From the sequence record NC_025447.1: DNA of 64,000 nucleotides; one strand, given 5' to 3'. A program made the translations under genes and the position numbers. This document shows positions 1 through 64,000 of this stretch, piece after piece. Source of the DNA: Escherichia phage 121Q. Within the stretch, counting starts at the first letter, position 1, and every line of letters starts with the position of its first letter. Under the pieces are notes generated by a model that was given only the letters and a program-made list of their open reading frames with translations, had not been told where the DNA came from and ran no database searches.

Positions 1-6850: not shown

Positions 6851-9514
6851 ATGGCAGGAGATCTACTCTCACCTGGCGTTTCCATTTCAGTAACTGATGA
6901 AAGTATGAGTACCGCTGCTGCTCCTGGCACTGTACCACTATTTGTAATCGCTACTGCTGAAGACAAACTTGTCCCAGGAAGCAGTGCAATAGCTGCGGGA
7001 ACTACTAAAGCAAACGCTGGAAAACTACAGCTTCTAACATCACAAAAAAGTTCACTTGATACCTATGGTACACCAATTTTTCAAATGAATAACGGTTCTG
7101 TTGTTCAAGGTGATGAACTAAACGAATATGGCCTACATGCAGTATATTCTTATCTAGGCATTACTAACCGTGCATATGTAATTCGTGCTGATATCGATCT
7201 AGCACAACTAGCACCAAGTGCAGAAGCACCAACTGGCCCAGTATCCAATGGTACTTTGTGGTTTGATACCGCACAATCACAAGTAGAAGCGTATGTAGCG
7301 AAGAAAGATAGTCCAAGCAGTTTTTATGATTGGCAACTTAAGCCAGTAACTATTGTAAGTGCTGAAGAAGTTGAAGATGTAAGTCTAGTAGGTTTAAATG
7401 TTGATGATTTAGTTCTACGTTACAAACCAAGCAATGGTCAGATGCTAATGTATAAACGTTCTGCTTCTGGGCTAGTGCAAATGGAAACTTACCTATCACC
7501 AATTAACAAAGTTCCAGTTGGCTCAACTGTAGAAAAAGGTAACATTTGGATTCGTGATGGTTACACCCAAAATGGTTCAAACTATTTTGGTACTCGTTTT
7601 GTTATTAAACGTTATGCATCCCTAACTCAAGTTTGGAATATTGTACCAGCATATACTGGTAATTCATTCCAAGAAATTGAAGCGAAAAGTGGTGTACTAA
7701 ACAATAGTTATATCGCATCTCGTTTTGATGAAGATAGTAAGAGTTTCTCTTTCTATATTCAAAGTGCAAAACTAACAACAATTAGTGCTCCTGCTTTGCC
7801 ACTTGGTGAAACTATTATTGAACAAGCAGGTGCTGATAGTTATATGACTTTTGTTTATTTGAATAAATCAGTTAAAGTACTAGCAGTTCCACAAGGCGGT
7901 GTTATTAATACCCAAACTATCATCAATAATCTAAATGCAAATGCTGAAATTATTAACGATGGTTTTAAATTTAAACGTGAAACTAATGGTGGTTTAGTTG
8001 TTTCCAATACAAAAGGTTACAGTTTCAAAATCACACAAAGTGGTGATGATATTTTTGCTGAATCTGAACTACAAAAACTAACAGTAGATAGTAACAACTA
8101 CTCTCTAATTAACGTGAATAACTTCCGTGTTAGTTATTCAGTACCACGTAGTGTAGCAAAAGAAGGAACTCTCTGGTATGATTTCGGGAACTCCGATAAT
8201 CTAACTGTAACTATGTATGTTGCTGATGTTGCTAATGATGAATGGGATCTAGTACAAGAAGAAAACAAATATGTACAAGTTGATGAACCAGCGGCTGACC
8301 GTTTAATTTGGGTTTGTCCTTTATCCCAAGGCATTGATGGTTATGATTTCTATCGTAACGTTGATGGTGAATGGGTTAAACTTGACAGTACTGATCAAAG
8401 TACACTAAATGGTATGATTTTCCAAGACTTTAATTTCCCAAGCCAAGTTCCTGCTGCGGCATTGTATCAAAATGGTATGCTTGCAGTTGACCTAGGTAAC
8501 ACTGAAGGTGTTGTTAAGAAAATGGTTAATGGTCAATGGGAAGTTGTTAGTGGTGTAAGTCTTGATGGTGCTGGCCTATTTGGTCGTGCTGCACAACGTC
8601 AACTAGTAGTTGAAGCACTAGCTGCTGTTATTATTGGTAATGATGACATTCGTTCTGAATTTATTGATTTTAACCTAATTTGTGTACCTGGTTACGTTGA
8701 AACACTTGATGAATGTGTAACTTTAAACACTGATCGTAAAGAAACTGCATTTATTGTTACTGACGTTCCAGCACGTTTGAATCCAACTGGAAACGGTAGT
8801 GCTGTACAACAATGGGCTACTAATGCTAACAATGCACCAAGCAACGGTTCAGTTGGTCGTACAACTGCTTATGATTATGCTGCTCAGTATATGGGTTGGT
8901 GTCTAAGTACTAACGTTGATGGTGAAGAAGTTGCAGTTCCTGGTAGTACTATTGCAATGCGTACATATGCATACAGTGATAGTGTTAGTTATGTATGGTA
9001 TCCACCTGCTGGTACAACTCGTGGTGTTGTAACAAACGCTGCAAGTACTGGTTTTATCAACAGCGAAGGTGAATATCAACCAGTAGTATACAACCAAGGT
9101 CAACGTGACGTTATGTATACTAACAACATTAACCCAATTGCAATGCGTCCTAACCGTGGTTTGCTTGTTTATGGAGATAAAACTCTATCTGCTAATCAAA
9201 CTTCTGCACTAAGTCGTGTTAACGTTGCTCGTTTAGTTGTTTATATTCGTCGTCAACTAGAAATTATTTCCGAACCATTCCTATTCCGTTTGAATACTCC
9301 AAGTACTCGTCAGGAATTTAGTGGTGTAGTTAATAGCTTCTTGGCTGAAATTGTTCAACAACAGGGTCTTTATAACTTCGCAGTGGTTTGTGATGAAAGT
9401 AACAACACCGCAGAGCGTATTGACCGTAATGAACTTTGGATGGATATTGCAATTCAACCAACTAAGAGTATTAACTTCATTTACGTACCAATCCGTATCG
9501 AGAAAACTCAATAA
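6851..9514 (+). CDS. tail sheath protein (T4 gp18-like, enlarged to 887 aa)
   Basis: N-terminal LSPGVSISVTD and C-terminal RNELWMDIAIQPTKSINFIYVPI resemble T4 gp18 termini; strong terminator downstream. Confidence 0.85.
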   Translation: MAGDLLSPGVSISVTDESMSTAAAPGTVPLFVIATAEDKLVPGSSAIAAGTTKANAGKLQLLTSQKSSLDTYGTPIFQMNNGSVVQGDELNEYGLHAVYSYLGITNRAYVIRADIDLAQLAPSAEAPTGPVSNGTLWFDTAQSQVEAYVAKKDSPSSFYDWQLKPVTIVSAEEVEDVSLVGLNVDDLVLRYKPSNGQMLMYKRSASGLVQMETYLSPINKVPVGSTVEKGNIWIRDGYTQNGSNYFGTRFVIKRYASLTQVWNIVPAYTGNSFQEIEAKSGVLNNSYIASRFDEDSKSFSFYIQSAKLTTISAPALPLGETIIEQAGADSYMTFVYLNKSVKVLAVPQGGVINTQTIINNLNANAEIINDGFKFKRETNGGLVVSNTKGYSFKITQSGDDIFAESELQKLTVDSNNYSLINVNNFRVSYSVPRSVAKEGTLWYDFGNSDNLTVTMYVADVANDEWDLVQEENKYVQVDEPAADRLIWVCPLSQGIDGYDFYRNVDGEWVKLDSTDQSTLNGMIFQDFNFPSQVPAAALYQNGMLAVDLGNTEGVVKKMVNGQWEVVSGVSLDGAGLFGRAAQRQLVVEALAAVIIGNDDIRSEFIDFNLICVPGYVETLDECVTLNTDRKETAFIVTDVPARLNPTGNGSAVQQWATNANNAPSNGSVGRTTAYDYAAQYMGWCLSTNVDGEEVAVPGSTIAMRTYAYSDSVSYVWYPPAGTTRGVVTNAASTGFINSEGEYQPVVYNQGQRDVMYTNNINPIAMRPNRGLLVYGDKTLSANQTSALSRVNVARLVVYIRRQLEIISEPFLFRLNTPSTRQEFSGVVNSFLAEIVQQQGLYNFAVVCDESNNTAERIDRNELWMDIAIQPTKSINFIYVPIRIEKTQ

Positions 9515-9520
9515 AACACT

Positions 9521-9548
9521 AAGGGAACCTTTTGGTTCCCTTTTTTAT
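9521..9548 (+). terminator. rho-independent terminator after sheath gene
   Basis: AGGGAACC-tttt-GGTTCCCT then TTTTTT. Confidence 0.7.
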
Positions 9549-9909
9549 TGATTAAAATTAAATACCTTTATATTGATGTTATAAAGGAACATTATGGATA
9601 TGGAAGAAATACTAAAAAAAACAATACAAGATGTCAGTAAAATAGTTTTAACTCAGTTGGAATCAGTACACATACTAAATATATTTTTAAAAAATTTGGA
9701 AGATTGTCGGTATAATTGAAAAATACGAAGTATACACAAATGGAAAATGGTCTATATCAGTAAACTATATTGACCACACTAAACGAAAAAGATACTTATA
9801 TTGTGTTAATATTAATTGGTTCCCTGTTGATGACACTTTAGTTAATTAAAAATATACTTCCAGATAGATAAATAATATAAAGATGTCATTCCATAATAGG
9901 AGAATATAA

Positions 9910-10596
9910 ATGGCTACAATGCTTGATCGATATGGCGTACCGCTCGCTGGCGGTGGTCGTATCTCTATGAAACAACCAAAAGCAAAATACAAATTTCGTG
10001 TTATTTTCTTTGGTTTTGGTACTAATGATGATGGTAATATGATTACACTAGACACCAATACAGTTGGGGCAGTATCTGTATCACATGAAAATGTTACTGT
10101 TCATAGTTACAACAGTTCTGCACACTATAAAGGTAAGTACACTTGGGATACAATTGATGTTGCTTTCCGTGACTCAGTAGGTAATGCTTCTGCTAAAGCA
10201 CTATACAACCAAATGCGTAAAGAATTCAACTACTACAGTCAAGAATCTCGCATGACAGATTCACAATTTAAATTTGAAATGTGGATTCAAGAGCTTGATG
10301 GTTCTAATAGTGAAAATACAACAAACTTGTTTGAAGGAACATTGAGTACTTGGGTATGTCAAGGTTGCTTTATTGAATCCAGCAACTTTGGTGATTGGGA
10401 TTATTCCTCAAGTGAAGCACAAGTTATTTCAATGACTGTTCAACCAGATGGTTGTGCTAAATTGGGTCCAAATGGCGAAGCGTTCGGTGATGAAGTTAGT
10501 GGCTTCGGTAATCCATCAACTGCTACCTCTATTTCTGGTGCACAAACTAATATTAGTAGTACTACTCTACCAGATAGTAACTTCTACGAAAATTAA
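9910..10596 (+). CDS. tail tube-family protein (gp19-like), paralog 1
   Basis: Follows sheath gene; N-terminal RYGVPLAGGGRISMKQPKAKYKFRVIF and FRDSVGNASAKAL shared with next ORF. Confidence 0.5.
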   Translation: MATMLDRYGVPLAGGGRISMKQPKAKYKFRVIFFGFGTNDDGNMITLDTNTVGAVSVSHENVTVHSYNSSAHYKGKYTWDTIDVAFRDSVGNASAKALYNQMRKEFNYYSQESRMTDSQFKFEMWIQELDGSNSENTTNLFEGTLSTWVCQGCFIESSNFGDWDYSSSEAQVISMTVQPDGCAKLGPNGEAFGDEVSGFGNPSTATSISGAQTNISSTTLPDSNFYEN

Positions 10597-10617
10597 TTTT
10601 ATTTAAACTTAATATAT

Positions 10618-10647
10618 AGCCTCGAATCTATTCGGGGCTTTTTTTAT
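10618..10647 (+). terminator. rho-independent terminator after tube gene
   Basis: AGCCTCGAA-tcta-TTCGGGGCT then TTTTTTT. Confidence 0.6.
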
Positions 10648-10690
10648 GCTAAATAAAGTATAATGCCTTATAAAATAAAAAGAGGTTGCT

Positions 10691-11467
10691 ATGGCAAATA
10701 ACATGATTAATAAATATGGCGTTCCTTTACCATCGGGGCGTAATCGTTCAATGCTACAACCGAAAGCAAAATACAAGTTTCGTGTTATTGTGTATAATTT
10801 CGGTACTGATATAGATGAACGTGATCACATCGCATTAGATGTTGATAAAATTGATAGACCTACTGTAACATTTAGTACTCATAAACTATATCAATTTACT
10901 ACTAATACTTCCTATATAGGTAGTCATGATTGGGAACCAATTACAATATCTATCCGTGATTCAGTTGGTAATGCATCAGCAAAAGCATTATCACGACAAT
11001 TACAAAAACAACTTGACTTTCAACGTAGAATAACTTCCAGAAATGACCAAGATTATGGTTCTTATAAATTTGGTTTGGTTATACAGATGTTGAGTGGACG
11101 TAACTCAGATGATACACTAGGAAATCTAGGAAGAGATACTCTAGTAGATGCTGCAACTGCTGCAACAAATAATTCTGGCTTAGTAAATGCAGTAGATCAA
11201 TTTATTGGTGGTTCTTCATATAACAGTGCTGGTGTTATGGAATACTTTGTTTTAACCGGATGTGTTATTCAAAACATATCATACGATTCATTAGATTATA
11301 GCTCAAGTTCTCCAGTTGAAATGGTAGTTACTATCAAACCAGATAATTGTATACAATTTGATAATATTGAAGAAATGTATAGTACCAGAATTAATTCACT
11401 TTTACCTGAAAATGTCAATCAAGGTTTAGATATCATTGATCGTGTTTTTGGTAGTGTAGGATTTTAA
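10691..11467 (+). CDS. tail tube-family protein, paralog 2
   Basis: Shares KYGVPL..QPKAKYKFRVI and IRDSVGNASAKAL with 9910-10596. Confidence 0.5.
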   Translation: MANNMINKYGVPLPSGRNRSMLQPKAKYKFRVIVYNFGTDIDERDHIALDVDKIDRPTVTFSTHKLYQFTTNTSYIGSHDWEPITISIRDSVGNASAKALSRQLQKQLDFQRRITSRNDQDYGSYKFGLVIQMLSGRNSDDTLGNLGRDTLVDAATAATNNSGLVNAVDQFIGGSSYNSAGVMEYFVLTGCVIQNISYDSLDYSSSSPVEMVVTIKPDNCIQFDNIEEMYSTRINSLLPENVNQGLDIIDRVFGSVGF

Positions 11468-11478
11468 GGAGATAATGA

Positions 11479-13586
<2,108 letters not shown>

Positions 13587-13613
13587 CTTAAACGACCTTA
13601 TGGAGTTATTAAA

Positions 13614-14150
13614 ATGAATAGATTACAACAAATCCTAACTGAAAAGAAACCAGTTTATGAATACCGAGTTAAGTTTGCAGTTGAACCAACACCTGAGCAA
13701 CTTAGTAAAGTAACACAGCGACTAATGGATCGCTATGATGCGTTTGAAATTGGAGCACTAAAGAAAACAATTTTTATGGAAAAACCATTAGATTTCTATG
13801 AATTAGATTGTGGTGAAATTTGGATGTTTGACTTTAAATGTCATCGTGGCGTTCAATCAAATGTACTAATGTATGAAATTGGCAATTTACTAAGCATGAC
13901 AGAAGCATTGATTCGTGTTCGTAGTAAAGATGAACCTCGTCAAATTGAAATGACTGATTTGGAAGATGATATCGATTTTGATGATGTTGATGAACCAGTT
14001 ATTGGAGTGGATTTTGGTAAACCAGAAGACAGTTATGACTTAGCTGGACAACAACGTGCAAACACTGCCGTTGATGATGCAATTGAAGCATCGAAAAAAG
14101 ACAATAAATACTCTCAATATATGAGTGCTGGTTTTGGTAAAAAGGATTAA
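13614..14150 (+). CDS. hypothetical protein
   Basis: ORF with GGAG RBS. Confidence 0.5.
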   Translation: MNRLQQILTEKKPVYEYRVKFAVEPTPEQLSKVTQRLMDRYDAFEIGALKKTIFMEKPLDFYELDCGEIWMFDFKCHRGVQSNVLMYEIGNLLSMTEALIRVRSKDEPRQIEMTDLEDDIDFDDVDEPVIGVDFGKPEDSYDLAGQQRANTAVDDAIEASKKDNKYSQYMSAGFGKKD

Positions 14151-14153
14151 CAC

Positions 14154-14696
14154 ATGAGTATACTTAATGAAATGTTAGATTATGAAGACAATGAGTTAAA
14201 TGAAGCTCGTCCTTATAGTCGTTCACAAAGTGCAGTTGATAGTGCAAAAGGAAAAGTAAAAGGCTTTTTTGGTAGTGGACAGATTGAACAAGGTGCACAA
14301 GAAGTTGGTGCTGAAGCCAACCGCTTATGGGCAGAGTTTAAACGTTATGTTGGACGTAAATATGGTAAAGCTCAACCATCAGTACCTTACGCTGATGTGG
14401 CACAGTTTTTTAAAGGTAACAATCTTGATATTAAACATTTAGGGAACAATCCTCGTCGTTCTTTTACACCAAAAGATGTAGGTACTGCTCTATTAAATGC
14501 TGCTCGTGATATAATGAATGACTACCGTGACCAACAAGGTGGCGAAGAAAGTTCAGAATCACAACCATCACAATCGACCTCAACTGAGCAACCAGCACAA
14601 CAAGAACAACCAAAAGCACAAGGTTCCAGTATCCCTGATGCTCTACAAAAATTAAGTCCAGAGCAACGCGACCAACTGTTACGTATGCTTTCTTAA
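14154..14696 (+). CDS. hypothetical protein with Q/S/E-rich low-complexity C-terminus
   Basis: ORF with AAGGA RBS. Confidence 0.5.
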   Translation: MSILNEMLDYEDNELNEARPYSRSQSAVDSAKGKVKGFFGSGQIEQGAQEVGAEANRLWAEFKRYVGRKYGKAQPSVPYADVAQFFKGNNLDIKHLGNNPRRSFTPKDVGTALLNAARDIMNDYRDQQGGEESSESQPSQSTSTEQPAQQEQPKAQGSSIPDALQKLSPEQRDQLLRMLS

Positions 14697-14709
14697 GGAG
14701 AATCAACAC

Positions 14710-16227
14710 ATGGATAATTTTTTCAGTACTGAAACTACCACAGTTCCTAATGGATATGTATATACGTCACATACTGGTGCAAAATATGTATTTCTTGAAG
14801 GATTCTGGTTCAATGACAATAATATGTTAATGGTAGACCCTAGAAAATACCCATCCATGTACGCAAGTGCTCGACAACAGATTGTCGAGCACAATCTAGC
14901 TTCAAATGAATATAAGATTGGTAACAAATATATTGTTGAAGGTAAAGAGTGTACATTTATTGGTGAAAACCGTTTCAATTCAAAAGATGGAATTCTATTA
15001 ACTGAAAGTGAATTCATCACTGAATTAATGGCAGATGATCATCGAGTATATAATGTTTCTAAAGAAACACTACAAAAAGAATGGAATGCATTAAAATTTT
15101 ACATTCTTCCACCATATGCTGATGATATATCAATTCCAGCAGGTATGGAAGTAAGTGGTTTTAAATTTGTGCCAAAGAATCACCGTTTTGTTGATATGAA
15201 ATCAGGACGAGCAGTTGATCCAGCAATGACCCGTAAACTATCAGATGAAGGTATGCGTATTGCTCGTCAGTTAGCTTCTAAAAATAAACTAATTCCAATC
15301 AAATCAACCTTAGTTCAAGGCAATACACGTTGTGAGTGGAATGGTAAAGAATTTTGTGATAATGATGGTAATGTAGTAATTCCAGAACAAAATGCACATG
15401 CAATTATTAATGCATATCAGCAATTTGTTAAGAATAACCCAAGTGATTTTCCTACATTAACGGGTGAACAAGAACATAGTGAGCAACGTTTTGGTTCAGG
15501 TGAAAAGCCACATAAAGCTTCACACCCTGCTAAACAGCCAGTATTTGCAACTAAAGAATCAATTAATGAAGCAGATGAAGAAATTGAAGAATTTGAAAGC
15601 ATTACTGTTCCTGACGGTTATAGAATGACTTCTTCTAAAGGAAAAACATACGCTAAGAAAAATAACTTGTGGTATGATATCGAAAGTAAAAAGCAACTTA
15701 ACACAAGTGCTTCTAAAAGTGTTGAACGAGCAGCACAGCGTGATATTTTCCGTCATAACAATTCCGGTGCTATGAAAATCGGTACAAAAGTTAAATCCAA
15801 ACAAGGCAAAGAATATTCGTATGTTGGTGGTGACAGATTCATTAGTGCTGATGGTAAGTTTATACCAAAAGCAACTGCTGCTAAATTACTTGCCAAATAT
15901 GAACAAGATAAAGAAGTTAAAAGTGATGAAACACCTGAAGTAGACTCTGGTACTGAGCAAATTCAATCAAAAGAAGAACCTAAGAAAGAACCAGAATCTG
16001 AACAAAAACCAGACGAAGTTTCTGAACCAGAAACTAAATCTGAAACAATTGCTGGTGATGATGTACAATCATTAGCTTCTAAAATTAAAGAGTCACCTTA
16101 TGCTAAAAAAATCACAGTACTACTAACTCGTGGTGATGAGGTTTCTCTACTTGCTGCTGACATTTTACTTTCAGGTAAAAAGGATGAAACAGTGCAAATT
16201 TTAAAATCATTAAATAATAATGATTGA
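14710..16227 (+). CDS. hypothetical protein with internal domain duplication
   Basis: ORF with AGGAG RBS; residues ~10-100 and ~300-395 share VP(N/D)GY..TS..G..Y and KIG.K....GKE..(F/Y)(I/V)G..RF patterns. Confidence 0.5.
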   Translation: MDNFFSTETTTVPNGYVYTSHTGAKYVFLEGFWFNDNNMLMVDPRKYPSMYASARQQIVEHNLASNEYKIGNKYIVEGKECTFIGENRFNSKDGILLTESEFITELMADDHRVYNVSKETLQKEWNALKFYILPPYADDISIPAGMEVSGFKFVPKNHRFVDMKSGRAVDPAMTRKLSDEGMRIARQLASKNKLIPIKSTLVQGNTRCEWNGKEFCDNDGNVVIPEQNAHAIINAYQQFVKNNPSDFPTLTGEQEHSEQRFGSGEKPHKASHPAKQPVFATKESINEADEEIEEFESITVPDGYRMTSSKGKTYAKKNNLWYDIESKKQLNTSASKSVERAAQRDIFRHNNSGAMKIGTKVKSKQGKEYSYVGGDRFISADGKFIPKATAAKLLAKYEQDKEVKSDETPEVDSGTEQIQSKEEPKKEPESEQKPDEVSEPETKSETIAGDDVQSLASKIKESPYAKKITVLLTRGDEVSLLAADILLSGKKDETVQILKSLNNND

Positions 16228-16249
16228 TAACTAAAAGGATTTATTTAAA

Positions 16250-17230
16250 ATGGCTAAAAAAATTAATGAAGCACAAGTTAAAATCGATATCGCAGGTTTA
16301 GAATCTGATGATTTGGAAACTCTATCACGTATGTTAGCTCTTGCTGGTCAAGCTGAACGTCAAGACCCAGTAGTTGCCGCTCCAGTACCATCTATGGGGT
16401 CTATGACTCCATCTCTTCCACCTATTGCTCCACTAGATCTCGATTCTATTGGTGCTGAAGAAGAAATTGGTGGAATTGAAACTTCAGTTGAAGACCCACT
16501 AGCAGCGGCAGTTGATGATCTTTCCGCTGATGTTGGTGATTTTGGTGCTGACACAGATGAAGTTAGTATGGATGCTGAATTTTCAGAACCAGGTGTAGAA
16601 GGTGAAGAAGATTTTTCTCTTGACCTTAGTGGTCAACCTCAACTAGAATCAGTTGAAGAAGACGATGAGGAAGAAGAAGAAATTATTGAAGAAGAATTCG
16701 ATTTTAGTCGTATGCTATCTCTTGCTGGTATTAACGAAGAAGAAGACGAAGATTTTTCAGTAGAGGGTAATCCTGCTACCGATAAAGAAATGAAAGATAC
16801 CCAATTTCTACCAGATCTAAGTATCTCTGAAGATGAAGAACCATCTAACAGTACTGATTATGGTCCATATGATACAGAAGCTGATGCCGTTCGTGATGGT
16901 CAACTAAAGACTAATGGTGTTGAAGGTGACCATTTTGTTGTAATTGCAAAAGGCAATCAATTTTATTGGAGACGTGTTGTAGATGAAGATCTTGACAATC
17001 GTCCAGAACCTGAGTATTATGATAATGAAGGGAACGAAAATCGTGTTCATAAATTTGAACCAAAATTCCCAGGCACTGCATTAGGAGATAACCCACTAAA
17101 TGTTAATGAAAGTGAAGAAGATGATTCACCTGAAGGTAACATTGACTTGGAAGATGATTCTGATGAAGAAGTAGAAGATATTTTTGAAAGTCTCCAAGAA
17201 AAATACAAGAAATTTTTAGGAGACAAATAA
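16250..17230 (+). CDS. highly acidic low-complexity protein
   Basis: Long Asp/Glu runs (DDEEEEEIIEEEFDF); AAGGA RBS. Confidence 0.5.
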   Translation: MAKKINEAQVKIDIAGLESDDLETLSRMLALAGQAERQDPVVAAPVPSMGSMTPSLPPIAPLDLDSIGAEEEIGGIETSVEDPLAAAVDDLSADVGDFGADTDEVSMDAEFSEPGVEGEEDFSLDLSGQPQLESVEEDDEEEEEIIEEEFDFSRMLSLAGINEEEDEDFSVEGNPATDKEMKDTQFLPDLSISEDEEPSNSTDYGPYDTEADAVRDGQLKTNGVEGDHFVVIAKGNQFYWRRVVDEDLDNRPEPEYYDNEGNENRVHKFEPKFPGTALGDNPLNVNESEEDDSPEGNIDLEDDSDEEVEDIFESLQEKYKKFLGDK

Positions 17231-17231
17231 T

Positions 17232-17627
17232 ATGCAATATAATTATCGTGAACTAGTTGAAGCGTTAGACGAAATTACCGGAAGAGATGAAGACGAAAGT
17301 TTTTCAGTTGAAGTTGAATCCGATGTTGTAGCAGTTGATGTTCTTAAGGATATTACCAAATGTCTTATTGATATTGTTGATAAGATTAAATCTGGTGAAG
17401 ACCAAAAAGAAATTGTAGATAAACTACAAAAAGCCTGTGACATTTTGTCTGACATTCGATATAATGATGAAAGTACTGAAGTTGCTGATGAAGAAGTGTT
17501 GGAAGCCATTGCAGGTTGTTTTGGAACTGAAGGTATGGGACCAACAATTGACAAAGAAGGCGTACAACACTATAATGAGCCTGGTGCACCATCATATGCT
17601 GCACGTCAAGGTTTTGTTGGAGACTAA
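17232..17627 (+). CDS. acidic hypothetical protein
   Basis: ORF with AGGAG RBS, tightly coupled to upstream gene. Confidence 0.5.
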   Translation: MQYNYRELVEALDEITGRDEDESFSVEVESDVVAVDVLKDITKCLIDIVDKIKSGEDQKEIVDKLQKACDILSDIRYNDESTEVADEEVLEAIAGCFGTEGMGPTIDKEGVQHYNEPGAPSYAARQGFVGD

Positions 17628-17630
17628 TAT

Positions 17631-18011
17631 ATGTTTCCAGAACCATCACATAACAGTACTGAATATCAAAATAATGTACTTTCCAAAGTTAGGGAAGTAC
17701 ATGAATCAGATTCAGAAATAACAGACCGTATGCTTCTGATGTCAATTTTTGAAAATTTCAGAACTGGCGGTGGTTTACGTCTTAGCAAGTTTGGGTATGG
17801 AATTTGTAAAGAAAATAATCTTTATGAATTTACAAAAATCCCCTTGCAAAGAGAATTTAAAAGTTCTATAATGTTTACATCACTTGACAGAATATGTACT
17901 TCACCTTATTATGTTGAAGGTCAGTACATATATCTGACAGATGCAATGATAATAACTGAATTAACATTGTGTTGTGACGATTTTAAACAGTTATTTTCTA
18001 TTCATATGTAA
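17631..18011 (+). CDS. hypothetical protein
   Basis: ORF with GGAG RBS. Confidence 0.45.
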   Translation: MFPEPSHNSTEYQNNVLSKVREVHESDSEITDRMLLMSIFENFRTGGGLRLSKFGYGICKENNLYEFTKIPLQREFKSSIMFTSLDRICTSPYYVEGQYIYLTDAMIITELTLCCDDFKQLFSIHM

Positions 18012-18035
18012 GAAAAAATGAATTAAAAATAAATG

Positions 18036-18063
18036 TTGACAAGATAGAATGATGTGATACAAT
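18036..18063 (+). promoter_or_regulatory. putative sigma70-type promoter P1 (TTGACA-N16-TACAAT)
   Basis: TTGACA at 18036-18041, TGtgaTACAAT ending 18063. Confidence 0.5.
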
Positions 18064-18128
18064 AAGCATCAGACATAAAGTTTTCAAGCGACACAAGATG
18101 TGAGTTTGAAAAAAAAAGAAAAAAAGTG

Positions 18129-18156
18129 ATTGACAAGTTGAAACGATGTGATATAA
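18129..18156 (+). promoter_or_regulatory. putative sigma70-type promoter P2 (TTGACA-N16-TATAAT, consensus boxes)
   Basis: TTGACA 18129-18134, 16-nt spacer, TGaTATAAT ending 18156. Confidence 0.55.
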
Positions 18157-18218
18157 TGTTCACATCAAGACAGCAAAGAGATTTACCTTTTAAACACACG
18201 GATGATTCATGAAGTAAC

Positions 18219-18266
18219 AAAGGAACTGATAAGTTAAATTATTTTAACACAGTTCCTTTACTTTTG
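18219..18266 (+). promoter_or_regulatory. stem-loop in 5' leader of MoxR gene (10-bp stem AAAGGAACTG/CAGTTCCTTT, 21-nt loop)
   Basis: Perfect inverted repeat 18219-18228 / 18250-18259; weak T-tract after. Confidence 0.3.
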
Positions 18267-18326
18267 CCCACGGATTGGCTATAATAGAAACTTAAACGAT
18301 TTTATCCAACAAAAGGAAATATATAC

Positions 18327-19652
18327 ATGACTACTCAAAACGATATCCTGAACGTTAAACTGACTCCAAAGAAAGCTAAAGAAGCAATGGCACTAGCTGA
18401 CATGATTCAAGATAGCCTGATGATTTGGGGTAGCCCAGGTATCGGTAAGTCTGCAATCGCTCGTCAATACGCTGATGAAAATTACCCACTGCGTAAAGAT
18501 AACGTAGCTAAAATCGAGTTCATGAAACAACAAATCGAAGCTGACCCTGAAAATGCTGATCAGCTACGCCGTGAACTGGCTGCATTTGAAGCAAAACTAA
18601 TCGACCAAGATACTAACTTTATCGATTTCCGTTTGTCTCAAATCGAACCAAGTGACCTTCGCGGTATTCCAGTACCAGAGAAGCTTTTCCGTAAAACTGA
18701 CGGTTCTCTTCTGAAAGAATCTGAGCTTGCCGAAGCAAAAGATTATGTAGCTGAAACTGCGGTAGTATGGGCTGCACCTAAAGTTCTGAAATTGTCCGAA
18801 GATTGGAAAGGTGTTATTCTGTTTGACGAAATTAACTCTGCAATGCCTATTGTTCAGGCAGCGTCTTATCAGCTAATCCTCGACCGTTGTGTTGGTGAGA
18901 TGAAGCTACCTAAGACTGCACTGATTCTTGCAGCAGGTAACCGTGAAACTGATGGCGGTGTAACTTTCTCTCTTGCTACACCACTGCGTGACCGTATGAC
19001 TCACATTGAGATGATTCCTTATCATCAAGATTGGATTAACGATTATGCGATTGCAAAACGTTTGAACCCAGCAACTGTTGCGTTCATCAACAACACTGGT
19101 TCTAAGTACTTTAACACACTTAGTCCACAAGATCCTTCTCACAGTGGTGGTACTTCTCCACGTTCATGGGAAGCAGTAGCACGCTACGAAGATCTCAAGA
19201 AAACTAAGACAATTGATAAAGAAGTGTTCCGTGCAATGATTGCTGGTCGTGTTGGTGAAGGTGTTGCAACTGAATACATTGAGTACGTTGAGAACGTTGC
19301 TAAACTACCAGATACTATGTCTATTCTGTCTGGTGAAATCAAAGAAATCGACGCAACGCTGGATATTTCTGCGAACTACTTTATCACTCTGAACTTGGTT
19401 TATAAAATTATCGACCTGTTCAATGAGAAGCAAGAACAACGTCTACCAGTGGAAGAATGGGGTAAACTGTGTAACAACTTCATCACCTTCCTAGACCATA
19501 ACTTCTCTGCAACTCAAGCAGAACTGGCAGTACTGGCAATTCGTACCATCACGCTTCATAAGGTTGCGATTTCCATTAAAGATGTACCAGCGTTTAAAGA
19601 TTTCATCGCTAAGTACTCTGAACTTGTACGTAAAGCACGCTCTCTTGGCTAA
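18327..19652 (+). CDS. MoxR-like AAA+ ATPase
   Basis: Walker A GSPGIGKS, Walker B ILFDEIN, Arg-rich sensor region; long insertion between Walker A and B. Confidence 0.8.
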   Translation: MTTQNDILNVKLTPKKAKEAMALADMIQDSLMIWGSPGIGKSAIARQYADENYPLRKDNVAKIEFMKQQIEADPENADQLRRELAAFEAKLIDQDTNFIDFRLSQIEPSDLRGIPVPEKLFRKTDGSLLKESELAEAKDYVAETAVVWAAPKVLKLSEDWKGVILFDEINSAMPIVQAASYQLILDRCVGEMKLPKTALILAAGNRETDGGVTFSLATPLRDRMTHIEMIPYHQDWINDYAIAKRLNPATVAFINNTGSKYFNTLSPQDPSHSGGTSPRSWEAVARYEDLKKTKTIDKEVFRAMIAGRVGEGVATEYIEYVENVAKLPDTMSILSGEIKEIDATLDISANYFITLNLVYKIIDLFNEKQEQRLPVEEWGKLCNNFITFLDHNFSATQAELAVLAIRTITLHKVAISIKDVPAFKDFIAKYSELVRKARSLG

Positions 19653-19671
19653 TTAACAAAGAGTTGTTGAC

Positions 19672-19703
19672 AAGAAGGATGCCTAATGGTATCCTTCTTT
19701 TAT
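19672..19703 (+). terminator. terminator/attenuator between MoxR and VWA genes
   Basis: AAGAAGGAT-10 nt loop-ATCCTTCTT then TTTAT. Confidence 0.45.
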
Positions 19704-19726
19704 CTTAACTAAACGAGGAAATATAC

Positions 19727-21151
19727 ATGTCAGATAACAAATCTACTTCCAGATTCAATGAAGTATCTCCGGCACTCCAGAAAGAATGTCAAGATCGTCT
19801 GGTTCTGGCTCGTACATCTTTGATGTTAACTGCACCATTCTTTGGTGTACTCGCTTCACGTTTACGTCCAGTTCCTAATAATACATGGTGTCGTACTCTA
19901 GCAGTTGATGGTAAACATCTATTCTACAACGTAGAATTTGTAATGGGTATTCAAGACCCATCTAAAAAGAAAGAATATGAAGAAGCTATTCGTGAAAAGC
20001 ATCCTGAAGTTACAGACGAACAATTAAAAGAAATGACTGAAGGTTTGACTGATGAAAACCTTATTGCTGTAATTTGTCATGAAATTCTACACTGTGCTTA
20101 CGATCACTTCCTTCGTCGTGGTATGCGTGATCCACAACGTTATAACCGTGCAGCGGATTATGCCATTAACCAAATCATCGTTCGTGAGAAAATTGGAAAA
20201 ATCCAAAGTTCATGGTTGTATGATAAAAAATATGAAGGTATGACCGCAGAAGAGATTTACATTCTTCTTGAAGAAGAAGAACAAAAAGAAGATGGTGAAG
20301 GTGAAGGTCAACCACAAAGTGGCGGCGGTGAAGGTGAAGGTAAAAATCGCGGTACTTTTGGTGATATTAAAGATGGTAAGGGTAAACCAAAAGGTACTAC
20401 CATTGACCAGCATGACGTTCCACAAGAAGGTCAAGAAGGTGGTTCAAGTGAACAGCAAAAACGTGATTATATGGATGATTTCAAAACAGCAATGATGAAT
20501 GCTGCACGTGCAGGTGGTACACCAGCAGAAATCGCTCGTATGATTAACAACTTTAAAGAACCAAAGATTGACTGGCGTTCAAAACTTCAACGTACACTTC
20601 GTAGTTGGTTGAAGTCTGATGCAACGTATCAAAGTCCTTCTCGTCGTTCATGGGGTGCTGGTTTTGGTTCTAATGGTTCATTCTATGGTAATCCAATTTA
20701 CCCAGGGATGAAACCAGATGATGATATTGATATTGCGATTGCACTAGATGCTTCTGGGTCTATTTCTGAAGATATGCTTCGTGATTTCATTAGTGAAGTT
20801 CTTGGCATCACTAAACAATTCAAACAGTTTAAGATTCGTATCATGACTTTTGATACTGAAGTTTATACTGTAAAGGATTACAAAACTGGCGAAGAACGTA
20901 AGATTCTGGAATATCCAGTAAAAGGTGGTGGTGGTACTGACTTTGAAGCAGTATGGGTTCATATGAAGAACGACAACTACAAGCCTAAACAGCTTGTAAT
21001 GTTTACTGATGGTGAACCGTGGCAGTCATGGGGTGATCCAAACTACTGTAAAACACTGTTCGTGATTCACAGTAACCCAAATAAAGTTGCACCATTTGGT
21101 GAGACTGTACACTACGAATATGAAGCTGATAAAAAGCGTCAACGTAGTTAA
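19727..21151 (+). CDS. metallopeptidase-like (HExxH) / von Willebrand factor A domain protein, partner of the MoxR ATPase
   Basis: HEILH motif near residue 119; Gly/Glu-rich linker; C-terminal MIDAS-like DASGS ... MFTDGEP typical of VWA domains. Confidence 0.75.
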   Translation: MSDNKSTSRFNEVSPALQKECQDRLVLARTSLMLTAPFFGVLASRLRPVPNNTWCRTLAVDGKHLFYNVEFVMGIQDPSKKKEYEEAIREKHPEVTDEQLKEMTEGLTDENLIAVICHEILHCAYDHFLRRGMRDPQRYNRAADYAINQIIVREKIGKIQSSWLYDKKYEGMTAEEIYILLEEEEQKEDGEGEGQPQSGGGEGEGKNRGTFGDIKDGKGKPKGTTIDQHDVPQEGQEGGSSEQQKRDYMDDFKTAMMNAARAGGTPAEIARMINNFKEPKIDWRSKLQRTLRSWLKSDATYQSPSRRSWGAGFGSNGSFYGNPIYPGMKPDDDIDIAIALDASGSISEDMLRDFISEVLGITKQFKQFKIRIMTFDTEVYTVKDYKTGEERKILEYPVKGGGGTDFEAVWVHMKNDNYKPKQLVMFTDGEPWQSWGDPNYCKTLFVIHSNPNKVAPFGETVHYEYEADKKRQRS

Positions 21152-21162
21152 GTACTAAATAA

Positions 21163-21194
21163 AGAGAACGGAATTTTCCGTTCTCTTCTTTTAT
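21163..21194 (+). terminator. rho-independent terminator after VWA gene
   Basis: AGAGAACGG-aatttt-CCGTTCTCT then TCTTTTAT. Confidence 0.65.
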
Positions 21195-21196
21195 AA

Positions 21197-21226
21197 GTGG
21201 GACAACTTATAAAAATATGATATAAT
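21197..21226 (+). promoter_or_regulatory. putative early promoter, motif GTGGGACA-N13-TGATATAAT (second copy)
   Basis: Directly after terminator of VWA gene; identical box spacing to 2184-2213. Confidence 0.4.
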
Positions 21227-21260
21227 AGTTAATGTACCAATATACATGGAGAGTATTAAA

Positions 21261-21506
21261 ATGGAACAAGAAAATAATCAAATTCAACTAACCCTTCTAG
21301 ACCTAATCAATGCTGCAAAAATCATGGAAGCTGCTGTTGCACGAAACACCTTTAAAGTTGAAGAACTTGTTGAGGTTGCTCCAGTTGTATCTAAATTTGT
21401 TTCTTTTGCAAATGTAGCTCTTGAAGATATTAAAGCACAAGAAGATGCAGCTAAAGAAGAAGCTGAATCACAAGATAGTGAAACTCAAGAAGATAAAGGA
21501 GAATAA
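21261..21506 (+). CDS. small acidic hypothetical protein
   Basis: ORF track 21246-21506; ATG 21261 has GGAGAG 7 nt upstream. Confidence 0.45.
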   Translation: MEQENNQIQLTLLDLINAAKIMEAAVARNTFKVEELVEVAPVVSKFVSFANVALEDIKAQEDAAKEEAESQDSETQEDKGE

Positions 21507-21508
21507 TT

Positions 21509-22165
21509 ATGGCAGCTATTCGTCATGTTGGTGTAATGCGTAATACAGGTTCTCGTGTTTTTGTTGTTTGGCGTTCACTACCAGATGATCCTGAACACTG
21601 CCTTATCGTTTATCGTGATTCACTACCAGAAGCATATGTTCACGCAGTAACTGATATTGTTATGGGTCATGGTCAATCTAATATTGATTTGTGGGAAGTA
21701 ATGCATAAAATTGGTTATCTCGATGGACGCAAAATGCTAGATGTTCTACACAACATGCAGCATCTACGTCGCGTTCGTACTTGTGACATTGATATGCACA
21801 CTGGTGGTAATAATAAAATTTCTCTTGATGTTCTAAACAAAGCATTAGATGAAAATCAAGCGAAAGTACAAGAAGATGGTAAAGTAAAAGACTTTAACCC
21901 ATTCAATCCACAAGAAGCGGACACTAAAGTAGAAGAAGCTACTATTGTAGAACAACTTCTCACTGATGCACAAAAATATGAAAAACTGGCTAAAGAACAT
22001 TATGAACGTGCATACAATTTAGAGCCAAGCTTGCGTCCGCAAACACAAGTTGTTGAACAACCGAAAGATAGTAAAACAATTTATCTAGAAATTCCAGAAG
22101 GTATTTCACAGACTAAAGCTATTGAGAAAGTAAAACAACTATTTGCAGAACGTAAAGCAAAATAA
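21509..22165 (+). CDS. hypothetical protein
   Basis: ORF with AAGGAG RBS; coupled to neighbours. Confidence 0.5.
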   Translation: MAAIRHVGVMRNTGSRVFVVWRSLPDDPEHCLIVYRDSLPEAYVHAVTDIVMGHGQSNIDLWEVMHKIGYLDGRKMLDVLHNMQHLRRVRTCDIDMHTGGNNKISLDVLNKALDENQAKVQEDGKVKDFNPFNPQEADTKVEEATIVEQLLTDAQKYEKLAKEHYERAYNLEPSLRPQTQVVEQPKDSKTIYLEIPEGISQTKAIEKVKQLFAERKAK

Positions 22166-22168
22166 AAT

Positions 22169-22762
22169 ATGAAAAAGAATGAATTAGATGAAGCAATTAA
22201 AGGTTTATCTAATGTATGTTTTAGTGGCGGGGCAGCAGGTGCTGACCGCCTTTTTTCTATCTATGCAAAAAATAATGGATTTGAAGTTATTAATTTTTCA
22301 TTCAAAGGTCATGAGCATAGTGTAGATGAAAGTACTATATTAGAAATACCATCCAATATTCTATCTGATATTTCTATATTAAATCAACTAAACATTGCAT
22401 GTTACTCGTTGCAGCGAAAAGTACCAAAACCTGGTTCTTATGTTTACAACTTACTTGCAAGGAATAGTTATCAGATACTTAATACAGAAAGAATATATTG
22501 TATTGCAAATATCACATCACCAACTAAGGTAAGTGGTGGTACTGCATGGGCAGTACAGATGTATATGGATTCAGTTGAAAATCCTGAAATTTATTGTTAT
22601 GATATGAATTCACGTTCAGTATTTTATTTCGATACAGTACTGAAAGAGTTCACACAAACATTCGTCGTTCCAGCACCACATGGTAACTGGACTGGTATTG
22701 GTTCACGCAATGCCACCGAAAAACATATGGAACATTTTATTACATTTTTCAAGGAAGAATAA
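22169..22762 (+). CDS. Rossmann-like protein, possible SLOG (Smf/DprA-LOG) superfamily member
   Basis: CFSGGAAGADRLFS near N-terminus and later SGGTAWAVQ resemble the two glycine-rich SLOG motifs; stop overlaps td start. Confidence 0.4.
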   Translation: MKKNELDEAIKGLSNVCFSGGAAGADRLFSIYAKNNGFEVINFSFKGHEHSVDESTILEIPSNILSDISILNQLNIACYSLQRKVPKPGSYVYNLLARNSYQILNTERIYCIANITSPTKVSGGTAWAVQMYMDSVENPEIYCYDMNSRSVFYFDTVLKEFTQTFVVPAPHGNWTGIGSRNATEKHMEHFITFFKEE

Positions 22763-23691
22763 TGAAACAACTACAAGAACTATATCAAAAAATTCTAGAT
22801 GAAGGCGTAGAAAGCGTTGACCGTACTGGTGTTGGAACAATCAAACTTATCGGTCAACAAATGCGTTTTGACCTTAAAGATGGTTTCCCAGCAGTGACGA
22901 CAAAACGTCTAGCTTGGAAAGCAATGACTTCAGAATTACTATGGTTTATTGAAGGTTCCCATGATGAGCGTCGCCTTTGTGAAATTTTGCATGGAACTCG
23001 TGATACAGAAAAGAAAACTATTTGGACAGATAATTACCTAAATCAAGGCGTTGCTCTTGGTTATACTGATGGTGAGTTAGGTCCAGTGTATGGTAAGCAA
23101 TGGCGTGAATGGGAAGATTATAAATTTAGTTCCAGTACTGAAGAAATTCAAGAATTAAAAGATAAAGGATACAAAGTTATCGATTATACTGGTTCACATG
23201 GTGTTGTTATGAAACGTACAACTGACCAATTACAAGAACTAATCAAAGGTATAAAGTCCGATCCATATGGCCGTCGCCACATTCTAAGTGCATGGAACGT
23301 TGGTGAGCTTGATGATATGACGTTACCACCTTGTCATAGCTTTGTGCAATTTTGTGTAGTGCAAGGAAAACTAAGCTGTATTCTGCATCAACGCTCCGCT
23401 GATCTATTTTTAGGAGTTCCATTTAATATCAGTAGTTACTCACTACTAACTCATATGATTGCACAAATTACTGGTTTAGATGTTGGTGAATTTATTTGGA
23501 ATGGTGGTGATTGTCACATTTATAAAAACCACGTTGAACAAGTAAAAGAACAACTACAGCGAAAACCTCGTGAATTACCTGAATTGTGGCTTGATCCTAC
23601 AATTACTAATATTGAAGATTTCACTATGGATTCTTTTAAATTAGTGAATTACAACCCAATGCCAACAATTAAAGCACCTATGGCTGTATAA
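22762..23691 (+). CDS. td: thymidylate synthase (ThyA type, T4 td-like), uninterrupted
   Basis: DRTGVGT, KRLAWKA, catalytic LPPCH, QRSADLFLGVPFNISSYSLLTHMIA, GGDCHIYKNHVEQ; matches T4 td from memory. Confidence 0.9.
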   Translation: MKQLQELYQKILDEGVESVDRTGVGTIKLIGQQMRFDLKDGFPAVTTKRLAWKAMTSELLWFIEGSHDERRLCEILHGTRDTEKKTIWTDNYLNQGVALGYTDGELGPVYGKQWREWEDYKFSSSTEEIQELKDKGYKVIDYTGSHGVVMKRTTDQLQELIKGIKSDPYGRRHILSAWNVGELDDMTLPPCHSFVQFCVVQGKLSCILHQRSADLFLGVPFNISSYSLLTHMIAQITGLDVGEFIWNGGDCHIYKNHVEQVKEQLQRKPRELPELWLDPTITNIEDFTMDSFKLVNYNPMPTIKAPMAV

Positions 23692-23726
23692 ACGAAAAGG
23701 GAGAACATCAGTTCTCCCTTTTTTAT
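23690..23726. terminator. bidirectional terminator between convergent td and fibre genes
   Basis: AAGGGAGAAC-atca-GTTCTCCCTT flanked by A-run and T-run. Confidence 0.7.
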
Positions 23727-25690
23727 TATCTAATTGTTACCAATGTTCTTCCGTCGAAACGTACATCAGGAGTTGAAGGTATACTAAACACTACGTTAGT
23801 GCCGTTAAACGTAACGCTATCGACCTCAACACGAGTATAGACACCAGGACTAACCTGTTCCTGTATCTCTGCTGTGACGATGTTTGAGGCTGTTACAGTA
23901 AGGGTGTAGTAGTTACCACTTAATACCCAAGATGAAATTGTAAAAGCATCGGTTCTCACTGAACCTGAACCAATTGGAACCCATTGACCTTGAACTTTTT
24001 GCATTGAAGTACGCTCGGTATTGGAGTATGCAATCATACCATCAACGCCAACAGAGTTATCAATAGTAGCTAGTACTGGTAATTGGATACCATATCTATT
24101 AAAACGTGTTCTTATAGTTCCATTATCATAGATACTTACATCAGCATAATTACCCATTGATAGTTTTAAATCAGAACTAACTAATTGGATTGTACTTTGA
24201 TTAGTAGTACTTTCTAATGTAATTATACCATTAGCTAATAGATTTATATTTTTAAATTTATTAGTTGTTCCATTGAAATTAGTGTTTGCTGTAAACGTAC
24301 TAACTCCATTAACTGTAATTGTATCAGATGCAGCATCGCCTAATGTAGTATTACCTTGAATGTTCAAATTACCACTAGCAGTGATATTACTAGCTGATGT
24401 ATCACCAGTCAATGTACTTGTACCATCAACCACAATATTACCATGAAACGCACTTTCACCATTTTTAAATTCAACTTGTACTTTATTCATTGAACTAAAT
24501 GAAATAATATTACTACTAGCACTTAGTCCAACATTAGTATTGGTTGCATTATCAAATCTTAGTACTGGGGTTGATGCTGGGGTTGAAGTTGTTTGGTATA
24601 ATGTTAATGTTGAATTATTAATTCTAATACGTTCAGTTCCAGCAGTACTGAAACCAATTGCATCATCTGCTGGATGAAACATACCAGTATTAGCGTCTGA
24701 CCATTTTGCAGGATCATTACCTGGGTTATTGGTTGGATCAAATGGATTGTTATTAAATGTCAATGCTGGTGCTGCTGCACTACCATAGACCACACCAAAA
24801 CGCCCTGAGCCGCTTGTTCCATCATTATACATGGAATCACCAGTTCTACGTAAACACTCAATCACAACGTTATCTATGGATGTTTGAACGGTCCCTGCGT
24901 TTGTCCTAAATTGACGATGATTTGCAATCATTACAGTATTGTCATATAATACTGAAGCAGCGGAAATGCTTGTTCTTGACTGGCGTAGACGTATGTTTTT
25001 ATCTTCAGTTATAATAATCCAATCACCATCTGATAGTGCGGTTTGGTTCATTGGAACACCTGAAGCAAATGGTTTGGTTAAGTCAGCATCTGTTGCTAAA
25101 TTTTTAAGACCATCATGACCAGTACTAGGAATAGATGCAGGAATAATTCTAGCGAAAGCGTATGTTACTAGTTTAGCACCAGATATATTTGGATTAGAGT
25201 CAACATAATATAAAATTTCAATCCAATTACCTTGTCCAGTTGGATTTGTAGGTGTAAATGTAACAGGACTTGTTTGTGGATTATTTGCTTCATAATGGGC
25301 TTGTGCGGCATCCATAATACCACGAACAACATAATAATCACCATTTAGTGATGCTGCTGGTGCTGGTAGTGGTGTTTGTGCTAAAGGTGGATCAATATCA
25401 TCTGGGATAGGATTGTATGTACCAACAAACTGTAAACCACTAGTTACTGAATCTGGTAATTGGGAAGTAAGAAGTTTACCATTTGCATCTAAGTTTGCAA
25501 AGCGGCGATATGCCATAGTACCATCTTCAAAATCCAGAACACCTTCAAATGATTTCCATTCCTTATTGTATCTAATCATCCCTGATCTTATTACATCAGC
25601 GGTTTCTTTTGATGGTGCTTTCGGTAACTCTAAAAAAGATTTACTATCAATAATTACACCACCATCACCTCTAATTCGATTTATACTCAT
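23726..25690 (-). CDS. tail fibre protein
   Basis: 654 aa, S/T/N/G-rich strand repeats after a distinct N-terminal domain; late-promoter-like box and RBS upstream. Confidence 0.6.
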   Translation of the reverse strand: MSINRIRGDGGVIIDSKSFLELPKAPSKETADVIRSGMIRYNKEWKSFEGVLDFEDGTMAYRRFANLDANGKLLTSQLPDSVTSGLQFVGTYNPIPDDIDPPLAQTPLPAPAASLNGDYYVVRGIMDAAQAHYEANNPQTSPVTFTPTNPTGQGNWIEILYYVDSNPNISGAKLVTYAFARIIPASIPSTGHDGLKNLATDADLTKPFASGVPMNQTALSDGDWIIITEDKNIRLRQSRTSISAASVLYDNTVMIANHRQFRTNAGTVQTSIDNVVIECLRRTGDSMYNDGTSGSGRFGVVYGSAAAPALTFNNNPFDPTNNPGNDPAKWSDANTGMFHPADDAIGFSTAGTERIRINNSTLTLYQTTSTPASTPVLRFDNATNTNVGLSASSNIISFSSMNKVQVEFKNGESAFHGNIVVDGTSTLTGDTSASNITASGNLNIQGNTTLGDAASDTITVNGVSTFTANTNFNGTTNKFKNINLLANGIITLESTTNQSTIQLVSSDLKLSMGNYADVSIYDNGTIRTRFNRYGIQLPVLATIDNSVGVDGMIAYSNTERTSMQKVQGQWVPIGSGSVRTDAFTISSWVLSGNYYTLTVTASNIVTAEIQEQVSPGVYTRVEVDSVTFNGTNVVFSIPSTPDVRFDGRTLVTIR

Positions 25691-25710
25691 TTAAATATTT
25701 CCTCAGAATA

Positions 25711-25718
25711 GATTTATA
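25711..25718 (-). promoter_or_regulatory. late-promoter-like box TATAAATC upstream of tail fibre gene
   Basis: 7/8 match to TATAAATA, ~20 nt upstream of ATG 25690. Confidence 0.3.
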
Positions 25719-25774
25719 TGATGTATTTATTTTAGTTAAAAGAAAAGGCCAAGCATAGGCTTGACCTTAAAAAA

Positions 25775-26554
25775 TTAACGTATACGTTCAGGAATATCAA
25801 CACCTTCATATACCCAAGTTGCAGCTTGTTGTGCCTTATAAATTGCATCAGGATCTAAATCATCAACTGCATCAATTGCTGCACACTGATTGTCACATTC
25901 TGTAAACAATTGCTCAATCATAGCAAAGGCTCCAGTGTATAGTTGTGTCATTTCAGTAGCAGATAATTTTACAATTGCGTCATCAAGAAAAATAGAAACA
26001 CTTTCAGAACCTGAAGTGACTTGTGTATAGTAATTAAGAAGCATTTGACGACCAGACATATCAGTACTGTAACGATGACCATTGAACATATAACCAGAAT
26101 TCATACGATTTGTACGTTCTGATATAGTTCTTGCTTTTAAATCAACTTTAACATCTGCTATTGGCATATCAATATAATGATATGTTTTAAGAACAGTTAG
26201 TGCTTTATATTCTTCGGTAGCGTCTTCTAAAAATTCAACAATAGGTTGATTTTCATCTTTTAATTTAATAAACTCCAACGGTTGTTCAATAGCATTAACA
26301 TTTCCAACATTTTTATACACTAACCACCAAAAACCTTCTTCTTTTCTAACAGCATCATTAGGTTCTACTGGGGAACCATCTTTACTTGAAATACCATAAA
26401 GAGTTCTAATATCACTATAAAGATAACGATAGGTTTGTGGATCTTCTGGTGTTGCACCAGGACGTTCTTTAAGTCCTTTTACACCAATTGGATTGGAAAT
26501 AATGTTTCCCAATTCATAATTTTCTTTTGAATTTCCTTTCACATATGTGAACAT
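25775..26554 (-). CDS. hypothetical protein in fibre locus (possible fibre accessory/assembly protein)
   Basis: ORF with GAGGTAG RBS; context only. Confidence 0.45.
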   Translation of the reverse strand: MFTYVKGNSKENYELGNIISNPIGVKGLKERPGATPEDPQTYRYLYSDIRTLYGISSKDGSPVEPNDAVRKEEGFWWLVYKNVGNVNAIEQPLEFIKLKDENQPIVEFLEDATEEYKALTVLKTYHYIDMPIADVKVDLKARTISERTNRMNSGYMFNGHRYSTDMSGRQMLLNYYTQVTSGSESVSIFLDDAIVKLSATEMTQLYTGAFAMIEQLFTECDNQCAAIDAVDDLDPDAIYKAQQAATWVYEGVDIPERIR

Positions 26555-26618
26555 ATAACTACCTCACTTGTTATGATGGTGTCACCCAAAATGAGTGACA
26601 CCTTTATTATTATAATTA

Positions 26619-29600
26619 TTAAGCAGTACGTTGTGCAATAAACATATCTGTTACTGGACTCACACCGTCATAAATGACTTGGTAGATAGTTACAGAGTTT
26701 GCAGTTTTGTTCAGTGTGCCATCAACAACCGCATAAGTACCATCAGTAGTAAAGTTTCTATTACCTGTTGCATCTTGTTTCACATAAATGTATACTGAAG
26801 ATGCTTTACCACCACCGATTAGACCAGTGATTGGTGCTAGAGTGGTATCTTGATCTAGAGTGATAAAGTATACGTTGCTAGTACCGTCTGGGGTCCAAGT
26901 ACCAGTTGGTGCGATAACAGAAGAAGTTACTTGATTAGGAATAACATCATATTTTTTAGTAGTTACTGTTGTAGTAGTTAGGTCAGCATTAGTAGTTGTT
27001 AATTGACCAGTTACAGTTACATCTTTATCAAATACTGCATTTTCTTTGAAAGAAGATGTTGCATTGACAGTTAATGTATCAGCAGCAGCGTCACCTAAAA
27101 CAACACTACCATTTGCAGTCATTAAACCAGTAACAGTTAAAGTACCACCGATTGTTGCTGCTCCAGTAACAGATGCACTAGCAAGTGTTGCTGCACCAGA
27201 AGTAGTAATGGTAGTTACTGAAGTTGCTGCTAGGGTTGCAGTACCTGTTGCAGAAATATCACCACCAACAGTTAGGTTACCAGAAGTAATTCCAACGGTT
27301 CCAGTAATGTTAGCACCACTTGACATTGTTACTGCACCACCAAATGAACCAGTAGTAGTTACTTCAAGGGTGTTCCCTTTTAGTAGACCAGTTGCAGTAA
27401 TACTTGTACCTGCGGTAATACTAGTACCAGCAGCAACACTGTTGGTTGCAGTTAATGATTTAACAGCCACGTCAGAGTTTGCTTGGTTTAGTGTTGCGTT
27501 AAGTAGACCAGTTACTGTAAAGTTACCGTTGTTAACTACGTTACCATTGATTGTTAAGTTGTTGTTTTGTGAACCAACATCACCAATAGTTGCTGATTTG
27601 GAAATCAACTCTGCACCAGAAGTAATATTACCCGCTGCACTAATAGTGTCCGCCGCAACAACTGCATAAGGTTCAATTGTTTGACCACTAACGTCAATAT
27701 CAGCGTTGATACCACCATCTACACGCAAGGAGCCAGCAATGTAAGTATTAGGGAAAATCTGAACTGTCTCTGGTTGATCGCCAATTTTAGTACCGATAAT
27801 AACATCAGCACCAGTTTTAACTGCACCAGAGGTTGTTAGAGAACCTAAAGTTGTAGCACCAGTTACACCTAATGTACCACCAATTGTTGCGTTATTAGTA
27901 ACTGCTAACGCAGCACCTTCACCATTAAGAGCGATTGATGGAGCAGATACTGCACCAGTTACGCCTAATGTGCCACCAATTGTTGCGTTGCCATCTGAAT
28001 GTAGAGTTGTAGCTACAGAAAGACTGTTAGCAACTACATCAGTACTAGCTAAATCCAATGCACCTGGGGTTAATGTACCAGTAATGTTAACATTATTACC
28101 AAAGGTCGCTGCACCAGTCACATCTAGTGTAGTACTAAATGTACCAGATGTTGCAGAGATTGCACCTGAATCTAGTGATCCAACAGTTGCTTTACCAGTT
28201 ACACCTAAAGTTCCACCAACAGTTCCATTTGTGGTTACATCCAATGTACCAGTACTTAGTTCTTGTGCGGTTACCTTACCGGATGCAGTAACAGTTGAAG
28301 TGGAAACACCACCAGTTAGAGTACTAGCACCAGTAACACTTAATGTGGTTGCCGCAGTTACGCTATTCACACTAAGATCAGCACCGGATAAGTCCAAACC
28401 ACCTTCAGGAACAAATACACCCTTAACAGTTAGTTTTTGTACTGTACTATCACCTGTTACATCCAATGTAGAAGCAGTTAAACCACCATTCATACTTGCT
28501 GCACCAGTAACACCTAGTGTAGTGGTTACAGTAGCACTATTAAGTGTTGAGCTACCAGAAATATTAGCACTAGAAGCAGTAATAGTTCCAGAATCAACTT
28601 GTATACCACCAGCAACAACCTGAATTCCACCAGCATTAACTGTTAGTTTACCAGCAGTATTCAATGTATTTGAAACTGTTGTTGCACCAGTTAAAGTTGT
28701 AGTGCCAGTTACACCTAAGTTACCAGAAATAGATGGACTACCTGTAATGTTACCAGTAGTTAGTATCAAATCAGTACCTACGGTAGTGGAGCCAGTACTT
28801 TCTAGTGTTACACCGACGATGTTTGCAGAACTTAGGTTAATAGTACCATCAACAGTTAAGTTACCTTGAACGGTTGCATCACCTAGAGAAGTTAATGTCT
28901 TCACAGACACATCAGTTGTGCTAAGATCAATAACACCCGCAGTTAGTGTTCCAGATACTGCTAAATTACCAGTAATCGCGGTATTTTTAGTAATGGATAC
29001 ATTTTCTGCCGCTGAAGTAATAGAACCAACAGTAAGTACACCACCAACAGTTGCGTTATTAGTTACATTTAGAGCAGTTCCAACACCAGATAGTGTTGCT
29101 GACCCACCAGTAATTGCACCTGAGATTGAAGCTGTTGCTGCTGAAACATCACCAGAAACTACTGCATTTGTTGCATTTAGAGCAGACACTGTAACTTCAG
29201 TACTTTGAACTTTAGGTAGAACGTTGATACCTTCTGCACTACTAACTGTAATAATACCAGTACTTGTTAGAGATTTAACAGATACATCAGCACCACTTAA
29301 ATCAACTGTACCAGAAACAACAAGATCTCCACCAATATTTGCTCCAGCGGTAGTAGTAATGGATTTTGCACTTACATCAGTTGTGCTCAAATCAATTGCA
29401 CCTGGTGTTACTGTACCAGAAACTGTTAGGTCACCAGTAATAGATGTATTATTGGAAATAGATACACCATCAACGTTACTAATTGTTGGGGTTTCTACAG
29501 AAACTGCTTTAACTTTACCTGAAGAAGTTACGTCAGCTACGGTAGATGCACCAGTAACATTCAAATTAGTAATATTTGCAGTTGTTGAACCAAGGGTTGC

Positions 29601-32144
29601 AATAGTTGCATCAGTACTTTGAAGTTTAGGTAGAACACTACTAATTGTGGATTCATTACTAACAATTGCACCAGTACTAGTTAAAGATTTGACAGTAACA
29701 TCAGCCGTAGTAAGATCTACTGTACCATTAACAGTTAGGTTACCACCAATAGTTGCACCAGCAGTAGTAGTAATGGATTTAGCATTAACATCAGTTGTTG
29801 CTAGATCGATAGAGCCTGGAATAACTGCACCAGTAACAGTTAGGTCACCAGTTACATTTGTATTATTGGAAATAGTGACACCACTTGCATTTGAAATGGT
29901 TGGGGTAACCAACGATGCAGTTGTAGTTTCACCAGTTACAGTTAAAGTTGACCCAACTAGAACAGATGAGCTTGAGTAAATTGTACCCAAATTAGCAGAT
30001 CCGGTAACAGTTATATCATCAGCATTAACAGTAGTTGCCGTTATGGTAGTACTATTAAGTACTGGAAGTACGTTAGCATTAACAAGATCATTACTTTTAA
30101 CAATACCAGAAGTAGTTAATGATTTAACATTAAGGTCGGCTGCTGATAAATCAAAAGAGCCTTGAACTACTAAATCACCACCAATAGTTGCACCAGCAGT
30201 AGTAGTGATTGATTTAGCATTAATATCGGTAGTGCTCAAGTCTAGAGAACCAACAGTTAAGCTACCAGTAATATCAACATTTTCTGTAAAGTTAGTATTA
30301 CCACTAATAGTTGGTGCAGTCAGAGTTGTTGCACTAATATTAGTACCGTTAATTGTTTGCCCACTTACAGTTCCACTCGCAGTGATAGTAGGGGCCGTTA
30401 CTTCAGTAGATGCACTAATTGTTGGTGCAGATACAGAAGTTGTACCAGTAATAGAACCAGAACTTACTGAACCAGCGGATAATGCACCAGAAAGAGTTGC
30501 AGTTGTACCAGCAATATCACCAGTAACAGTTAGTTTAGCACCCACGGTAGTGTTACCAGTACTTTCAAGTGTTGCACCTTTAATATTTGCTGCCGCGACA
30601 ACAGAATTAGGTGTTAGATCCTGCCCACTAACATCAACAGTTAGTCCAGTTACTGTTCCAGTAAATTCAACATCATTAAGAATTGCTTTACCACCAACTT
30701 GTAGGAATGGTGTACCTGGAGCTTGTGTTTCGTTACCAGTAATAGTTAGGTAATCTAGTTTGTTTAGACCGTTACCAGTAATACCATAAGTGGAAAGAGA
30801 AGCGTTACCGAAAGTTGCTGTTTTAAGAACGTTCAATGTAGAAGGAGAAACGACTTCTGATTGAACTTCGTTAGGTAGAATAACTGTTGGGCGTTGACCT
30901 GGTGCAGTATATCCAAAACCTAGTTTCACTGCCGCATCTTGACTATTTTGACCTAAGCTGATAGCTTTAAAGGATGCAGTACTGTTATAACCAGTAATAT
31001 TAGAACCAAGAGTAACACCACCAACTAATGAAGTTACACCAGTAACGTTCAAAGATACTGCATTAATATCGTCTAGTTGGAACGTTCCACCAAGAAGACC
31101 AGAAACATTAATGTTATTAAAATTAGCAGTACCAGTACTTTCGATATTTGGAATAGTTGCAGTTCCGGTTACTTCAAAGTCAGCAACTTTAGTTTTTCCT
31201 TTTTGAACTTCTAATAGTGGTGTGTCTGGTGATTGTGTATTGTTACCAGAAACTGTTAGATAATCTAATTTGTTTAGACCATTACCAGTAATACCATAAG
31301 AAGATAATGACGCATTACCAAAAGAAGCAGAGGTCAATACTGTCAAGTTTGCAGGTGACATTAGCTCGGACTGAATTTCGTTTTGTAGAATAACAGTTGG
31401 GCGTTTACCAGGAGCAGTGTAAGGGAAGCTTAATCTGAAGGTTTGTGATTCAGAGTTAGAACCAATACGAATGTCTTTAAAAGTAGCAGTACTGTTAATA
31501 CCAGTTACGTTAGCACCGAAAGTTACTGCACCTTGTTGGTTAGATGCACCAGTAACGTTCAATGTTACTGCATTTAAGTCAGATAGATTAAACTCACCAC
31601 CAAGTGTACCACTAATTGTCACATCGTTAAATGTAGCAGTACCAGTACTACTAATATCTGTTGTACTTACATTAGTAATTTCTGCGGTATTAGCAGTAAT
31701 TTTATCAAATGCAGCAGTAGTCCCAACATCAGCAGTAATATTACCTTTAAATGCTGTTGTTTCAGCAACTTCTAAGTTTTTAACTTTAGTTGCTTGTAGA
31801 GTGGTTGTACCAGCAGTTTGTGTAAAATCAGAACCAACTGATACAGTACCGTTAAAGGTAGCGTTTGAATTAATTGTTGCTGTATCAGACCCGACAACTG
31901 CACTACCGATTGTAGTATTACCCTCAACACCAAGACCACCAGAAAGTGTTGCTTTGCCACCTACATCTAAAGTAGATGTAATGTTGGCAGTTGATGATTC
32001 AATGGCAGTAAAAGTTGCATTTGCAAAAGTTACAGTACCATTTACAGTTAGGTTATTGTTGAAAACAGCATTTCCTTTGACTAAAAGATCCTTACCAACC
32101 GTACCAGCACCAGTAATATCTAAGTCAGTTTTTATTGAGTACAT
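26619..32144 (-). CDS. large tail fibre protein (1841 aa) with internal tandem repeat arrays
   Basis: Thr/Ser/Gly/Asn-rich; two repeat families visible in protein and DNA; my hand count places the start codon 1 nt from the ORF-track value. Confidence 0.7.
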   Translation of the reverse strand: MYSIKTDLDITGAGTVGKDLLVKGNAVFNNNLTVNGTVTFANATFTAIESSTANITSTLDVGGKATLSGGLGVEGNTTIGSAVVGSDTATINSNATFNGTVSVGSDFTQTAGTTTLQATKVKNLEVAETTAFKGNITADVGTTAAFDKITANTAEITNVSTTDISSTGTATFNDVTISGTLGGEFNLSDLNAVTLNVTGASNQQGAVTFGANVTGINSTATFKDIRIGSNSESQTFRLSFPYTAPGKRPTVILQNEIQSELMSPANLTVLTSASFGNASLSSYGITGNGLNKLDYLTVSGNNTQSPDTPLLEVQKGKTKVADFEVTGTATIPNIESTGTANFNNINVSGLLGGTFQLDDINAVSLNVTGVTSLVGGVTLGSNITGYNSTASFKAISLGQNSQDAAVKLGFGYTAPGQRPTVILPNEVQSEVVSPSTLNVLKTATFGNASLSTYGITGNGLNKLDYLTITGNETQAPGTPFLQVGGKAILNDVEFTGTVTGLTVDVSGQDLTPNSVVAAANIKGATLESTGNTTVGAKLTVTGDIAGTTATLSGALSAGSVSSGSITGTTSVSAPTISASTEVTAPTITASGTVSGQTINGTNISATTLTAPTISGNTNFTENVDITGSLTVGSLDLSTTDINAKSITTTAGATIGGDLVVQGSFDLSAADLNVKSLTTSGIVKSNDLVNANVLPVLNSTTITATTVNADDITVTGSANLGTIYSSSSVLVGSTLTVTGETTTASLVTPTISNASGVTISNNTNVTGDLTVTGAVIPGSIDLATTDVNAKSITTTAGATIGGNLTVNGTVDLTTADVTVKSLTSTGAIVSNESTISSVLPKLQSTDATIATLGSTTANITNLNVTGASTVADVTSSGKVKAVSVETPTISNVDGVSISNNTSITGDLTVSGTVTPGAIDLSTTDVSAKSITTTAGANIGGDLVVSGTVDLSGADVSVKSLTSTGIITVSSAEGINVLPKVQSTEVTVSALNATNAVVSGDVSAATASISGAITGGSATLSGVGTALNVTNNATVGGVLTVGSITSAAENVSITKNTAITGNLAVSGTLTAGVIDLSTTDVSVKTLTSLGDATVQGNLTVDGTINLSSANIVGVTLESTGSTTVGTDLILTTGNITGSPSISGNLGVTGTTTLTGATTVSNTLNTAGKLTVNAGGIQVVAGGIQVDSGTITASSANISGSSTLNSATVTTTLGVTGAASMNGGLTASTLDVTGDSTVQKLTVKGVFVPEGGLDLSGADLSVNSVTAATTLSVTGASTLTGGVSTSTVTASGKVTAQELSTGTLDVTTNGTVGGTLGVTGKATVGSLDSGAISATSGTFSTTLDVTGAATFGNNVNITGTLTPGALDLASTDVVANSLSVATTLHSDGNATIGGTLGVTGAVSAPSIALNGEGAALAVTNNATIGGTLGVTGATTLGSLTTSGAVKTGADVIIGTKIGDQPETVQIFPNTYIAGSLRVDGGINADIDVSGQTIEPYAVVAADTISAAGNITSGAELISKSATIGDVGSQNNNLTINGNVVNNGNFTVTGLLNATLNQANSDVAVKSLTATNSVAAGTSITAGTSITATGLLKGNTLEVTTTGSFGGAVTMSSGANITGTVGITSGNLTVGGDISATGTATLAATSVTTITTSGAATLASASVTGAATIGGTLTVTGLMTANGSVVLGDAAADTLTVNATSSFKENAVFDKDVTVTGQLTTTNADLTTTTVTTKKYDVIPNQVTSSVIAPTGTWTPDGTSNVYFITLDQDTTLAPITGLIGGGKASSVYIYVKQDATGNRNFTTDGTYAVVDGTLNKTANSVTIYQVIYDGVSPVTDMFIAQRTA
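28821..30269 (-). repeat. tandem array (~3.5 x ~415 bp, ~138 aa) inside large fibre gene
   Basis: Repeating IDL(S/A)TTDV.AKSITTTAGA.IGG.L.V.G.VDL..ADV.VKSLTSTG units from residue ~626 to ~1108. Confidence 0.55.
30624..31646 (-). repeat. tandem duplication (2 x ~510 bp, ~170 aa) inside large fibre gene
   Basis: Protein units 167-336 and 337-507 align throughout (F.YTAPG.RPTVIL.NE.QSE..SP..L.VL..A.FGNASLS.YGITGNGLNKLDYLT). Confidence 0.55.
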
Positions 32145-32240
32145 TTATACCCTCCATTATAACCTTGTTAATATGTATATATTTAGTTTTATTATGCTGT
32201 TATCCAACAATTAATATGTTATTTGACAAAAGCAAATATA

Positions 32241-32281
32241 ATAAAAACCAGACTTATTTAGAACAAGTCTGGTTAATTTTT
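32241..32281. terminator. terminator between two minus-strand fibre genes (U-tracts on both strands)
   Basis: AACCAGACTT-9 nt loop-AAGTCTGGTT flanked by AAAAA and TTTTTTT. Confidence 0.55.
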
Positions 32282-33178
32282 TTACTTACCAGAGATGACA
32301 ATCTTACCACTGAAAGAAATATCAGAAGTGAAGATTACATCACCAGTACTACTAATTTGTGTATCAGTCACTACCAATTCAAATGGAGATGACGAAACAC
32401 TCCCAGGTGTTTTATTTGCATAAATTGAAATATACAAATTATCTGGTGTTTGATTGTGTTCAGATGCAGGAATAGTGATTGTAAAATCACCATCACTAGA
32501 AACCCAATCTGCTTGGTTTACCAATTTACTATAAGGTACTGTCATTGTTGTTGCTCCTATAATGTTTACTTTAACACTTGCATAATCTGTGATTTGACCA
32601 ATCACATCAATTGTTATATCCCCAATACCACTAACTGTTACTGTGGTTTGGAATACTGATTCCAATGCAACATTACCTGGGTCACCTTGTAGTTGGATCA
32701 TAATATCAGAACCTCTACCATGAACTGATTCTGGTAGTGTGTAAGTATAATGATCAGTAGTATCTGGCACTAATGTAAATGCAGAAACAGGAACTATTTC
32801 AGTAGTTACATATGAGCTATCAGTCCCAGGTGAGCTACCTTTAAATGGTTTCCAAATACCAAGATCTTTAATATAAATTTGAAGAACATTAGTACTATCA
32901 ACCAAAAAGTAAACGTCACCATCTAGACCGATCGAATCGGATGGTGCTGTTGTTCCACGTAAGATACCAGAACTACCACCACCACTGTGTGCGTTTAAAT
33001 ATCCCAATGTAACCAAGTGTGTGTTTGCAGTTGGTTCACCTGCTGAAATTGGAAGAAGTTGTGTTCCTGAGTAGTTTTGAATTTGCACAACACTACCATT
33101 TGTGGTAATCTGTGCACCATTCTTCCCAAGAATGAAGGACTTCTTCATGGTTCCTTCTAAATTAGAAAAAACTGCCAT
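32282..33178 (-). CDS. receptor-binding tail spike/fibre protein sharing N-terminal anchor with 33195-35336
   Basis: N-terminus MAVFSNLEGTMKKSFILGKNGAQ nearly identical in pattern to MAVFSNFEGTMQPKFILGKKGAS of the next gene. Confidence 0.6.
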   Translation of the reverse strand: MAVFSNLEGTMKKSFILGKNGAQITTNGSVVQIQNYSGTQLLPISAGEPTANTHLVTLGYLNAHSGGGSSGILRGTTAPSDSIGLDGDVYFLVDSTNVLQIYIKDLGIWKPFKGSSPGTDSSYVTTEIVPVSAFTLVPDTTDHYTYTLPESVHGRGSDIMIQLQGDPGNVALESVFQTTVTVSGIGDITIDVIGQITDYASVKVNIIGATTMTVPYSKLVNQADWVSSDGDFTITIPASEHNQTPDNLYISIYANKTPGSVSSSPFELVVTDTQISSTGDVIFTSDISFSGKIVISGK

Positions 33179-33194
33179 TTTAATATAATCTCCT

Positions 33195-35336
33195 TTATGG
33201 TAGGGTTATGTAAGTTACGGGTTGGGCAGCTTTTAATGCTGCACCAGCGGCAGTTGCTGTTATGATAGGATCTGCAATATCAATTCTATATACGTTGTTT
33301 ACAACATACACTGCACGAGTTATATACGTTCTCAAATCACCACCATTTTCACCAGCACCGGATATAATGATCTCAGTACCAGCAGCTTTTGCATATTGGT
33401 TTTCACCCCATGACACACCCAATGCTTCTATGTATGTTTGTCCTGCTACCGTTTGTCTAATTGTGTCATATTTTCCGAAAAAAGAACCACCAACAGTTAC
33501 AATATATTTTCCACCCGATTGTTTATGAATAATCGTGCCTTCAGAGAAATAGCGTCCCCCAGGAAAAGTATCGTATGGAATATAATATTGCTCAACTACA
33601 GGTATCAGTACTGGGCCACGGTGACCTGTACCATCGATTGCAGTTGTAACTTTAAAGTTATTAGATGATTGGTCTATTCTGTCTACATACATTTTAGAAA
33701 AACTATATTTTGAAACATTACAATCATCTTGAACAACACAGTTAGTCCAATTAGTATAAGTATATTTAGAGCGAGTATAGATACCACCACCTTCGCCTTC
33801 GGTAGAGAGGTGTTGACCAATTACATCTAATTCTTTAGTTCTAATATCACTAAATTTAGATGATGATGGCAAACCACGCCAAAGGATTTTAGAACAAGTG
33901 ATATTGCTCAATTCTGTATTATTTAACCAATTATCAGAACCGGAAGTATAAACAAGTATAGAAGACTCTGGAATATAGAGATTAGAAATTTTAAAGTTTC
34001 TAGGTGGTCCAGCAAAACGACCAGAAGTTACACCCCAGTTTATTGAAACCATTCTATTTGTGATAGAAGGATCATTAAGCAAATGACCAGTCAACCCATC
34101 AATAATGAATTCTTTCGAACCATAAGTTATAACACCAGCAGTGGTTAATCCAGTACCAACAGAAACTAAAGATGATGGATAAACTTCATTATTAAGTATT
34201 TTAAAGTCCATTCCTAATTCAACGTGTATACATTGTCTAACATTATATAGTCTGTTATTTTTAATAACAAAGTTTCTGACATATTGTGTATCTGGTGCAT
34301 CTAAACCATAAGGACCAGAACCAGCAACGCCAATACCAATGCCCCAGTTTGAAAGTGGGATTGGAGCGTTAGAACCATCAACGTTTTCAATTACGTTTCC
34401 TTCAATCACAAAACCATCAGGATAATGTGAGTTAATTACGTTTAGTTCAATTGCATCACCATAGATATCATGAATATGGTTATATGAATATCTACCAACC
34501 TTCATTTTCTCACCAGTACCTTGTTGAAGAACACCATACTTACATTGGGTCATTTCATTAAAGCAAAAATCTATTGTTCCTGGTTGTGTCATACCTTGCA
34601 TTAAAAATGCAGCAGTACTTGTGATGTTTATAAATTTATTAAAATAAAACTTACCATCTCCACCGAAGAATTTTAAATAACATCCAGTAAGTGTTGCAAA
34701 TTGTATTTGGGAATTAATAACAGATACCATAGTACCACCGTTACCAGTAATAGTTCCCCCAAACCAAGTTACATCTTCTAGGTATATTGCAGTTTTGATA
34801 CGGTAATTACCACCAGCCTGAATTTGGATTTTATTTTCTTTAGCATAAGCAGCACATAAATTTACAGCAGCAGTGTCATCAGTTTCGCCATCACCTTTAG
34901 CACCAAATTCTTCTGGTGTTATATAAAACTGGGCCTGTTGAACTGTACCTCCAGTAATAAGTCCGATGAAATCACCACCATTTTTACTGGATAGAACTTT
35001 TTTATTAATGTATAATGATTTTACCCATGTACCATTACTTTTTGCAAAAATATCAACAATACCATCTTCATCAATTTGAAAATACGTATTATTGTTCTTT
35101 CCTACATCATCGGTAGGGGGTACAACACCAAATAATGCATTAGGGTTATCTTCAAGATATTTTACGTTAACTGCTGAATTAGGGTCAGATGAAGTTCCTA
35201 CCTTCAGTGGTAGGAACTGTTCTCCTAGATAATCTTTTATAGAAACTGAATCATTGATAAAATTTATTGAAGCACCTTTTTTCCCCAATATGAATTTGGG
35301 CTGCATAGTTCCTTCAAAATTAGAAAATACTGCCAT
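33195..35336 (-). CDS. tailspike with pectate-lyase-superfamily beta-helix (putative polysaccharide depolymerase)
   Basis: Shared N-terminal anchor, then EEFGAKGDGETDDTAAV, the hallmark entry motif of pectate-lyase-like depolymerase domains. Confidence 0.7.
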   Translation of the reverse strand: MAVFSNFEGTMQPKFILGKKGASINFINDSVSIKDYLGEQFLPLKVGTSSDPNSAVNVKYLEDNPNALFGVVPPTDDVGKNNNTYFQIDEDGIVDIFAKSNGTWVKSLYINKKVLSSKNGGDFIGLITGGTVQQAQFYITPEEFGAKGDGETDDTAAVNLCAAYAKENKIQIQAGGNYRIKTAIYLEDVTWFGGTITGNGGTMVSVINSQIQFATLTGCYLKFFGGDGKFYFNKFINITSTAAFLMQGMTQPGTIDFCFNEMTQCKYGVLQQGTGEKMKVGRYSYNHIHDIYGDAIELNVINSHYPDGFVIEGNVIENVDGSNAPIPLSNWGIGIGVAGSGPYGLDAPDTQYVRNFVIKNNRLYNVRQCIHVELGMDFKILNNEVYPSSLVSVGTGLTTAGVITYGSKEFIIDGLTGHLLNDPSITNRMVSINWGVTSGRFAGPPRNFKISNLYIPESSILVYTSGSDNWLNNTELSNITCSKILWRGLPSSSKFSDIRTKELDVIGQHLSTEGEGGGIYTRSKYTYTNWTNCVVQDDCNVSKYSFSKMYVDRIDQSSNNFKVTTAIDGTGHRGPVLIPVVEQYYIPYDTFPGGRYFSEGTIIHKQSGGKYIVTVGGSFFGKYDTIRQTVAGQTYIEALGVSWGENQYAKAAGTEIIISGAGENGGDLRTYITRAVYVVNNVYRIDIADPIITATAAGAALKAAQPVTYITLP

Positions 35337-35350
35337 TATGACATCCTCCC

Positions 35351-36502
35351 TTAAATATTATCTTGAATCGGTTGGATAGGAGCTTGCCATGAAAGAGTAC
35401 AAATAATTTCCATTTTTCCATAAGGACTGTTGTTAACAGAATCGTTGAATACACATGAAATAATTTCATCAACATCGGATGCTGCATGATTAGTTTCATT
35501 AACAATAAAACGCATCTGACGATTGATATCAAAGTAGGAAGTTGGTGCAATTACCGTCCCGCCAATATCTTCTTGTGCTTCACCACCAAAACGTACAAAC
35601 ATATCAGTTACTGGAAGAGAATAAGGTTGTATAACGTTTACATCAATATTAGAAACTACATATCCAGCAGGACATGTACCAATAACTAATAGTGCGTTAG
35701 TCCATGAGCTATCTATGGTATTTCTAATAGAAATTGTATCTTTACCTGGTGCACCTGGTTCGCCTTGTATACCTTGAATACCTTGCTGGCCTTCTTTACC
35801 ACGGAATAGAATACCCTCACTCCACTCTTTTGAAGGAGGGGTAGTTGTAGTTACTTCATCAACATAATATAGTTTTCCATCAGTGTTGTTATAAAAACAA
35901 TAATCAACTGGAAGATTTTCAATACTTGGAAATTGATCACCACTGCTATCAATATGGAAACGACCACGCGGACCTTGTTCACCACGGAAAGGTATACCAT
36001 CACTCCAAGTAGCAGTTACACTTTGATAGAAATAAAGTTTACCATCTTGAGTATTATAAAATGTATAGTTATTAAAAAGACCAGTTGTTGGGAAAGTAGT
36101 TCCAGCACTATCAATGTGGAACGGCTTACCCGCTTCACCCGTATCACCTTTACCAAACTCAACACTAATCCATGTACTTGTCGGATCTTGTGCATCATTT
36201 GATTTAAAGTATAGAGTACTGGTATTGTTAGCCAAGCTTAAGTAGCACCACCCAAGTGGTTCACCAACTTTAAATTGTTCGGAAGGAATTTCAAAACCAA
36301 TCTCATTAGGATAAAAGTTTTTACCATTCTCGCCATTCTGTCCTACAACAAGACCTAAATCTTGAATTGTGTTATCTGCATAGGTTACAATTAAATGCCC
36401 AGCACCATTAATAACTAGACTTTTGATGCCGGAGTTATTACATGAACCATTAAATGAAATTGTCATAATATTTCCCTTGTATGAGTTAATGTCATATACC
36501 AA
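35351..36502 (-). CDS. fibre-like protein with collagen-like Gly-X-Y segments and a duplicated module
   Basis: GQNGENGKN, GEQGPRG, GKEGQQGIQGIQGEPGAPGKD; duplicated (R/P)FHIDS(A/S)G...FYN..DGKLY(F/Y) units. Confidence 0.55.
   Translation of the reverse strand: MVYDINSYKGNIMTISFNGSCNNSGIKSLVINGAGHLIVTYADNTIQDLGLVVGQNGENGKNFYPNEIGFEIPSEQFKVGEPLGWCYLSLANNTSTLYFKSNDAQDPTSTWISVEFGKGDTGEAGKPFHIDSAGTTFPTTGLFNNYTFYNTQDGKLYFYQSVTATWSDGIPFRGEQGPRGRFHIDSSGDQFPSIENLPVDYCFYNNTDGKLYYVDEVTTTTPPSKEWSEGILFRGKEGQQGIQGIQGEPGAPGKDTISIRNTIDSSWTNALLVIGTCPAGYVVSNIDVNVIQPYSLPVTDMFVRFGGEAQEDIGGTVIAPTSYFDINRQMRFIVNETNHAASDVDEIISCVFNDSVNNSPYGKMEIICTLSWQAPIQPIQDNI
35738..36154 (-). repeat. collagen-like Gly-X-Y segments flanking a duplicated ~50-aa module
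   Basis: Residues ~117-255 of the 383-aa protein. Confidence 0.4.
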
Positions 36503-36576
36503 TATTTATCAGTACAAAATACATTTCGTTATCATTAATAAATAAATGAAAGTTCACTACTAAAAGGGCTTAAACA

Positions 36577-37074
36577 ATGGCATTAAGATCAAAAGACTTT
36601 CTCTTCAGAAGAAAAACAAAAGATGGTTCATGGCAAGATTTTCCTGAATCTGATAGCTGGTATCCAGCTAACTTGGATTATCACTGGAATGAACAAACGT
36701 TACCACTAGCAAGTGGTGGCTACTATGGCTGTACTACAGGTTTACATACGATTTCATTTACACTACGTAATTTTATTGGTAGAATTTATGTGTTAGCTAC
36801 ATTAGCTAGTAATCCTACTGATGATGATTGGTTTCCAATTAAATTCACTGAAAGTTGTAATTATTATCTTGAATTTACTGATATGGTTATTTTAAATCCA
36901 AATGGTGGGGATTTAATTAGACAACAAGGAACTACCGGAACATTTGCTGAAACAGTAACTGGTAATTTTACTTACCTTAAAGTTGGTATAGACCGTGATT
37001 ATATTAGTAAGTATCCATCAGATGTCCAAAAAAGTTTAGCTGGGAAGTTAGAACAAATTTTAATTAACTACTAA
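36577..37074 (+). CDS. hypothetical protein
   Basis: ORF with RBS, diverging from fibre genes. Confidence 0.45.
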   Translation: MALRSKDFLFRRKTKDGSWQDFPESDSWYPANLDYHWNEQTLPLASGGYYGCTTGLHTISFTLRNFIGRIYVLATLASNPTDDDWFPIKFTESCNYYLEFTDMVILNPNGGDLIRQQGTTGTFAETVTGNFTYLKVGIDRDYISKYPSDVQKSLAGKLEQILINY

Positions 37075-37083
37075 GGATTAGAA

Positions 37084-37692
37084 ATGAAATTAGAAACAGA
37101 ACAACCAAAACTATTTGTTAAAGGTCATGTCCTAATTACTGACGTTACTGATCCATCAAATCAAAAAATCGTTTTAGATAAATCTAACGCTATTCACCCT
37201 GAAAATATGAGTACTGCCATTGCTAATGCGTTAGCATATAATCAAGACAGTACTGGTATTCCTATTGGTTCTATTAGCGAGATGCGTTTTGGTAATGGTG
37301 GTACAGTAGTTTTAAGTACTGGGCGTGTTACTTATAAAAAACCACGTGTTACATCATTTGGTGGTTTGTATTCACAAACATATTTGAAAAAAATCAACCC
37401 AAGAATTACGGCTGGTATCGATTCACAATATAATAATATTACGACTGTTCATATACCAGGTCAGTCCTATACTGATATTGTATGTATTTGTACTTTAGGC
37501 TTAGGTGAACCATCAGATCAAGGTGTGAGTTCAGGGACAAGCATGGACGGAACATATGTGTTTGATGAATTGGGATTATACACCGATGGTGATAGTGGTA
37601 TTCCTTTAACACATATTATTTTCCACCCAGTTGAAAAAAGTGCAAACCGTGTTTTGCAAATTAAATACACTGTGCGTGTACAACTACAATAA
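37084..37692 (+). CDS. hypothetical protein
   Basis: ORF with AAGGA RBS. Confidence 0.45.
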   Translation: MKLETEQPKLFVKGHVLITDVTDPSNQKIVLDKSNAIHPENMSTAIANALAYNQDSTGIPIGSISEMRFGNGGTVVLSTGRVTYKKPRVTSFGGLYSQTYLKKINPRITAGIDSQYNNITTVHIPGQSYTDIVCICTLGLGEPSDQGVSSGTSMDGTYVFDELGLYTDGDSGIPLTHIIFHPVEKSANRVLQIKYTVRVQLQ

Positions 37693-37704
37693 TGGGGTCA
37701 TATA

Positions 37705-38805
37705 ATGAGTGTTAACTATACAATTTATCGAAGTAATGGTAGTGTTTATGCTACCATTCCAAATAACGTTATTTTAGGTCCAAATCAGCCAGGTAGTAAC
37801 CCAGTTCCATTAAATTTAGTTGGTAGAAACAAAGTAAGTTATGGTCAAGCATGGAATGAAAACTTTTTACATTTAGTTGAAAACTTCAGTTCAGCTTCAG
37901 CACCACGTGGTAACGTAAATGGTCAACTTTGGTATCGAAATACTGGAAGTACTGGTGAGTTATTAATATCATTAGTGGATAATGCTAGACAACCAGCAGA
38001 TATGGTAAGTGAAGCGGAATGGGCTTCTATTCCAATGATAACCGTATTCAACACTGTACCAGATGGTGAAAACAGTGTTATGGGTCGTATGGTATTAACC
38101 AGCAATGGTGATTCACTTCGTGTTTTGATGAAAAACAAAGAATGGCGTGAAATTCAAACATCTCGACCAGAAAACAAAGAATATACATCATTATTAGATA
38201 TTAACTATGATAATGGAAAAAAATACATAGAGTTTACACAAAGTAACAGTACTAAACCAATTGCGTATTTTAACTTAGGCGGTACTTCACAAGTAGATAC
38301 AAATAACTGGACAACATTAACTAATGGTACTGGTGTATTTGAATTTGGTAGCAACTATTTCTATGAATTAAAAATTATGATTAGAGAAGTAAATGATTCT
38401 TCTGGTGAGATAGTTTCTCTTCCATATAATTCAAAAACCTTTTTTATAAAAGGGCAATTCTATGTAGATAATCAAGGAACTTTTGTTCCTGGTTCGGTTG
38501 GGGCAAGTCAAATGCCAGACCCACGTAGGATTACACAATTAGAATCCATAAAAGATGTTATTACCAGTAGTCGCCCAAACTGGGACGTAAATATTGTTAT
38601 TAATGGTGTAGATCCATCTATCCCAAATCCTAATGGAACATCTAAAGCTGATTATGAAAATTGGGTTATCAATTCTCTAAACTCAAATAAAAATTTAGGT
38701 TTTCGAGTTGATGGTAGCATTAGTAATCTAACTGCTGGTGAATCCGTTAAACTACAAGCATCCGTGTTGTTAAATATTACAGGTATTCCGATTATTGGAG
38801 TATAA
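37705..38805 (+). CDS. hypothetical protein (possibly fibre/baseplate associated)
   Basis: 366 aa ORF ending at a bidirectional terminator. Confidence 0.45.
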   Translation: MSVNYTIYRSNGSVYATIPNNVILGPNQPGSNPVPLNLVGRNKVSYGQAWNENFLHLVENFSSASAPRGNVNGQLWYRNTGSTGELLISLVDNARQPADMVSEAEWASIPMITVFNTVPDGENSVMGRMVLTSNGDSLRVLMKNKEWREIQTSRPENKEYTSLLDINYDNGKKYIEFTQSNSTKPIAYFNLGGTSQVDTNNWTTLTNGTGVFEFGSNYFYELKIMIREVNDSSGEIVSLPYNSKTFFIKGQFYVDNQGTFVPGSVGASQMPDPRRITQLESIKDVITSSRPNWDVNIVINGVDPSIPNPNGTSKADYENWVINSLNSNKNLGFRVDGSISNLTAGESVKLQASVLLNITGIPIIGV

Positions 38806-38836
38806 AAAAAGGAGCCATGTGGCTCCTTTTTGTTTT
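38804..38836. terminator. bidirectional terminator between convergent genes
   Basis: AAAAAGGAGCCA-tg-TGGCTCCTTTTT. Confidence 0.7.
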
Positions 38837-39299
38837 AATATCTATATGGTAAACTGTTGACAAACTGTGTACCTTCACGTATACTTTCCCATAGTGAGTA
38901 AAAATCTTTCATTAAGTTTGTGTTAAGTAAAGTATTTTTAGCACCAGGGTGTAATGGTTTAGGCCAAGAACCAATTCTAACCCAAGCATAACCAGAGCTT
39001 TCATGATTTAAAGTTGGTACAAATTCATTCTCAACTACAATAACAAATGAATAATATTTAAATTTACCATTTTTTGTACAAAATACATCAAACGGTATAA
39101 TATCAATAATGTTAGGTATTGAGTTGCCCAACTCTTCTTTAATTTCTCGCATCAGACCTTGTAGTGGTGTTTCGTTATGTTCAAGCTTTCCACCAACAAA
39201 TGCCCAGTTGTTAGAATAGGTACTTCTTTCAGAACGCAAGTTTAACATCATATGTCCAGTACTTTTTGATAAAAATATAGCACCAACCGCTTCATTCAT
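38835..39299 (-). CDS. Nudix hydrolase
   Basis: Nudix box GGKLEHNETPLQGLMREIKEELG; strong AGGAGG RBS. Confidence 0.75.
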   Translation of the reverse strand: MNEAVGAIFLSKSTGHMMLNLRSERSTYSNNWAFVGGKLEHNETPLQGLMREIKEELGNSIPNIIDIIPFDVFCTKNGKFKYYSFVIVVENEFVPTLNHESSGYAWVRIGSWPKPLHPGAKNTLLNTNLMKDFYSLWESIREGTQFVNSLPYRY

Positions 39300-39312
39300 A
39301 ACAACACCTCCT

Positions 39313-40656
39313 TTATTTGTCAGTGAAAGTTATTTTCCAATATCCCTGACGATACACAGGCATGATACTTTTATGCCATTTAAATTTGTCATTATATCTA
39401 TAATAACCATTGTCTTCTTTATTATAAATGTAATTTCGTACAGTAGATGGATCAATTAATTGTGCACCATCATTTGTAATTTTAAACAAATAATTTGATG
39501 GGATTTCGGTTTCTTTATAAATGATGTTATGTATACTGTTATTTACATAATATTGTTCAGGTAATGCACTTGAAAGTACTGAATCTTTCTGCACAAACCC
39601 ATGTATAGTGTAATCAACAGTATAATTGGTATTATCAAGCTGTACTATAATTTTGTTGGCATCTTCATTTTCACCATACGACGCTATATGACCTTTTAGT
39701 GGGTTGTCTTCTTCAATAGATTGTTGAAATTTAATCCCTACTTTTTTGTCATCAAAATTTGGTTCTAGATATTTAAGATATTTTTCCCATGAATATATTC
39801 CACCGTTGGGAGAAACCGCAGATAGCGATTGGCTAACCAAGGTAAGTTGGTATGTATCAGGTAAATTATACTTGGAATTAGTAATTTCTTCAACTTTAAT
39901 GCATAAATTCTTGGGTGTAAAAACATCTGTTATTATATCTGAATAATTTCCCATTTCAAAATCAAATTCGTCACGAGCACCTTTAATATTTGTAGTAATC
40001 TGTTGGATTAATTTTGGTTTTTCAACAATAGCTGGTAAAGAAAACCATATTGTCGTTTCAAATGTTAAAACCATTATATCCAAATCTGGGTCAGTTCCTT
40101 GTGGAAAACCACGAGTAGAAAACTGACAATCTATTAGTTCAACATCACTAAGCGATGTCCAATCTAACGGGTTATCAGATAATTGAAGTTGTATACTAGG
40201 TGCAAACAAAGTTGAGATTTGTTCGAATAATTCCATTTTAGTTTGAGTTTGAGTTACCCAAATATTCAAATCAAACGTAAAAGTCCAAGGTACTGGGTTA
40301 TGTCTTACAATTTTGTATTGTGTGTCAAGATCTTTTGTGTACTCATTAATAGCAGGGGACTTGTTAGACCCCATTACTATAGTTTCGTTGGCATTAGAAC
40401 GAATATTTTTACGATCCAACTTTAGTTGATTAACACTTATGGTCATTATAGGTGCTGATGGGAGAACATTTTCACTATTCCCATTTATAATTGCTGCTGC
40501 CATTCTTGAAATATCGGCATAGCGACATGGAACCTTTTTGTATTTTGGGTTTCCATTAGCATCAATACCATTTTGTACTTGAAATTCACCAAAAACTCTG
40601 ATAAGATGTTTCAGTACTCTGCGAAATTGACCGTCATAATAATAATCTATTTTCAT
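39313..40656 (-). CDS. hypothetical structural (baseplate?) protein
   Basis: 447 aa; start overlaps upstream stop by 4 nt. Confidence 0.45.
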   Translation of the reverse strand: MKIDYYYDGQFRRVLKHLIRVFGEFQVQNGIDANGNPKYKKVPCRYADISRMAAAIINGNSENVLPSAPIMTISVNQLKLDRKNIRSNANETIVMGSNKSPAINEYTKDLDTQYKIVRHNPVPWTFTFDLNIWVTQTQTKMELFEQISTLFAPSIQLQLSDNPLDWTSLSDVELIDCQFSTRGFPQGTDPDLDIMVLTFETTIWFSLPAIVEKPKLIQQITTNIKGARDEFDFEMGNYSDIITDVFTPKNLCIKVEEITNSKYNLPDTYQLTLVSQSLSAVSPNGGIYSWEKYLKYLEPNFDDKKVGIKFQQSIEEDNPLKGHIASYGENEDANKIIVQLDNTNYTVDYTIHGFVQKDSVLSSALPEQYYVNNSIHNIIYKETEIPSNYLFKITNDGAQLIDPSTVRNYIYNKEDNGYYRYNDKFKWHKSIMPVYRQGYWKITFTDK

Positions 40657-42158
40657 TCTGTGTCCTTATGTATGCGATAAACAGTATTAGGTTTAACTGC
40701 GTCATGTAATGGAACTTTGTTATCACTATTTACAAACTGTGTAAGTGCTAAGTCTGCACCTTCCCACGGTTTTCTTCCACCATAATCAAAAATAACCCAT
40801 GAATTCTTAGTTGCATTGAATTCCCATAACGTAACTGGAGTATAATCGGTGCGATAGAAATAGTCACCATCTACTGCATCAGTTGGGAACATATTTCCTT
40901 CAGGGACTGTACCTCGTGCTGGTGGAATTTTAGGACGATAATCTTGTTGCGAATCAATATTACCATATACACAATTGGACGTGAATGGTTCATTGACATA
41001 AGTTACCTTTGGTTCCCCCCACTTGTCATCATTATACTGATAAATGTGTGGTTCTTTATAAAAAATACAAAAATCTTCCACATCTTCTGGTGGAACATCA
41101 CTGGTAGTATATTCTACATCACAATTTAACCATTTTTTAGCACTTTTATCATATTGATACAACGTATAACCTGTCACATCTGCGTCATTTTCTTTAAAGA
41201 AGAAGTCACCATCCATTGGTTTTCTGGGAAAGATGGTTCCACGCTTGACTTCCACAGAAATCCATGTATCATTAACAAACTCTTTGAGTACTGGGTATGT
41301 TTTTTTCAAAAAATACATTCCATCGGCAGGTTCTTCTGGAAAATCATAACCGTTAAGCATATATTTTGATAAATCTACTGTATCAGGTCGATCATCATAC
41401 AAATGTTCATTTGTATAATGAATATAGGGTACTTCATCATCAGCTTGCATGATGATACGGTTCATGATATCCATTTCATTGCCATAGTTACTGTTTTCCG
41501 ACGAACCATCATCGGTATTTCCATTACCATTATTAGGGTCATCTGGATTATCAGGATAATTATTGTTACCGAGTAAATCGGAGTACTCAGGTGAGTCGGT
41601 TAGCGGTTTAACTCTAAGTTTATAAATGTGATGTTGCCACGTAACCGAGTATCCCTCAGATGTACGAAATGCATCTTGGACGACATAGAAGCGGTTTAGA
41701 CCTGTATCTTTACCCAATACATCAAAATCACGTAAATTTGGTAGTTCTATCACATCCCCTGGCATGATTTTTCTACCTAAACGCTGCATCATTGTATTAT
41801 AATGGATTGTGATGTCCATAGTGTTGAAATTAAAGAACAATCCTGGGATTTTCAAGTCTGGAGTTGCTTCTTGAACTTGATAGACACAACTAAGTGTGAT
41901 AGCTTCAAGGTTGTAGTTTCTGTTTGGTGTGTCACCAAAAATTAAATCGCCAATACTTGACACAACTGATCCTGAAGATGTATAATCACCTCCATAGGAT
42001 AAGTCAGTGTTGTCAGCAACTTGTTTTGGACCGACATATGCATAAAGCCACATGTCAACTCCACCAATGTTGTATTGTTCAGCAATGGCAGAATCAATGA
42101 ACTTGTAATCATTGGTTCTACCTTTTTTCCACATTCTATATGTCATGATTGTCTCCAA
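40653..42158 (-). CDS. hypothetical structural protein with three DG(D/M)(Y/F)F-type repeats
   Basis: P.DGMYFLKK, P.DGDFFFKE, A.DGDYFYRT motifs spaced through the protein. Confidence 0.45.
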   Translation of the reverse strand: METIMTYRMWKKGRTNDYKFIDSAIAEQYNIGGVDMWLYAYVGPKQVADNTDLSYGGDYTSSGSVVSSIGDLIFGDTPNRNYNLEAITLSCVYQVQEATPDLKIPGLFFNFNTMDITIHYNTMMQRLGRKIMPGDVIELPNLRDFDVLGKDTGLNRFYVVQDAFRTSEGYSVTWQHHIYKLRVKPLTDSPEYSDLLGNNNYPDNPDDPNNGNGNTDDGSSENSNYGNEMDIMNRIIMQADDEVPYIHYTNEHLYDDRPDTVDLSKYMLNGYDFPEEPADGMYFLKKTYPVLKEFVNDTWISVEVKRGTIFPRKPMDGDFFFKENDADVTGYTLYQYDKSAKKWLNCDVEYTTSDVPPEDVEDFCIFYKEPHIYQYNDDKWGEPKVTYVNEPFTSNCVYGNIDSQQDYRPKIPPARGTVPEGNMFPTDAVDGDYFYRTDYTPVTLWEFNATKNSWVIFDYGGRKPWEGADLALTQFVNSDNKVPLHDAVKPNTVYRIHKDTE

Positions 42159-42189
42159 AATAAATCGGGTATATCTTTATTTACCTTGT

Positions 42190-42217
42190 AGACAAACCGT
42201 AAGAATGTGATATAATG
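42190..42217 (+). promoter_or_regulatory. putative sigma70-type promoter for ClpA-like gene (TAGACA-N16-TGaTATAAT)
   Basis: In divergent intergenic region; -10 identical to the TGTGATATAAT class. Confidence 0.45.
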
Positions 42218-42256
42218 TTTATTAATTAGAGTGACGTGAATCACATAGGAGAATAC

Positions 42257-44545
42257 ATGAATCTTACTCAATTGTTCAAAAAAAGCGACGAACTGGCAAC
42301 ATCTCTAGGTCATACATTCTTGACTATTGACCACGTAAGTGCCACAGTACTGACTATTGATAGCATCAAGAACGTATTTGAAGATATGAACATTGATGCA
42401 GACAAACTGCACAACCGCCTGATGAACTATCTTAAAAATACAACAGTTCCACATGCACCAAAAAGTGTTAAAGATGAAGACGCGAATCGAACTTCACTTC
42501 TAGTGAATCGCGTTGTACATGAGCTTTCTAAAAAATCAGTCATTGAACAACTAAAAAGTGATGATTTTTCGATTGATGCATATTTTGTTCTATTCGAATG
42601 TCTGTCTTTCCCTAACACAGCACTAGAAGCTGCGTTAAAAGAAGAAGGTGTTAGCTGTACTGAAGCTGCACGTGCATTACAGAAACACGTTGAGTCACTT
42701 GATAAGGGTATCAACTTACAAAGTATTAATGACGAACCGATTGGAGATAAAAAAGTGGCCCAACAGCAGCAATCATCTAAACAAAAAGGTTTGGAAGACT
42801 ATACAACGAATCTAACTGCTCTTGCAAAAGAAGGCAAACTAGATCCTATGATTGGTCGCCAGAAAGAATTGTCTGCATTGATTGAGACTCTTGCTCGCAA
42901 AACCAAAAAGAATGCTATTCTCACTGGTGAAGCTGGTGTAGGTAAAACACAAATCATCGACGGGCTTGCACAAGCTATTGCTGATGGTAACGTACCTGAA
43001 CACCTGAAAGACGTTGAAATTCTTTCACTAAATGTTGGTGCATTGACTGCTGGTACTAAGTATCGTGGTGAATTTGAAGAACGCATCGACAATTTGCTAA
43101 AAGAACTAAAGAAACGTGAAAATACTATTGTTTTCATTGATGAAATTCATATTATGGTTGGGGCTGGTTCCGCAAGTAATGGTTCTATGGACATGAGCAA
43201 TATGCTTAAGCCAGCACTTTCACGTGGTGAGATTCGTGTAATTGGTGCAACAACATATGATGAATATCGTAAAAATATCGAGAAAGATAGTGCATTAACT
43301 CGTCGTTTTATGAAAATTGACGTAGTTGAGCCGACAATTGATGAAACTCGTGCAATTGTTAATGGTTTGAAACCAACGTATGAAAAATTCCATAATGTTG
43401 AGTTCACATCTGATGCAATGGATGCTGTAATTTCTCTCAGTGATAAATTCCTGAAGAATAAGCACTTCCCAGATAAAGCAATTGATCTAATGGATGCTGC
43501 TGCGGCTAAAGTTCGTTCACGTGACAACAATAGTAAGCTAATTACTGCCAATTTGATTCAAGAAGTTGTTGCTGGTATTGCCAATTTGGATATCAACGTG
43601 GTTGCATGTACTGAAAGTGATCGTATGCGTAATCTACCAGATGCACTACGCTCACGTGTATACGGTCAAGAGGAAGCTATTCAAAAATTAGTTGATAACG
43701 TGATGGTAGCTCGTGCAGGACTGCGTGACAAATCTAGTGTTCAGGGTGCATTTATGTTTGTTGGACCATCTGGTACTGGTAAAACAGAAATTACCAAAGC
43801 ATTAGCAGACGCAACTGGTGCGGAACTCATTCGCTTTGATATGTCAGAATTTTCTCAAGAACATACTGTTTCTAAACTAATTGGTTCACCTCCAGGTTAT
43901 GTTGGTCATGATTCTGGTAACGGTTTACTGTTGGATAAAATTGAGCAGTTCCCTAATGCAGTACTGTTACTTGATGAAATTGAAAAAGCAGATCGTAAAG
44001 TACTACTAACCTTCCTACAGGTTTTGGATGAAGGTCGTCTGACTGGTTCTCAAGGTAAAACTGTATATTTTAATAACGTAACTGTTATTATGACTACAAA
44101 CCTTGGTGCGGCTGATTCAACAAAGCGTAGCATTGGTATGAGCGGTAGTGACACTGCACAGGACAAGGCAATTAAAGCATTCTTGCCACCAGAGTTTATT
44201 AACCGTATTGATAGTATCGTTACGTTTAAAGACCTAAGCAGTGAAGCTATTGACAGCATCATTGATAAGTTCATGGGTGGTTTGAATGAACAAGTCAAAG
44301 ACCGTAATGTTAAAGTTACATTAACAAAAGCTGCACGTGAATGGCTTGCGAAAAATGGGGTAAAAGTTGGTATGGGTGCACGTCCAATGAAACGTACCAT
44401 TGAACAAAACATTCGTGTGCCACTAGCTAAAGAAATGTTGTGTGGTTCACTTGTGAATGGTGGTAACATTACATTTGATGTTATTGATGGTAAAATCGGT
44501 ATTAAGCCGAAACGTACCAAAGCTGTAGATAAAGCACTAGTATAA
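42257..44545 (+). CDS. ClpA-like AAA+ unfoldase (Clp N-domain plus D1 and D2 ATPase modules, no ClpB middle domain)
   Basis: ORF track 42236-44545, ATG 42257 preferred (AGGAG RBS); D1 Walker A GEAGVGKT and Walker B FIDEIH; D2 GPSGTGKT and LLLDEIEKA; D2 loop [10 protein letters not shown] at the position of the ClpA IGL ClpP-docking loop. Confidence 0.85.
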
Positions 44546-44549
44546 AAAA

Positions 44550-44584
44550 AGAAAAGGAGAGCATAATGCTCTCCTTTTTTTATT
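44550..44584. terminator. bidirectional terminator between ClpA-like gene and giant ORF
   Basis: AAAAGGAGAGCAT-aa-TGCTCTCCTTTTTTTT. Confidence 0.7.
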
Positions 44585-47500
44585 ACTTAACTAATAATAT
44601 ATTTTTAATATCATTACCACTAACTTGTAGACTATCAGTGTATACTGAAAGATCTATAGTGTAACTATTTTGTGTGTAACGTTTTAACATATCATAATTA
44701 CCTAAATTAATTCCATTGAAAGAATATGTAGTATTAAGTTTAAAATCATGTTCTGCACTATACATTACACCACGGAGTAAATTATTTGCATTTCTAACTT
44801 CAACTTTTTCATATCCAATCGATATAATATCATTCATGTTTGCGGCTGAACCGGATAAAACATTATTTCTAATACTATAAGGACTTATTGATTTAGGTTG
44901 AGAAACATAGGTTGTATTTTCTTCACTAATGGTTGTGATGTTAGTAACAGTACCACCAACAACACCGATATACATACCGTCAACCATTGGGAATCCATAA
45001 ACCCATATCCCTTCATTATTTCTAAACGGTTGAATAACACTTGAATCATATTCGATAACGTTGATTTCTAAACTATCAGTCATTTTAGTTCTTGCCAATT
45101 CACTAAGAACTCCCGCACCCGTAATTGGTAAGTTATAACCGTTATCGATAGTAATTCCATCAACATCAAATATTTCATTAGAGATTATCCAAACGTCAAC
45201 GTCATCTGGTGTTATTCCGTCATTGTACTTACCACCATTTAAAGTAGTATCGTAGAAAACATCATAATTAATTACATCAATGGTGTAATTTCTATTTTGT
45301 TCATACAATTTAATACCATTCTTGACAAATTCAGGGTCAGCAAATGTTCTAACACGAACAATGTTCAATGCTAGAGGCTGTACTGGCTCATTTTGTTGTG
45401 CAAGAGTGATGTTATCATAACGGAGAACTGCACCAGTACTCTCATCAATCAATTCAATCGTTTCCTTACCTGTATTTCTTACAGTGAATAGGATCGGAGT
45501 TGTATTGTTTTTGATGTTAGATACACGCAAGATTGTTTCCCATGTGTGATTTTGATATCTCACAAAATCTTCACCATCAGGAGTGAAAATCATCACCTTA
45601 TCACCATCAGATAGGTCATTGTCAACTATTTCTGCTTCAGTTAAGCTATTAATAGATCTCACACGATAGAAATATTTTTCATCAAACTTCGATGTTGTTT
45701 TATTAATATCATTTTCAATCTTAGCATATGAAGGAATACTTACAATTGCTTCTGTATGTTTATATGGATTGATAATTGCCATACCTTCAGTTTGATATCT
45801 GCTGTTATCACGTAATTGTACAAGAGATACATTGTCAAACCCATATCCATCAACTGTAAATCTAATTTGACCTACATCACGCCCAGAAGGGTTTATGTCA
45901 GATATATCCACAATATAAGGATCAACTTCATCATCTTTAACTTCCCATTTTATTGAAGAAGTTTGAGATTCCAATGCTAGGTTATCAAATGCATTCATAT
46001 CATTGAAGTACTTAGCTTCAGTAATACTATCAAGTATATATTGATAATCAGAATACATTGGATTATTTTGATCTAGTGGTAAATCATCAAGATTTATTTC
46101 AGCTAGTTCAACCATTTCACCATTTGTGATAAAATAATCTTCCATGAAATCATCAATACTTTGTTCATCAGGTATACTTTGATATACACCGTTAACATTT
46201 AAGTAAACATATTTTCGTGGAATCATTGTAATTGCATAGATATCAATTGGGGTCTTACTAAGAATCTCTTCAGCTTTTTCGTACTTATCAGTAGCGTCTT
46301 TGTCGAATAACCCTCTCATACCTGCTAATACGTGAATAGCATCAGTATAGAAACGGGTATCACCACCTACTTCATCATAACGATAAACATATACACCATA
46401 CTCAACTTCAAGTTTAACTTTTACTTCATAGTCTGATGCGTCAGGATTTTTATCTTTAATTAATGAAATGTATTTTTGATACAATTCACTGCTTATTTCA
46501 AAATATCCATAGTTATAATCATTACTAGAAGAAAAGCCTAATGGAAGTCTAGTACTAGGATTGTCATTATAAGTAAGTCCACTAAATCCACATCCAACTT
46601 CATCGTGAATTTTCTCATCACTTATATCTTTATAAAGTTTCAAACGGTTTGCCAATGTGTTATACTGAACATATTGTCTAAGGTCAGTAAACATATCGTT
46701 ATGCGTTGATTCTTTATAAACACGTTCCAATGTAGCAGTGAATTCATCAGTTGCTTCTAAATCTTCCGCATGGTCTTTATACCACTGGTTAACGCCATAT
46801 GCTGTTCCTAGTGTTACATCCAATTCTGGATAGTAGATTTGCATTTGATAAGCAATAAGAAGATCGAAAGTTTCTTCACTATATTCTGGGAAAGAATATA
46901 TATAACGTTGTAATTCATAGTTACTAACAGCATCCTTTTCATTGGATTGATATTTGTTATTAACACTTACTAATTCATTTATGCTTGCCAAATCTTCATT
47001 TGGTTTACACTGAATATTATCATAATGCATAATAATATCAATTTCTTGGAATCTTCTATTTGGTGTAACGAAATCACTTGGTAGTGAACCTACCTGTTCC
47101 CATTTTTGGGTAATTTCATTAAATTGAGCGTACTCATAATCCCAAATATCTTTTTCAGTTTTGATCCAAGAACCGTCAACGAAAATATATCCATTAGGAT
47201 CTAAATCATTACATAGACCTTTTATTAAATCATCATCAGATGTCTTTTGCTCTATTTGTGAACGAATTTTAGTTCTATAAGGTTTAACTTCTTCAAAATA
47301 TTCAACAATTTGATTAATCAAATTATCGTTTGAATAGTTTTGAACTAATGATTGTTCCAAACCAACAATATAGATATATGATGTTTTAAATACCCAATCC
47401 ACAACACTTTGTTCAACATGTACATATTTGACCATATCAAAAACAATTTCGCTTTGATGTAAATCGAAAGAATTTTTGAGTAAAGCTAGTGCTTTACGAA

Positions 47501-50500
47501 CGTTGATTTCACGATTGCTTAGTGATCCATTATCATTATGAACACTATAATCTGCGTAAAGCATATCATTGAGTTCAACTGTACTGTTTTCACGACCAAT
47601 CGCTTTCCAATAAATTGAATCGCGTGATTGTGATTTAATATACAATGTCCAAATGTTTTCACTATCGGTAACTCTGATAATATCGCCAACTTGGTAGTTT
47701 TTAGTATTAGCATCTTCTAAGCTTGACTCTTGTGTATAAGTCGTGTTACTATCATACCCAACATCATACCAATCAGCATATGACCAGTACTGAGTCATGT
47801 CCAATGAAGTTCCCAGTGATTCAACATAATCAGATTGTTTAATCATTTTATGTTGACCCTCACCTTTGTTCTCTAACGTTATAGTAACAACACTACCCGC
47901 GTTTGCTGGACTATTCATTAACTGAATATATCCATTTTCGTCGAAGTGAATAAAATAAACAGCACTAGAAGTTAATGGATTTGGTAGATATCCACTAGTA
48001 CTTAAAATAACAGCGTCATTTTCTTTAAATTTATCACTTTCAACTGCAATAACTAATTCATTATTGTAAGACAATACACGGAAAGAAACTTCATTCGGAT
48101 TAACTTCAGTGGTTTTAACATTAAACACATCTTCCATAACAACACTATTAGTGGTTATGTTTTGTGACCTATAATAATTATTAGCACTTTCTACAAAGTT
48201 TCTACGAGCTTCTATAACATTTTGGAACCAAGTTTTGTTTGAACCTAAACCGTTATCAACATCTGGATATAATAAATTAATCACAGAACCTGATTCAGTT
48301 GTTTCTTGACCAATTAGTGAGTTCCACATTGAATCCCAAATTAGTGGGTTAAAGTTATAGCTGTCACCTTCTTTACATAGTTGATACTGGTCATGTTTAA
48401 CAACTTCAGTACTATCCATGTAATAAGAAACAGTTAAAATACTGGTATCATCATTCACTTTAAATTGCATATTACTAAGAATAAACGAGTTTTCATTGAT
48501 TGGAGCGAACCAAGGAATGTTTAGCTGTGTTGGATCTTTAATAATACGAGCAATGTCAGTACATGATTTTGTTCTGGTATGTAGTGGTGGTACATAAATT
48601 GTATCACGTACCCAGAAATAGTATTTTGTCACATAACTATCAGTTGAACTATCATATTCCAAAAATGTACTATAATTATCTTCAAGTGCAGTTCCACTTG
48701 GTAGATACATAGTATTATTTTTGTTTTTCTTAGCAACATCTTTACAGTATTTGTCCCAGTTATATGGCTCAACTGGTGAACAAACCCACTCTAACACATC
48801 AATTGTACTATGTGGTAATAAACGACCCCAGTTGTAACGTTTGTATTCATTGGTTGCATCAATATCAACATTACCGTCTGCGTCATAAATTGCACGAGTA
48901 TAATCCAAATAAAATGCAGTGCTAGTGTTCCACCATACTTGACCAACTTTATCAGCACCCCAAGCCTGGATTAACTCTCCATTACTATTATACTGTGCAG
49001 GATCAACTGGTGAAGTATATGTTACGTTTTGCATAGCCGCACCTGGAATAACACCATTAATTGGGTCATAAACGTTTAGATATAGCTCAGTAATGTTAGT
49101 ACGTTCATCATATGTCGTTGGACGATCAAATAAAGTACTTTGTGGTGCTTTAAAACTATATTTCTTGTCAATGTAAGCTTGACGTTCATCAGTACTGGCA
49201 AAACGTGATACATAACGATACAAACGTGGACGTGTATCTGGATCAGTAAATTCAATATCAATAGAAGTGTCAAATGGAACTACCATAACTTTAGGATCAG
49301 AACCAGCAGTATAATATTGACTTTCTACTGTTAAAGTATCTGGCATAAAGTTAGTTTCATCAACAAAATAATAATAATCACCATCTTCAAGTGGTACATT
49401 ATCAGTTAAAGTTACTTTACAAAATTGTTCAGCATACACATCGGTATTTTCAATAGGTGTTATAGAAACCATTTGCACATTAGTATCAACCAATTCAAAA
49501 ATGTTCCACAAACCATTACCGTCTTTAAACATCCACACAGATTCAGGATTTTCACCTTTACCATTAGTATAAGTTATGCGGTCATTATATGCAGTACTGA
49601 AATCTTTTGTTGTGTACGATACTTCATCCAATGTTACTGGACCAATATCTGGAAGTTGGATGTTTTCACTTCTTCCACTACGCATTGGGAATGAGAACTT
49701 ACCATTTGGACGTGTAATCCAACGAGGATCTTTACCCTGCTCACCGAAGTATACAATATGATTACCATTACCATTTGAAGTTGCATTTACATCAAAAGAA
49801 ACCATTTGAGGTTGTTGTTTAAATTGGTCATTGATTAGTTTAAATTGAAGGTTTTTCTTACCATCAATATTACCATATGTACCAATTTTAAATGCCCATT
49901 CTTGTAATGCTTTATATTCATCAGTGTCATATGATTTAGAAACACGAAGTACACGTTCTAAAACTTGGTTAGTACCTTTATCGTGAATGAATCCTTTATA
50001 GAAATCAACACGACTAACATCACTGCTAATCATACGCTGTAGATAATCACGAGATTGATAACCAATCAAATGGTTTGACAACTCTTGTAATTGTACATCA
50101 CTTACTGGAGTTTCACTATCATAATAATGTTGGAAATCCGACACTAATTTTTCAAATGATGGTAGTGTTCCAGCTTCCAAGATAATAAATCCAGGAGCTT
50201 GTAGGCGACCAGTCCATGAACCAGTAATATATCCATACATTTTAATTAGTTCTTGAATAGAACCATATGTTGGCTGATAAATGTAATCACCAAAAATAGT
50301 TTTATCATCAAAAATAACAGCATGTTCATATGAACACAAACTTAAACGAATCAATGCAATGCGTTTATTAGATTCTAAAGTTCTAACAGTGAAGATATTT
50401 CCAATACGAGAAGTTTCAATTTCATATTGGCGAATACCTTGGTTATTATCATCAAGTAATGACCATACACCACCATTATTTTGCGTAATAGATTGTACTG

Positions 50501-53500
50501 AACCAAAGTCTGCCCCAAATTTAGCGTTTGCAGCACTTGGGGTACAAGAAATAAATTCACCAGTTACTAGAGAATTCTGACTCCAGATCACGAAATCTTT
50601 AGCAATAGTGTTCCAATCTTGTTGAGCACCACTATCATTTACATCTTCAAAAATCCAACCATGTTCTTTAAGATATTCACCATATCCACAAATAAAAGTA
50701 TAAACTTCTTGGTAACTATTGAAAACTTTACCATATTCAATTGAAGCTTCAGACTTCCATTCATTATAATGAACAACATTACGGTTTTCCAATTTAAGAG
50801 TTACTTTTCTACCATTTTTTACGGGAAGTTTATATTTAAATTTAGCACCAACTAGATCATATCCATCAATCTGATATGCACTACCATTCCAAGTAATTTT
50901 GATCGCACTCATTTGCTCATCACGGATATTATTAGAACGAACAAGACCAATGGTTTGGTTTTCTTGTGAAATAAGACCGAAAGATTTAGCATTGAATGTT
51001 AGCTGATCTGCTTTAGTAAATCCTCCAATTTTATGACCAACATTTATATAAGAAGAACGAACTACATCCCCATACTTGGTGGTAATATTTTTATTTTGAT
51101 ACATCAAATGGTCACTTACAAACATTTGATAACCAATTGTTCTTGTGCTATTTTCACCATGAACTACTGTATTTTTATCAAAATTAATACGCTTACGTGT
51201 ATCACCATAAAGGAATTGTGAACCATCAGTGAATACTTCTTTTAAGTTATCATTGCGGGTATCCCAGAAATAGTTAGCAAATTGTGCTGGTTTAGCTTTA
51301 TACAAAAGCATCATTTGGTCATATGCAAACAATGTAGTGTTCATGTATGTAAATTCCATGTCACCCATATCACCATATGTCCAAGGTTCTGCTCTATGAT
51401 TTAAAGATCCAGACACTAAACCTAAAATTTCAGGTGCAATATATTCAACCACACAAATATCAATACCAGAAGATGTTTTATTTCCAGTTTTTGTAATTTT
51501 GAATGGCTGTACACCAAATCTTTTATATTTGTCATATTGACCACGACGATCACCAAATAAAATAGTTCCAGTACTGCTATCGCCAATAGTTCCGTCAATA
51601 TCCCAAAGACCACTAGGAACTAAATCACCTTGCTCATTCATAACAAGTGCTTCATATACATATACAACATCACTATCACGTTCACCAACTTGAACAGCCG
51701 TTGGTTCGTATTCTTGGTTCCACCAAGTTGGACGTTGTGTAAAGCCAAACATTTCCCACGGATGGGTAGCTGGGCGATATGTACCATATTGGTCAGTGTA
51801 AATGGCACGCCATGAACCACGTGCAGGAATTTCAGTACTTTGACCATTAACTACATAATAAGTGCCAGTATAGTTCCAAGTTCTCCAATTGTTAGGATCA
51901 TAATCATGTGTACTATTACTGATACCATTAGTTGCGGTGAAGTTAATGTATCCACGTAGTAATAATGTTTGTTTCTCTTCAGCACTATATTCAGTTTTAG
52001 TGAAATATGGTGTAGGGAAAAGGTCATCACTATTCAATACTGGTACGTAATCAACATCTTTGAATTTATTATCAATACTATTAAAAATTCTATTTTCTAA
52101 TTCATATACAACATCATCCATTTTATCAACACCATTGATAACACGGTATGCTTTGGAAATAATACCAGTATGACTGATGTTATAACAGCTTGGTTTACTA
52201 CCAGCAGTGAGGAATGTCGCTTTTTCTGGTACATATGCTTGAAGAATACCTAAGAACTGTGGTGTTGGTGGTATAAATGCACGAATGAATCCAGAAGTAC
52301 TTCCAACATTATCATAATAGAATGGGAATGAACTATCACGTCCCATATTAATAGTAGTTAAAATTGCATCAACAATGTTTGCAGCACTATTTTGTAAAAA
52401 GTCTGATGGATTTTCATCATACATACGAAGCATTTGTGTATTAAATTTATTAATGAATCTAAAATATTCAGATTGCATAAACATAGTTGCTTCAAATAAA
52501 TCAATATCTTCATTTGCAGTATGTGCCATCAATGGAAGCATAGATGCTTCATTTTGGATAATTTTAGTACCTACGCCATTATTAACCAATCCTTTAGCCA
52601 AACGTTCTTCATAGTCATTGAAATCATCAGAAGAACCACGTGTAATGTTCTTTTGAATAATATCCTGAAAATGTAAAGTGTAGTCACCTTGGTTAATGTA
52701 TATAATATTGGAATTGTATGGGTTATTTTGTAAGTTAATTGGAACTTCATATGCACCTAATTCTTTATTAGGAGTTACAGTACTGCTATAAGTTCTAATT
52801 TGAATAACTGAATCTTCATCCAAATCTACAGTGCTATCTAAGGTGATACTTTGAACTTGACCTTTTGATACATTTTTGGTATATTTTGATACATCAACAC
52901 CATCAACAACAACTTCAATTATGTCAGAATCATTATCTAAAACTTTTTGTGCTAATTCGAATGTGTGGTCATATTTTACAATCTGAACACCATCACCAGT
53001 GATTGGATGCCAGTCTAGATAAGTTTCGCGGTCTGCTTTATAGTACTGATAGGTTCTATCAACTTCAATAACATATGCATACATACCATCAACTGGTTCT
53101 TTAAAAACTTCCATATCATAAACAGTACTGAATACACGATACATATCAGTACGTTTGACTTGTGGAGTTTGTTTTACAAATTGTTTAGAGTACTCTTCTG
53201 AACGAACCCAATCGGTTTGAAGATTCATTTCATTATTTTCATCAATAATGTTATAATAGTATAAACCATCAATTTCAACTTCTTTTCCAAGATGGTCATA
53301 GGTATAACGTTGGGATTGTAAAAAGTTTTCATAAATGTAATAATTATAATCACCAAGTTCAATGTTATATCCATATACACTATCAGTTGCATAGTTGTAA
53401 TTTATTTTAAAACCAAACAACTCTGAACCTTTAAAGTTACTGGATGGATATGTAGTACTGTTGTCAAGTTTGATACCATTACGATCATAAAGTTGGAATT

Positions 53501-54554
53501 TAGGGAATATGTTAACACTAGTTTTTGATTGTGCACGAACCCACAAAGAACCATTCCAGTACATAGAACTGTTACCATACTCATTACCTTTGGTGATTAG
53601 AACAACATCACCATCTTGAGGTTCACCACTTGGGCGTGATTCGGTTTCTTCTTCTGGATCTAATGCCAAACCATAAACACGAGTACCATCCTGCATTTTT
53701 TTGACATATACATTATAAATTCTATTATTTTCACCATTGTTACCAATACTGGTGAATAGAATACGCATACCATCTTGTGGAATAATACCATCAATACGGA
53801 TGCCACTATTAATATCTTTTTGTACGATATCTTCAGGTTTGATTATATCTGAGAATAGATCGACAGTTCCACGGAATTTTGTACCGTAGTTAATTAGTTC
53901 AATATTTTTATTATATTCGATAATTGGAGCACGGGCACGAATAAAGCGAGAATCTTGCATTAATTCTTCAGTTAAAATTGAACCATCTTCTAAAGTTTCA
54001 CCTAAAGTATACCAAAAGTTTTGTAGTGACCATGTATTACCATTAAGTGCACCACGTTCCATTACAATGTAATCAGGTGAAGTAATATTATAAGAGTTTT
54101 TAGTATCCCAAAGATATGAGCTAAAATTGTTCATTTTATTTGGGTTAATAGCTGGAGTCCATGCATAAAACTTACCGTTGAACAAACGGCTTTCATTATC
54201 GGTTAGTGCTCCATAATGATTCATGTATCCAACTAGATCATCATAAAATTGAATTGAACGAATTGTCGAATCATCATTTTTTGAGACGTAAGCAGTGGAC
54301 AACTGATAAAGTTGACGTGCTACAGTACTTTCATGTAAGAAGATATTACCAGCAGCGGCAGGAGAACCCATATCACCAATATAGCCGTCAACTAATTCGT
54401 TTTCAGCCGGATTAAACCATTGTTGAATAACATCATCACTGACTTTTTGAATATCTTCTAAGCCTTGCATCCACTCAGGCAATCTTTTAATAAAAAGCTT
54501 CTTCTGTACTGCTTCAGCCATCTGTGTAGGTTGAAACTTAAAATTATTAGTCAT
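44583..54554 (-). CDS. giant virion structural protein (about 3320 aa), baseplate/fibre module
   Basis: Single uninterrupted frame (ORF track start 54584); second ATG at 54554 has GGAG 7 nt upstream and lies downstream of a late-promoter-like box; no domain assigned. Confidence 0.55.
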   Translation of the reverse strand: MTNNFKFQPTQMAEAVQKKLFIKRLPEWMQGLEDIQKVSDDVIQQWFNPAENELVDGYIGDMGSPAAAGNIFLHESTVARQLYQLSTAYVSKNDDSTIRSIQFYDDLVGYMNHYGALTDNESRLFNGKFYAWTPAINPNKMNNFSSYLWDTKNSYNITSPDYIVMERGALNGNTWSLQNFWYTLGETLEDGSILTEELMQDSRFIRARAPIIEYNKNIELINYGTKFRGTVDLFSDIIKPEDIVQKDINSGIRIDGIIPQDGMRILFTSIGNNGENNRIYNVYVKKMQDGTRVYGLALDPEEETESRPSGEPQDGDVVLITKGNEYGNSSMYWNGSLWVRAQSKTSVNIFPKFQLYDRNGIKLDNSTTYPSSNFKGSELFGFKINYNYATDSVYGYNIELGDYNYYIYENFLQSQRYTYDHLGKEVEIDGLYYYNIIDENNEMNLQTDWVRSEEYSKQFVKQTPQVKRTDMYRVFSTVYDMEVFKEPVDGMYAYVIEVDRTYQYYKADRETYLDWHPITGDGVQIVKYDHTFELAQKVLDNDSDIIEVVVDGVDVSKYTKNVSKGQVQSITLDSTVDLDEDSVIQIRTYSSTVTPNKELGAYEVPINLQNNPYNSNIIYINQGDYTLHFQDIIQKNITRGSSDDFNDYEERLAKGLVNNGVGTKIIQNEASMLPLMAHTANEDIDLFEATMFMQSEYFRFINKFNTQMLRMYDENPSDFLQNSAANIVDAILTTINMGRDSSFPFYYDNVGSTSGFIRAFIPPTPQFLGILQAYVPEKATFLTAGSKPSCYNISHTGIISKAYRVINGVDKMDDVVYELENRIFNSIDNKFKDVDYVPVLNSDDLFPTPYFTKTEYSAEEKQTLLLRGYINFTATNGISNSTHDYDPNNWRTWNYTGTYYVVNGQSTEIPARGSWRAIYTDQYGTYRPATHPWEMFGFTQRPTWWNQEYEPTAVQVGERDSDVVYVYEALVMNEQGDLVPSGLWDIDGTIGDSSTGTILFGDRRGQYDKYKRFGVQPFKITKTGNKTSSGIDICVVEYIAPEILGLVSGSLNHRAEPWTYGDMGDMEFTYMNTTLFAYDQMMLLYKAKPAQFANYFWDTRNDNLKEVFTDGSQFLYGDTRKRINFDKNTVVHGENSTRTIGYQMFVSDHLMYQNKNITTKYGDVVRSSYINVGHKIGGFTKADQLTFNAKSFGLISQENQTIGLVRSNNIRDEQMSAIKITWNGSAYQIDGYDLVGAKFKYKLPVKNGRKVTLKLENRNVVHYNEWKSEASIEYGKVFNSYQEVYTFICGYGEYLKEHGWIFEDVNDSGAQQDWNTIAKDFVIWSQNSLVTGEFISCTPSAANAKFGADFGSVQSITQNNGGVWSLLDDNNQGIRQYEIETSRIGNIFTVRTLESNKRIALIRLSLCSYEHAVIFDDKTIFGDYIYQPTYGSIQELIKMYGYITGSWTGRLQAPGFIILEAGTLPSFEKLVSDFQHYYDSETPVSDVQLQELSNHLIGYQSRDYLQRMISSDVSRVDFYKGFIHDKGTNQVLERVLRVSKSYDTDEYKALQEWAFKIGTYGNIDGKKNLQFKLINDQFKQQPQMVSFDVNATSNGNGNHIVYFGEQGKDPRWITRPNGKFSFPMRSGRSENIQLPDIGPVTLDEVSYTTKDFSTAYNDRITYTNGKGENPESVWMFKDGNGLWNIFELVDTNVQMVSITPIENTDVYAEQFCKVTLTDNVPLEDGDYYYFVDETNFMPDTLTVESQYYTAGSDPKVMVVPFDTSIDIEFTDPDTRPRLYRYVSRFASTDERQAYIDKKYSFKAPQSTLFDRPTTYDERTNITELYLNVYDPINGVIPGAAMQNVTYTSPVDPAQYNSNGELIQAWGADKVGQVWWNTSTAFYLDYTRAIYDADGNVDIDATNEYKRYNWGRLLPHSTIDVLEWVCSPVEPYNWDKYCKDVAKKNKNNTMYLPSGTALEDNYSTFLEYDSSTDSYVTKYYFWVRDTIYVPPLHTRTKSCTDIARIIKDPTQLNIPWFAPINENSFILSNMQFKVNDDTSILTVSYYMDSTEVVKHDQYQLCKEGDSYNFNPLIWDSMWNSLIGQETTESGSVINLLYPDVDNGLGSNKTWFQNVIEARRNFVESANNYYRSQNITTNSVVMEDVFNVKTTEVNPNEVSFRVLSYNNELVIAVESDKFKENDAVILSTSGYLPNPLTSSAVYFIHFDENGYIQLMNSPANAGSVVTITLENKGEGQHKMIKQSDYVESLGTSLDMTQYWSYADWYDVGYDSNTTYTQESSLEDANTKNYQVGDIIRVTDSENIWTLYIKSQSRDSIYWKAIGRENSTVELNDMLYADYSVHNDNGSLSNREINVRKALALLKNSFDLHQSEIVFDMVKYVHVEQSVVDWVFKTSYIYIVGLEQSLVQNYSNDNLINQIVEYFEEVKPYRTKIRSQIEQKTSDDDLIKGLCNDLDPNGYIFVDGSWIKTEKDIWDYEYAQFNEITQKWEQVGSLPSDFVTPNRRFQEIDIIMHYDNIQCKPNEDLASINELVSVNNKYQSNEKDAVSNYELQRYIYSFPEYSEETFDLLIAYQMQIYYPELDVTLGTAYGVNQWYKDHAEDLEATDEFTATLERVYKESTHNDMFTDLRQYVQYNTLANRLKLYKDISDEKIHDEVGCGFSGLTYNDNPSTRLPLGFSSSNDYNYGYFEISSELYQKYISLIKDKNPDASDYEVKVKLEVEYGVYVYRYDEVGGDTRFYTDAIHVLAGMRGLFDKDATDKYEKAEEILSKTPIDIYAITMIPRKYVYLNVNGVYQSIPDEQSIDDFMEDYFITNGEMVELAEINLDDLPLDQNNPMYSDYQYILDSITEAKYFNDMNAFDNLALESQTSSIKWEVKDDEVDPYIVDISDINPSGRDVGQIRFTVDGYGFDNVSLVQLRDNSRYQTEGMAIINPYKHTEAIVSIPSYAKIENDINKTTSKFDEKYFYRVRSINSLTEAEIVDNDLSDGDKVMIFTPDGEDFVRYQNHTWETILRVSNIKNNTTPILFTVRNTGKETIELIDESTGAVLRYDNITLAQQNEPVQPLALNIVRVRTFADPEFVKNGIKLYEQNRNYTIDVINYDVFYDTTLNGGKYNDGITPDDVDVWIISNEIFDVDGITIDNGYNLPITGAGVLSELARTKMTDSLEINVIEYDSSVIQPFRNNEGIWVYGFPMVDGMYIGVVGGTVTNITTISEENTTYVSQPKSISPYSIRNNVLSGSAANMNDIISIGYEKVEVRNANNLLRGVMYSAEHDFKLNTTYSFNGINLGNYDMLKRYTQNSYTIDLSVYTDSLQVSGNDIKNILLVK

Positions 54555-54590
54555 TTTTGGACTCCATATAATTCGTTCATTCATTTGATT

Positions 54591-54598
54591 TATTTATG
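54591..54598 (-). promoter_or_regulatory. late-promoter-like box CATAAATA upstream of giant ORF
   Basis: 7/8 match to TATAAATA, downstream of a minus-strand terminator. Confidence 0.25.
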
Positions 54599-54599
54599 A

Positions 54600-54628
54600 T
54601 ATAAAAAAGGCGTTCCGAAGAACGCCCG
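54600..54628 (-). terminator. minus-strand terminator/attenuator between baseplate genes
   Basis: GGCGTTC-cgaa-GAACGCC with U-tract on minus strand. Confidence 0.5.
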
Positions 54629-54633
54629 TTATA

Positions 54634-57600
54634 TTAAGAACCGATATTAATATTACTTTTAGCTAGTGAGTTAACAATTTGAACATTTTCAACAGATGCA
54701 GTACTCAAAAATATTTGGTCTGAACGTGAAGGGATTTCAAATAGAGAACCAAATTTTGAATTTGGATTTTGTGCAACTATAACAATAGTACTAATATGTC
54801 TACCTAACTGTGAGTGTATGTAAGTACACAAATCAGTATAATAGAAACTTTCACCGAAATCCCAGTTATCAACATTGAAGTATTCATTAGTTAATGCTAT
54901 GACATTTTGACGAATTTCATCATCACTCATTGTGCTGTTTGGTAATTTCACTACTTTAAAATCAGCTTTGTAATCTTCAGCAGCACTGTTTCCAAATAAA
55001 GGTAAGTACTCAGCACTATGCCAAATGATACTATCACTAATGACTATTTTTTGTTCAACATCTTTGAACATATCTTTTAATTCAACCGATGTTGGTGGTT
55101 TAGGAATACTACCAACAGCATTATTTTTCAACCAAACGTCAACTTCAGTTTTATATGAATTGGTTAATACATACATATCAATTAAGTTTGTTCTACTAGG
55201 ATCAATGCGATTGTCGTCAGGTGCATAGTGTTTCCAATGGAAGTCTATACTAGTACGTGCATTAGTTTTAACAGTGTACTGTGAAGTAACATCTTTGTAT
55301 CCATAATAATCTAGCTTCTGATTCTCGTCAGCATTAGTTCCCATGTTATTAATTGCACGATAAAAAGCCAATTCAGGACTAACAGTGCCAGTATCATCGG
55401 AATAAGTTAAATTACTAATTAGTTGTCCCAAACGATCATTGTTATTGCCAACTGTTTGTTCAATAAAATAATATTTACCATCATAGTTAAAACCAACTAA
55501 AAATCCAGAACCTTTACTATATAATCCACTCAATGTGGTTGAACGAATTGCGTTATTTCTAACAAATTCAGTTCTTTTATATGCATTCGGCTCTGCCAAA
55601 GCTTGTTCCATTGTATAAGACCACGATGAATCAAGAAGTGTGAAGGTATCATTTGGTAACGACAGTACTGATATAGTGAAATCACTATTTTCCTGAAATA
55701 CCAAAATACCACCATATTTTAATGCATCGGTTCCAGTCCAAGTAGGAACAATTTCTTTAAATTGGTTTGGTTCCAATGGTATACCATTACTATCTACTTT
55801 CCTAGATGTAACAATAACACGAGAACCATCTAGATAGCCATTCTCTTGTTGAATTGTGTCATAAATTTGAAAATCTATATTACTTGTCAATCCTGAATTA
55901 CTACTACTAGTAGTGTTAGATGATAAAATTTCAATCTTATCACTTTGAACTGTACCAGTACTTATATCAGTAATTTTTTTAGATGATACAAAGTAAAATC
56001 TTACTTTTTCTCCACCCACAAAAATATATTCAATACCGTTAGCATCAAATTCCCAAGTTTCTGCTGTATATTTTACATTTATTATAATTAAAACTTCATT
56101 ACCATTATACACAATAGTATCGTCATTAGTACTTGCTTCGATTGGAACCCATGAAGTTGTTTCTTTATCATGTACAATTACAAAATCGGTTTTTTTATCC
56201 AACATAGCAGAAATAGACTGAACTTCAACTGTGTTAAATCTAGTTCTATATGGTAATATGTACTCTATTGCTTGCATTCCACTAGGAACAGATGTGCTTA
56301 GTACATAAAAACCATTATCTAACACACTTACAACACTTGCCCATATCGTAGTACCAGAATTAGAAAATTTAATAAGAGTACCTACCTGATACGAACCATA
56401 CACTGTTCCAGACGAACCCAAAATTCTGCCATATGTATTGGTTGTGTAATTTGAATTGTACACTGGAGTCCATGCTTGTTGTATTTCAATACCAATTGTA
56501 TTGGATGGATACGCTTGGTAACGTTGTATTACTGCATTTTCCCCAATCAATGGTTGAATATTGTCAATAACAATACTAGCATTTGTTTTTGTAGTTGGGA
56601 GCAATAACGATCTATTAAATTGCGTGTTTTCTTGATATAATGCACCATCATCACTAAAAACGTCGGTATTCTGATACTTACCAGTAGGATCATTGATATC
56701 AATGAACCTTGATTGACCACTATAAATTCTATTAATAGCTTTAGATTTAAGTACTGTATTTCCTAAACTAAGTGGTGCTATATTATAATCTTCACCATTG
56801 ACAAAACGGTTTTGGGTATAGTACATTTGTGGTGCACGTGCTTTAATCTGCTCAATAGTTTCAGCACTTTGTGCACGGTCGGATTCATATTGTAATGAAA
56901 AACGTATATCCAATGTACTAGATTCATAACTTGACTGTGTTTTTGTACGATATGTATATTTTACGCTTTTGTTTTGAATTTCAGAAGTTTTAATGTTATA
57001 TGTTTTACCATTACTAACACGATACCATACACGGAACGTCCCACGGGGAACAACACCACTTCTTGAGTCTGGGTACTTAATTGTTATTTGGTCTTTATCA
57101 CGAGTAGTAACAGCAAAAATTGTTTTTAATTGACGATTAACAGTGTTATATGCAATACTTTCCATTGATGGAACTTTTGTCCATTTGGTACGAACAATAC
57201 CATCTTCATTTATTTCTTGAACCCATACATCAGTTTCGTTGATATTATCAACGTTAATATCTTGTATACGGTTCTCTTCACGGATAGCATATTGATAATC
57301 TTGATATGTTAATGTACCTTGTACGAAATATACAAAAAACCCAGTATTTGGTGAGCTAAATCCATTACCATCATTTTGATAAACAATATATTTTTGCTCT
57401 TGTGGTTCTGGATGTCGTTCTTCAACACCAACAGACGTAATATCAGGATTCACTACTTCAAATGTCATAGATTCACCATTGACAGTTGCAATAAATGGAA
57501 TACTGGGTGCTGTCATTGGGATGGTGTTCATTCGATATAGTTGACGGGAGACACCATTAACATCAATACGCTTGACTGGATTACCAAATTGGTTAGTACT

Positions 57601-58095
57601 GACAAATGAACTGTTCATTACTAGAATAAAGTTTTCATACCAGTTAGCATCCATCGGGTCATTCCAACGAATAATTTTATCTTTTAATGATTCATTAAAA
57701 CTATTACGAACATCTTGGTTTGTTTTAATTTCGGTTAATTTAGCAACTGCACGACCTGGATATGAGCGGCGTGGTGAGTAAGAAATCATTTTAGCTAGTT
57801 TTAGTACTGACGCACGACGAGTTGCAGTATCTAAAAAGTTTTCACGCGTGTTCAAATCCATACGAAATGCCAAGTTTTGTCCTAGCATAGAAATCGTATC
57901 TAAAATAAAAATAAACTGGTCGTTTTCGATCCAGTCGTTAAATGAATCTGGGTAAGTTGCACGTAGATAATCAATCATACTCTGACGGATAGTGTCGAAG
58001 TCATAAGCTGTTAGATTGATTTTATAAAAACTTTCATATACTTGAGTCCAATCCTCACCACTATATAAATTAGACTGTCTTTTTTGTTGTGACAT
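54634..58095 (-). CDS. baseplate wedge protein, J-like (T4 gp6 / P2 gpJ analog) with large extension
   Basis: Position downstream of gp25-like gene in the conserved W-J order; N-terminal region loosely resembles the Baseplate_J pattern; 1153 aa. Confidence 0.45.
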   Translation of the reverse strand: MSQQKRQSNLYSGEDWTQVYESFYKINLTAYDFDTIRQSMIDYLRATYPDSFNDWIENDQFIFILDTISMLGQNLAFRMDLNTRENFLDTATRRASVLKLAKMISYSPRRSYPGRAVAKLTEIKTNQDVRNSFNESLKDKIIRWNDPMDANWYENFILVMNSSFVSTNQFGNPVKRIDVNGVSRQLYRMNTIPMTAPSIPFIATVNGESMTFEVVNPDITSVGVEERHPEPQEQKYIVYQNDGNGFSSPNTGFFVYFVQGTLTYQDYQYAIREENRIQDINVDNINETDVWVQEINEDGIVRTKWTKVPSMESIAYNTVNRQLKTIFAVTTRDKDQITIKYPDSRSGVVPRGTFRVWYRVSNGKTYNIKTSEIQNKSVKYTYRTKTQSSYESSTLDIRFSLQYESDRAQSAETIEQIKARAPQMYYTQNRFVNGEDYNIAPLSLGNTVLKSKAINRIYSGQSRFIDINDPTGKYQNTDVFSDDGALYQENTQFNRSLLLPTTKTNASIVIDNIQPLIGENAVIQRYQAYPSNTIGIEIQQAWTPVYNSNYTTNTYGRILGSSGTVYGSYQVGTLIKFSNSGTTIWASVVSVLDNGFYVLSTSVPSGMQAIEYILPYRTRFNTVEVQSISAMLDKKTDFVIVHDKETTSWVPIEASTNDDTIVYNGNEVLIIINVKYTAETWEFDANGIEYIFVGGEKVRFYFVSSKKITDISTGTVQSDKIEILSSNTTSSSNSGLTSNIDFQIYDTIQQENGYLDGSRVIVTSRKVDSNGIPLEPNQFKEIVPTWTGTDALKYGGILVFQENSDFTISVLSLPNDTFTLLDSSWSYTMEQALAEPNAYKRTEFVRNNAIRSTTLSGLYSKGSGFLVGFNYDGKYYFIEQTVGNNNDRLGQLISNLTYSDDTGTVSPELAFYRAINNMGTNADENQKLDYYGYKDVTSQYTVKTNARTSIDFHWKHYAPDDNRIDPSRTNLIDMYVLTNSYKTEVDVWLKNNAVGSIPKPPTSVELKDMFKDVEQKIVISDSIIWHSAEYLPLFGNSAAEDYKADFKVVKLPNSTMSDDEIRQNVIALTNEYFNVDNWDFGESFYYTDLCTYIHSQLGRHISTIVIVAQNPNSKFGSLFEIPSRSDQIFLSTASVENVQIVNSLAKSNINIGS

Positions 58096-58099
58096 TATT

Positions 58100-64000: not shown

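What the first reader, a model, noticed from the sequence alone, without database searches (positions are those of the whole stretch)
26619..32144. 1841-aa fibre gene built from two families of long tandem repeats
A ~510-bp unit is duplicated head-to-tail (about 30624-31646) and a ~415-bp unit occurs ~3.5 times (about 28821-30269), conserved at both DNA and protein level. Such repeats allow length variation of the fibre by unequal recombination and are a likely source of assembly errors. My hand count of the start codon was 1 nt off the ORF-track coordinate, which may itself reflect a local indel in this repeat region.
Basis: seen in the sequence. Interest (0 to 1): 0.45.

Follow-up and report, generated by a model that had tools for sequence, protein, structure and literature searches.

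The report
Modular repeat-built jumbo-phage tail fibre gene
This is the known 180-kDa virion fibre protein of an Asteriusvirus jumbo coliphage, built from old in-frame duplications of whole 110-170-residue modules whose number differs between related phages through unequal recombination; it is real and intact, but an ordinary kind of phage fibre evolution.

Summary
ORF 26619-32144 (minus strand, 1841 aa) carries a 170-aa unit twice (window 30630-31649) and a 138-155-aa unit three times plus a 72-aa partial copy (28779-30308). Self-similarity is far above shuffled controls.

The gene is 99.9-100% identical in at least seven independently deposited Asteriusvirus genomes. Its predicted mass, 180.376 kDa, matches phAPEC6 gp256, a "tail fiber protein" found in virions by mass spectrometry.

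The copies are old: 62-69% DNA identity, 46-61% protein identity, dS about 0.65-1.2. The longest exact repeat is 30 nt, so assembly error or a start-codon indel is not supported here.

JP4 and CRJP21 carry three A units, and the middle one is a clean A2-5'/A1-3' chimera. UB, PBECO4, JP4 and CRJP21 carry a young duplication (92% nt identity) of a third, 112-aa unit that is single in the window.

Both termini are the most conserved parts. The only solved relative is the long tail fibre of flagellotropic phage phiTE.

Where the fibre sits on the virion is unresolved: baseplate long fibre, or the roughly 119-nm "hairs" of these phages. Verdict: real, well explained, modest interest.

The parts
26619..32144 (-). 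Fibre gene, 1841 aa, 180.376 kDa. It corresponds to phAPEC6 gp256 and SHEFM2K M2K_0545.
   Evidence: ORF, translation, 100% identity to SHEFM2K, G17, Sharanji and E9.1, annotation, mass against the MS table, phrog_4549.
32150..32155 (-). GGAGGG ribosome-binding site, 5 nt upstream of the ATG.
   Evidence: Sequence read directly.
32246..32274 (-). Terminator-like hairpin (13 bp stem plus T run) between the upstream 298-aa gene and the fibre gene.
   Evidence: Pattern scan; consensus match only.
31650..32144 (-). N-terminal region, aa 1-165. It is conserved in all jumbo-phage homologues and shows a 6-residue hydrophobic period. It is the presumed virion-attachment end.
   Evidence: HMM hits in P0001-P0023 but not in P0024/25; 44-83% identity; periodicity; sub-threshold bactofilin-like match.
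31140..31649 (-). Repeat unit A1, aa 166-335 (510 nt).
30630..31139 (-). Repeat unit A2, aa 336-505 (510 nt). It is 61% aa identical to A1, and 62% nt identical over the whole unit (69% in the blastn core).
   Evidence: It is homologous to phiTE long tail fibre residues 205-445.
30309..30629 (-). Linker shaft, aa 506-612. It opens with the hinge-like motif DVSGQDLTPNSV, which overlaps the last two residues of A2 (motif at aa 504-515).
29874..30308 (-). Repeat unit B1, aa 613-757 (435 nt).
29460..29873 (-). Repeat unit B2, aa 758-895 (414 nt).
28995..29459 (-). Repeat unit B3, aa 896-1050 (465 nt).
28779..28994 (-). Partial unit B4, aa 1051-1122 (the first 72 positions of the B profile).
   Evidence: hmmsearch E 1.9e-16.
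28218..28778 (-). Middle shaft, aa 1123-1309.
27882..28217 (-). Unit C, aa 1310-1421 (336 nt). It is single here but tandemly duplicated (92% nt identity) in UB, PBECO4, JP4 and CRJP21.
26970..27881 (-). Distal shaft, aa 1422-1725, with a 6-residue hydrophobic period and a second hinge-like motif at aa 1484.
26622..26969 (-). C-terminal domain, aa 1726-1841. It is a roughly 100-aa beta-sandwich and the most conserved part of the protein. It is shared with the phiTE long tail fibre and with many phage fibre C-termini.
   Evidence: AF2 pLDDT 86-93; BFVD matches; PDB sequence match to 9CUY_g residues 612-792; conservation.
25775..26554 (-). Downstream 259-aa DUF4376 protein, probably co-transcribed. 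Its CBB counterpart is a virion protein.
   Evidence: Pfam PF14301, E 3e-8; phrog_17968; CBB_225 is syntenic and MS-detected.
25745..25768 (-). Terminator-like hairpin after the 259-aa gene.
   Evidence: Pattern scan.

Best explanation
The ORF encodes a very long structural fibre of an Asteriusvirus (PBECO4/121Q/phAPEC6-type) jumbo coliphage. It is most likely an intertwined trimer.

The protein is a chain of modules: a conserved N-terminal end (aa 1-165), two 170-aa A modules, a linker, three and a half B modules of about 140 aa, more beta-rich shaft that includes one 112-aa C module, and a conserved C-terminal beta-sandwich of about 100 aa.

The long repeats are in-frame tandem duplications of whole structural modules. 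They are old (synonymous sites near saturation) and have been kept under purifying selection.

Module number still changes in the genus by unequal homologous recombination between neighbouring copies, with the crossover in the best-conserved core. Each event lengthens or shortens the fibre by one module, which I estimate at about 11 nm for A and 7 nm for C.

Shown here: gene integrity, the repeats, their age, copy-number polymorphism, the chimeric copy, and presence in virions (published MS). Inferred: trimeric beta-helical shaft, total length of about 100-120 nm, the N-terminus as the anchor, the C-terminus as a conserved interface or tip, and a role in adsorption that may depend on flagella.
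For: Identity and expression:
- The gene is 99.9-100% identical in seven Asteriusvirus genomes.
- The predicted mass of 180.376 kDa matches phAPEC6 gp256, 180.38 kDa, 15 peptides in purified virions.
- The syntenic CBB_226 is also MS-detected.
- phrog_4549 'tail fiber protein' matches at E 9e-227.

Repeats and their age:
- The repeats are documented.
- For A1/A2, dS is 1.03 and dN 0.41. For B2/B3, dS is 0.65 and dN 0.27.
- The two-copy A array is present in homologues only 31-43% identical to the query.

Copy-number change:
- Orthologues are 1827-2129 aa long and differ by blocks of exactly 170 and 112 aa.
- The JP4 middle A copy is 90% identical to A3 over nt 1-330 and 92% identical to A1 over nt 331-510. 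The switch lies where A1 and A3 are 28/30 identical.
- The two C copies in UB are 92% identical in DNA.
- A neighbour-joining tree of A units shows at least three independent third-copy gains.

Fibre nature:
- The only PDB sequence relative is phiTE_241 (9CUY chain g). It is a trimeric long tail fibre attached to the baseplate, predicted to be 512 A long for 793 aa.
- The C-terminal domain is predicted confidently and matches the C-termini of many phage fibres.
- The hydrophobic pattern has a 6-residue period.

Flagellum link:
- SHEFM2K, which carries the identical gene, is reported as flagellotropic (cited in PMC11895373).
- fENko-Kae01 is flagellum-specific, and its single long tail fibre is a homologue.
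- phiTE is also flagellotropic.
Against: - No structure was obtained for the repeat modules. The AF2 monomer model of aa 150-900 has mean pLDDT 49.5, so the trimeric beta-helix and the nm estimates rest on analogy with phiTE.
- The N-terminus shows no similarity to the modelled baseplate-binding N-terminus of the phiTE fibre. The attachment site is therefore unknown.
- EM of phAPEC6, CBB and fEgEco12 shows only short baseplate fibres. That fits poorly with a roughly 100-nm baseplate fibre.
- The JP4 chimera could also come from gene conversion, or from exchange with another phage, rather than a single intragenic crossover.
- The flagellum link is guilt by association. The phiTE authors assign flagellum binding to the short fibre, and non-flagellotropic rV5-like phages also carry the shared domains.
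Confidence: 0.8

Rival explanations
1. The protein is not the baseplate long tail fibre implied by the database names. It is instead the subunit of the roughly 119-nm hair-like whiskers that decorate the sheath (three rings) and the capsid of phAPEC6-, CBB- and fEgEco12-type phages. Alternatively, it is a long fibre that lies folded up along the sheath and looks like hairs in EM. Repeat copy number would then set hair length.
For: - EM shows only short baseplate fibres (28.6 nm in CBB) plus 119 +/- 10 nm hairs with small terminal knobs. Their gene products are explicitly unassigned.
- Scaling from the phiTE fibre (793 aa, 512 A) gives about 119 nm for 1841 aa and about 100 nm for CBB_226 (1553 aa).
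- RaK2, which is not described as hairy, is reported to lack a CBB_226 homologue.
- The weak fold resemblance of the C-terminal domain is to the Pa223 capsid spike (probability 0.85 but E 1.1).
- The phi92 paper reports the same resemblance for its gp140 and gp151. I did not check whether those two proteins are related to this one.
Against: - The only solved relative is anchored on a baseplate.
- GAP32 has the homologue, but hairs have not been reported for it.
- The length scaling relies on a predicted model.
- Other large virion proteins are equally unassigned: the 3333-aa gp245 and the 105-kDa gp314.
Confidence: 0.3
2. The repeats, or the single-copy state of unit C, are assembly artefacts. 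The 1-nt start discrepancy would then mark a real indel.
For: The PBECO4 record is cut inside this gene. Its two ends overlap by about 580 nt at 99.7% identity, at the C-unit duplication. Some records have the orthologue split into several CDSs.
Against: - The sequence is identical in SHEFM2K, G17, Sharanji and E9.1, and differs by 1-2 nt in three more records.
- The longest exact repeat within the gene is 30 nt.
- The more distant ph0011 and UE-S1 also have two A units and one C unit.
- The frame is open for 5526 nt, and the predicted mass matches the MS entry.
Confidence: 0.02
3. The apparent long repeats are not duplications. They are convergent similarity produced by a Thr/Gly/Ser/Val/Ala-rich beta-helix composition.
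For: The composition is extreme: T 19%, G 12%, S 11%, V 10%, A 10%. Many short, low-identity repeat families are scattered through the gene.
Against: - Composition-preserving shuffles reach scores of at most 90, against 517, 386 and 288 observed.
- The copies align in register over 138-170 residues with almost no gaps.
- The signal is also present in DNA (E 1e-46 to 1e-56).
- Unit boundaries coincide with the indels between orthologues.
Confidence: 0.02
4. Copy-number differences arise mainly by import of modules from other phages (mosaic exchange), not by intragenic unequal crossover.
For: - The JP4 chimeric copy is only 90-92% identical to its presumed parents. An outside donor or an old event is therefore possible.
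- The downstream gene is swapped for an unrelated one in UB and CRJP21.
- A sister clade has two paralogous fibre genes in tandem.
The locus is clearly recombinogenic.
Against: Each half of the chimera is closest to the flanking copies of the same gene. The breakpoint is in register and lies in the conserved core. The duplicated C units are adjacent and 92% identical.
Confidence: 0.1

Closest known systems
phAPEC6 gp256, SHEFM2K M2K_0545 and CBB_226 ('tail fiber protein' or 'long tail fiber proximal subunit' of RaK2-like jumbo phages)
   Same: The gp256 and M2K_0545 genes are the same gene at 99.9-100% identity. CBB_226 is the syntenic orthologue. All lie between a tailspike-like colanic-acid-degradation gene and a DUF4376 gene next to thymidylate synthase. 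gp256 and CBB_226 were detected in virions by MS.
   Different: Nothing differs in sequence from the Asteriusvirus entries. The papers I could read do not describe the repeat architecture or the copy-number polymorphism.
Long tail fibre of flagellotropic Pectobacterium phage phiTE (phiTE_241, PDB 9CUY/9MJN chain g, 793 aa)
   Same: The two proteins share the A-type module (phiTE residues 205-445), the hinge-like motif, and the C-terminal 180 residues (domain E 5e-13). phiTE_241 is a trimeric fibre with an extended beta-helical shaft.
   Different: The phiTE N-terminal helical bundle and globular joint, which bind wedge and sheath-initiator proteins, have no counterpart here. phiTE has one A-type module and no B array, and it is less than half as long. 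Only its residues 14-171 are experimentally modelled, so the shared parts have no solved structure.
T4 gp34 and gp37 long tail fibre subunits (recalled from memory: internal repeated domains; recombination between conserved motifs reshuffles T-even fibre genes)
   Same: Both are very long fibre proteins made of repeated structural domains. In both, the gene is followed by smaller fibre-associated genes, and recombination within the locus alters fibres.
   Different: No sequence similarity was found: the PDB search at E <= 10 found only phiTE. The 'proximal subunit' label in databases is an annotation transfer, not a tested homology.
Bactofilin, left-handed beta-helix, and YadA-like adhesin repeats
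   Same: They share a beta-solenoid-like hexad periodicity and a Gly/Thr/Val-rich composition. Some database names use these labels.
   Different: Every such match is below the family threshold: bactofilin scores 15-19.5 bits against a cut-off of 27.9, and no YadA family is detected at E <= 1.

Membership tests
PHROG phrog_4549 (tail fiber protein) | Significant match to the family profile. | tested here: met
   E 8.9e-227, 756 bits, 7 stretches.
Asteriusvirus gp256-type virion fibre | Orthology by sequence and synteny, and presence in the virion. | tested here: met
   100% nt identity and the same neighbours. The mass equals that of the MS-identified gp256. Virion presence comes from the literature and was not tested here.
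phiTE/Vequintavirinae-type long tail fibre | Shared C-terminal domain. | tested here: met
   aa 1657-1838 align to 9CUY_g residues 612-792, i-Evalue 4.7e-13. tblastn finds the domain in rV5-, PVP-SE1- and CR3-like phages.
phiTE/Vequintavirinae-type long tail fibre | N-terminal baseplate-binding helical bundle and globular joint (phiTE residues 14-171). | tested here: not met
   No alignment to phiTE residues 1-168; the envelope of the first matched stretch starts at residue 169. Homologues P0024 and P0025, which carry PF26208, lack the jumbo-phage N-terminal region.
phiTE/Vequintavirinae-type long tail fibre | Trimeric assembly on the baseplate. | not testable with these tools
   Only a monomer AF2 run was available, and it gave low confidence.
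Pfam PF26209 / PF26208 (precomputed on homologues) | Match to the Pfam model. | not testable with these tools
   22 of 25 homologues carry PF26209. The local Pfam copy lacks the model: P0001 itself scores nothing.
T4 gp34 'long tail fiber proximal subunit' | Sequence homology to gp34. | tested here: not met
   No PDB chain other than phiTE at E <= 10. No Pfam or NCBIfam family matched. That the PDB holds gp34 fragments is my recollection.
Bactofilin (PF04519) | Score above the gathering threshold of 27.9 bits. | tested here: not met
   15.2 bits for the whole protein and 19.5 bits for aa 1-165.
YadA-like trimeric autotransporter adhesin / FliK (names used in some records) | Match to the YadA head, stalk or anchor families, or to the FliK families. 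| tested here: not met
   No such Pfam hit at E <= 1.
Intragenic tandem module duplication with unequal-crossover copy-number change | In-register tandem copies. Orthologues differ by whole units. A recombinant (chimeric) copy exists. | tested here: met

The most novel reading that the evidence does not exclude
This gene encodes the unassigned, roughly 119-nm hair-like whiskers seen on the sheath and capsid of Asteriusvirus and CBB-type jumbo phages, or long fibres stowed along the sheath. These would work as flagellum- or surface-entangling adsorption organelles. Module duplication and loss would tune hair length between isolates: 1841 aa in this phage, 1959 aa in UB, 2129 aa in JP4 and CRJP21.
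Probability: 0.25. Interest if true: 0.5.

Novelty: new member of a known kind. Interest (0 to 1): 0.27.

Why it matters
The protein is already in the databases and is known to be in the virion. The main value here is tidying up, in three ways.
- The gene is intact and the repeats are real.
- Names such as 'YadA domain protein', 'FliK' and 'T4 proximal subunit' are unsupported.
- The RefSeq exemplar PBECO4 lacks the gene annotation altogether.

The modest new content is a domain map, plus direct evidence from a chimeric copy that fibre length evolves in whole-module steps within one phage genus.

This gives a natural experiment. Isolates with 1841-, 1959- and 2129-aa versions can be compared by EM. 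That would show which appendage the gene builds, and so help identify the unassigned 'hairs' of these jumbo phages and their possible role in flagellum-dependent adsorption.

Tried and rejected
- Tandem Repeats Finder found only two trivial short arrays and missed both long families.
- A whole-protein self-blastp returned no off-diagonal hits, probably because of HSP containment. I replaced it with a diagonal scan and shuffles.
- Pfam, NCBIfam and PDB sequence searches gave no family above threshold except phiTE.
- The AF2 monomer model of aa 150-900 was unusable (pLDDT 49.5), so no fold search was run on it.
- The model of aa 1300-1841 was confident only for the last 100 residues or so.
- Foldseek against the PDB gave nothing significant (best E 0.8).
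- There is no paralogue of the gene elsewhere in the window.
- A single-sequence search with unit A2 against 1.84 billion representatives found only 14 proteins, all long fibre-like proteins or fragments. Unit A therefore could not be tied to any characterised domain.
- The SHEFM2K flagellotropy paper is not held and is cited second-hand.
- I considered a T4-like three-part fibre: this protein, the DUF4376 protein, and the variable 654-aa protein. The conserved C-terminus and the variable downstream gene support it. I could not test it.
Full report
**What the window is**

The gene at 26619-32144 is 100.0% identical over all 5526 nt to Escherichia phages SHEFM2K, vB_EcoM_G17, Sharanji and vB_EcoM_E9.1. 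It differs by one or two bases from ECO103 4-12-1, EC22.5-2 and phAPEC6. These are Asteriusvirus jumbo myophages of about 350 kb, the PBECO4/121Q group.

In SHEFM2K the gene is M2K_0545, 'tail fiber protein'. Its neighbours are a pectate-lyase-like 'colanic acid degradation' protein, a 298-aa virion protein, a 259-aa virion protein, a 654-aa protein and thymidylate synthase. The window has the same gene order.

**Checking the observation**

The ORF is uninterrupted: 1841 codons and an ATG start, with GGAGGG five bases upstream.

The DNA repeat finder reports copies spaced 510 nt apart, and a four-copy family spaced 465/414/435 nt apart. Self-blastn gives off-diagonals at offsets 510, 435 and 465, with E-values down to 1e-56.

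In protein terms there are two families.
- Unit A is aa 166-335 and 336-505, 103 of 169 residues identical.
- Unit B is aa 613-757, 758-895 and 896-1050, 46-54% identical, followed by a 72-residue partial fourth copy.

Ungapped diagonal scores are 517, 386, 288 and 232. Ten composition-preserving shuffles reached at most 90. The repeats are therefore real duplications and not a by-product of the Thr/Gly/Ser/Val/Ala-rich composition.

Tandem Repeats Finder missed both arrays because of its period limit and the low identity.

**Age of the repeats, and the assembly and indel worry**

The copies are old. A1 and A2 are 62% identical in DNA over the whole unit, with dS about 1.0 and dN about 0.41. 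B2 and B3 have dS 0.65 and dN 0.27. This indicates purifying selection on each copy.

The longest exact match between any two copies is 30 nt, which is harmless for modern assemblers.

The sequence is identical in independent isolates. The predicted mass of 180.376 kDa equals the 180.38 kDa listed for phAPEC6 gp256, which was found in purified virions with 15 peptides.

**Copy number in relatives**

I fetched the orthologues from UB, JP4, CRJP21, ph0011 and UE-S1. They are 1959, 2129, 2129, 1834 and 1827 aa long.

In a joint alignment, the only large indels are one block of exactly 170 aa and one of exactly 112 aa. Profile searches show three A units in JP4 and CRJP21 and two in the others, with three and a half B units in all six.

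The 112-aa block is a third repeat family, unit C (window aa 1310-1421). It is single in the window but tandemly duplicated in UB, JP4 and CRJP21, with 92% DNA identity between the UB copies.

A megablast with the JP4 gene sorts the close relatives into three length classes.
- Two A units and one C unit: the window and at least ten other records.
- Two A units and two C units: UB and PBECO4.
- Three A units and two C units: JP4 and CRJP21.

**Evidence for unequal recombination**

The middle A unit of JP4 is a chimera. Over nt 1-330 it matches the downstream copy at 297/330 and the upstream copy at 219/330. Over nt 331-510 it matches the upstream copy at 166/180 and the downstream copy at 109/180.

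The switch falls in the stretch where the parental copies are 28/30 identical. This is the product expected when a misaligned crossover joins the 5' part of A2 to the 3' part of A1.

Across the wider family (25 homologues) the architecture is always the same. It runs N-terminal region, then zero to three A units, then a variable run of B/C-like units, then usually the C-terminal domain. A neighbour-joining tree of A units suggests third copies arose at least three separate times.

**What the protein is**

It matches phrog_4549, 'tail fiber protein', at E 9e-227. No Pfam or NCBIfam model passes threshold. Bactofilin-like and left-handed beta-helix hits are sub-threshold.

The only solved relative by sequence is chain g of 9CUY/9MJN. 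This is phiTE_241, by elimination the long tail fibre of the flagellotropic myophage phiTE. That fibre is a trimer anchored to wedge and sheath-initiator proteins, with a predicted extended beta-helix 512 A long.

The shared parts are an A-type module, a hinge-like motif and the last 180 residues or so. The experimentally modelled N-terminal anchor of phiTE is not shared.

AF2 monomer models were poor for the repeat region (pLDDT 49.5). They were confident for a C-terminal beta-sandwich of about 100 residues. That domain recurs at the C-termini of many phage fibres in BFVD but has no significant PDB match.

The shaft shows a 6-residue hydrophobic period. A DL(S/T)xxD(V/I)xxKS(I/L)-like motif occurs nine times, often in pairs 30 residues apart.

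The two termini are the best-conserved parts. The C-terminal domain is 96-97% identical in ph0011 and UE-S1, against 79-92% for the other domains, apart from the short linker in ph0011 (98%). It is 70-72% identical in homologues that are 38-49% identical overall.

The 654-aa gene two places downstream is replaced by an unrelated gene in UB and CRJP21. This pattern fits a conserved scaffold or 'proximal' fibre better than a hypervariable receptor-binding tip, but that is inference.

**Where it sits and what it binds (unresolved)**

EM of phAPEC6, CBB and fEgEco12 shows six short baseplate fibres (28.6 nm in CBB). It also shows unusual hairs of 119 +/- 10 nm on the sheath and capsid, whose gene products are unassigned.

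Scaling from phiTE gives about 119 nm for 1841 aa. The syntenic CBB_226 is 1553 aa, which gives about 100 nm. The protein may therefore be the hair, or a long fibre stowed along the sheath.

SHEFM2K, with the identical gene, is reported to be flagellotropic (cited in PMC11895373). fENko-Kae01 is flagellum-specific, and its single long tail fibre is a homologue. phiTE is also flagellotropic. These are associations, not tests.

**Verdict**

This is a real, intact and already catalogued virion fibre gene. The long repeats are genuine ancient module duplications. The claim about recombination-driven length variation is borne out by relatives. The claims about assembly error and a start-codon indel are not supported for this window.

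Modular repeat evolution of fibres is a familiar theme, so interest is modest. The most useful lead is the set of natural length variants, which could identify the appendage this gene builds.

Noticed in passing
L007 (KC295538 340191-348113) and L013 (KC295538 1-3000): The PBECO4 reference record is linearised inside this fibre gene. Its last 580 nt or so repeat nt 71-649 at 99.7% identity, at the duplicated C unit. The fibre gene is not annotated there. Instead there are three antisense 'hypothetical proteins' and a 515-aa C-terminal fragment named 'YadA domain protein'. The SD-6_S16 and SD-2_S15 records also end or begin inside the gene.
   Followed up: partly
window 27046-27669, 27970-28623, 29224-29622, 30205-30753, 31471-32214 (+ strand): There are long antisense ORFs (110-247 aa) inside the fibre gene. 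They are most likely a by-product of its codon composition. At least the 247-aa one matches, by strand, position and length (744 nt), a 'gene' called in the PBECO4 annotation.
   Followed up: partly
L011 1501-6435 and 6585-9506+; L009 1501-6421 and 6571+: A sister Asteriusvirus clade (Ecwhy_1, vB_Ec-M-J and others) has two paralogous giant fibre genes in tandem. Both are 54-59% identical to the window protein from the N-terminus. In vB_Ec-M-J the first is split into two CDSs, and in the UNVERIFIED CMSTMSU record the two-gene fibre locus is annotated as seven or more short CDSs, six of them labelled FliK.
   Followed up: partly
window 23726-25690 (-): The 654-aa protein (phrog_14293, no known domain) is 92-99% conserved at its N-terminus in JP4, ph0011 and UE-S1. 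In UB and CRJP21 it is replaced by an unrelated 455-aa gene, although their fibre genes are 93-100% identical. This is a candidate host-range cassette. Its CBB counterpart, CBB_224, is an abundant virion protein.
   Followed up: partly
window 25775-26554 (-): The 259-aa DUF4376 protein lies directly downstream. It is bracketed together with the fibre gene by terminator-like hairpins at 32246-32274 and 25745-25768. Its CBB homologue, CBB_225, has 68% MS coverage in virions, so it is a structural partner rather than only a chaperone.
   Followed up: partly
window 33195-35336 (-): The 713-aa 'colanic acid degradation' protein has a pectate-lyase-like beta-helix and a match to the endosialidase N-terminal extension. 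It is a tailspike-type depolymerase two genes upstream of the fibre gene.
   Followed up: no
window 44583-54584 (-) and 54634-58095 (-): A 3333-aa virion protein (phrog_10938; phAPEC6 gp245, 381.9 kDa, MS-detected, function unknown) lies next to the 1153-aa baseplate wedge protein. It is another unassigned giant structural protein.
   Followed up: no
proteins P0001-P0025: Most homologues carry the precomputed Pfam families PF26209, and sometimes PF26208. These are absent from the local Pfam copy, so I could not learn their names or which domain they cover. PF26209 seems to track the C-terminal domain rather than unit A.
   Followed up: partly
window 27393-27433: A short 18-nt tandem repeat (2.3 copies) encodes AGTSIT-AGTSIT in the distal shaft. 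It is the only recent-looking microduplication in the gene.
   Followed up: no

What the first reader, a model, noticed from the sequence alone, without database searches (positions are those of the whole stretch)
38835..39299. Second Nudix hydrolase inside the structural region
A clear Nudix box (GGKLEHNETPLQGLMREIKEELG) in a minus-strand gene with a strong AGGAGG RBS, flanked by structural genes and a bidirectional terminator. With the frameshifted Nudix at 2255-2687, the window encodes two divergent Nudix enzymes; phage Nudix proteins can hydrolyse ADP-ribose, NAD-derived or dinucleotide signals and may support counter-defence or nucleotide-pool control.
Basis: partly seen in the sequence, partly recalled or inferred. 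Interest (0 to 1): 0.35.

Follow-up and report, generated by a model that had tools for sequence, protein, structure and literature searches.

The report
Known jumbo-phage MutT-like Nudix gene
The gene is a real, intact and strongly conserved Nudix hydrolase, but it is already annotated in this family of giant E. coli phages, is not part of the virus particle, and its substrate is still unknown.

Summary
ORF 38835-39299 (-) encodes a 154-aa single-domain Nudix hydrolase with a complete catalytic box. It has an AGGAGG ribosome-binding site, structural genes on both sides and a bidirectional terminator.

The window is an Asteriusvirus, a PBECO4/121Q-like jumbo coliphage related to RaK2. The protein is 100% identical to PBECO4 gp542, already annotated "MutT/NUDIX hydrolase" (PHROG 1198).

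- **Selection:** purifying selection is very strong (dN/dS 0.02-0.05).
- **Gene order:** the gene follows the gp15-like tail-sheath-stabiliser gene in all eight relatives examined, down to 43% identity.
- **Virion:** it is absent from the phAPEC6 and PA5oct virion proteomes, although its neighbours are present.
- **Nearest enzymes:** sequence and fold place it nearest the MutT/NudI/NudG (d)NTP pyrophosphohydrolases. No named enzyme family's cut-off is reached.
- **Distinctive feature:** a family-specific WPKPLHPGAK loop sits where MutT has its base-recognition loop.

My best reading is a non-virion nucleotide-pool enzyme; the substrate is inferred, not shown. Nothing supports a counter-defence role. 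Verdict: ordinary and already known.

More interesting in passing: the other Nudix (2255-2687) is a T4 NudE.1 homologue. It carries a genus-wide 1-nt insertion at a CGG codon, which may be a programmed +1 frameshift site.

The parts
38835..39299 (-). CDS, 154-aa single-domain Nudix hydrolase (same as PBECO4 gp542 and phAPEC6 gp249)
   Evidence: ORF. Pfam NUDIX 2.6e-15. PHROG 1198 4.6e-45. 100% identical protein in PBECO4 and 18 other records. AF2 model pLDDT 90.8 with Nudix fold. dN/dS 0.017-0.051.
39123..39191 (-). Nudix box G37-N59 (GKLEHNETPLQGLMREIKEELGN), the catalytic metal-binding helix
   Evidence: Regex hit. G37, E43, R51, E52, E55, E56 and G58 are invariant across the phage family.
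38937..38966 (-). Family-specific loop W112-K121 (WPKPLHPGAK), at the place where E. coli MutT has its FPPAN base-recognition loop
   Evidence: H117 and G119 invariant; P113, P115, L116 and A120 conserved in at least 90% of 37 sequences. Absent from the bacterial MutT-like outgroup. The MutT comparison rests on the MutT sequence recalled from memory.
39307..39312 (-). Shine-Dalgarno AGGAGG, 7 nt upstream of the ATG and directly after the upstream gene's TAA
   Evidence: Read from the sequence.
38806..38831 (.). Bidirectional intrinsic terminator shared with the convergent gene 37705-38805
   Evidence: Terminator scan. Folds at -16.2 and -16.7 kcal/mol, z -6.3 and -5.2, with U-tracts on both strands.
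39313..40656 (-). Upstream gene of the same transcription unit: T4 gp15-like tail sheath stabiliser/completion protein (mislabelled 'tail sheath' in some records)
   Evidence: PF16724 T4-gp15_tss 2.3e-20. PHROG 11196 and 227. Detected in the phAPEC6 virion as gp248.
40653..42146 (-). First gene of the leftward three-gene unit: virion structural protein (PHROG 11591)
   Evidence: PHROG 11591 5.6e-272. Start taken as the ATG used in PBECO4 gp540. Overlaps the next gene by 4 nt.
37705..38805 (+). Convergent virion structural protein that ends at the same terminator
   Evidence: PHROG 14394 8e-222. phAPEC6 gp250c, detected by virion MS with 40% coverage.

Best explanation
The ORF encodes a soluble, non-virion, Mg2+-dependent Nudix pyrophosphohydrolase. 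It belongs to a phage-specific subfamily found in RaK2-like jumbo phages and their uncultured relatives.

It is the last gene of a leftward three-gene unit: virion structural protein, then gp15-like tail sheath stabiliser, then Nudix. It is translated from its own AGGAGG site, and the unit ends at a bidirectional terminator. It is therefore probably made together with late tail genes.

Its closest relatives by sequence and fold are the MutT/NudG/NudI branch, enzymes that cut (d)NTPs into (d)NMP and pyrophosphate. The most likely job is control of the nucleotide pool. That could mean removing a damaged or unwanted (d)NTP. It could also mean converting pyrimidine dNTPs (dCTP/dUTP) to monophosphates that feed the phage dCMP deaminase and thymidylate synthase. 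This is the step for which RaK2-like phages have no recognisable dUTPase or dCTPase, and the phage DNA is 35% G+C in a roughly 51% G+C host.

Shown: the gene, the fold, the intact catalytic residues, strong purifying selection, conserved gene order and absence from virions. Inferred: substrate class, timing of expression and physiological role.
For: - Gene and motif.
- Catalytic residues E43, R51, E52, E55 and E56, plus E100, are invariant in 37-39 homologues.
- Fold: AF2 model pLDDT 90.8, pTM 0.85. Best Foldseek PDB matches are NudI (6dt3, 3oga, 3n77), MutT-like proteins, NUDT18, then RppH.
- A phage-only family profile against PDB ranks MutT 5x1x (1e-11), MutT 4v14, NudI, MutT 3hhj, NudG 2rrk, BdRppH, then Dcp2.
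- NCBIfam best hits are a Nudix family hydrolase model (NF006530, the top hit), then MutT, the pyrimidine (d)NTP diphosphatase model, NudI and RppH.
- The nearest cellular proteins in the 5.8-billion-protein search are 133-aa proteins that a source names '8-oxo-dGTP diphosphatase'.
- The family is mostly acidic (median pI 5.65), like MutT (5.0).
- dN/dS is 0.017 against BF17 and 0.051 against phage A4, at 86% and 81% nucleotide identity.
- Non-virion: phAPEC6 gp249 is missing from the virion MS table, which lists gp248, gp250c, gp251c and gp253. The PA5oct orthologue lacks the ESI-MS/MS note that its structural neighbours carry.
- Context: distant homologues (28-37% identity) in phiRSL1, BcepSauron and Motura lie within about 3 kb of a dCMP deaminase, and in phiRSL1 and Motura also near a topoisomerase.
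- The RaK2 genome paper reports dTMP synthase and dCMP deaminase but no dUTPase or dCTPase (PMC3622015).
- Window G+C is 32-39%. dNMP kinase and thymidylate synthase lie in the same mosaic region.
Against: - No enzyme assay exists for any member of the family.
- No NCBIfam equivalog cut-off is reached: MutT 36.8 bits against 148, NudI 31.8 against 95, the pyrimidine (d)NTP diphosphatase model 32.1 against 156. These matches cover mainly the first 60-70 residues.
- The substrate-side loop is family-specific, so the substrate could differ from that of every characterised relative.
- Foldseek TM-scores of 0.6-0.7 do not separate Nudix subfamilies.
- Late co-expression with tail genes is inferred from gene layout only. 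In the metagenomic loci L022 and L023, five opposite-strand genes separate gp15 from the Nudix gene, so co-transcription is not universal.
- E. coli supplies its own Dut, Dcd and MutT, so the need for a phage copy is not obvious.
Confidence: 0.5

Rival explanations
1. It is an RNA 5'-end pyrophosphohydrolase or decapping enzyme, working like RppH, BdRppH or Dcp2. Made with late genes, it would convert 5'-triphosphate or capped ends to monophosphate and so trigger RNase E-dependent decay of host and early phage transcripts.
For: - The best single-sequence PDB hit is the RNA pyrophosphohydrolase BdRppH (3ees, 4e-7).
- Yeast Dcp2 aligns over almost the whole domain, including the C-terminal helix (residues 25-137, 6e-6).
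- Weak Nudt16-like (PF22327) hits occur on the protein and on several family members.
- E. coli RppH is among the Foldseek matches.
- The PA5oct study notes that the phage takeover of transcripts may reflect globally accelerated RNA decay (PMC7318152).
Against: - RppH NCBIfam models score 28 bits or less against cut-offs of 116-259.
- The family is mostly acidic (median pI 5.65). RNA-binding RppH is basic, as I recall it.
- BdRppH itself belongs to the MutT-like branch, so this hit does not discriminate.
- The Dcp2 similarity outside the Nudix box is faint.
- The window already has a NudE.1 homologue, whose T4 counterpart removes NAD caps in vitro.
Confidence: 0.2
2. It hydrolyses ADP-ribose, NAD-derived or dinucleotide signalling molecules. 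It would act as a counter-defence enzyme or in NAD/ADPr housekeeping.
For: - Iyer et al. (PMC7824862) cite the Motura protein QDH83582.1 as an example of a jumbo-phage Nudix that processes linear ADP-ribose. That protein is a 28%-identical homologue with an extra N-terminal region.
- The phiRSL1 homologue lies about 4.6 kb downstream of an NMN adenylyltransferase-Nudix gene and about 2.7 kb from pncB.
- JGI names one family member 'ADP-ribose pyrophosphatase YjhB'.
Against: - No ADP-ribose pyrophosphatase family appears among the NCBIfam, PDB-sequence or top Foldseek hits.
- The sequence lacks the downstream markers I recall from Dunn et al. 1999: no Pro or Tyr 15-17 residues after the box (C74, T75, K76) and no SQPWPFPXS array.
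- In RaK2-like phages the gene is not linked to Macro, NADAR, SIR2 or NAD-salvage genes. It is linked to gp15.
- The NudE.1-type enzyme active on ADP-ribose, NAD and Ap3A is the other Nudix in the window.
Confidence: 0.12
3. It is a low-copy virion or tail-assembly factor that is functionally tied to the gp15-like tail completion protein.
For: The gene lies immediately or closely downstream of a gp15-like gene in 8 of 8 family contexts, down to 43% identity. Low-copy proteins can be missed by MS; the RaK2 paper makes this point for gp15 itself.
Against: - It is not detected in phAPEC6 or PA5oct virions, although its neighbours are.
- All catalytic residues are invariant, which points to an enzyme.
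- In L022 and L023 the linkage is interrupted by five opposite-strand genes.
- No nucleotide-dependent step is known in tail completion.
Confidence: 0.05

Closest known systems
PBECO4 gp542 (YP_009150856.1), phAPEC6 gp249 (QDF13878.1), SHEFM2K M2K_0537; PHROG 1198 'MutT/NUDIX hydrolase'
   Same: Identical protein (100%) at the same genomic position. Orthologues are 62-79% identical in K64-1 and other Klebsiella jumbo phages, CBB, Serratia BF, Yersinia fHe-Yen9-04, Erwinia, Xanthomonas and Vibrio jumbo phages, and 54% in PA5oct.
   Different: Nothing differs. This is the same gene. None of these proteins has been characterised biochemically, as far as the searched papers show.
MutT-type 8-oxo-(d)GTP diphosphatases (E. 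coli MutT 1mut, 5x1x, 4v14, 3hhj)
   Same: Same fold and length class. Shared W-x-F-x-G-G-K-x-E-x-x-E-T...RE-x-x-EE-x-G core. Best profile-to-PDB hits. Acidic pI.
   Different: Scores far below the MutT equivalog cut-offs (36.8 against 148, 35.2 against 97.9). The C-terminal base-recognition loop is replaced by the conserved WPKPLHPGAK motif. There is a longer C-terminal helix and tail.
NudI (YfaO) and NudG (ORF135) pyrimidine (d)NTP / CTP pyrophosphohydrolases
   Same: Top Foldseek matches (6dt3, 3oga, 3n77; E about 2e-9, TM 0.66-0.81, 27% identity) and a high profile hit (2rrk). Their activity would fill the dCTPase/dUTPase gap noted for RaK2.
   Different: Below the equivalog cut-offs (31.8 against 95; 32.1 against 156 for the pyrimidine (d)NTP diphosphatase model). 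Substrate is untested.
RNA 5' pyrophosphohydrolases and decapping Nudix enzymes (BdRppH 3ees, E. coli RppH, yeast Dcp2)
   Same: BdRppH is the best phmmer hit. Dcp2 aligns over residues 25-137.
   Different: No RppH model comes near its cut-off. The family is acidic. There is no regulatory domain of the kind Dcp2 has.
T4 NudE.1 (gene e.1), active on FAD, ADP-ribose, ApnA and NADH, with in vitro NAD-RNA decapping
   Same: It is a phage Nudix enzyme.
   Different: Only about 19% identity to the NudE-type sequence, and a different PHROG (1198, not 1185). The NudE.1 homologue in this window is the other gene, 2255-2687.

Membership tests
Nudix hydrolase superfamily (Pfam PF00293) | Nudix box GX5EX7REUXEEXGU with the metal-binding Glu residues | tested here: met
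   G37-x5-E43-x7-R51-E52-I-K-E55-E56-L-G58-N59. Only the last U is Asn. All key residues are invariant in the family.
Nudix hydrolase superfamily (Pfam PF00293) | Profile score above the curated gathering threshold | tested here: met
   57 bits against 21.1, E=2.6e-15, residues 4-122.
Nudix hydrolase superfamily (Pfam PF00293) | Alpha/beta/alpha sandwich Nudix fold | tested here: met
   AF2 model pLDDT 90.8. 611 PDB matches at E<=0.001, and all 50 listed are Nudix proteins.
Nudix hydrolase superfamily (Pfam PF00293) | Hydrolysis of a nucleoside diphosphate linked to X | not testable with these tools
   Needs an enzyme assay.
PHROG 1198 (phage MutT/NUDIX hydrolase) | Full-length profile match | tested here: met
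   E=4.6e-45, 155 bits, residues 1-153. SHEFM2K annotation also gives phrog=1198.
MutT, 8-oxo-dGTP diphosphatase (NCBIfam NF008044 / TIGR00586 equivalogs) | Score above the equivalog cut-off | tested here: not met
   36.8 bits against 148, and 35.2 against 97.9. The match covers only residues 4-63.
MutT, 8-oxo-dGTP diphosphatase | Base-recognition loop (FPPAN with Asn119 in E. coli MutT) | tested here: not met
   The corresponding segment is WPKPLHPGAK, conserved within the phage family and absent from the MutT-like outgroup. The MutT residues are recalled from memory.
MutT, 8-oxo-dGTP diphosphatase | Antimutator activity (complements mutT-) | not testable with these tools
   Needs a genetic assay.
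NudI and the pyrimidine (d)NTP diphosphatase family (NF012016, NF007834) | Score above the equivalog cut-off | tested here: not met
   31.8 bits against 95, and 32.1 against 156. Structural similarity is the best in PDB but not specific.
RppH RNA pyrophosphohydrolase (NF001934-NF001938) | Score above the equivalog cut-off | tested here: not met
   Best score 27.9 bits against 118.
ADP-ribose pyrophosphatase, ApnA hydrolase, NADH diphosphatase and CoA diphosphatase Nudix subfamilies | Subfamily markers of Dunn et al. 1999: Pro about 15-16 or Tyr about 16-18 residues after the box; SQPWPFPXS; the NuCoA motif upstream | tested here: not met
   Residues 74-77 are C, T, K and N. There is no SQPWPFPXS. 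The upstream segment LNLRSERSTYSNNWAFVGG does not fit LLTXR[SA]X3[RK]X3GX3FPGG. Read from the sequence; the rules are recalled from memory.
T4 NudE.1 family (PHROG 1185) | Orthology to T4 gene e.1 | tested here: not met
   19% identity to the NudE-type sequence in alignment A3. PHROG 1185 scores only 22.7 bits.

The most novel reading that the evidence does not exclude
This phage-only Nudix subfamily has an invariant His117/Gly119 loop (WPKPLHPGAK) in place of MutT's base-recognition loop, is under extreme purifying selection, and has stayed next to the gp15 tail-completion gene across very divergent jumbo phages. It may therefore act on a substrate that none of its characterised relatives uses. 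One candidate is the 5' ends of host or early transcripts, which would make it a late-expressed phage RNA pyrophosphohydrolase or decapping enzyme. Another is a phage-specific modified nucleotide. Simple dNTP house-cleaning would then be the wrong reading.
Probability: 0.2. Interest if true: 0.45.

Novelty: already known. Interest (0 to 1): 0.15.

Why it matters
As a finding it adds little. The gene is already annotated in dozens of deposited Asteriusvirus and RaK2-like genomes.

It could matter modestly for jumbo-phage biology. This is one of the most conserved small non-structural genes of the clade (dN/dS about 0.02). RaK2-like phages have no recognised dUTPase or dCTPase, and nobody has tested this protein's substrate. 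Showing that it supplies dCMP/dUMP for an AT-rich genome, or that it acts on RNA ends, would fill a gap in how these phages handle nucleotides or transcripts.

The possible +1 recoding site in the neighbouring NudE.1-like gene is potentially more valuable, and it is cheap to test.

Tried and rejected
- **Chance ORF or degenerate Nudix box.** Rejected: Pfam and PHROG E-values, invariant catalytic residues and dN/dS 0.02-0.05.
- **Virion component.** Rejected as the main reading: it is absent from the phAPEC6 MS table and lacks the PA5oct ESI-MS/MS note.
- **Assigning a substrate from structure.** Foldseek against PDB and BFVD gave only generic Nudix matches at TM 0.6-0.8.
- **Assigning it to a named enzyme family.** No NCBIfam cut-off was reached.
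- **Per-gene expression timing from the PA5oct RNA-seq paper.** No supplementary tables are held, and the text gives no per-gene data.
- **RaK2, CBB, phAPEC6 and fEgEco12 papers.** None mentions this Nudix gene.
- **T4-type late promoter TATAAATA upstream of the operon.** Not present. The motif occurs once in the window against 10.4 expected.
- **Fusion partner as a functional clue.** The Motura homologue has about 140 extra N-terminal residues, but Pfam finds no domain there.
- **Folate/baseplate idea (NudB-like).** Considered because thymidylate synthase appears in the phAPEC6 virion MS table. NudB is only a weak, non-specific hit, so I dropped it.

Full report
**1. The observation**

The ORF 38835-39299 on the minus strand exists and encodes 154 aa. 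The canonical Nudix box runs from G37 to N59 (GX5EX7REUXEEXG, followed by Asn instead of a hydrophobic residue).

The match is far beyond chance:
- Pfam NUDIX E=2.6e-15, 57 bits against a cut-off of 21.1.
- PHROG 1198 'MutT/NUDIX hydrolase' E=4.6e-45 over the whole protein.
- A regex for the box over all six frames of the 64-kb window hits only twice, here and at 2346-2411.

The local signals are as described:
- AGGAGG lies 7 nt before the ATG, right after the TAA of the upstream gene.
- The hairpin 38806-38831 folds at -16.2 and -16.7 kcal/mol on the two strands (z -6.3 and -5.2). Each strand has a U-tract.

E43, R51, E52, E55 and E56 are invariant in 37-39 aligned homologues.

**2. What the window is**

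The region is 97-99% identical in DNA to 19 Asteriusvirus genomes (SP27, SHEFM2K, phAPEC6, PBECO4 and others). These are roughly 350-kb jumbo coliphages related to RaK2.

The protein is 100% identical to PBECO4 gp542 (YP_009150856.1, 'MutT/NUDIX hydrolase'). The same gene is annotated that way in phAPEC6 (gp249), SHEFM2K and others. The gene and its family assignment are therefore already in the databases.

Orthologue identities:

| Phages | Identity |
|---|---|
| K64-1 and other Klebsiella jumbo phages, CBB, Serratia BF, Yersinia fHe-Yen9-04, Erwinia, Xanthomonas | 70-79% |
| A Vibrio jumbo phage | 62% |
| PA5oct | 54% |
| phiRSL1, BcepSauron, Motura | 28-37% |

In the 5.8-billion-protein collection there are about 80 clusters with E<1e-25. 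Nearly all are unnamed metagenomic proteins, some on contigs of 230-380 kb. Then there is a gap down to bacterial 133-aa proteins that a source names '8-oxo-dGTP diphosphatase' (E about 1e-7). This looks like a phage-confined subfamily.

**3. Anatomy and context**

The gene is the last of three co-oriented, tightly packed genes:
- a virion structural protein (40653-42146, PHROG 11591);
- a T4 gp15-like tail sheath stabiliser (39313-40656, PF16724 E=2.3e-20);
- the Nudix gene.

A virion structural gene converges on the same terminator.

The gp15-then-Nudix order holds in every family context I examined (8 of 8):
- this window, CBB, the Vibrio phage and PA5oct;
- metagenomic contigs carrying 58%, 48% and 43%-identical members.

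In the 48% case, five small opposite-strand genes have been inserted between the two. Co-transcription is therefore not universal, and the linkage looks inherited rather than mechanistic.

The protein is not a detected virion component:
- The phAPEC6 ESI-MS/MS table lists gp248 (the gp15-like protein), gp250c, gp251c and gp253, but not gp249.
- In PA5oct the structural neighbours carry the 'ESI-MS/MS' note and the Nudix does not.

'Inside the structural region' is not odd for this phage. The same stretch also holds dNMP kinase (6130-6756, next to the true tail sheath at 6851-9514), thymidylate synthase (22762-23691), a phosphatase, a glutaredoxin and the other Nudix.

**4. Is it functional?**

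Yes. Against BF17 the gene is 86% identical in DNA but has only 7.5 non-synonymous against 57.5 synonymous differences (dN/dS 0.017). Against phage A4, dN/dS is 0.051.

The AF2 model built with 39 sequences is confident (pLDDT 90.8, pTM 0.85) and has the Nudix sandwich.

**5. What does it do?**

Fold and profile comparisons agree on the neighbourhood but not on a substrate:
- Foldseek against PDB ranks NudI (6dt3, 3oga, 3n77) first, then MutT-like proteins, NUDT18, RppH, NudB and others. TM-scores are 0.6-0.8.
- A profile of the phage family alone ranks two MutT proteins, NudI, another MutT, NudG, BdRppH and then Dcp2.
- The NCBIfam order is a Nudix family hydrolase model (NF006530) first, then MutT, the pyrimidine (d)NTP diphosphatase model, NudI and RppH. 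All score far below the equivalog cut-offs and match mainly residues 4-70.

So it works like a MutT-branch (d)NTP pyrophosphohydrolase, but it is not a member of any characterised enzyme family.

The C-terminal half carries a family-specific motif, W112-P-K-P-L-H117-P-G119-A-K121, with H117 and G119 invariant. It sits where E. coli MutT has its FPPAN base-recognition loop (MutT sequence recalled from memory). This suggests a defined but possibly different substrate.

The subfamily markers I recall from Dunn et al. 1999 for ADP-ribose, ApnA, NADH and CoA enzymes are all absent from the sequence.

The family is mostly acidic (median pI 5.65). That fits a small-molecule enzyme better than an RNA-binding one.

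Three context clues fit nucleotide metabolism:
- The distant homologues in phiRSL1, BcepSauron and Motura all sit within about 3 kb of a dCMP deaminase. In phiRSL1 and Motura they also sit near a topoisomerase.
- The RaK2 paper notes dTMP synthase and dCMP deaminase but no dUTPase or dCTPase, leaving the dCMP-to-dTTP route 'unclear'.
- The phage is 32-39% G+C.

I therefore commit to a non-virion (d)NTP pyrophosphohydrolase for nucleotide-pool control, possibly the missing pyrimidine dNTPase. Confidence is about 0.5. Only the fold, the catalytic residues, the selection, the gene order and the non-virion status are shown.

**6. Rivals**

- **RNA 5'-end pyrophosphohydrolase or decapping enzyme (0.2).** BdRppH is the best phmmer hit, and Dcp2 aligns across residues 25-137 including the C-terminal helix. 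The acidic pI and the low RppH model scores argue against it.
- **ADP-ribose/NAD-signal hydrolase or counter-defence (0.12).** Iyer et al. cite the Motura homologue in that role. No ADPRase-type similarity or linkage was found here. The enzyme type with those documented activities, T4 NudE.1, corresponds to the other Nudix in the window.
- **Tail-associated role (0.05).** This rests only on gene order and is contradicted by two virion proteomes.

**7. Novelty and score**

The finding is correct but ordinary. It is an already annotated, uncharacterised Nudix gene of a known phage genus. Interest is 0.15.

**8. Noticed in passing: the other Nudix (2255-2687)**

This side observation is more interesting than the target.

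*What it is.* The gene at 2255-2687 is a homologue of T4 NudE.1: 36% identity to T4 and 41% to a T4-like Klebsiella phage.

*The frame break.* Its first 21 codons (MRYSCGIIFYRDGQILIGHTT) are in one frame and the rest is in the +1 frame.
- In CBB, GAP32, Munch, Serratia BF, Yersinia, Erwinia and Xanthomonas relatives the gene is one continuous ORF. It matches the conceptually joined protein from residue 1 at 62-81% identity.
- In all Asteriusvirus records listed (about 35, at 83-100% protein identity), the match starts only at residues 13-22. The one exception is the UNVERIFIED CMSTMSU record.
- The DNA alignment shows a single extra base: ACA AC-T GGT in CBB against ACA ACA CGG A here.

*Evidence that the upstream segment is still translated.*
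- Within Asteriusvirus, 5 of the 6 variable columns upstream of the junction are third positions of the upstream frame (binomial p about 0.02, my calculation).
- That 21-residue segment differs from CBB by one amino acid despite 9 nucleotide differences.

*The codon at the junction.* The zero-frame codon there is CGG. It is used 0 times in 18,739 codons of the 37 long ORFs of the window.

*Reading.* This pattern fits a programmed +1 frameshift at a 'hungry' CGG codon. A tolerated ancestral frameshift mutation is not excluded. Annotators call only the 132-aa downstream ORF.

Noticed in passing
window 2255-2687 (+); junction about 2312-2324; upstream frame stops at TAA 2342-2344: The other Nudix gene is a T4 NudE.1 homologue split by a 1-nt insertion (ACA ACA CGG A against ACA AC-T GGT in CBB). 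Apart from the UNVERIFIED CMSTMSU record, every Asteriusvirus record listed shares the split, while other RaK2-like genera have one continuous ORF. Upstream of the junction, substitutions are synonymous in the upstream frame. This could be a programmed +1 frameshift; an old tolerated frameshift is not excluded.
   Followed up: partly
whole window (37 ORFs of at least 150 aa, 18,739 codons): The Arg codon CGG is never used in frame (0 of 18,739), and AGG is rare (10). By contrast CGT occurs 415 times. The only in-frame CGG noticed is at the frame junction of the NudE-like gene.
   Followed up: partly
L002 (PA5oct MK797984.1) 4992-5420: The annotated PA5oct 'MutT/NUDIX' CDS (EST35_0161, 105 aa) starts at a Met inside the Nudix box (GG-M-LENNE). 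Homology to the family starts about 110 nt upstream in the same open frame, with no ATG there. The deposited start is probably wrong, and a non-ATG start near the gp15 stop codon is likely.
   Followed up: partly
window 39313-40656 (-): Several GenBank records and PHROG 11196 call this gene 'tail sheath', and phAPEC6 calls it 'proximal tail protein'. Pfam identifies it as T4 gp15-like tail sheath stabiliser (PF16724). The real sheath gene is at 6851-9514.
   Followed up: yes
window 6130-6756 (+), 22169-22762 (+), 22762-23691 (+): Nucleotide and DNA metabolism genes are interspersed among the tail and baseplate genes: dNMP kinase, a DprA-like protein and thymidylate synthase. The thymidylate synthase orthologue (phAPEC6 gp259c) is listed among virion-associated proteins by MS.
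   Followed up: no
whole window: The T4-type late promoter octamer TATAAATA occurs once (59850-59857, minus strand), against 10.4 +/- 3.4 expected from shuffles. It is absent upstream of the structural operons I inspected.
   Followed up: no
L022 3834-5903 and L023 2235-4014 (metagenomic relatives): In these uncultured relatives a block of five or six small opposite-strand ORFs with no Pfam hits is inserted between the gp15-like gene and the Nudix gene. The otherwise universal adjacency is broken there.
   Followed up: no
L015 (Escherichia phage CMSTMSU MH494197.1, UNVERIFIED_ORG): This record carries extra single-base indels in the NudE-like gene region compared with its close relative BF17, and its gene calls are fragmented. 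These look like sequencing or assembly errors in that record, so it should not be used as evidence for or against the frameshift.
   Followed up: partly

Follow-up and report, generated by a model that had tools for sequence, protein, structure and literature searches.

The 64-kb stretch of DNA analysed here (the window) carries a plus-strand gene for a ClpA-like AAA+ unfoldase within a block of tail and baseplate genes. This locus raises the question of what such a protein does in a phage and which ClpP, that of the host or another, it would serve.

A ClpA-type unfoldase gene among baseplate genes

We compared the window with PBECO4/phAPEC6-type jumbo coliphages (Asteriusvirus, Rak2-like) and found 99.3-99.6% identity. 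The open reading frame listing gave a plus-strand frame of 769 aa from a GTG (42236..44545). The likelier start is the ATG at 42257, with an AGGAG ending 5 nt before it, which is also the start used by GenBank records such as phAPEC6 gp246c (2289 nt). The frame described in an earlier sequence-only reading is real, and its length of 763 aa was off by one, the product being 762 aa plus the stop codon. The same reading had called it the only plus-strand gene among the baseplate genes, which holds for the block gp249 to gp238. The features of the coding region were as follows:

42247..42251, plus strand: Shine-Dalgarno AGGAG, 5 nt 5' of the ATG, read directly from the sequence
42257..44545, plus strand: clpA-like coding sequence, 762 aa plus stop (TIGR02639 ClpA, E=9.5e-227; 1ksf ClpA, E=2.4e-180; phrog_4871)
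42257..42706, plus strand: Clp N-domain, about aa 1-150, highly diverged (Pfam Clp_N and AF2 helices)
42725..42781, plus strand: disordered Q/K-rich linker from the N-domain to D1, aa 157-175 (AF2 pLDDT below 50)
42794..43576, plus strand: D1 AAA+ module, about aa 180-440, with Walker A GEAGVGKT, pore-1 KYR, Walker B FIDEIH and Arg fingers RRF
43577..44491, plus strand: D2 AAA+ module and D2-small, about aa 441-745, with Walker A GPSGTGKT, pore-1 GYVG and sensor-2 GARP

In other phages the gene is recorded as gp246c (phAPEC6), 'ATP-dependent protease' (PBECO4/SHEFM2K) or 'clpA' (slurp01/SP27). At least 11 Asteriusvirus records among the matches listed have a protein of 100% amino acid identity. 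In a wider homologue search, the best 120 of at least 8000 candidates came nearly all from the phage clade. The results confirmed that the unfoldase gene is real, intact and of ClpA type, and that it belongs to a giant E. coli phage already on record. Its identity is already known, since it is correctly annotated in public records of related phages and mentioned in two papers; in the literature on jumbo-phage ClpA, ClpP and ClpS we found genomic mentions only and no experimental work.

Alignment with E. coli ClpA gave a single unbroken match (query 17-741, ClpA 20-734, E=2.4e-180), whereas the alignments with ClpB, ClpC and Hsp104 broke in two at their M-domain (E values about 1e-145 to 1e-152). 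The AF2 model contained no long inserted coiled coil. This comparison with reference proteins, which had been proposed earlier, bears out the description of a ClpA-like protein with no ClpB-type middle domain. The Hsp100 class-1 double-ring core is shared with ClpB, Hsp104 and ClpC (33-45% identity in structural alignments); unlike the window protein, ClpB/Hsp104 and ClpC carry a coiled-coil middle domain, and ClpB is without a ClpP-docking loop. ClpB or ClpC identity was ruled out by the absent M-domain together with ClpA as the top-scoring family. The NCBIfam ClpA equivalog cutoffs were missed (TIGR02639/NF008263; 754.7 against 993.15 and 654.6 against 1350 bits), with ClpA still scoring highest and ClpB lower at 633.9, so by these profile scores the protein is ClpA-like and not an NCBI 'equivalog'.

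The order of N-domain, linker, D1, D2 and D2-small and the absence of an M-domain are those of E. coli ClpA (PDB 1ksf, 1r6b, 6w1z, 7uiv), with pore loops, Walker motifs, Arg fingers and sensor-2 identical or conservatively replaced. Against the ClpA chains of ClpAP cryo-EM structures, the AF2 model gave target-normalised TM scores of 0.79-0.90 at 46-48% identity. The N-domain is only 18.5% identical to that of E. coli ClpA; Pfam Clp_N (E=3e-5, 24.5 bits, cutoff 20.7) covers aa 11-59, the first repeat only, and the AF2 model has eight helices across aa 3-148. D1 and D2 are 50.7% and 45.8% identical to their E. coli counterparts, and D2 matches Pfam AAA_2 (E=2.4e-49) and ClpB_D2-small (E=8.5e-22). 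The Walker motifs lie at aa 224-231 (GEAGVGKT), 293-298 (FIDEIH), 503-510 (GPSGTGKT) and 570-578 (LLLDEIEKA), and the pore loops at aa 268-271 (KYRG) and 547-550 (GYVG). Pfam, AF2 and motif positions thus agree with the earlier account of a Clp N-domain and two complete AAA+ modules. In both rings the Walker A/B motifs, sensors, Arg fingers and pore loops were at least 95% conserved among 115 phage-clade representatives, indicating an active motor under purifying selection.

Transcription setting of clpA

Unlike E. coli ClpA, the window protein is encoded by a phage, within a structural-gene block and behind its own promoter. The elements that set it apart are listed below:

42189..42216, plus strand: sigma-70-type promoter with -35 TAGACA (42189-42194), a 16-nt spacer, TATAAT (42211-42216) and TG (42208-42209)
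2188, 18132 and 21201 of the window, plus strand: further sites of the same motif class, from a motif scan
44552..44578, both directions: bidirectional intrinsic-terminator hairpin with a 12-bp stem AAAAGGAGAGCA/TGCTCTCCTTTT, an A-run before it and a T-run after it

The promoter TAGACA-N16-TGaTATAAT noted earlier is present and of host sigma-70 type, matching the consensus at 11/12 positions with an extended -10 in addition (TGaTATAAT, 42208-42216). A generic sigma-70 promoter scan around clpA showed no local enrichment (13 found, 16.8 expected). The motif GACA-N13-TGNTATAAT occurred in the window four times exactly and six times with at most one mismatch, all on the plus strand, with 1.07 expected, and none of 100 shuffles reached six matches. 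The same class lies 5' of clpP (L003:5941-5966) and, as an example of a non-structural gene with this promoter type, 5' of the gene for the late sigma factor (L001:47165-47190); clpA and clpP have the architecture nGACA-N13-TGATATAAT in common. In CBB and XaC1 an extended -10 precedes clpA at the equivalent place, and in RaK2 the promoter reads TTGACA-N18-TATAAT with TG. In RaK2, CBB and XaC1, too, clpA sits between tail/baseplate genes, at amino acid identities down to 53%. At its 3' end, the terminator hairpin separates clpA from the convergent gene for a baseplate-associated protein of 3333 aa.

In the virion proteome of phAPEC6, which comprises 62 proteins, ClpA, ClpP and ClpS are all absent, and the products of the flanking genes gp244, gp245 and gp248 are present (PMC7247149). 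A virion or tail/baseplate assembly protein is an unsupported identity for a gene product that is absent from phAPEC6 virions and encoded on the opposite strand with its own promoter and terminator.

The docking loop and the phage-encoded ClpP and ClpS-like protein

In E. coli ClpAP, loop residues 616-620 of ClpA have a docking role (bioRxiv 10.1101/820209). We aligned the corresponding part of D2, and the results placed one feature there:

44129..44140, plus strand: SIGM, aa 625-628, at the position of the ClpA docking loop S616-I617-G618-L619 (alignments)

HMMER paired RSIGMSGSD with ClpA KSIGLIHQD, and MAFFT concurred. The earlier placement of IGM within the ClpP-docking loop was borne out by these alignments, in which SIGM falls exactly on SIGL. 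The phage loop (aa 624-630, a low-confidence flexible loop in AF2) is 2-4 residues shorter than that of E. coli ClpA, with Met for Leu619 and Ser for Ile620; I620 and H621/Q622 are not kept, the phage having S, G and S. The basic residues preceding SIGM are retained (KR against RK), and the ClpA-type helix-loop-helix has not been swapped for a ClpB-type segment. Within the phage clade, no functional motif is less conserved than the docking tripeptide (IGM, LGL, IGV, IGA, IGG, MSM, MNM and others). The form [ILMV]-G-[LFM] was found in only 57% of clade representatives, a tripeptide without Gly (MSM, MNM) in 17%, and A, V, G, Y or H as the third residue in 25%; the closest sister lineage has LGL.

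No clpP or clpS was found inside the 64-kb window, where tblastn returned noise only (E>5), in line with what had been stated for clpP before. A genome-wide search, which had also been suggested, located clpP elsewhere in the same phage genome (SHEFM2K 347949..638, slurp01 PSLUR01_00364, phAPEC6 gp353c), so the host is not the sole candidate source of a partner. The phage ClpP matched PF00574 (E=3e-41) and, among solved bacterial ClpPs, best 6hwm (E=5e-36). It is about 34% identical to E. coli ClpP by alignment, with an intact Ser-His-Asp triad (S97/H122/D171) and a ClpP-like N-terminal gating segment. The Rak2-like ClpPs are also extended at the C-terminus by about 20 conserved aa. Their IGL pocket, with residues taken as in bioRxiv 10.1101/820209, is remodelled: Y60 is changed to T/V/S, F82 to S/Y/N/C, F49 to W/Y, and L114 to G in all eight Rak2-like genomes examined. 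At ClpP position 192, one alignment showed R as lost, and another placed R, K or Q there.

RefSeq and Pharokka label this ClpP a 'head maturation protease'. Such a role is unlikely because clpP lies among non-structural genes such as those for DNA ligase and phosphatases and its product is missing from phAPEC6 virions; a separate T4 gp21-type prohead protease, gp227c, is listed beside scaffold and major head proteins. ClpP was detected in CBB virions by one peptide (PMC5259590), which leaves some room for a morphogenetic role.

The ClpS-domain protein is gp164c of phAPEC6, with a marginal PF02617 score (24.7 bits, cutoff 23) and a match to phrog_15940 (E=2e-96). E. coli ClpS as a direct tblastn query against Asteriusvirus gave no ClpS match, and the gene was reached only through the GAP32 orthologue as an intermediate, which scores 41.8 bits with PF02617. 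In the alignment the N-degron pocket of gp164c is partly kept, with changes N34D, D36P, M40A and H66N, and an adaptor function, as judged from these residues, is uncertain. On the ClpA side, E. coli H22, E28 and H29, which we take to be ClpS-contacting residues, align with phage H19, D25 and H26; across the phage clade H19 and H26 do not vary, and D25 reaches at least 90% conservation.

Rather than forming an operon, the three genes are scattered at distances of about 82-85 kb. At a threshold of at least 60% identity, ClpA was found in 69 phage records and ClpP in 68. The ClpS-like protein was found in 70. The counts by genus (ClpA/ClpP/ClpS) were 31/32/32 for Escherichia, 11/10/10 for Klebsiella, 8/8/8 for Erwinia and 10/8/8 for Salmonella, indicating that nearly the same set of 68-70 Rak2-like phage records contains clpA, clpP and clpS. 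The unrelated PA5oct-group jumbo phages and Atu_ph07 have all three genes as well. In Agrobacterium phage Atu_ph07, homologues of ClpA, ClpP and ClpS are known together (PMC6102473). The Rak2-like phages thus resemble Atu_ph07 (gp292/gp676/gp708) and the Pseudomonas PA5oct group in having the trio in one genome, but the ClpAs of those phages are just 38-41% identical to the window protein. Their ClpPs are close to the bacterial enzyme, that of Atu_ph07 being 62.6% and that of Pa30-3 48.8% identical to E. coli ClpP; the Atu_ph07 pocket is largely canonical, and Pa30-3 differs at Y60, F82, L114 and other positions. These comparisons point to the Atu_ph07 and PA5oct trios as separate, more recent acquisitions, and the Rak2-like trio is, by the same measure, an older and more diverged lineage.

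Candidate partners and roles of the phage ClpA

Our direct observations are the anatomy of the domains, the intact motifs, the place of the docking loop, the sequence of the promoter, and the presence and co-conservation of the ClpP and ClpS genes. Taking these together, we consider it somewhat probable that the window ClpA serves as the ATPase in a ClpA-ClpP(-ClpS) protease encoded by the phage, with the phage ClpP as its likeliest partner. Weighing against this reading are the scatter of the three genes, the variable and shortened docking loop, the marginal ClpS match with its altered N-degron pocket, the ClpA scores under the equivalog cutoffs and the ClpP peptide in CBB virions. On this reading, host sigma-70 RNA polymerase would start clpA transcription at the gene's own extended -10 promoter, uncoupled from the surrounding, oppositely oriented late tail/baseplate genes, and the product would form a hexameric double-ring unfoldase that is not packaged into the virion. 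Substrates would be threaded through the KYR and GYVG pore loops, with ATP used in both rings, and the SIGM loop at the base of D2 would dock a ClpP tetradecamer and deliver the unfolded polypeptide to it. The ClpP would be gp353c (phAPEC6), encoded roughly 85 kb from clpA, and gp164c the likely adaptor for the diverged ClpA N-domain. Candidate substrates are host proteins, for takeover or counter-defence, and/or early phage proteins due for removal. The physical pairing, timing and substrates of the phage Clp proteins are what we infer here.

A virus bringing a full energy-dependent protease (unfoldase, peptidase and adaptor) could reset protein survival in the infected cell, with possible uses in removing host defence proteins and in timing the turnover of phage proteins. 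The family spans about 70 sequenced jumbo phages, among them candidates for phage therapy against E. coli, Klebsiella, Salmonella and Erwinia. What this analysis adds is a change of likely partner, with phage ClpP in place of host ClpP, and the observation that variability lies in the docking motif.

The docking interface appears to change on both of its sides, in the ClpP pocket and, by lineage, in the ClpA tripeptide. We compared loop with pocket in eight genome pairs, in which, for example, RaK2 combines IGV with Y82/F112/V60 and Hallingskeid combines IGG with Y189. Small third residues of the tripeptide coincide with bulkier pocket residues, a pattern that is suggestive only, the eight genomes being non-independent. 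The weak conservation of the tripeptide could also mean that ClpP docking is not a conserved function. A tentative extension of the phage-ClpP reading is that ClpS, ClpA and ClpP form an old, self-sufficient and possibly insulated ('orthogonal') machine whose loop and pocket have co-diverged from those of the host. In it the phage ATPase would supply the phage peptidase alone, with host ClpX and ClpA excluded. Such a machine could give the phage its own degradation programme, kept apart from the host Clp network, with targets among defence or housekeeping proteins of the host or among early phage proteins no longer needed. The diverged interface would offer a natural test case for the co-evolution of specificity between AAA+ unfoldases and ClpP.

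Delivery to host ClpP was the partnership first suggested for this protein. The position of the docking loop stood, and the host as the likely partner did not, given a phage ClpP in which Ser-His-Asp is kept. Docking to E. coli ClpP, alone or in mixed complexes that redirect host proteolysis, now seems unlikely. SIGM lies at the right place, is chemically near SIGL and follows conserved basic residues, the closest sister lineage has LGL, and host ClpP is abundant when a sigma-70 promoter would fire. Against this, the phage retains a catalytically intact ClpP that is co-conserved with clpA, and the I620 and H621/Q622 contacts of E. coli ClpA are lost. Moreover, the tripeptide drifts to IGV, IGA, IGG, MSM and MNM among phages that infect E. 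coli, Klebsiella, Salmonella and Erwinia. The ClpPs of these hosts are nearly identical, and selection for a single conserved host pocket would not be expected to allow such drift. The variation appears to fit co-evolution with phage ClpP, or relaxed constraint, better than host docking.

We also weighed a role without ClpP. ClpA acts alone on RepA, and the phage protein might likewise be a chaperone or remodeller that folds or assembles large virion proteins, such as its 3333-aa neighbour, or disassembles complexes. Iyer et al. suggested that jumbo-phage ClpA/ClpX might help virion assembly or serve as translocases (PMC7824862). The strictly conserved position of clpA between tail/baseplate genes in RaK2, CBB and XaC1 and the poor conservation of the docking tripeptide speak for this role, but it is improbable for a gene in opposite orientation whose sigma-70-type promoter and terminator keep it apart from its neighbours' transcription unit, whose product keeps the ClpA-type helix-loop-helix and is not among the virion proteins, and with which ClpP and a ClpS-like gene are co-conserved. 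Inhibition of host proteases by phages is known, T4 PinA acting on Lon for example, but it is very improbable that this ClpA is a decoy that degrades nothing itself and stops host proteolysis by sequestering host ClpS, ClpP or substrates, because a passive decoy would have no need of Walker A/B motifs, Arg fingers, sensors and pore loops conserved at 95% or more.

Domain architecture and source of the phage ClpA

The longest ORF at the clpA locus (42236..44545) begins at GTG; an ATG at 42257, downstream of AGGAG (42247-42251), is also the GenBank start and gives 762 aa. All the motifs cited in a sequence-only reading of this DNA were found in the protein. Pfam searches detected AAA (D1), AAA_lid_9, AAA_2 (D2), and ClpB_D2-small, and Clp_N was detected (E=3e-5) when the N-terminal 178 aa were searched alone. 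The top NCBIfam family was ClpA (TIGR02639; residues 3-740 on model positions 5-732), scoring 754.7 bits and so missing the curated equivalog cutoff (993), followed by ClpB (633.9) and TssH/ClpV. The best solved-structure match was E. coli ClpA (E=2.4e-180), in a single unbroken alignment (query 17-741, ClpA 20-734), whereas ClpC, ClpB, and Hsp104 aligned in two stretches interrupted at their middle domain, confirming the earlier description of the protein as ClpA-like and lacking an M-domain. An AF2 model (64 homologues, mean pLDDT 78) contained a helical N-domain, a disordered linker (157-175), and two AAA+ modules, with low-confidence flexible loops at 303-309 (D1 pore-2) and 624-630 (the SIGM loop). 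Compared by Foldseek with ClpA protomers of ClpAP complexes, the model gave target-normalised TM of 0.79-0.90 and rmsd of 3.1-5.2 Å.

Along all 10 kb of window positions 38000-48000, Escherichia phages SP27, slurp01, phAPEC6, PBECO4, SHEFM2K, and others matched at 99.3-99.6% nucleotide identity, and at least 11 records carry a protein 100% identical to the window ClpA. These matches indicate that the source is an Asteriusvirus; this Rak2-like jumbo myovirus infects E. coli and has a genome of ~350 kb. The protein (phrog_4871 in PHROGs), its ClpA identity, and its Rak2-like conservation are already known from GenBank, PHROGs, and two published papers. Among the matches listed, the Rak2-like clade (at least 53% identity) was separated by a wide similarity gap from the next relative, P0115 (758 aa, on an 80-kb contig; 45% identical, with IGY at the docking position), which seems to belong to a different phage or MGE lineage and not to be a cellular ClpA.

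Phage-encoded ClpP and ClpS-like protein

Neither clpP nor clpS was found in the window. The earlier statement that the window lacks clpP thus held, but the genome does encode its own ClpP and a ClpS-domain protein. These genes are located as follows:

L003:6001-6696, slurp01 clpP, outside the window
L006:6245-6940, phAPEC6 gp353c (clpP), outside the window
L005:3472-4534, phAPEC6 gp165c-gp164c, IF-3 homologue and clpS-like pair, outside the window
L004:748-1854, GAP32_313-314, IF-3 homologue and clpS-like pair, outside the window

The SHEFM2K ORF 347949..638, which spans the origin and corresponds to slurp01 'clpP' and phAPEC6 gp353c, matched Pfam CLP_protease (E=2.9e-41). Its best solved-structure match was the bacterial ClpP 6hwm (E=5e-36; E. 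coli ClpP, ~2e-30). Alignment with E. coli ClpP gave 34% identity, and the motifs GYAASMG, MCHQ, and DRD retained S97, H122, and D171. Judged by sequence, this ORF is a true ClpP. Its label in the SHEFM2K record, RefSeq, and Pharokka, 'head maturation protease', is probably a misnomer; its neighbours are DNA ligase and phosphatase genes, and the head module lies elsewhere. Eight Rak2-like ClpPs shared a conserved C-terminal extension of ~20 residues (consensus ..NE.G.Y.VKRR.G...WV; ..NEEGKYLVKRRGGVEEWV) that bacterial ClpP lacks.

The ClpS-domain protein (phAPEC6 gp164c, 181 aa, phrog_15940) was reached via its GAP32 orthologue. It passed the Pfam ClpS threshold narrowly (24.7 vs 23 bits; GAP32_314, 41.8) and has an N-terminal extension of ~70 aa. 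In an alignment with E. coli ClpS, D35, T38, and E79 were kept, while N34, D36, M40, H66, and K84 were not; its specificity, if any, is probably other than canonical N-degron. The gene lies directly 3' of a phage homologue of translation initiation factor IF-3, a pairing kept in Asteriusvirus and GAP32.

By tblastn, ClpA at ≥60% identity was found in 69 phage records, ClpP at ≥60% in 68, and the ClpS-like protein in 70, with nearly matching genus tallies. PBECO4, slurp01, RaK2, K64-1, GAP32, CBB, Hallingskeid, fHe-Yen9-04, BF, pEa_SNUABM_19, PHA46, and 7t3 were on all three lists (a few were matched for ClpA through a named representative protein, all other matches being by accession). The trio was also present in independent jumbo lineages, the PA5oct group and Atu_ph07. 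Iyer et al. 2021 mentioned jumbo-phage ClpA, ClpX, ClpP, and ClpS and speculated on translocase, assembly, and host-hijack roles (PMC7824862); no experimental study of jumbo-phage ClpA/ClpP/ClpS was found in the literature searched. We lean towards a reading in which clpA would be transcribed from a host-type promoter and its product would be the ATPase for the phage ClpP, with the ClpS-like protein as adaptor, this ClpA-ClpP protease working in the cytoplasm.

The putative ClpP-docking loop and the ClpP pocket

HMMER placed RSIGMSGSD on ClpA KSIGLIHQD, and two MAFFT alignments gave the same placement of SIGM on SIGL, so that IGM does occupy the ClpP-docking position, as first proposed. By cryo-EM of E. 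coli ClpAP, loop 616-620 (SIGLI) enters a hydrophobic ClpP pocket (bioRxiv 10.1101/820209). Clustering the clade at 90% identity left 115 representatives, which share 45-93% identity with the window protein. Among them, conservation reached ≥95% at Walker A/B, sensor-1, sensor-2, the Arg fingers, and the pore-1 loops; the exception was the docking loop. Its tripeptides were IGM (16), MGM (16), IGV (11), LGM (9), IGA (9), LGL (8), MSM (8), VGF (6), IGG (5), MNM (5), and others; 57% were canonical-like [ILMV]-G-[LFM], 25% had A/V/G/Y/H at the third position, and 17% had no Gly.

The hosts of these Rak2-like phages (E. coli, Klebsiella, Salmonella, Erwinia, and relatives) have a ClpP generally known to be nearly invariant, so selection for docking on it leaves the tripeptide drift unexplained. 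The proposal that phage ClpA docks on host ClpP survives only in part: the SIGM loop is compatible with it, but the phage encodes a ClpP of its own and the tripeptide varies across the clade, and we consider host docking unlikely.

The eight Rak2-like ClpPs were just 33-35% identical to E. coli ClpP. At the pocket positions defined in bioRxiv 10.1101/820209, we found Y60 changed to T/V/S, F82 to S/Y/N/C, F49 to W/Y, L114 to G in all eight, and A52 to S in five. The variable tripeptide and altered pocket indicate that the presumed interface has diverged on both faces, lineage by lineage. RaK2 pairs IGV with V60/Y82/F112, and Hallingskeid IGG with Y189; across eight non-independent pairs, loop-to-pocket co-divergence is suggestive only. 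The residue placed at position 192 changed with the alignment, so nothing is concluded from it.

Promoter, gene order, and virion content

The promoter previously proposed upstream of clpA was recovered, matching at 11/12 positions with an extended -10. Generic promoter-like sites were not enriched around the clpA region. The motif GACA-N13-TGNTATAAT (-35 nGACA plus extended -10) had four exact copies in the window, and with ≤1 mismatch it occurred 6 times against 1.07 expected, a count reached in 0/100 shuffles. The relevant features are:

42189-42194 (-35 TAGACA), 16-nt spacer, 42211-42216 (TATAAT), TG at 42208-42209, plus strand, predicted clpA promoter
2188-2213, 18132-18157, 21201-21226, 42191-42216, plus strand, exact motif sites
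18038-18063, plus strand, motif site with 1 mismatch
L001:47165-47190, L003:5941-5966, L005:828-853, motif sites outside the window
18327-19652, plus strand, MoxR-type AAA+ ATPase (phAPEC6 gp265c), same promoter class as clpA
44552-44578, perfect 12-bp hairpin (A-run on one side, T-run on the other) where clpA and the 3333-aa gene converge
44583-54584, minus strand, 3333-aa ORF (phAPEC6 gp245, 382 kDa), convergent with clpA, found in virions

In the homologous phAPEC6/slurp01 loci, the motif lies upstream of clpP, of the gene for the gp55-like late sigma factor, of the MoxR ATPase gene, and of the gp263c operon, whose last gene encodes thymidylate synthase. This recurrence before plus-strand non-structural genes identifies a predicted phage promoter class for host sigma-70, whose timing would reasonably be early or middle. 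Upstream of clpA, the extended -10 was kept in CBB and XaC1, and RaK2 had TTGACA-N18-TATAAT with TG. The hairpin probably terminates transcription from both directions, serving clpA as well as the giant gene.

From gp249 to gp238, clpA was the only plus-strand gene, in agreement with the claim that it is alone among the baseplate genes. The order NUDIX(-), sheath-completion protein(-), structural protein(-), clpA(+), giant protein(-) was identical in RaK2, CBB, and XaC1. The phAPEC6 virion proteome (62 proteins) included the clpA neighbours gp244, gp245, and gp248, and gp246c (ClpA), gp353c (ClpP), and gp164c (ClpS-like) were absent (PMC7247149). Unlike ClpA, the MoxR ATPase gp265c was among the proteins of purified virions, with 6 peptides covering 19% of it. 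In CBB virions, ClpP (CBB_104) was represented by one peptide at 4.5% coverage (PMC5259590). The striking synteny and the variable docking loop would suit a ClpP-independent remodeller tied to tail or baseplate assembly, but the separate promoter, the non-virion status of ClpA, and the co-conservation of ClpP and ClpS make such a role doubtful. A passive decoy seems very improbable.

Apparently unstated in the literature searched, and offered as leads, are the co-conservation of the Asteriusvirus/Rak2-like trio as a set, the promoter class common to clpA and clpP, and the docking tripeptide and ClpP pocket as the divergent parts of machines that are strongly conserved elsewhere.

The giant ORF also adjoins clpA in RaK2, CBB, XaC1, Hallingskeid, and fHe-Yen9-04. 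In MH494197.1 (CMSTMSU), clpA is broken into 5 pieces (ClpA x2/ClpB/hypothetical) and clpP into 2, probably by frameshift errors. OQ708376.1 (CRJP21) labels clpA 'virion protein and lysozyme murein', and PV611058.1 (WPEC3) labels the ClpS-like gene 'DNA gyrase subunit A'.

What the first reader, a model, noticed from the sequence alone, without database searches (positions are those of the whole stretch)
44583..54584. A 10-kb single ORF (about 3320-3333 aa) in the baseplate module
One uninterrupted minus-strand frame spans 10 kb after the J-like baseplate gene, where a gp7 or gpI-type wedge protein or fibre is expected, but it is three times larger than any T4 baseplate protein and I recognise no motif in it. 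It may be a fusion of wedge, fibre and additional domains, or a giant injected protein. The start is ambiguous (ATG 54584 versus ATG 54554 with a GGAG RBS).
Basis: seen in the sequence. Interest (0 to 1): 0.5.

Follow-up and report, generated by a model that had tools for sequence, protein, structure and literature searches.

The report
Giant baseplate protein of jumbo phage
The 10-kb frame is one real gene for a 382-kDa particle protein of PBECO4/121Q-type giant E. coli phages; it sits where phage T4 keeps its baseplate-wedge scaffold gene 7, resembles no protein of known structure, and is already catalogued but has never been given a function.

Summary
There is one uninterrupted minus-strand ORF at 44583..54584. 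The true start is ATG 54554, giving 3,323 aa, 381.9 kDa and pI 4.6. The window is an Asteriusvirus (PBECO4/121Q/phAPEC6-like jumbo myovirus). The gene is 99% identical to phAPEC6 gp245, which mass spectrometry found in virions, and it matches PHROG 10938 over its full length.

It belongs to a large family: 1,304 clusters at 50% identity, and full-length members are nearly all 2,700-6,300 aa. dN/dS is 0.06-0.09. In six divergent lineages the gene directly follows the gp25-like and gp6-like wedge genes, which is the slot of T4 gene 7. In PA5oct a gp10-like gene follows it.

One relative splits the gene exactly at residue 2364/2365, so the last ~960 aa form a separable module.

Best reading (0.55): a one-chain-per-wedge peripheral baseplate scaffold and fibre-docking platform, analogous to gp7 but not detectably homologous to it. 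The gene is already catalogued; the role is unassigned. Interest is moderate.

The parts
44583..54554 (-). Coding sequence of the giant virion protein: 3,323 aa plus TAA stop at 44583..44585; 381.9 kDa; pI 4.58; no transmembrane segment.
54582..54584 (-). It is not the start. It lies at or next to the likely 5' end of the late transcript and is out of frame in UE-S1.
54562..54565 (-). GGAG ribosome-binding site, 7 nt before ATG 54554. Invariant in the four Asteriusvirus sequences aligned.
54591..54598 (-). CATAAATA, a 7-of-8 match to the T4-type late promoter TATAAATA. ATAAATA is invariant in an intergenic region that is much better conserved than synonymous sites of the gene. Promoter function is inferred, not shown.
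   Evidence: consensus from established T4 knowledge
54602..54627 (-). Intrinsic-terminator-like hairpin (GGGCGTTCTTCGGAACGCC plus a T run) after the gp6-like gene. The giant gene therefore probably has its own late transcript.
44546..44578 (.). Terminator-like 12-bp hairpin, flanked by T runs on both strands, between the giant gene and the convergent ClpB-like gene.
54180..54554 (-). Residues 1-125: conserved across the whole family, helical, but modelled with low confidence (pLDDT 28-63). An insertion hot spot at residues ~150-160 follows it. Candidate partner-dependent interface.
53145..54167 (-). Residues 130-470: confidently modelled beta-rich domains (pLDDT ~79-95).
51405..53144 (-). Residues 471-1050: a variable beta-sandwich (about 480-600), a helical region (about 620-880, with helices 686-714 and 858-876), and a mixed alpha/beta domain (890-1050).
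50325..50927 (-). Residues 1210-1410: confident beta domain. Several distant homologues carry an inserted ~40-60-residue W/Y-rich segment here; its identity as a CBM5/12 module is my reading of the sequence pattern (Pfam reports PF02839 in these proteins but gives no position).
49905..50321 (-). Residues 1412-1550: among the most conserved blocks of the family (EHA..FDN.TIFGD..Y...WNGRL.APGF...FYKG.I..KGT). Helical, yet pLDDT is only 27-47 in the monomer model. Best candidate for the contact with the gp6-like dimer (inferred).
48405..49877 (-). Residues 1560-2050: mostly confident beta/alpha domains. They contain the main insertion hot spot (1651-1800, window 49155..49604), where relatives insert up to >1,500 aa.
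47463..48404 (-). Residues 2051-2364: the end of the N-terminal module. 2051-2250 is modelled with mixed confidence; 2251-2364 was not modelled.
44586..47462 (-). Residues 2365-3323: the separable C-terminal module. It opens with the family-wide motif DWVFKTSYIYI...EVKPYRTKIR (to about residue 2450). The rest is clade-specific and evolves faster (49% vs 70-77% identity to RaK2-type). It is a separate gene in the P0072 lineage and is missing from the P0087 and P0088 proteins. Not modelled.
54634..58095 (-). Upstream neighbour and presumed partner: an enlarged gp6/J-like wedge protein (1,153 aa). Only its N-terminal ~100 aa match the general gp6 PHROG. Homologues elsewhere carry Pfam DUF8360.
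58934..59329 (-). gp25/W-like inner wedge protein (131 aa).
37084..38805 (+). A 202-aa protein (37084..37692) and a 366-aa virion protein (37705..38805). Their homologues directly follow the giant gene in PA5oct and in metagenomic locus L006. The 366-aa protein shares a ~70-aa N-terminal domain with the PA5oct gp10-like protein and several fibre-like proteins. Candidate clients of the platform (inferred).

Best explanation
The ORF is a single real late gene for the conserved giant virion protein of Rak2-like/Asteriusvirus jumbo myoviruses. It most likely forms the peripheral part of each baseplate wedge, the structural role that gp7 (with gp8 and gp9) plays in T4.

Proposed mechanism:
1. One 382-kDa chain per wedge, six per virion.
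2. It binds the inner wedge (two copies of the enlarged gp6-like protein plus the gp25-like protein) through conserved helical segments that fold only with a partner: residues 1-125 and/or 1412-1550.
3. The rest of the chain spreads out as two dozen or so beta-sandwich and beta-barrel domains. These make up the outer baseplate.
4. Those domains serve as docking sites for the separately encoded fibre and spike proteins.
5. The last ~960 aa are an independently folding add-on module.

Shown here: one gene under purifying selection; family membership; conserved position after the gp25-like and gp6-like genes; modular anatomy; lack of detectable homology to gp7. From the literature: presence in the virion. 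Inferred: location at the wedge periphery, copy number, the contact with the gp6-like protein, and the fibre-docking role.
For: Real gene and family:
- Intact ORF with P(chance) ~1e-106.
- dN/dS 0.058 and 0.085, below 0.13 in all 13 sub-regions.
- 99.2% nucleotide identity to phAPEC6, SP27 and G17 (99.1% to PBECO4).
- PHROG 10938 matched end to end at E=0.
- 1,304 clusters at 50% identity match the conserved block, and full-length members are almost all 2,700-6,281 aa.

Virion component:
- phAPEC6 gp245 (381.88 kDa): 17 unique peptides (PMC7247149).
- CBB_236: 21 peptides (PMC5259590).
- The PA5oct homologue is flagged ESI-MS/MS in its record.

Position in the genome:
- The order gp5-like, gp25-like, gp6-like, giant is seen in the window and in phAPEC6.
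- The gp25-like, gp6-like, giant adjacency (with a gp5-like hub gene also nearby in PA5oct and L006) is seen in XacN1, in metagenomic loci L004/L005 and L006, and in PA5oct. In Atu_ph07 the two upstream genes match only by size and order; they are annotated 'hypothetical protein'.
- T4 has 5, 5.4, 6, 7, 8, 9, 10.
- In PA5oct the giant is followed by a 201-aa protein and then a protein with a true Gp10_C domain (PF21939, E=1e-23). The giant therefore lies between gp6-like and gp10-like genes, as gene 7 does.
- In two further lineages it lies in a tail/baseplate gene block: next to a baseplate-hub gene in both, and after a tail-sheath gene in L011.
- The Rak2-like phages have no reported homologue of T4 gp7, gp8, gp9, gp10 or gp11 (T4-core table in PMC5259590).

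Architecture:
- AlphaFold models of residues 1-1050 (pLDDT 79.5) and 1051-2250 (pLDDT 68.6) show many globular beta-rich domains, no fibre-like repeats and no coiled coil.
- Two of the best-conserved stretches are helical but poorly modelled as a monomer, as expected for hetero-oligomer interfaces.
- Distant relatives carry CBM5/12, FG-GAP, LamG-type and TIG domains, the extra length lying at the family's insertion hot spots, which fits a surface-exposed scaffold.
- Separate fibre and spike genes exist in the window.
Against: - No homology to T4 gp7 was found by any method: Pfam gp7 domains absent (compare); profile against the PDB empty; hhalign family against family, probability 0.8%.
- The assignment therefore rests on gene order, virion proteomics and general architecture, not on homology or a map.
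- The proposed contact with the gp6-like protein was never tested; no complex was modelled.
- Residues 2251-3323 were not modelled at all.
- In two lineages (L011, L012) no gp6-like gene is adjacent.
- The low-resolution phAPEC6 tail map (25 A) assigns nothing to this protein.
- Peptide counts do not fix the copy number.
Confidence: 0.55

Rival explanations
1. It is itself a fibre or adhesin: an oligomeric (for example trimeric) or beads-on-a-string side fibre attached to the baseplate, which binds host surface glycans directly.
For: - Distant homologues carry CBM5/12, FG-GAP, LamG-type and TIG domains.
- The C-terminal third evolves about twice as fast as the core.
- CBB and phAPEC6 show short baseplate fibres by electron microscopy.
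Against: - No internal repeats, no coiled coil, and no collar, beta-helix or intramolecular-chaperone Pfam domains.
- The modelled parts are globular multi-domain.
- The whole length, including the C-terminus, stays alignable at 42-60% identity in phages of E. coli, Klebsiella, Pectobacterium and Salmonella. It is not swapped as host-range modules are.
- dN/dS in the C-terminus is still ~0.1.
- Dedicated fibre and spike genes are present.
Confidence: 0.17
2. It is a highly diverged true fusion of several T4-type wedge proteins (gp7 plus gp8, gp9 or gp10 equivalents) in one chain, that is, homologous and not merely analogous.
For: - It occupies the position of genes 7-9 between the gp6-like and gp10-like genes in PA5oct.
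- T4 gp7 through gp12 total about 3,000 aa, summed from the CDS coordinates, which is a similar size.
- The gene is found split in two in one lineage.
- T4 peripheral baseplate proteins are known to diverge beyond sequence recognition (PMC3004832).
Against: - Profile and profile-profile tests against gp7, gp8 and gp10 were negative, and BLASTP against the other T4 baseplate and neck proteins found nothing.
- T4 stoichiometries differ (gp7 x1, gp8 x2, gp9, gp10 and gp11 x3 per wedge), so a single chain cannot simply replace them.
- The one known split point does not correspond to any recognisable T4 gene boundary.
Confidence: 0.12
3. It is an ejected or internal protein, either in the tail lumen or head (in the manner of the N4 virion RNA polymerase) or a cell-envelope-spanning conduit. 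It would be encoded next to the baseplate genes only by linkage.
For: - The size is similar to other giant injected phage proteins (from general knowledge).
- It is present in virions.
- It is acidic and low in cysteine.
Against: - No polymerase, enzyme or membrane-insertion signature; no hydrophobic segment, with the best 19-mer Kyte-Doolittle mean at 1.55 and containing charged residues.
- It is beta-sandwich-rich rather than helical or unfoldable.
- Relatives decorate it with carbohydrate-binding modules, which makes sense only on the outside of the particle.
- Linkage to the gp25-like and gp6-like genes is kept across very divergent phages.
Confidence: 0.06

Closest known systems
Orthologues in Rak2-like jumbo phages: phAPEC6 gp245, PBECO4, CBB_236, the RaK2 and GAP32 'virion structural protein', PA5oct EST35_0128 (PHROG 10938)
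   Same: The same gene. 99% identity to phAPEC6 and PBECO4 and 58-65% amino-acid identity (full length) to RaK2-, CBB- and GAP32-type proteins, the same length and the same neighbours. Detected in virions by mass spectrometry.
   Different: Nothing of substance. No published function: records say 'hypothetical' or 'virion structural protein'. One record calls it 'D-alanyl-D-alanine carboxypeptidase', for which I found no support.
T4 gp7, the baseplate wedge protein (1,032 aa; 6 copies; monomer)
   Same: The gene lies immediately after the gp6 homologue. It is a large multi-domain protein that is most likely monomeric. It is a virion protein. The expected role is to link the inner wedge to peripheral and fibre-attachment proteins.
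P2 gpI, Mu gp48 and T6SS TssG: the minimal third wedge component that pairs with two gpJ/TssF copies
   Same: The gene order W(gp25)-J(gp6)-I is the same as gp25-like, gp6-like, giant. Some component of this kind is expected in every contractile baseplate (general knowledge).
   Different: Those proteins are about 200-350 aa. No Pfam or profile signal for them is present in the giant. Whether residues 1-125 or 1412-1550 form the equivalent helical bundle is untested.
Large peripheral baseplate proteins of other big myoviruses: phiKZ PHIKZ087 and PHIKZ027, phage 812 DUF4815 arm protein, P1 BplA
   Different: The scores are near noise and rmsd is high. There is no sequence similarity. The giant is at least three times larger than any of them.
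T4 gp10-like docking domains in branched fibre systems (CBA120 TSP4 N-terminal region, G7C, phiKp24 gp306)
   Different: The match is a single-domain resemblance below significance (Foldseek E=0.08). I could not see which residues of the giant match. A profile comparison with T4 gp10 was negative.

Membership tests
Giant virion protein of Rak2-like jumbo phages (PHROG 10938) | Full-length match to the family profile | tested here: met
   E=0, 5,795 bits, residues 11-3330 against profile positions 1-3324 of 3324. 99.2% nucleotide identity to phAPEC6 over the whole gene.
Giant virion protein of Rak2-like jumbo phages (PHROG 10938) | Gene located directly after the gp25-like and gp6-like wedge genes | tested here: met
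   Seen in the window, phAPEC6, XacN1, L004/L005, L006 and PA5oct; in Atu_ph07 by gene size and order only.
Giant virion protein of Rak2-like jumbo phages (PHROG 10938) | Present in purified virions | not testable with these tools
   Literature only: phAPEC6 gp245, 17 peptides; CBB_236, 21 peptides; the PA5oct record is flagged ESI-MS/MS.
T4 gp7 baseplate wedge protein | Pfam gp7 domains PF21428, PF21456 and PF21427 | tested here: not met
   All 120 listed gp7 homologues carry them. The giant has no Pfam hit at E<=0.01, and 13 family members scanned show none of them.
T4 gp7 baseplate wedge protein | Profile or profile-profile sequence similarity to gp7 | tested here: not met
   hhalign of A1 (26 giants) against A8 (16 gp7 proteins): probability 0.8%. 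Against T4 gp7 alone: probability 0.1%. The family profile against PDB sequences, which should include the T4 baseplate chains, gave no relevant hit.
T4 gp7 baseplate wedge protein | Fold similarity to solved gp7 | tested here: not met
T4 gp7 baseplate wedge protein | Gene immediately downstream of gene 6 and upstream of genes 8-10 | tested here: met
   T4 gene order. The giant follows the gp6-like gene in all lineages listed above. In PA5oct a Gp10_C protein follows two genes later.
T4 gp7 baseplate wedge protein | One copy per wedge, bound to the gp6 dimer and carrying the peripheral proteins | not testable with these tools
   Needs cryo-EM, cross-linking or stoichiometry measurements. No complex prediction was available.
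P2 gpI / TssG minimal wedge component | Family Pfam domains or profile similarity | tested here: not met
   No Pfam hit of any kind. A structural equivalent of the core bundle could not be assessed, because the candidate segments were modelled at low confidence.
Tail fibre / tailspike receptor-binding proteins | Trimer-forming repeats, beta-helix, collar or chaperone domains | tested here: not met
   No Pfam hit. The self-comparison finds no repeats. The models are globular and multi-domain.
Tail fibre / tailspike receptor-binding proteins | Distal part exchanged or hypervariable between phages of different hosts | tested here: not met
   The C-terminal third is collinear and 42-60% identical in the closer relatives (P0004-P0030), falling to 27-44% in P0043-P0058, with 94-100% of positions aligned throughout. 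dN/dS is ~0.1.
Tape measure protein | Long, mostly helical chain | tested here: not met
   The models are beta-rich.
Giant ejected enzymes (N4 virion RNA polymerase type) | Polymerase or other catalytic motifs | tested here: not met
   No Pfam, PDB-sequence or fold match to any polymerase.

The most novel reading that the evidence does not exclude
A very large and environmentally widespread clade of jumbo myoviruses (at least 1,300 clusters at 50% identity) builds the whole outer baseplate from six copies of one 2,700-6,300-aa chain. This chain would have arisen independently of the T4 gp7-gp11 set. Its conserved helical block would supply the third strand of the otherwise universal (gp6)2-X wedge core, and lineage-specific insertions (CBM5/12, FG-GAP, LamG-type) together with a detachable C-terminal module would tune host contact. 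That would be a second, non-homologous solution to the baseplate periphery and the largest single baseplate subunit known.
Probability: 0.3. Interest if true: 0.6.

Novelty: new variant of a known kind. Interest (0 to 1): 0.42.

Why it matters
The gene itself is not new. It is annotated in about 90 cultured jumbo-phage genomes. One paper used the largest ORF of each Rak2-like genome, which I take to be this gene, as the anchor point for genome comparisons. It has also been seen in virions by mass spectrometry.

What remains open is what a 382-kDa chain does in a baseplate. No member has an assigned role or a solved structure. In my tests about 2,250 modelled residues have no significant relative in the PDB.

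If it is the wedge periphery, it would define how this whole jumbo-phage clade builds its adsorption organ and where its many fibres dock. The clade includes therapeutic candidates against E. coli, Klebsiella, Pseudomonas and Salmonella. The assignment would guide fitting of future cryo-EM maps and engineering of host range. It would also show that the outer baseplate can be reinvented while the gp25/gp6 core is kept.

Tried and rejected
Sequence searches with no signal:
- Pfam on the protein and on 13 family members found nothing, apart from CBM5/12 in two distant members and one weak E1_FCCH hit.
- phmmer and two family profiles against all PDB sequences gave only a spurious Rsp5 HECT hit (E=0.004, in a poorly conserved stretch) and ribosomal uL30 (E=1.6).
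- hhalign of the family against T4 gp7, gp8 and gp10 single sequences and against a 16-sequence gp7 profile gave probabilities of 0.8% or less.
- BLASTP of twelve T4 baseplate and neck proteins against the giant found nothing below E=0.1.
- A self-BLAST found no internal repeats.

Tool problems:
- The search for homologous proteins with the C-terminal 873 aa returned 'none' although P0001 contains that stretch at 99% identity. I treat this as a tool artefact, not biology.

A lead I dropped:
- I first took Pfam PF12322 ('T4_baseplate'), found in the gene after the giant in two marine-type contigs, to be gp8. A control scan showed that T4 gp8 is PF09215. The neighbour matches PHROG 150, 'baseplate hub'. 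The 'giant followed by gp8' idea was dropped.

Literature:
- Papers on phAPEC6, CBB, RaK2, Atu_ph07, Sharanji and phiKp24 give no functional statement about this protein and no resolved baseplate.
Full report
**1. The observation**

The ORF listing shows one minus-strand ORF at 44583..54584, 3,333 codons from the first ATG. Its translation has no internal stop. With the base composition of the window a random codon is a stop with p=0.071. An open frame of this length therefore has P about 1e-106 by chance.

The upstream neighbour (54634..58095, 1,153 aa) matches the PHROG families for 'baseplate wedge subunit', including the general gp6 family over its N-terminal ~100 residues. Further upstream lie an HNH endonuclease, a gp25-like protein, a 162-aa lysozyme and a gp5-like hub-lysozyme. 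The description 'after the J-like baseplate gene' is correct.

**2. Identity and start codon**

The whole gene is 99.2% identical in DNA to phAPEC6, SP27 and G17 (99.1% to PBECO4). It is full length in at least 33 phage records of Escherichia, Salmonella, Klebsiella, Erwinia and Serratia jumbo phages. The window is therefore an Asteriusvirus.

The protein matches PHROG 10938 ('virion structural protein') from end to end at E=0, and the profile begins at residue 11 of the long form. phAPEC6, UE-S1 and BF17 all annotate the start at MTNNFKF.

The upstream sequence reads, in order:
- the stop of the gp6-like gene;
- a terminator-like hairpin at 54627..54608 with a T run;
- CATAAATA at 54598..54591;
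- the first ATG at 54584;
- GGAG at 54565..54562;
- ATG at 54554.

In UE-S1 a 1-nt insertion between GGAG and the second ATG puts the first ATG out of frame, while everything else in this ~95-nt region is almost invariant. The start is therefore 54554. The product is 3,323 aa, 381.9 kDa and pI 4.58, with no hydrophobic segment. That mass is the one given for phAPEC6 gp245 (381.88 kDa).

The exact T4 late-promoter octamer TATAAATA occurs only once in the window, against 10.4 expected. The 7-of-8 match in front of this gene is plausibly a late promoter, but that is an inference.

All residue numbers below count from M at 54554.

**3. A real gene under selection, and a virion protein**

Codon alignments with UE-S1 and BF17 give dN/dS of 0.058 and 0.085. 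No sub-region exceeds 0.13, including the C-terminus.

Mass spectrometry found the orthologues in purified particles:
- phAPEC6 gp245: 17 unique peptides, 7.6% coverage (PMC7247149).
- CBB_236: 21 peptides (PMC5259590).
- The PA5oct homologue is flagged ESI-MS/MS in its record.

A few GenBank records split the region into 3-18 ORFs. Given the intact frame everywhere else, these are sequencing or annotation errors.

**4. The family**

A search of 5.8 billion proteins gave 190 relatives; the 120 listed are all 2,780-5,638 aa. A profile of the conserved block (residues 1205-1650) searched against 1.84 billion cluster representatives found 1,304 proteins at E<=1e-3 and 858 at E<=1e-30. Full-length members are almost all 2,700-6,281 aa, and the block always sits around position 1,150-1,650. 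Among cultured phages the family is confined to 91 records of Rak2-like, PA5oct-like, SCTP-2, Atu_ph07 and XacN1-type jumbo phages.

Mapping the relatives onto the query shows:
- a core at residues 1-2450 that is shared by most of the listed relatives (P0072, P0073, P0087 and P0088 end before about 2360, and several others only partly cover 2151-2450);
- variable stretches or insertion hot spots at ~150-160, 451-600, 951-1050, 1651-1800 (inserts of over 1,500 aa in some relatives) and 2151-2250;
- a clade-specific C-terminus (2451-3323) that evolves faster. Identity to RaK2-type proteins is 49% there against 70-77% in the core. It nevertheless stays collinear in phages of different host genera.

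Distant members carry CBM5/12, FG-GAP, LamG-type and TIG domains. The extra length of these proteins lies at the insertion hot spots.

**5. Gene order**

T4 has 53, 5, 5.1-5.4, 6, 7, 8, 9, 10, 11, 12. The gp25-like, gp6-like, giant adjacency (preceded by a gp5-like hub-lysozyme gene in the window, phAPEC6, PA5oct and L006) occurs in:
- the window and phAPEC6;
- XacN1, ORF323-325, with a giant of 3,313 aa;
- two metagenomic assemblies of the shortest member, P0072;
- the 4,988-aa member P0096;
- PA5oct;
- Atu_ph07, by gene size and order only, since both upstream genes are annotated 'hypothetical protein'.

In the metagenomic loci the gp6-like partner carries Pfam DUF8360.

In PA5oct the giant is followed by a 201-aa protein and then by a protein with a genuine Gp10_C domain (PF21939, E=1e-23). 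The giant therefore lies between gp6-like and gp10-like genes, exactly where T4 has genes 7-9.

Homologues of that 201-aa protein, and of the ~70-aa N-terminal domain shared by the gp10-like protein and several fibre-like proteins, are present in the window at 37084..37692 and 37705..38805. The ancestral neighbourhood has simply been rearranged here.

In two further lineages (P0087, P0088) the giant sits in a tail/baseplate gene block: next to a baseplate-hub gene in both, and after a tail-sheath gene in L011, without an adjacent gp6-like gene.

The CBB paper's table of T4-core homologues lists gp6 but no gp7, gp8, gp9, gp10 or gp11 for the Rak2-like phages.

**6. A split version**

In the P0072 lineage the large ORF ends with TGA, then a TAA four codons on. 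Next come GGAG and an ATG that opens a second gene in the same frame.

That second protein is at least 384 aa and is cut by the contig end. It aligns to query residues 2366-2439 at E=1.5e-12. The end of the first protein aligns to residues up to about 2364. The same arrangement occurs in two independent assemblies, one from ENA and one from JGI.

Chain continuity at 2364/2365 is therefore dispensable. The giant consists of an N-module (1-2364) and a C-module (2365-3323, window 44586..47462). The P0087 and P0088 proteins also stop before this point and lack the C-module. Most members are fused, so I consider fission in that lineage more likely than fusion in ours. Either way, this is the only sense in which 'fusion' is supported.

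**7. Tests for homology with known proteins**

All of the following were negative:
- Pfam: no hit. The 120 listed gp7 homologues all carry PF21428, PF21456 and PF21427.
- PDB sequences: nothing with the single sequence, the 13-member family profile or the conserved-block profile. The only hits were a spurious Rsp5 match and a ribosomal-protein match.
- hhalign of the family against T4 gp7, gp8 and gp10, and against a gp7 family profile: probabilities of 0.8% or less.
- BLASTP of twelve T4 baseplate and neck proteins: no hit below E=0.1.

**8. Structure**

AlphaFold2 was run with 24-row alignments.

Residues 1-1050 gave mean pLDDT 79.5:
- 1-120 are helical but low confidence;
- 130-470 are confident beta-rich domains;
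- about 480-600 is a variable sandwich;
- about 620-880 is helical;
- 890-1050 is mixed.

Residues 1051-2250 gave mean pLDDT 68.6:
- 1210-1410 and 1560-2050 are confident;
- 1051-1200 and 1412-1550 are helical at pLDDT 27-47.

The 1412-1550 stretch is among the most conserved in the family, and residues 101-150 are similarly conserved. High conservation with poor monomer confidence is what one expects of segments that fold against a partner. I take these as candidates for the contact with the gp6-like dimer. This is inference only.

Searches with the models:
- In the second model they were E1 FCCH-type barrels, tube or adaptor barrels, pilin domains and tailspike N-termini.
- T4 gp7 is not among the top 60 matches listed for either model.
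The best probability was 0.57, again for CBA120 TSP4.

T4gp10-like docking domains are reported in the branched fibre systems of CBA120 and G7C (PMC9700779); that they lie in the TSP4 N-terminal region is my recollection. The hit fits a docking-platform reading, but it is not significant.

**9. Interpretation**

Shown here:
- a single late gene under purifying selection;
- membership of a large family of giant proteins;
- conserved linkage to the gp25-like and gp6-like wedge genes, between gp6-like and gp10-like genes where the latter exists;
- a globular, beta-rich, multi-domain build with tolerated surface insertions;
- a detachable C-module;
- separate fibre and spike genes in the window;
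- no detectable homology to gp7 or to any solved protein.

From the literature: presence in virions.

From this I infer that the protein is the peripheral wedge scaffold of these phages. It would be a functional analogue of T4 gp7, which is monomeric, present in 6 copies, and serves as a platform for gp6, gp8, gp10 and gp9 (PMC3004832). Six 382-kDa chains would contribute about 2.3 MDa.

My confidence is 0.55, because the location, copy number and partners are untested. The rivals are a fibre or adhesin (0.17), a diverged true fusion of T4-type wedge proteins (0.12), an ejected or internal protein (0.06), and other or unknown for the remainder.

**10. Novelty and interest**

The ORF is already in the databases and has been seen by proteomics. 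The CBB paper set the largest ORF of each Rak2-like genome, which I take to be this gene, as the first gene for its genome comparisons. The finding as such is not new.

What is not in the literature I could search is any role or structure. The phiKp24 and phAPEC6 structural papers do not resolve the baseplate.

The combination is moderately interesting for phage structural biology:
- the gp7 slot;
- no gp7 homology;
- about 2,250 modelled residues with no PDB relative;
- a family of more than 1,300 clusters.

I rate it a new variant of a known kind (a baseplate wedge or peripheral protein), with interest 0.42.

Noticed in passing
window 58100..58864 (-): A 254-aa HNH/homing-type endonuclease (PHROG 559, E=1.6e-57; Pfam DUF723) lies between the gp25-like and gp6-like wedge genes. 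phAPEC6 has only a ~100-bp gap at this place, so this looks like a mobile insertion within the baseplate operon.
   Followed up: partly
window 59345..59833 (-) and 59870..62533 (-): The 162-aa ORF is a free-standing lysozyme that matches the C-terminal lysozyme part (profile positions 727-885) of the family of the adjacent gp5-like hub-lysozyme. It is a local paralogue. The only exact TATAAATA in the window (59857..59850) sits just upstream of it.
   Followed up: partly
window 42236..44545 (+): A ClpB/ClpA-like double-AAA+ ATPase (AAA_2 at E=2e-49, with ClpB_D2-small and Clp_N) converges on the giant gene and shares its terminator-like hairpin. The same adjacency is present in phAPEC6, UE-S1 and BF17 (by position and gene size only in BF17). 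A chaperone role for the 382-kDa protein is conceivable but untested.
   Followed up: partly
whole window: The T4-type late-promoter octamer TATAAATA occurs once, against 10.4 +/- 3.4 expected from shuffles. This strong depletion fits its use as a signal.
   Followed up: no
window 37084..37692 (+) and 37705..38805 (+): These two genes are homologues of the genes that directly follow the giant gene in PA5oct and in metagenomic locus L006. The N-terminal ~70 aa of the 366-aa protein recur at the N-termini of the PA5oct Gp10_C protein, a Collar-domain protein and three other fibre-like proteins. This looks like a shared attachment adaptor.
   Followed up: partly
L004 16300..16400 and L005 (P0072 lineage): The family member here is encoded as two consecutive in-frame genes, separated by TGA, TAA, GGAG and ATG. 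The break falls at the equivalent of query residue 2364/2365.
   Followed up: yes
distant homologues P0074, P0078, P0084, P0085, P0086, near query residue ~1245: An inserted ~40-60-aa W/Y-rich segment lies inside the confident beta domain 1210-1410. Pfam reports CBM5/12 in four of these five proteins (not P0078) without giving positions, so the identification of this insert is by sequence pattern only. Other members carry FG-GAP, LamG-type and TIG domains.
   Followed up: partly
GenBank records OR699181-OR699183, MH494197, NC_027399 (hits H14, H18, H19, H52, H59): The orthologous region is annotated as 3 to 18 separate 'hypothetical proteins', and in EJP2 as 'D-alanyl-D-alanine carboxypeptidase'. 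These are probably frameshift errors, overlapping spurious ORFs or misannotation.
   Followed up: no
(query window 44586..47204): The word-indexed protein search returned no hit for the C-terminal 873 aa although orthologues with 99% identity are in the same database. This is a tool artefact and should be kept in mind when reading negative results from that tool.
   Followed up: partly
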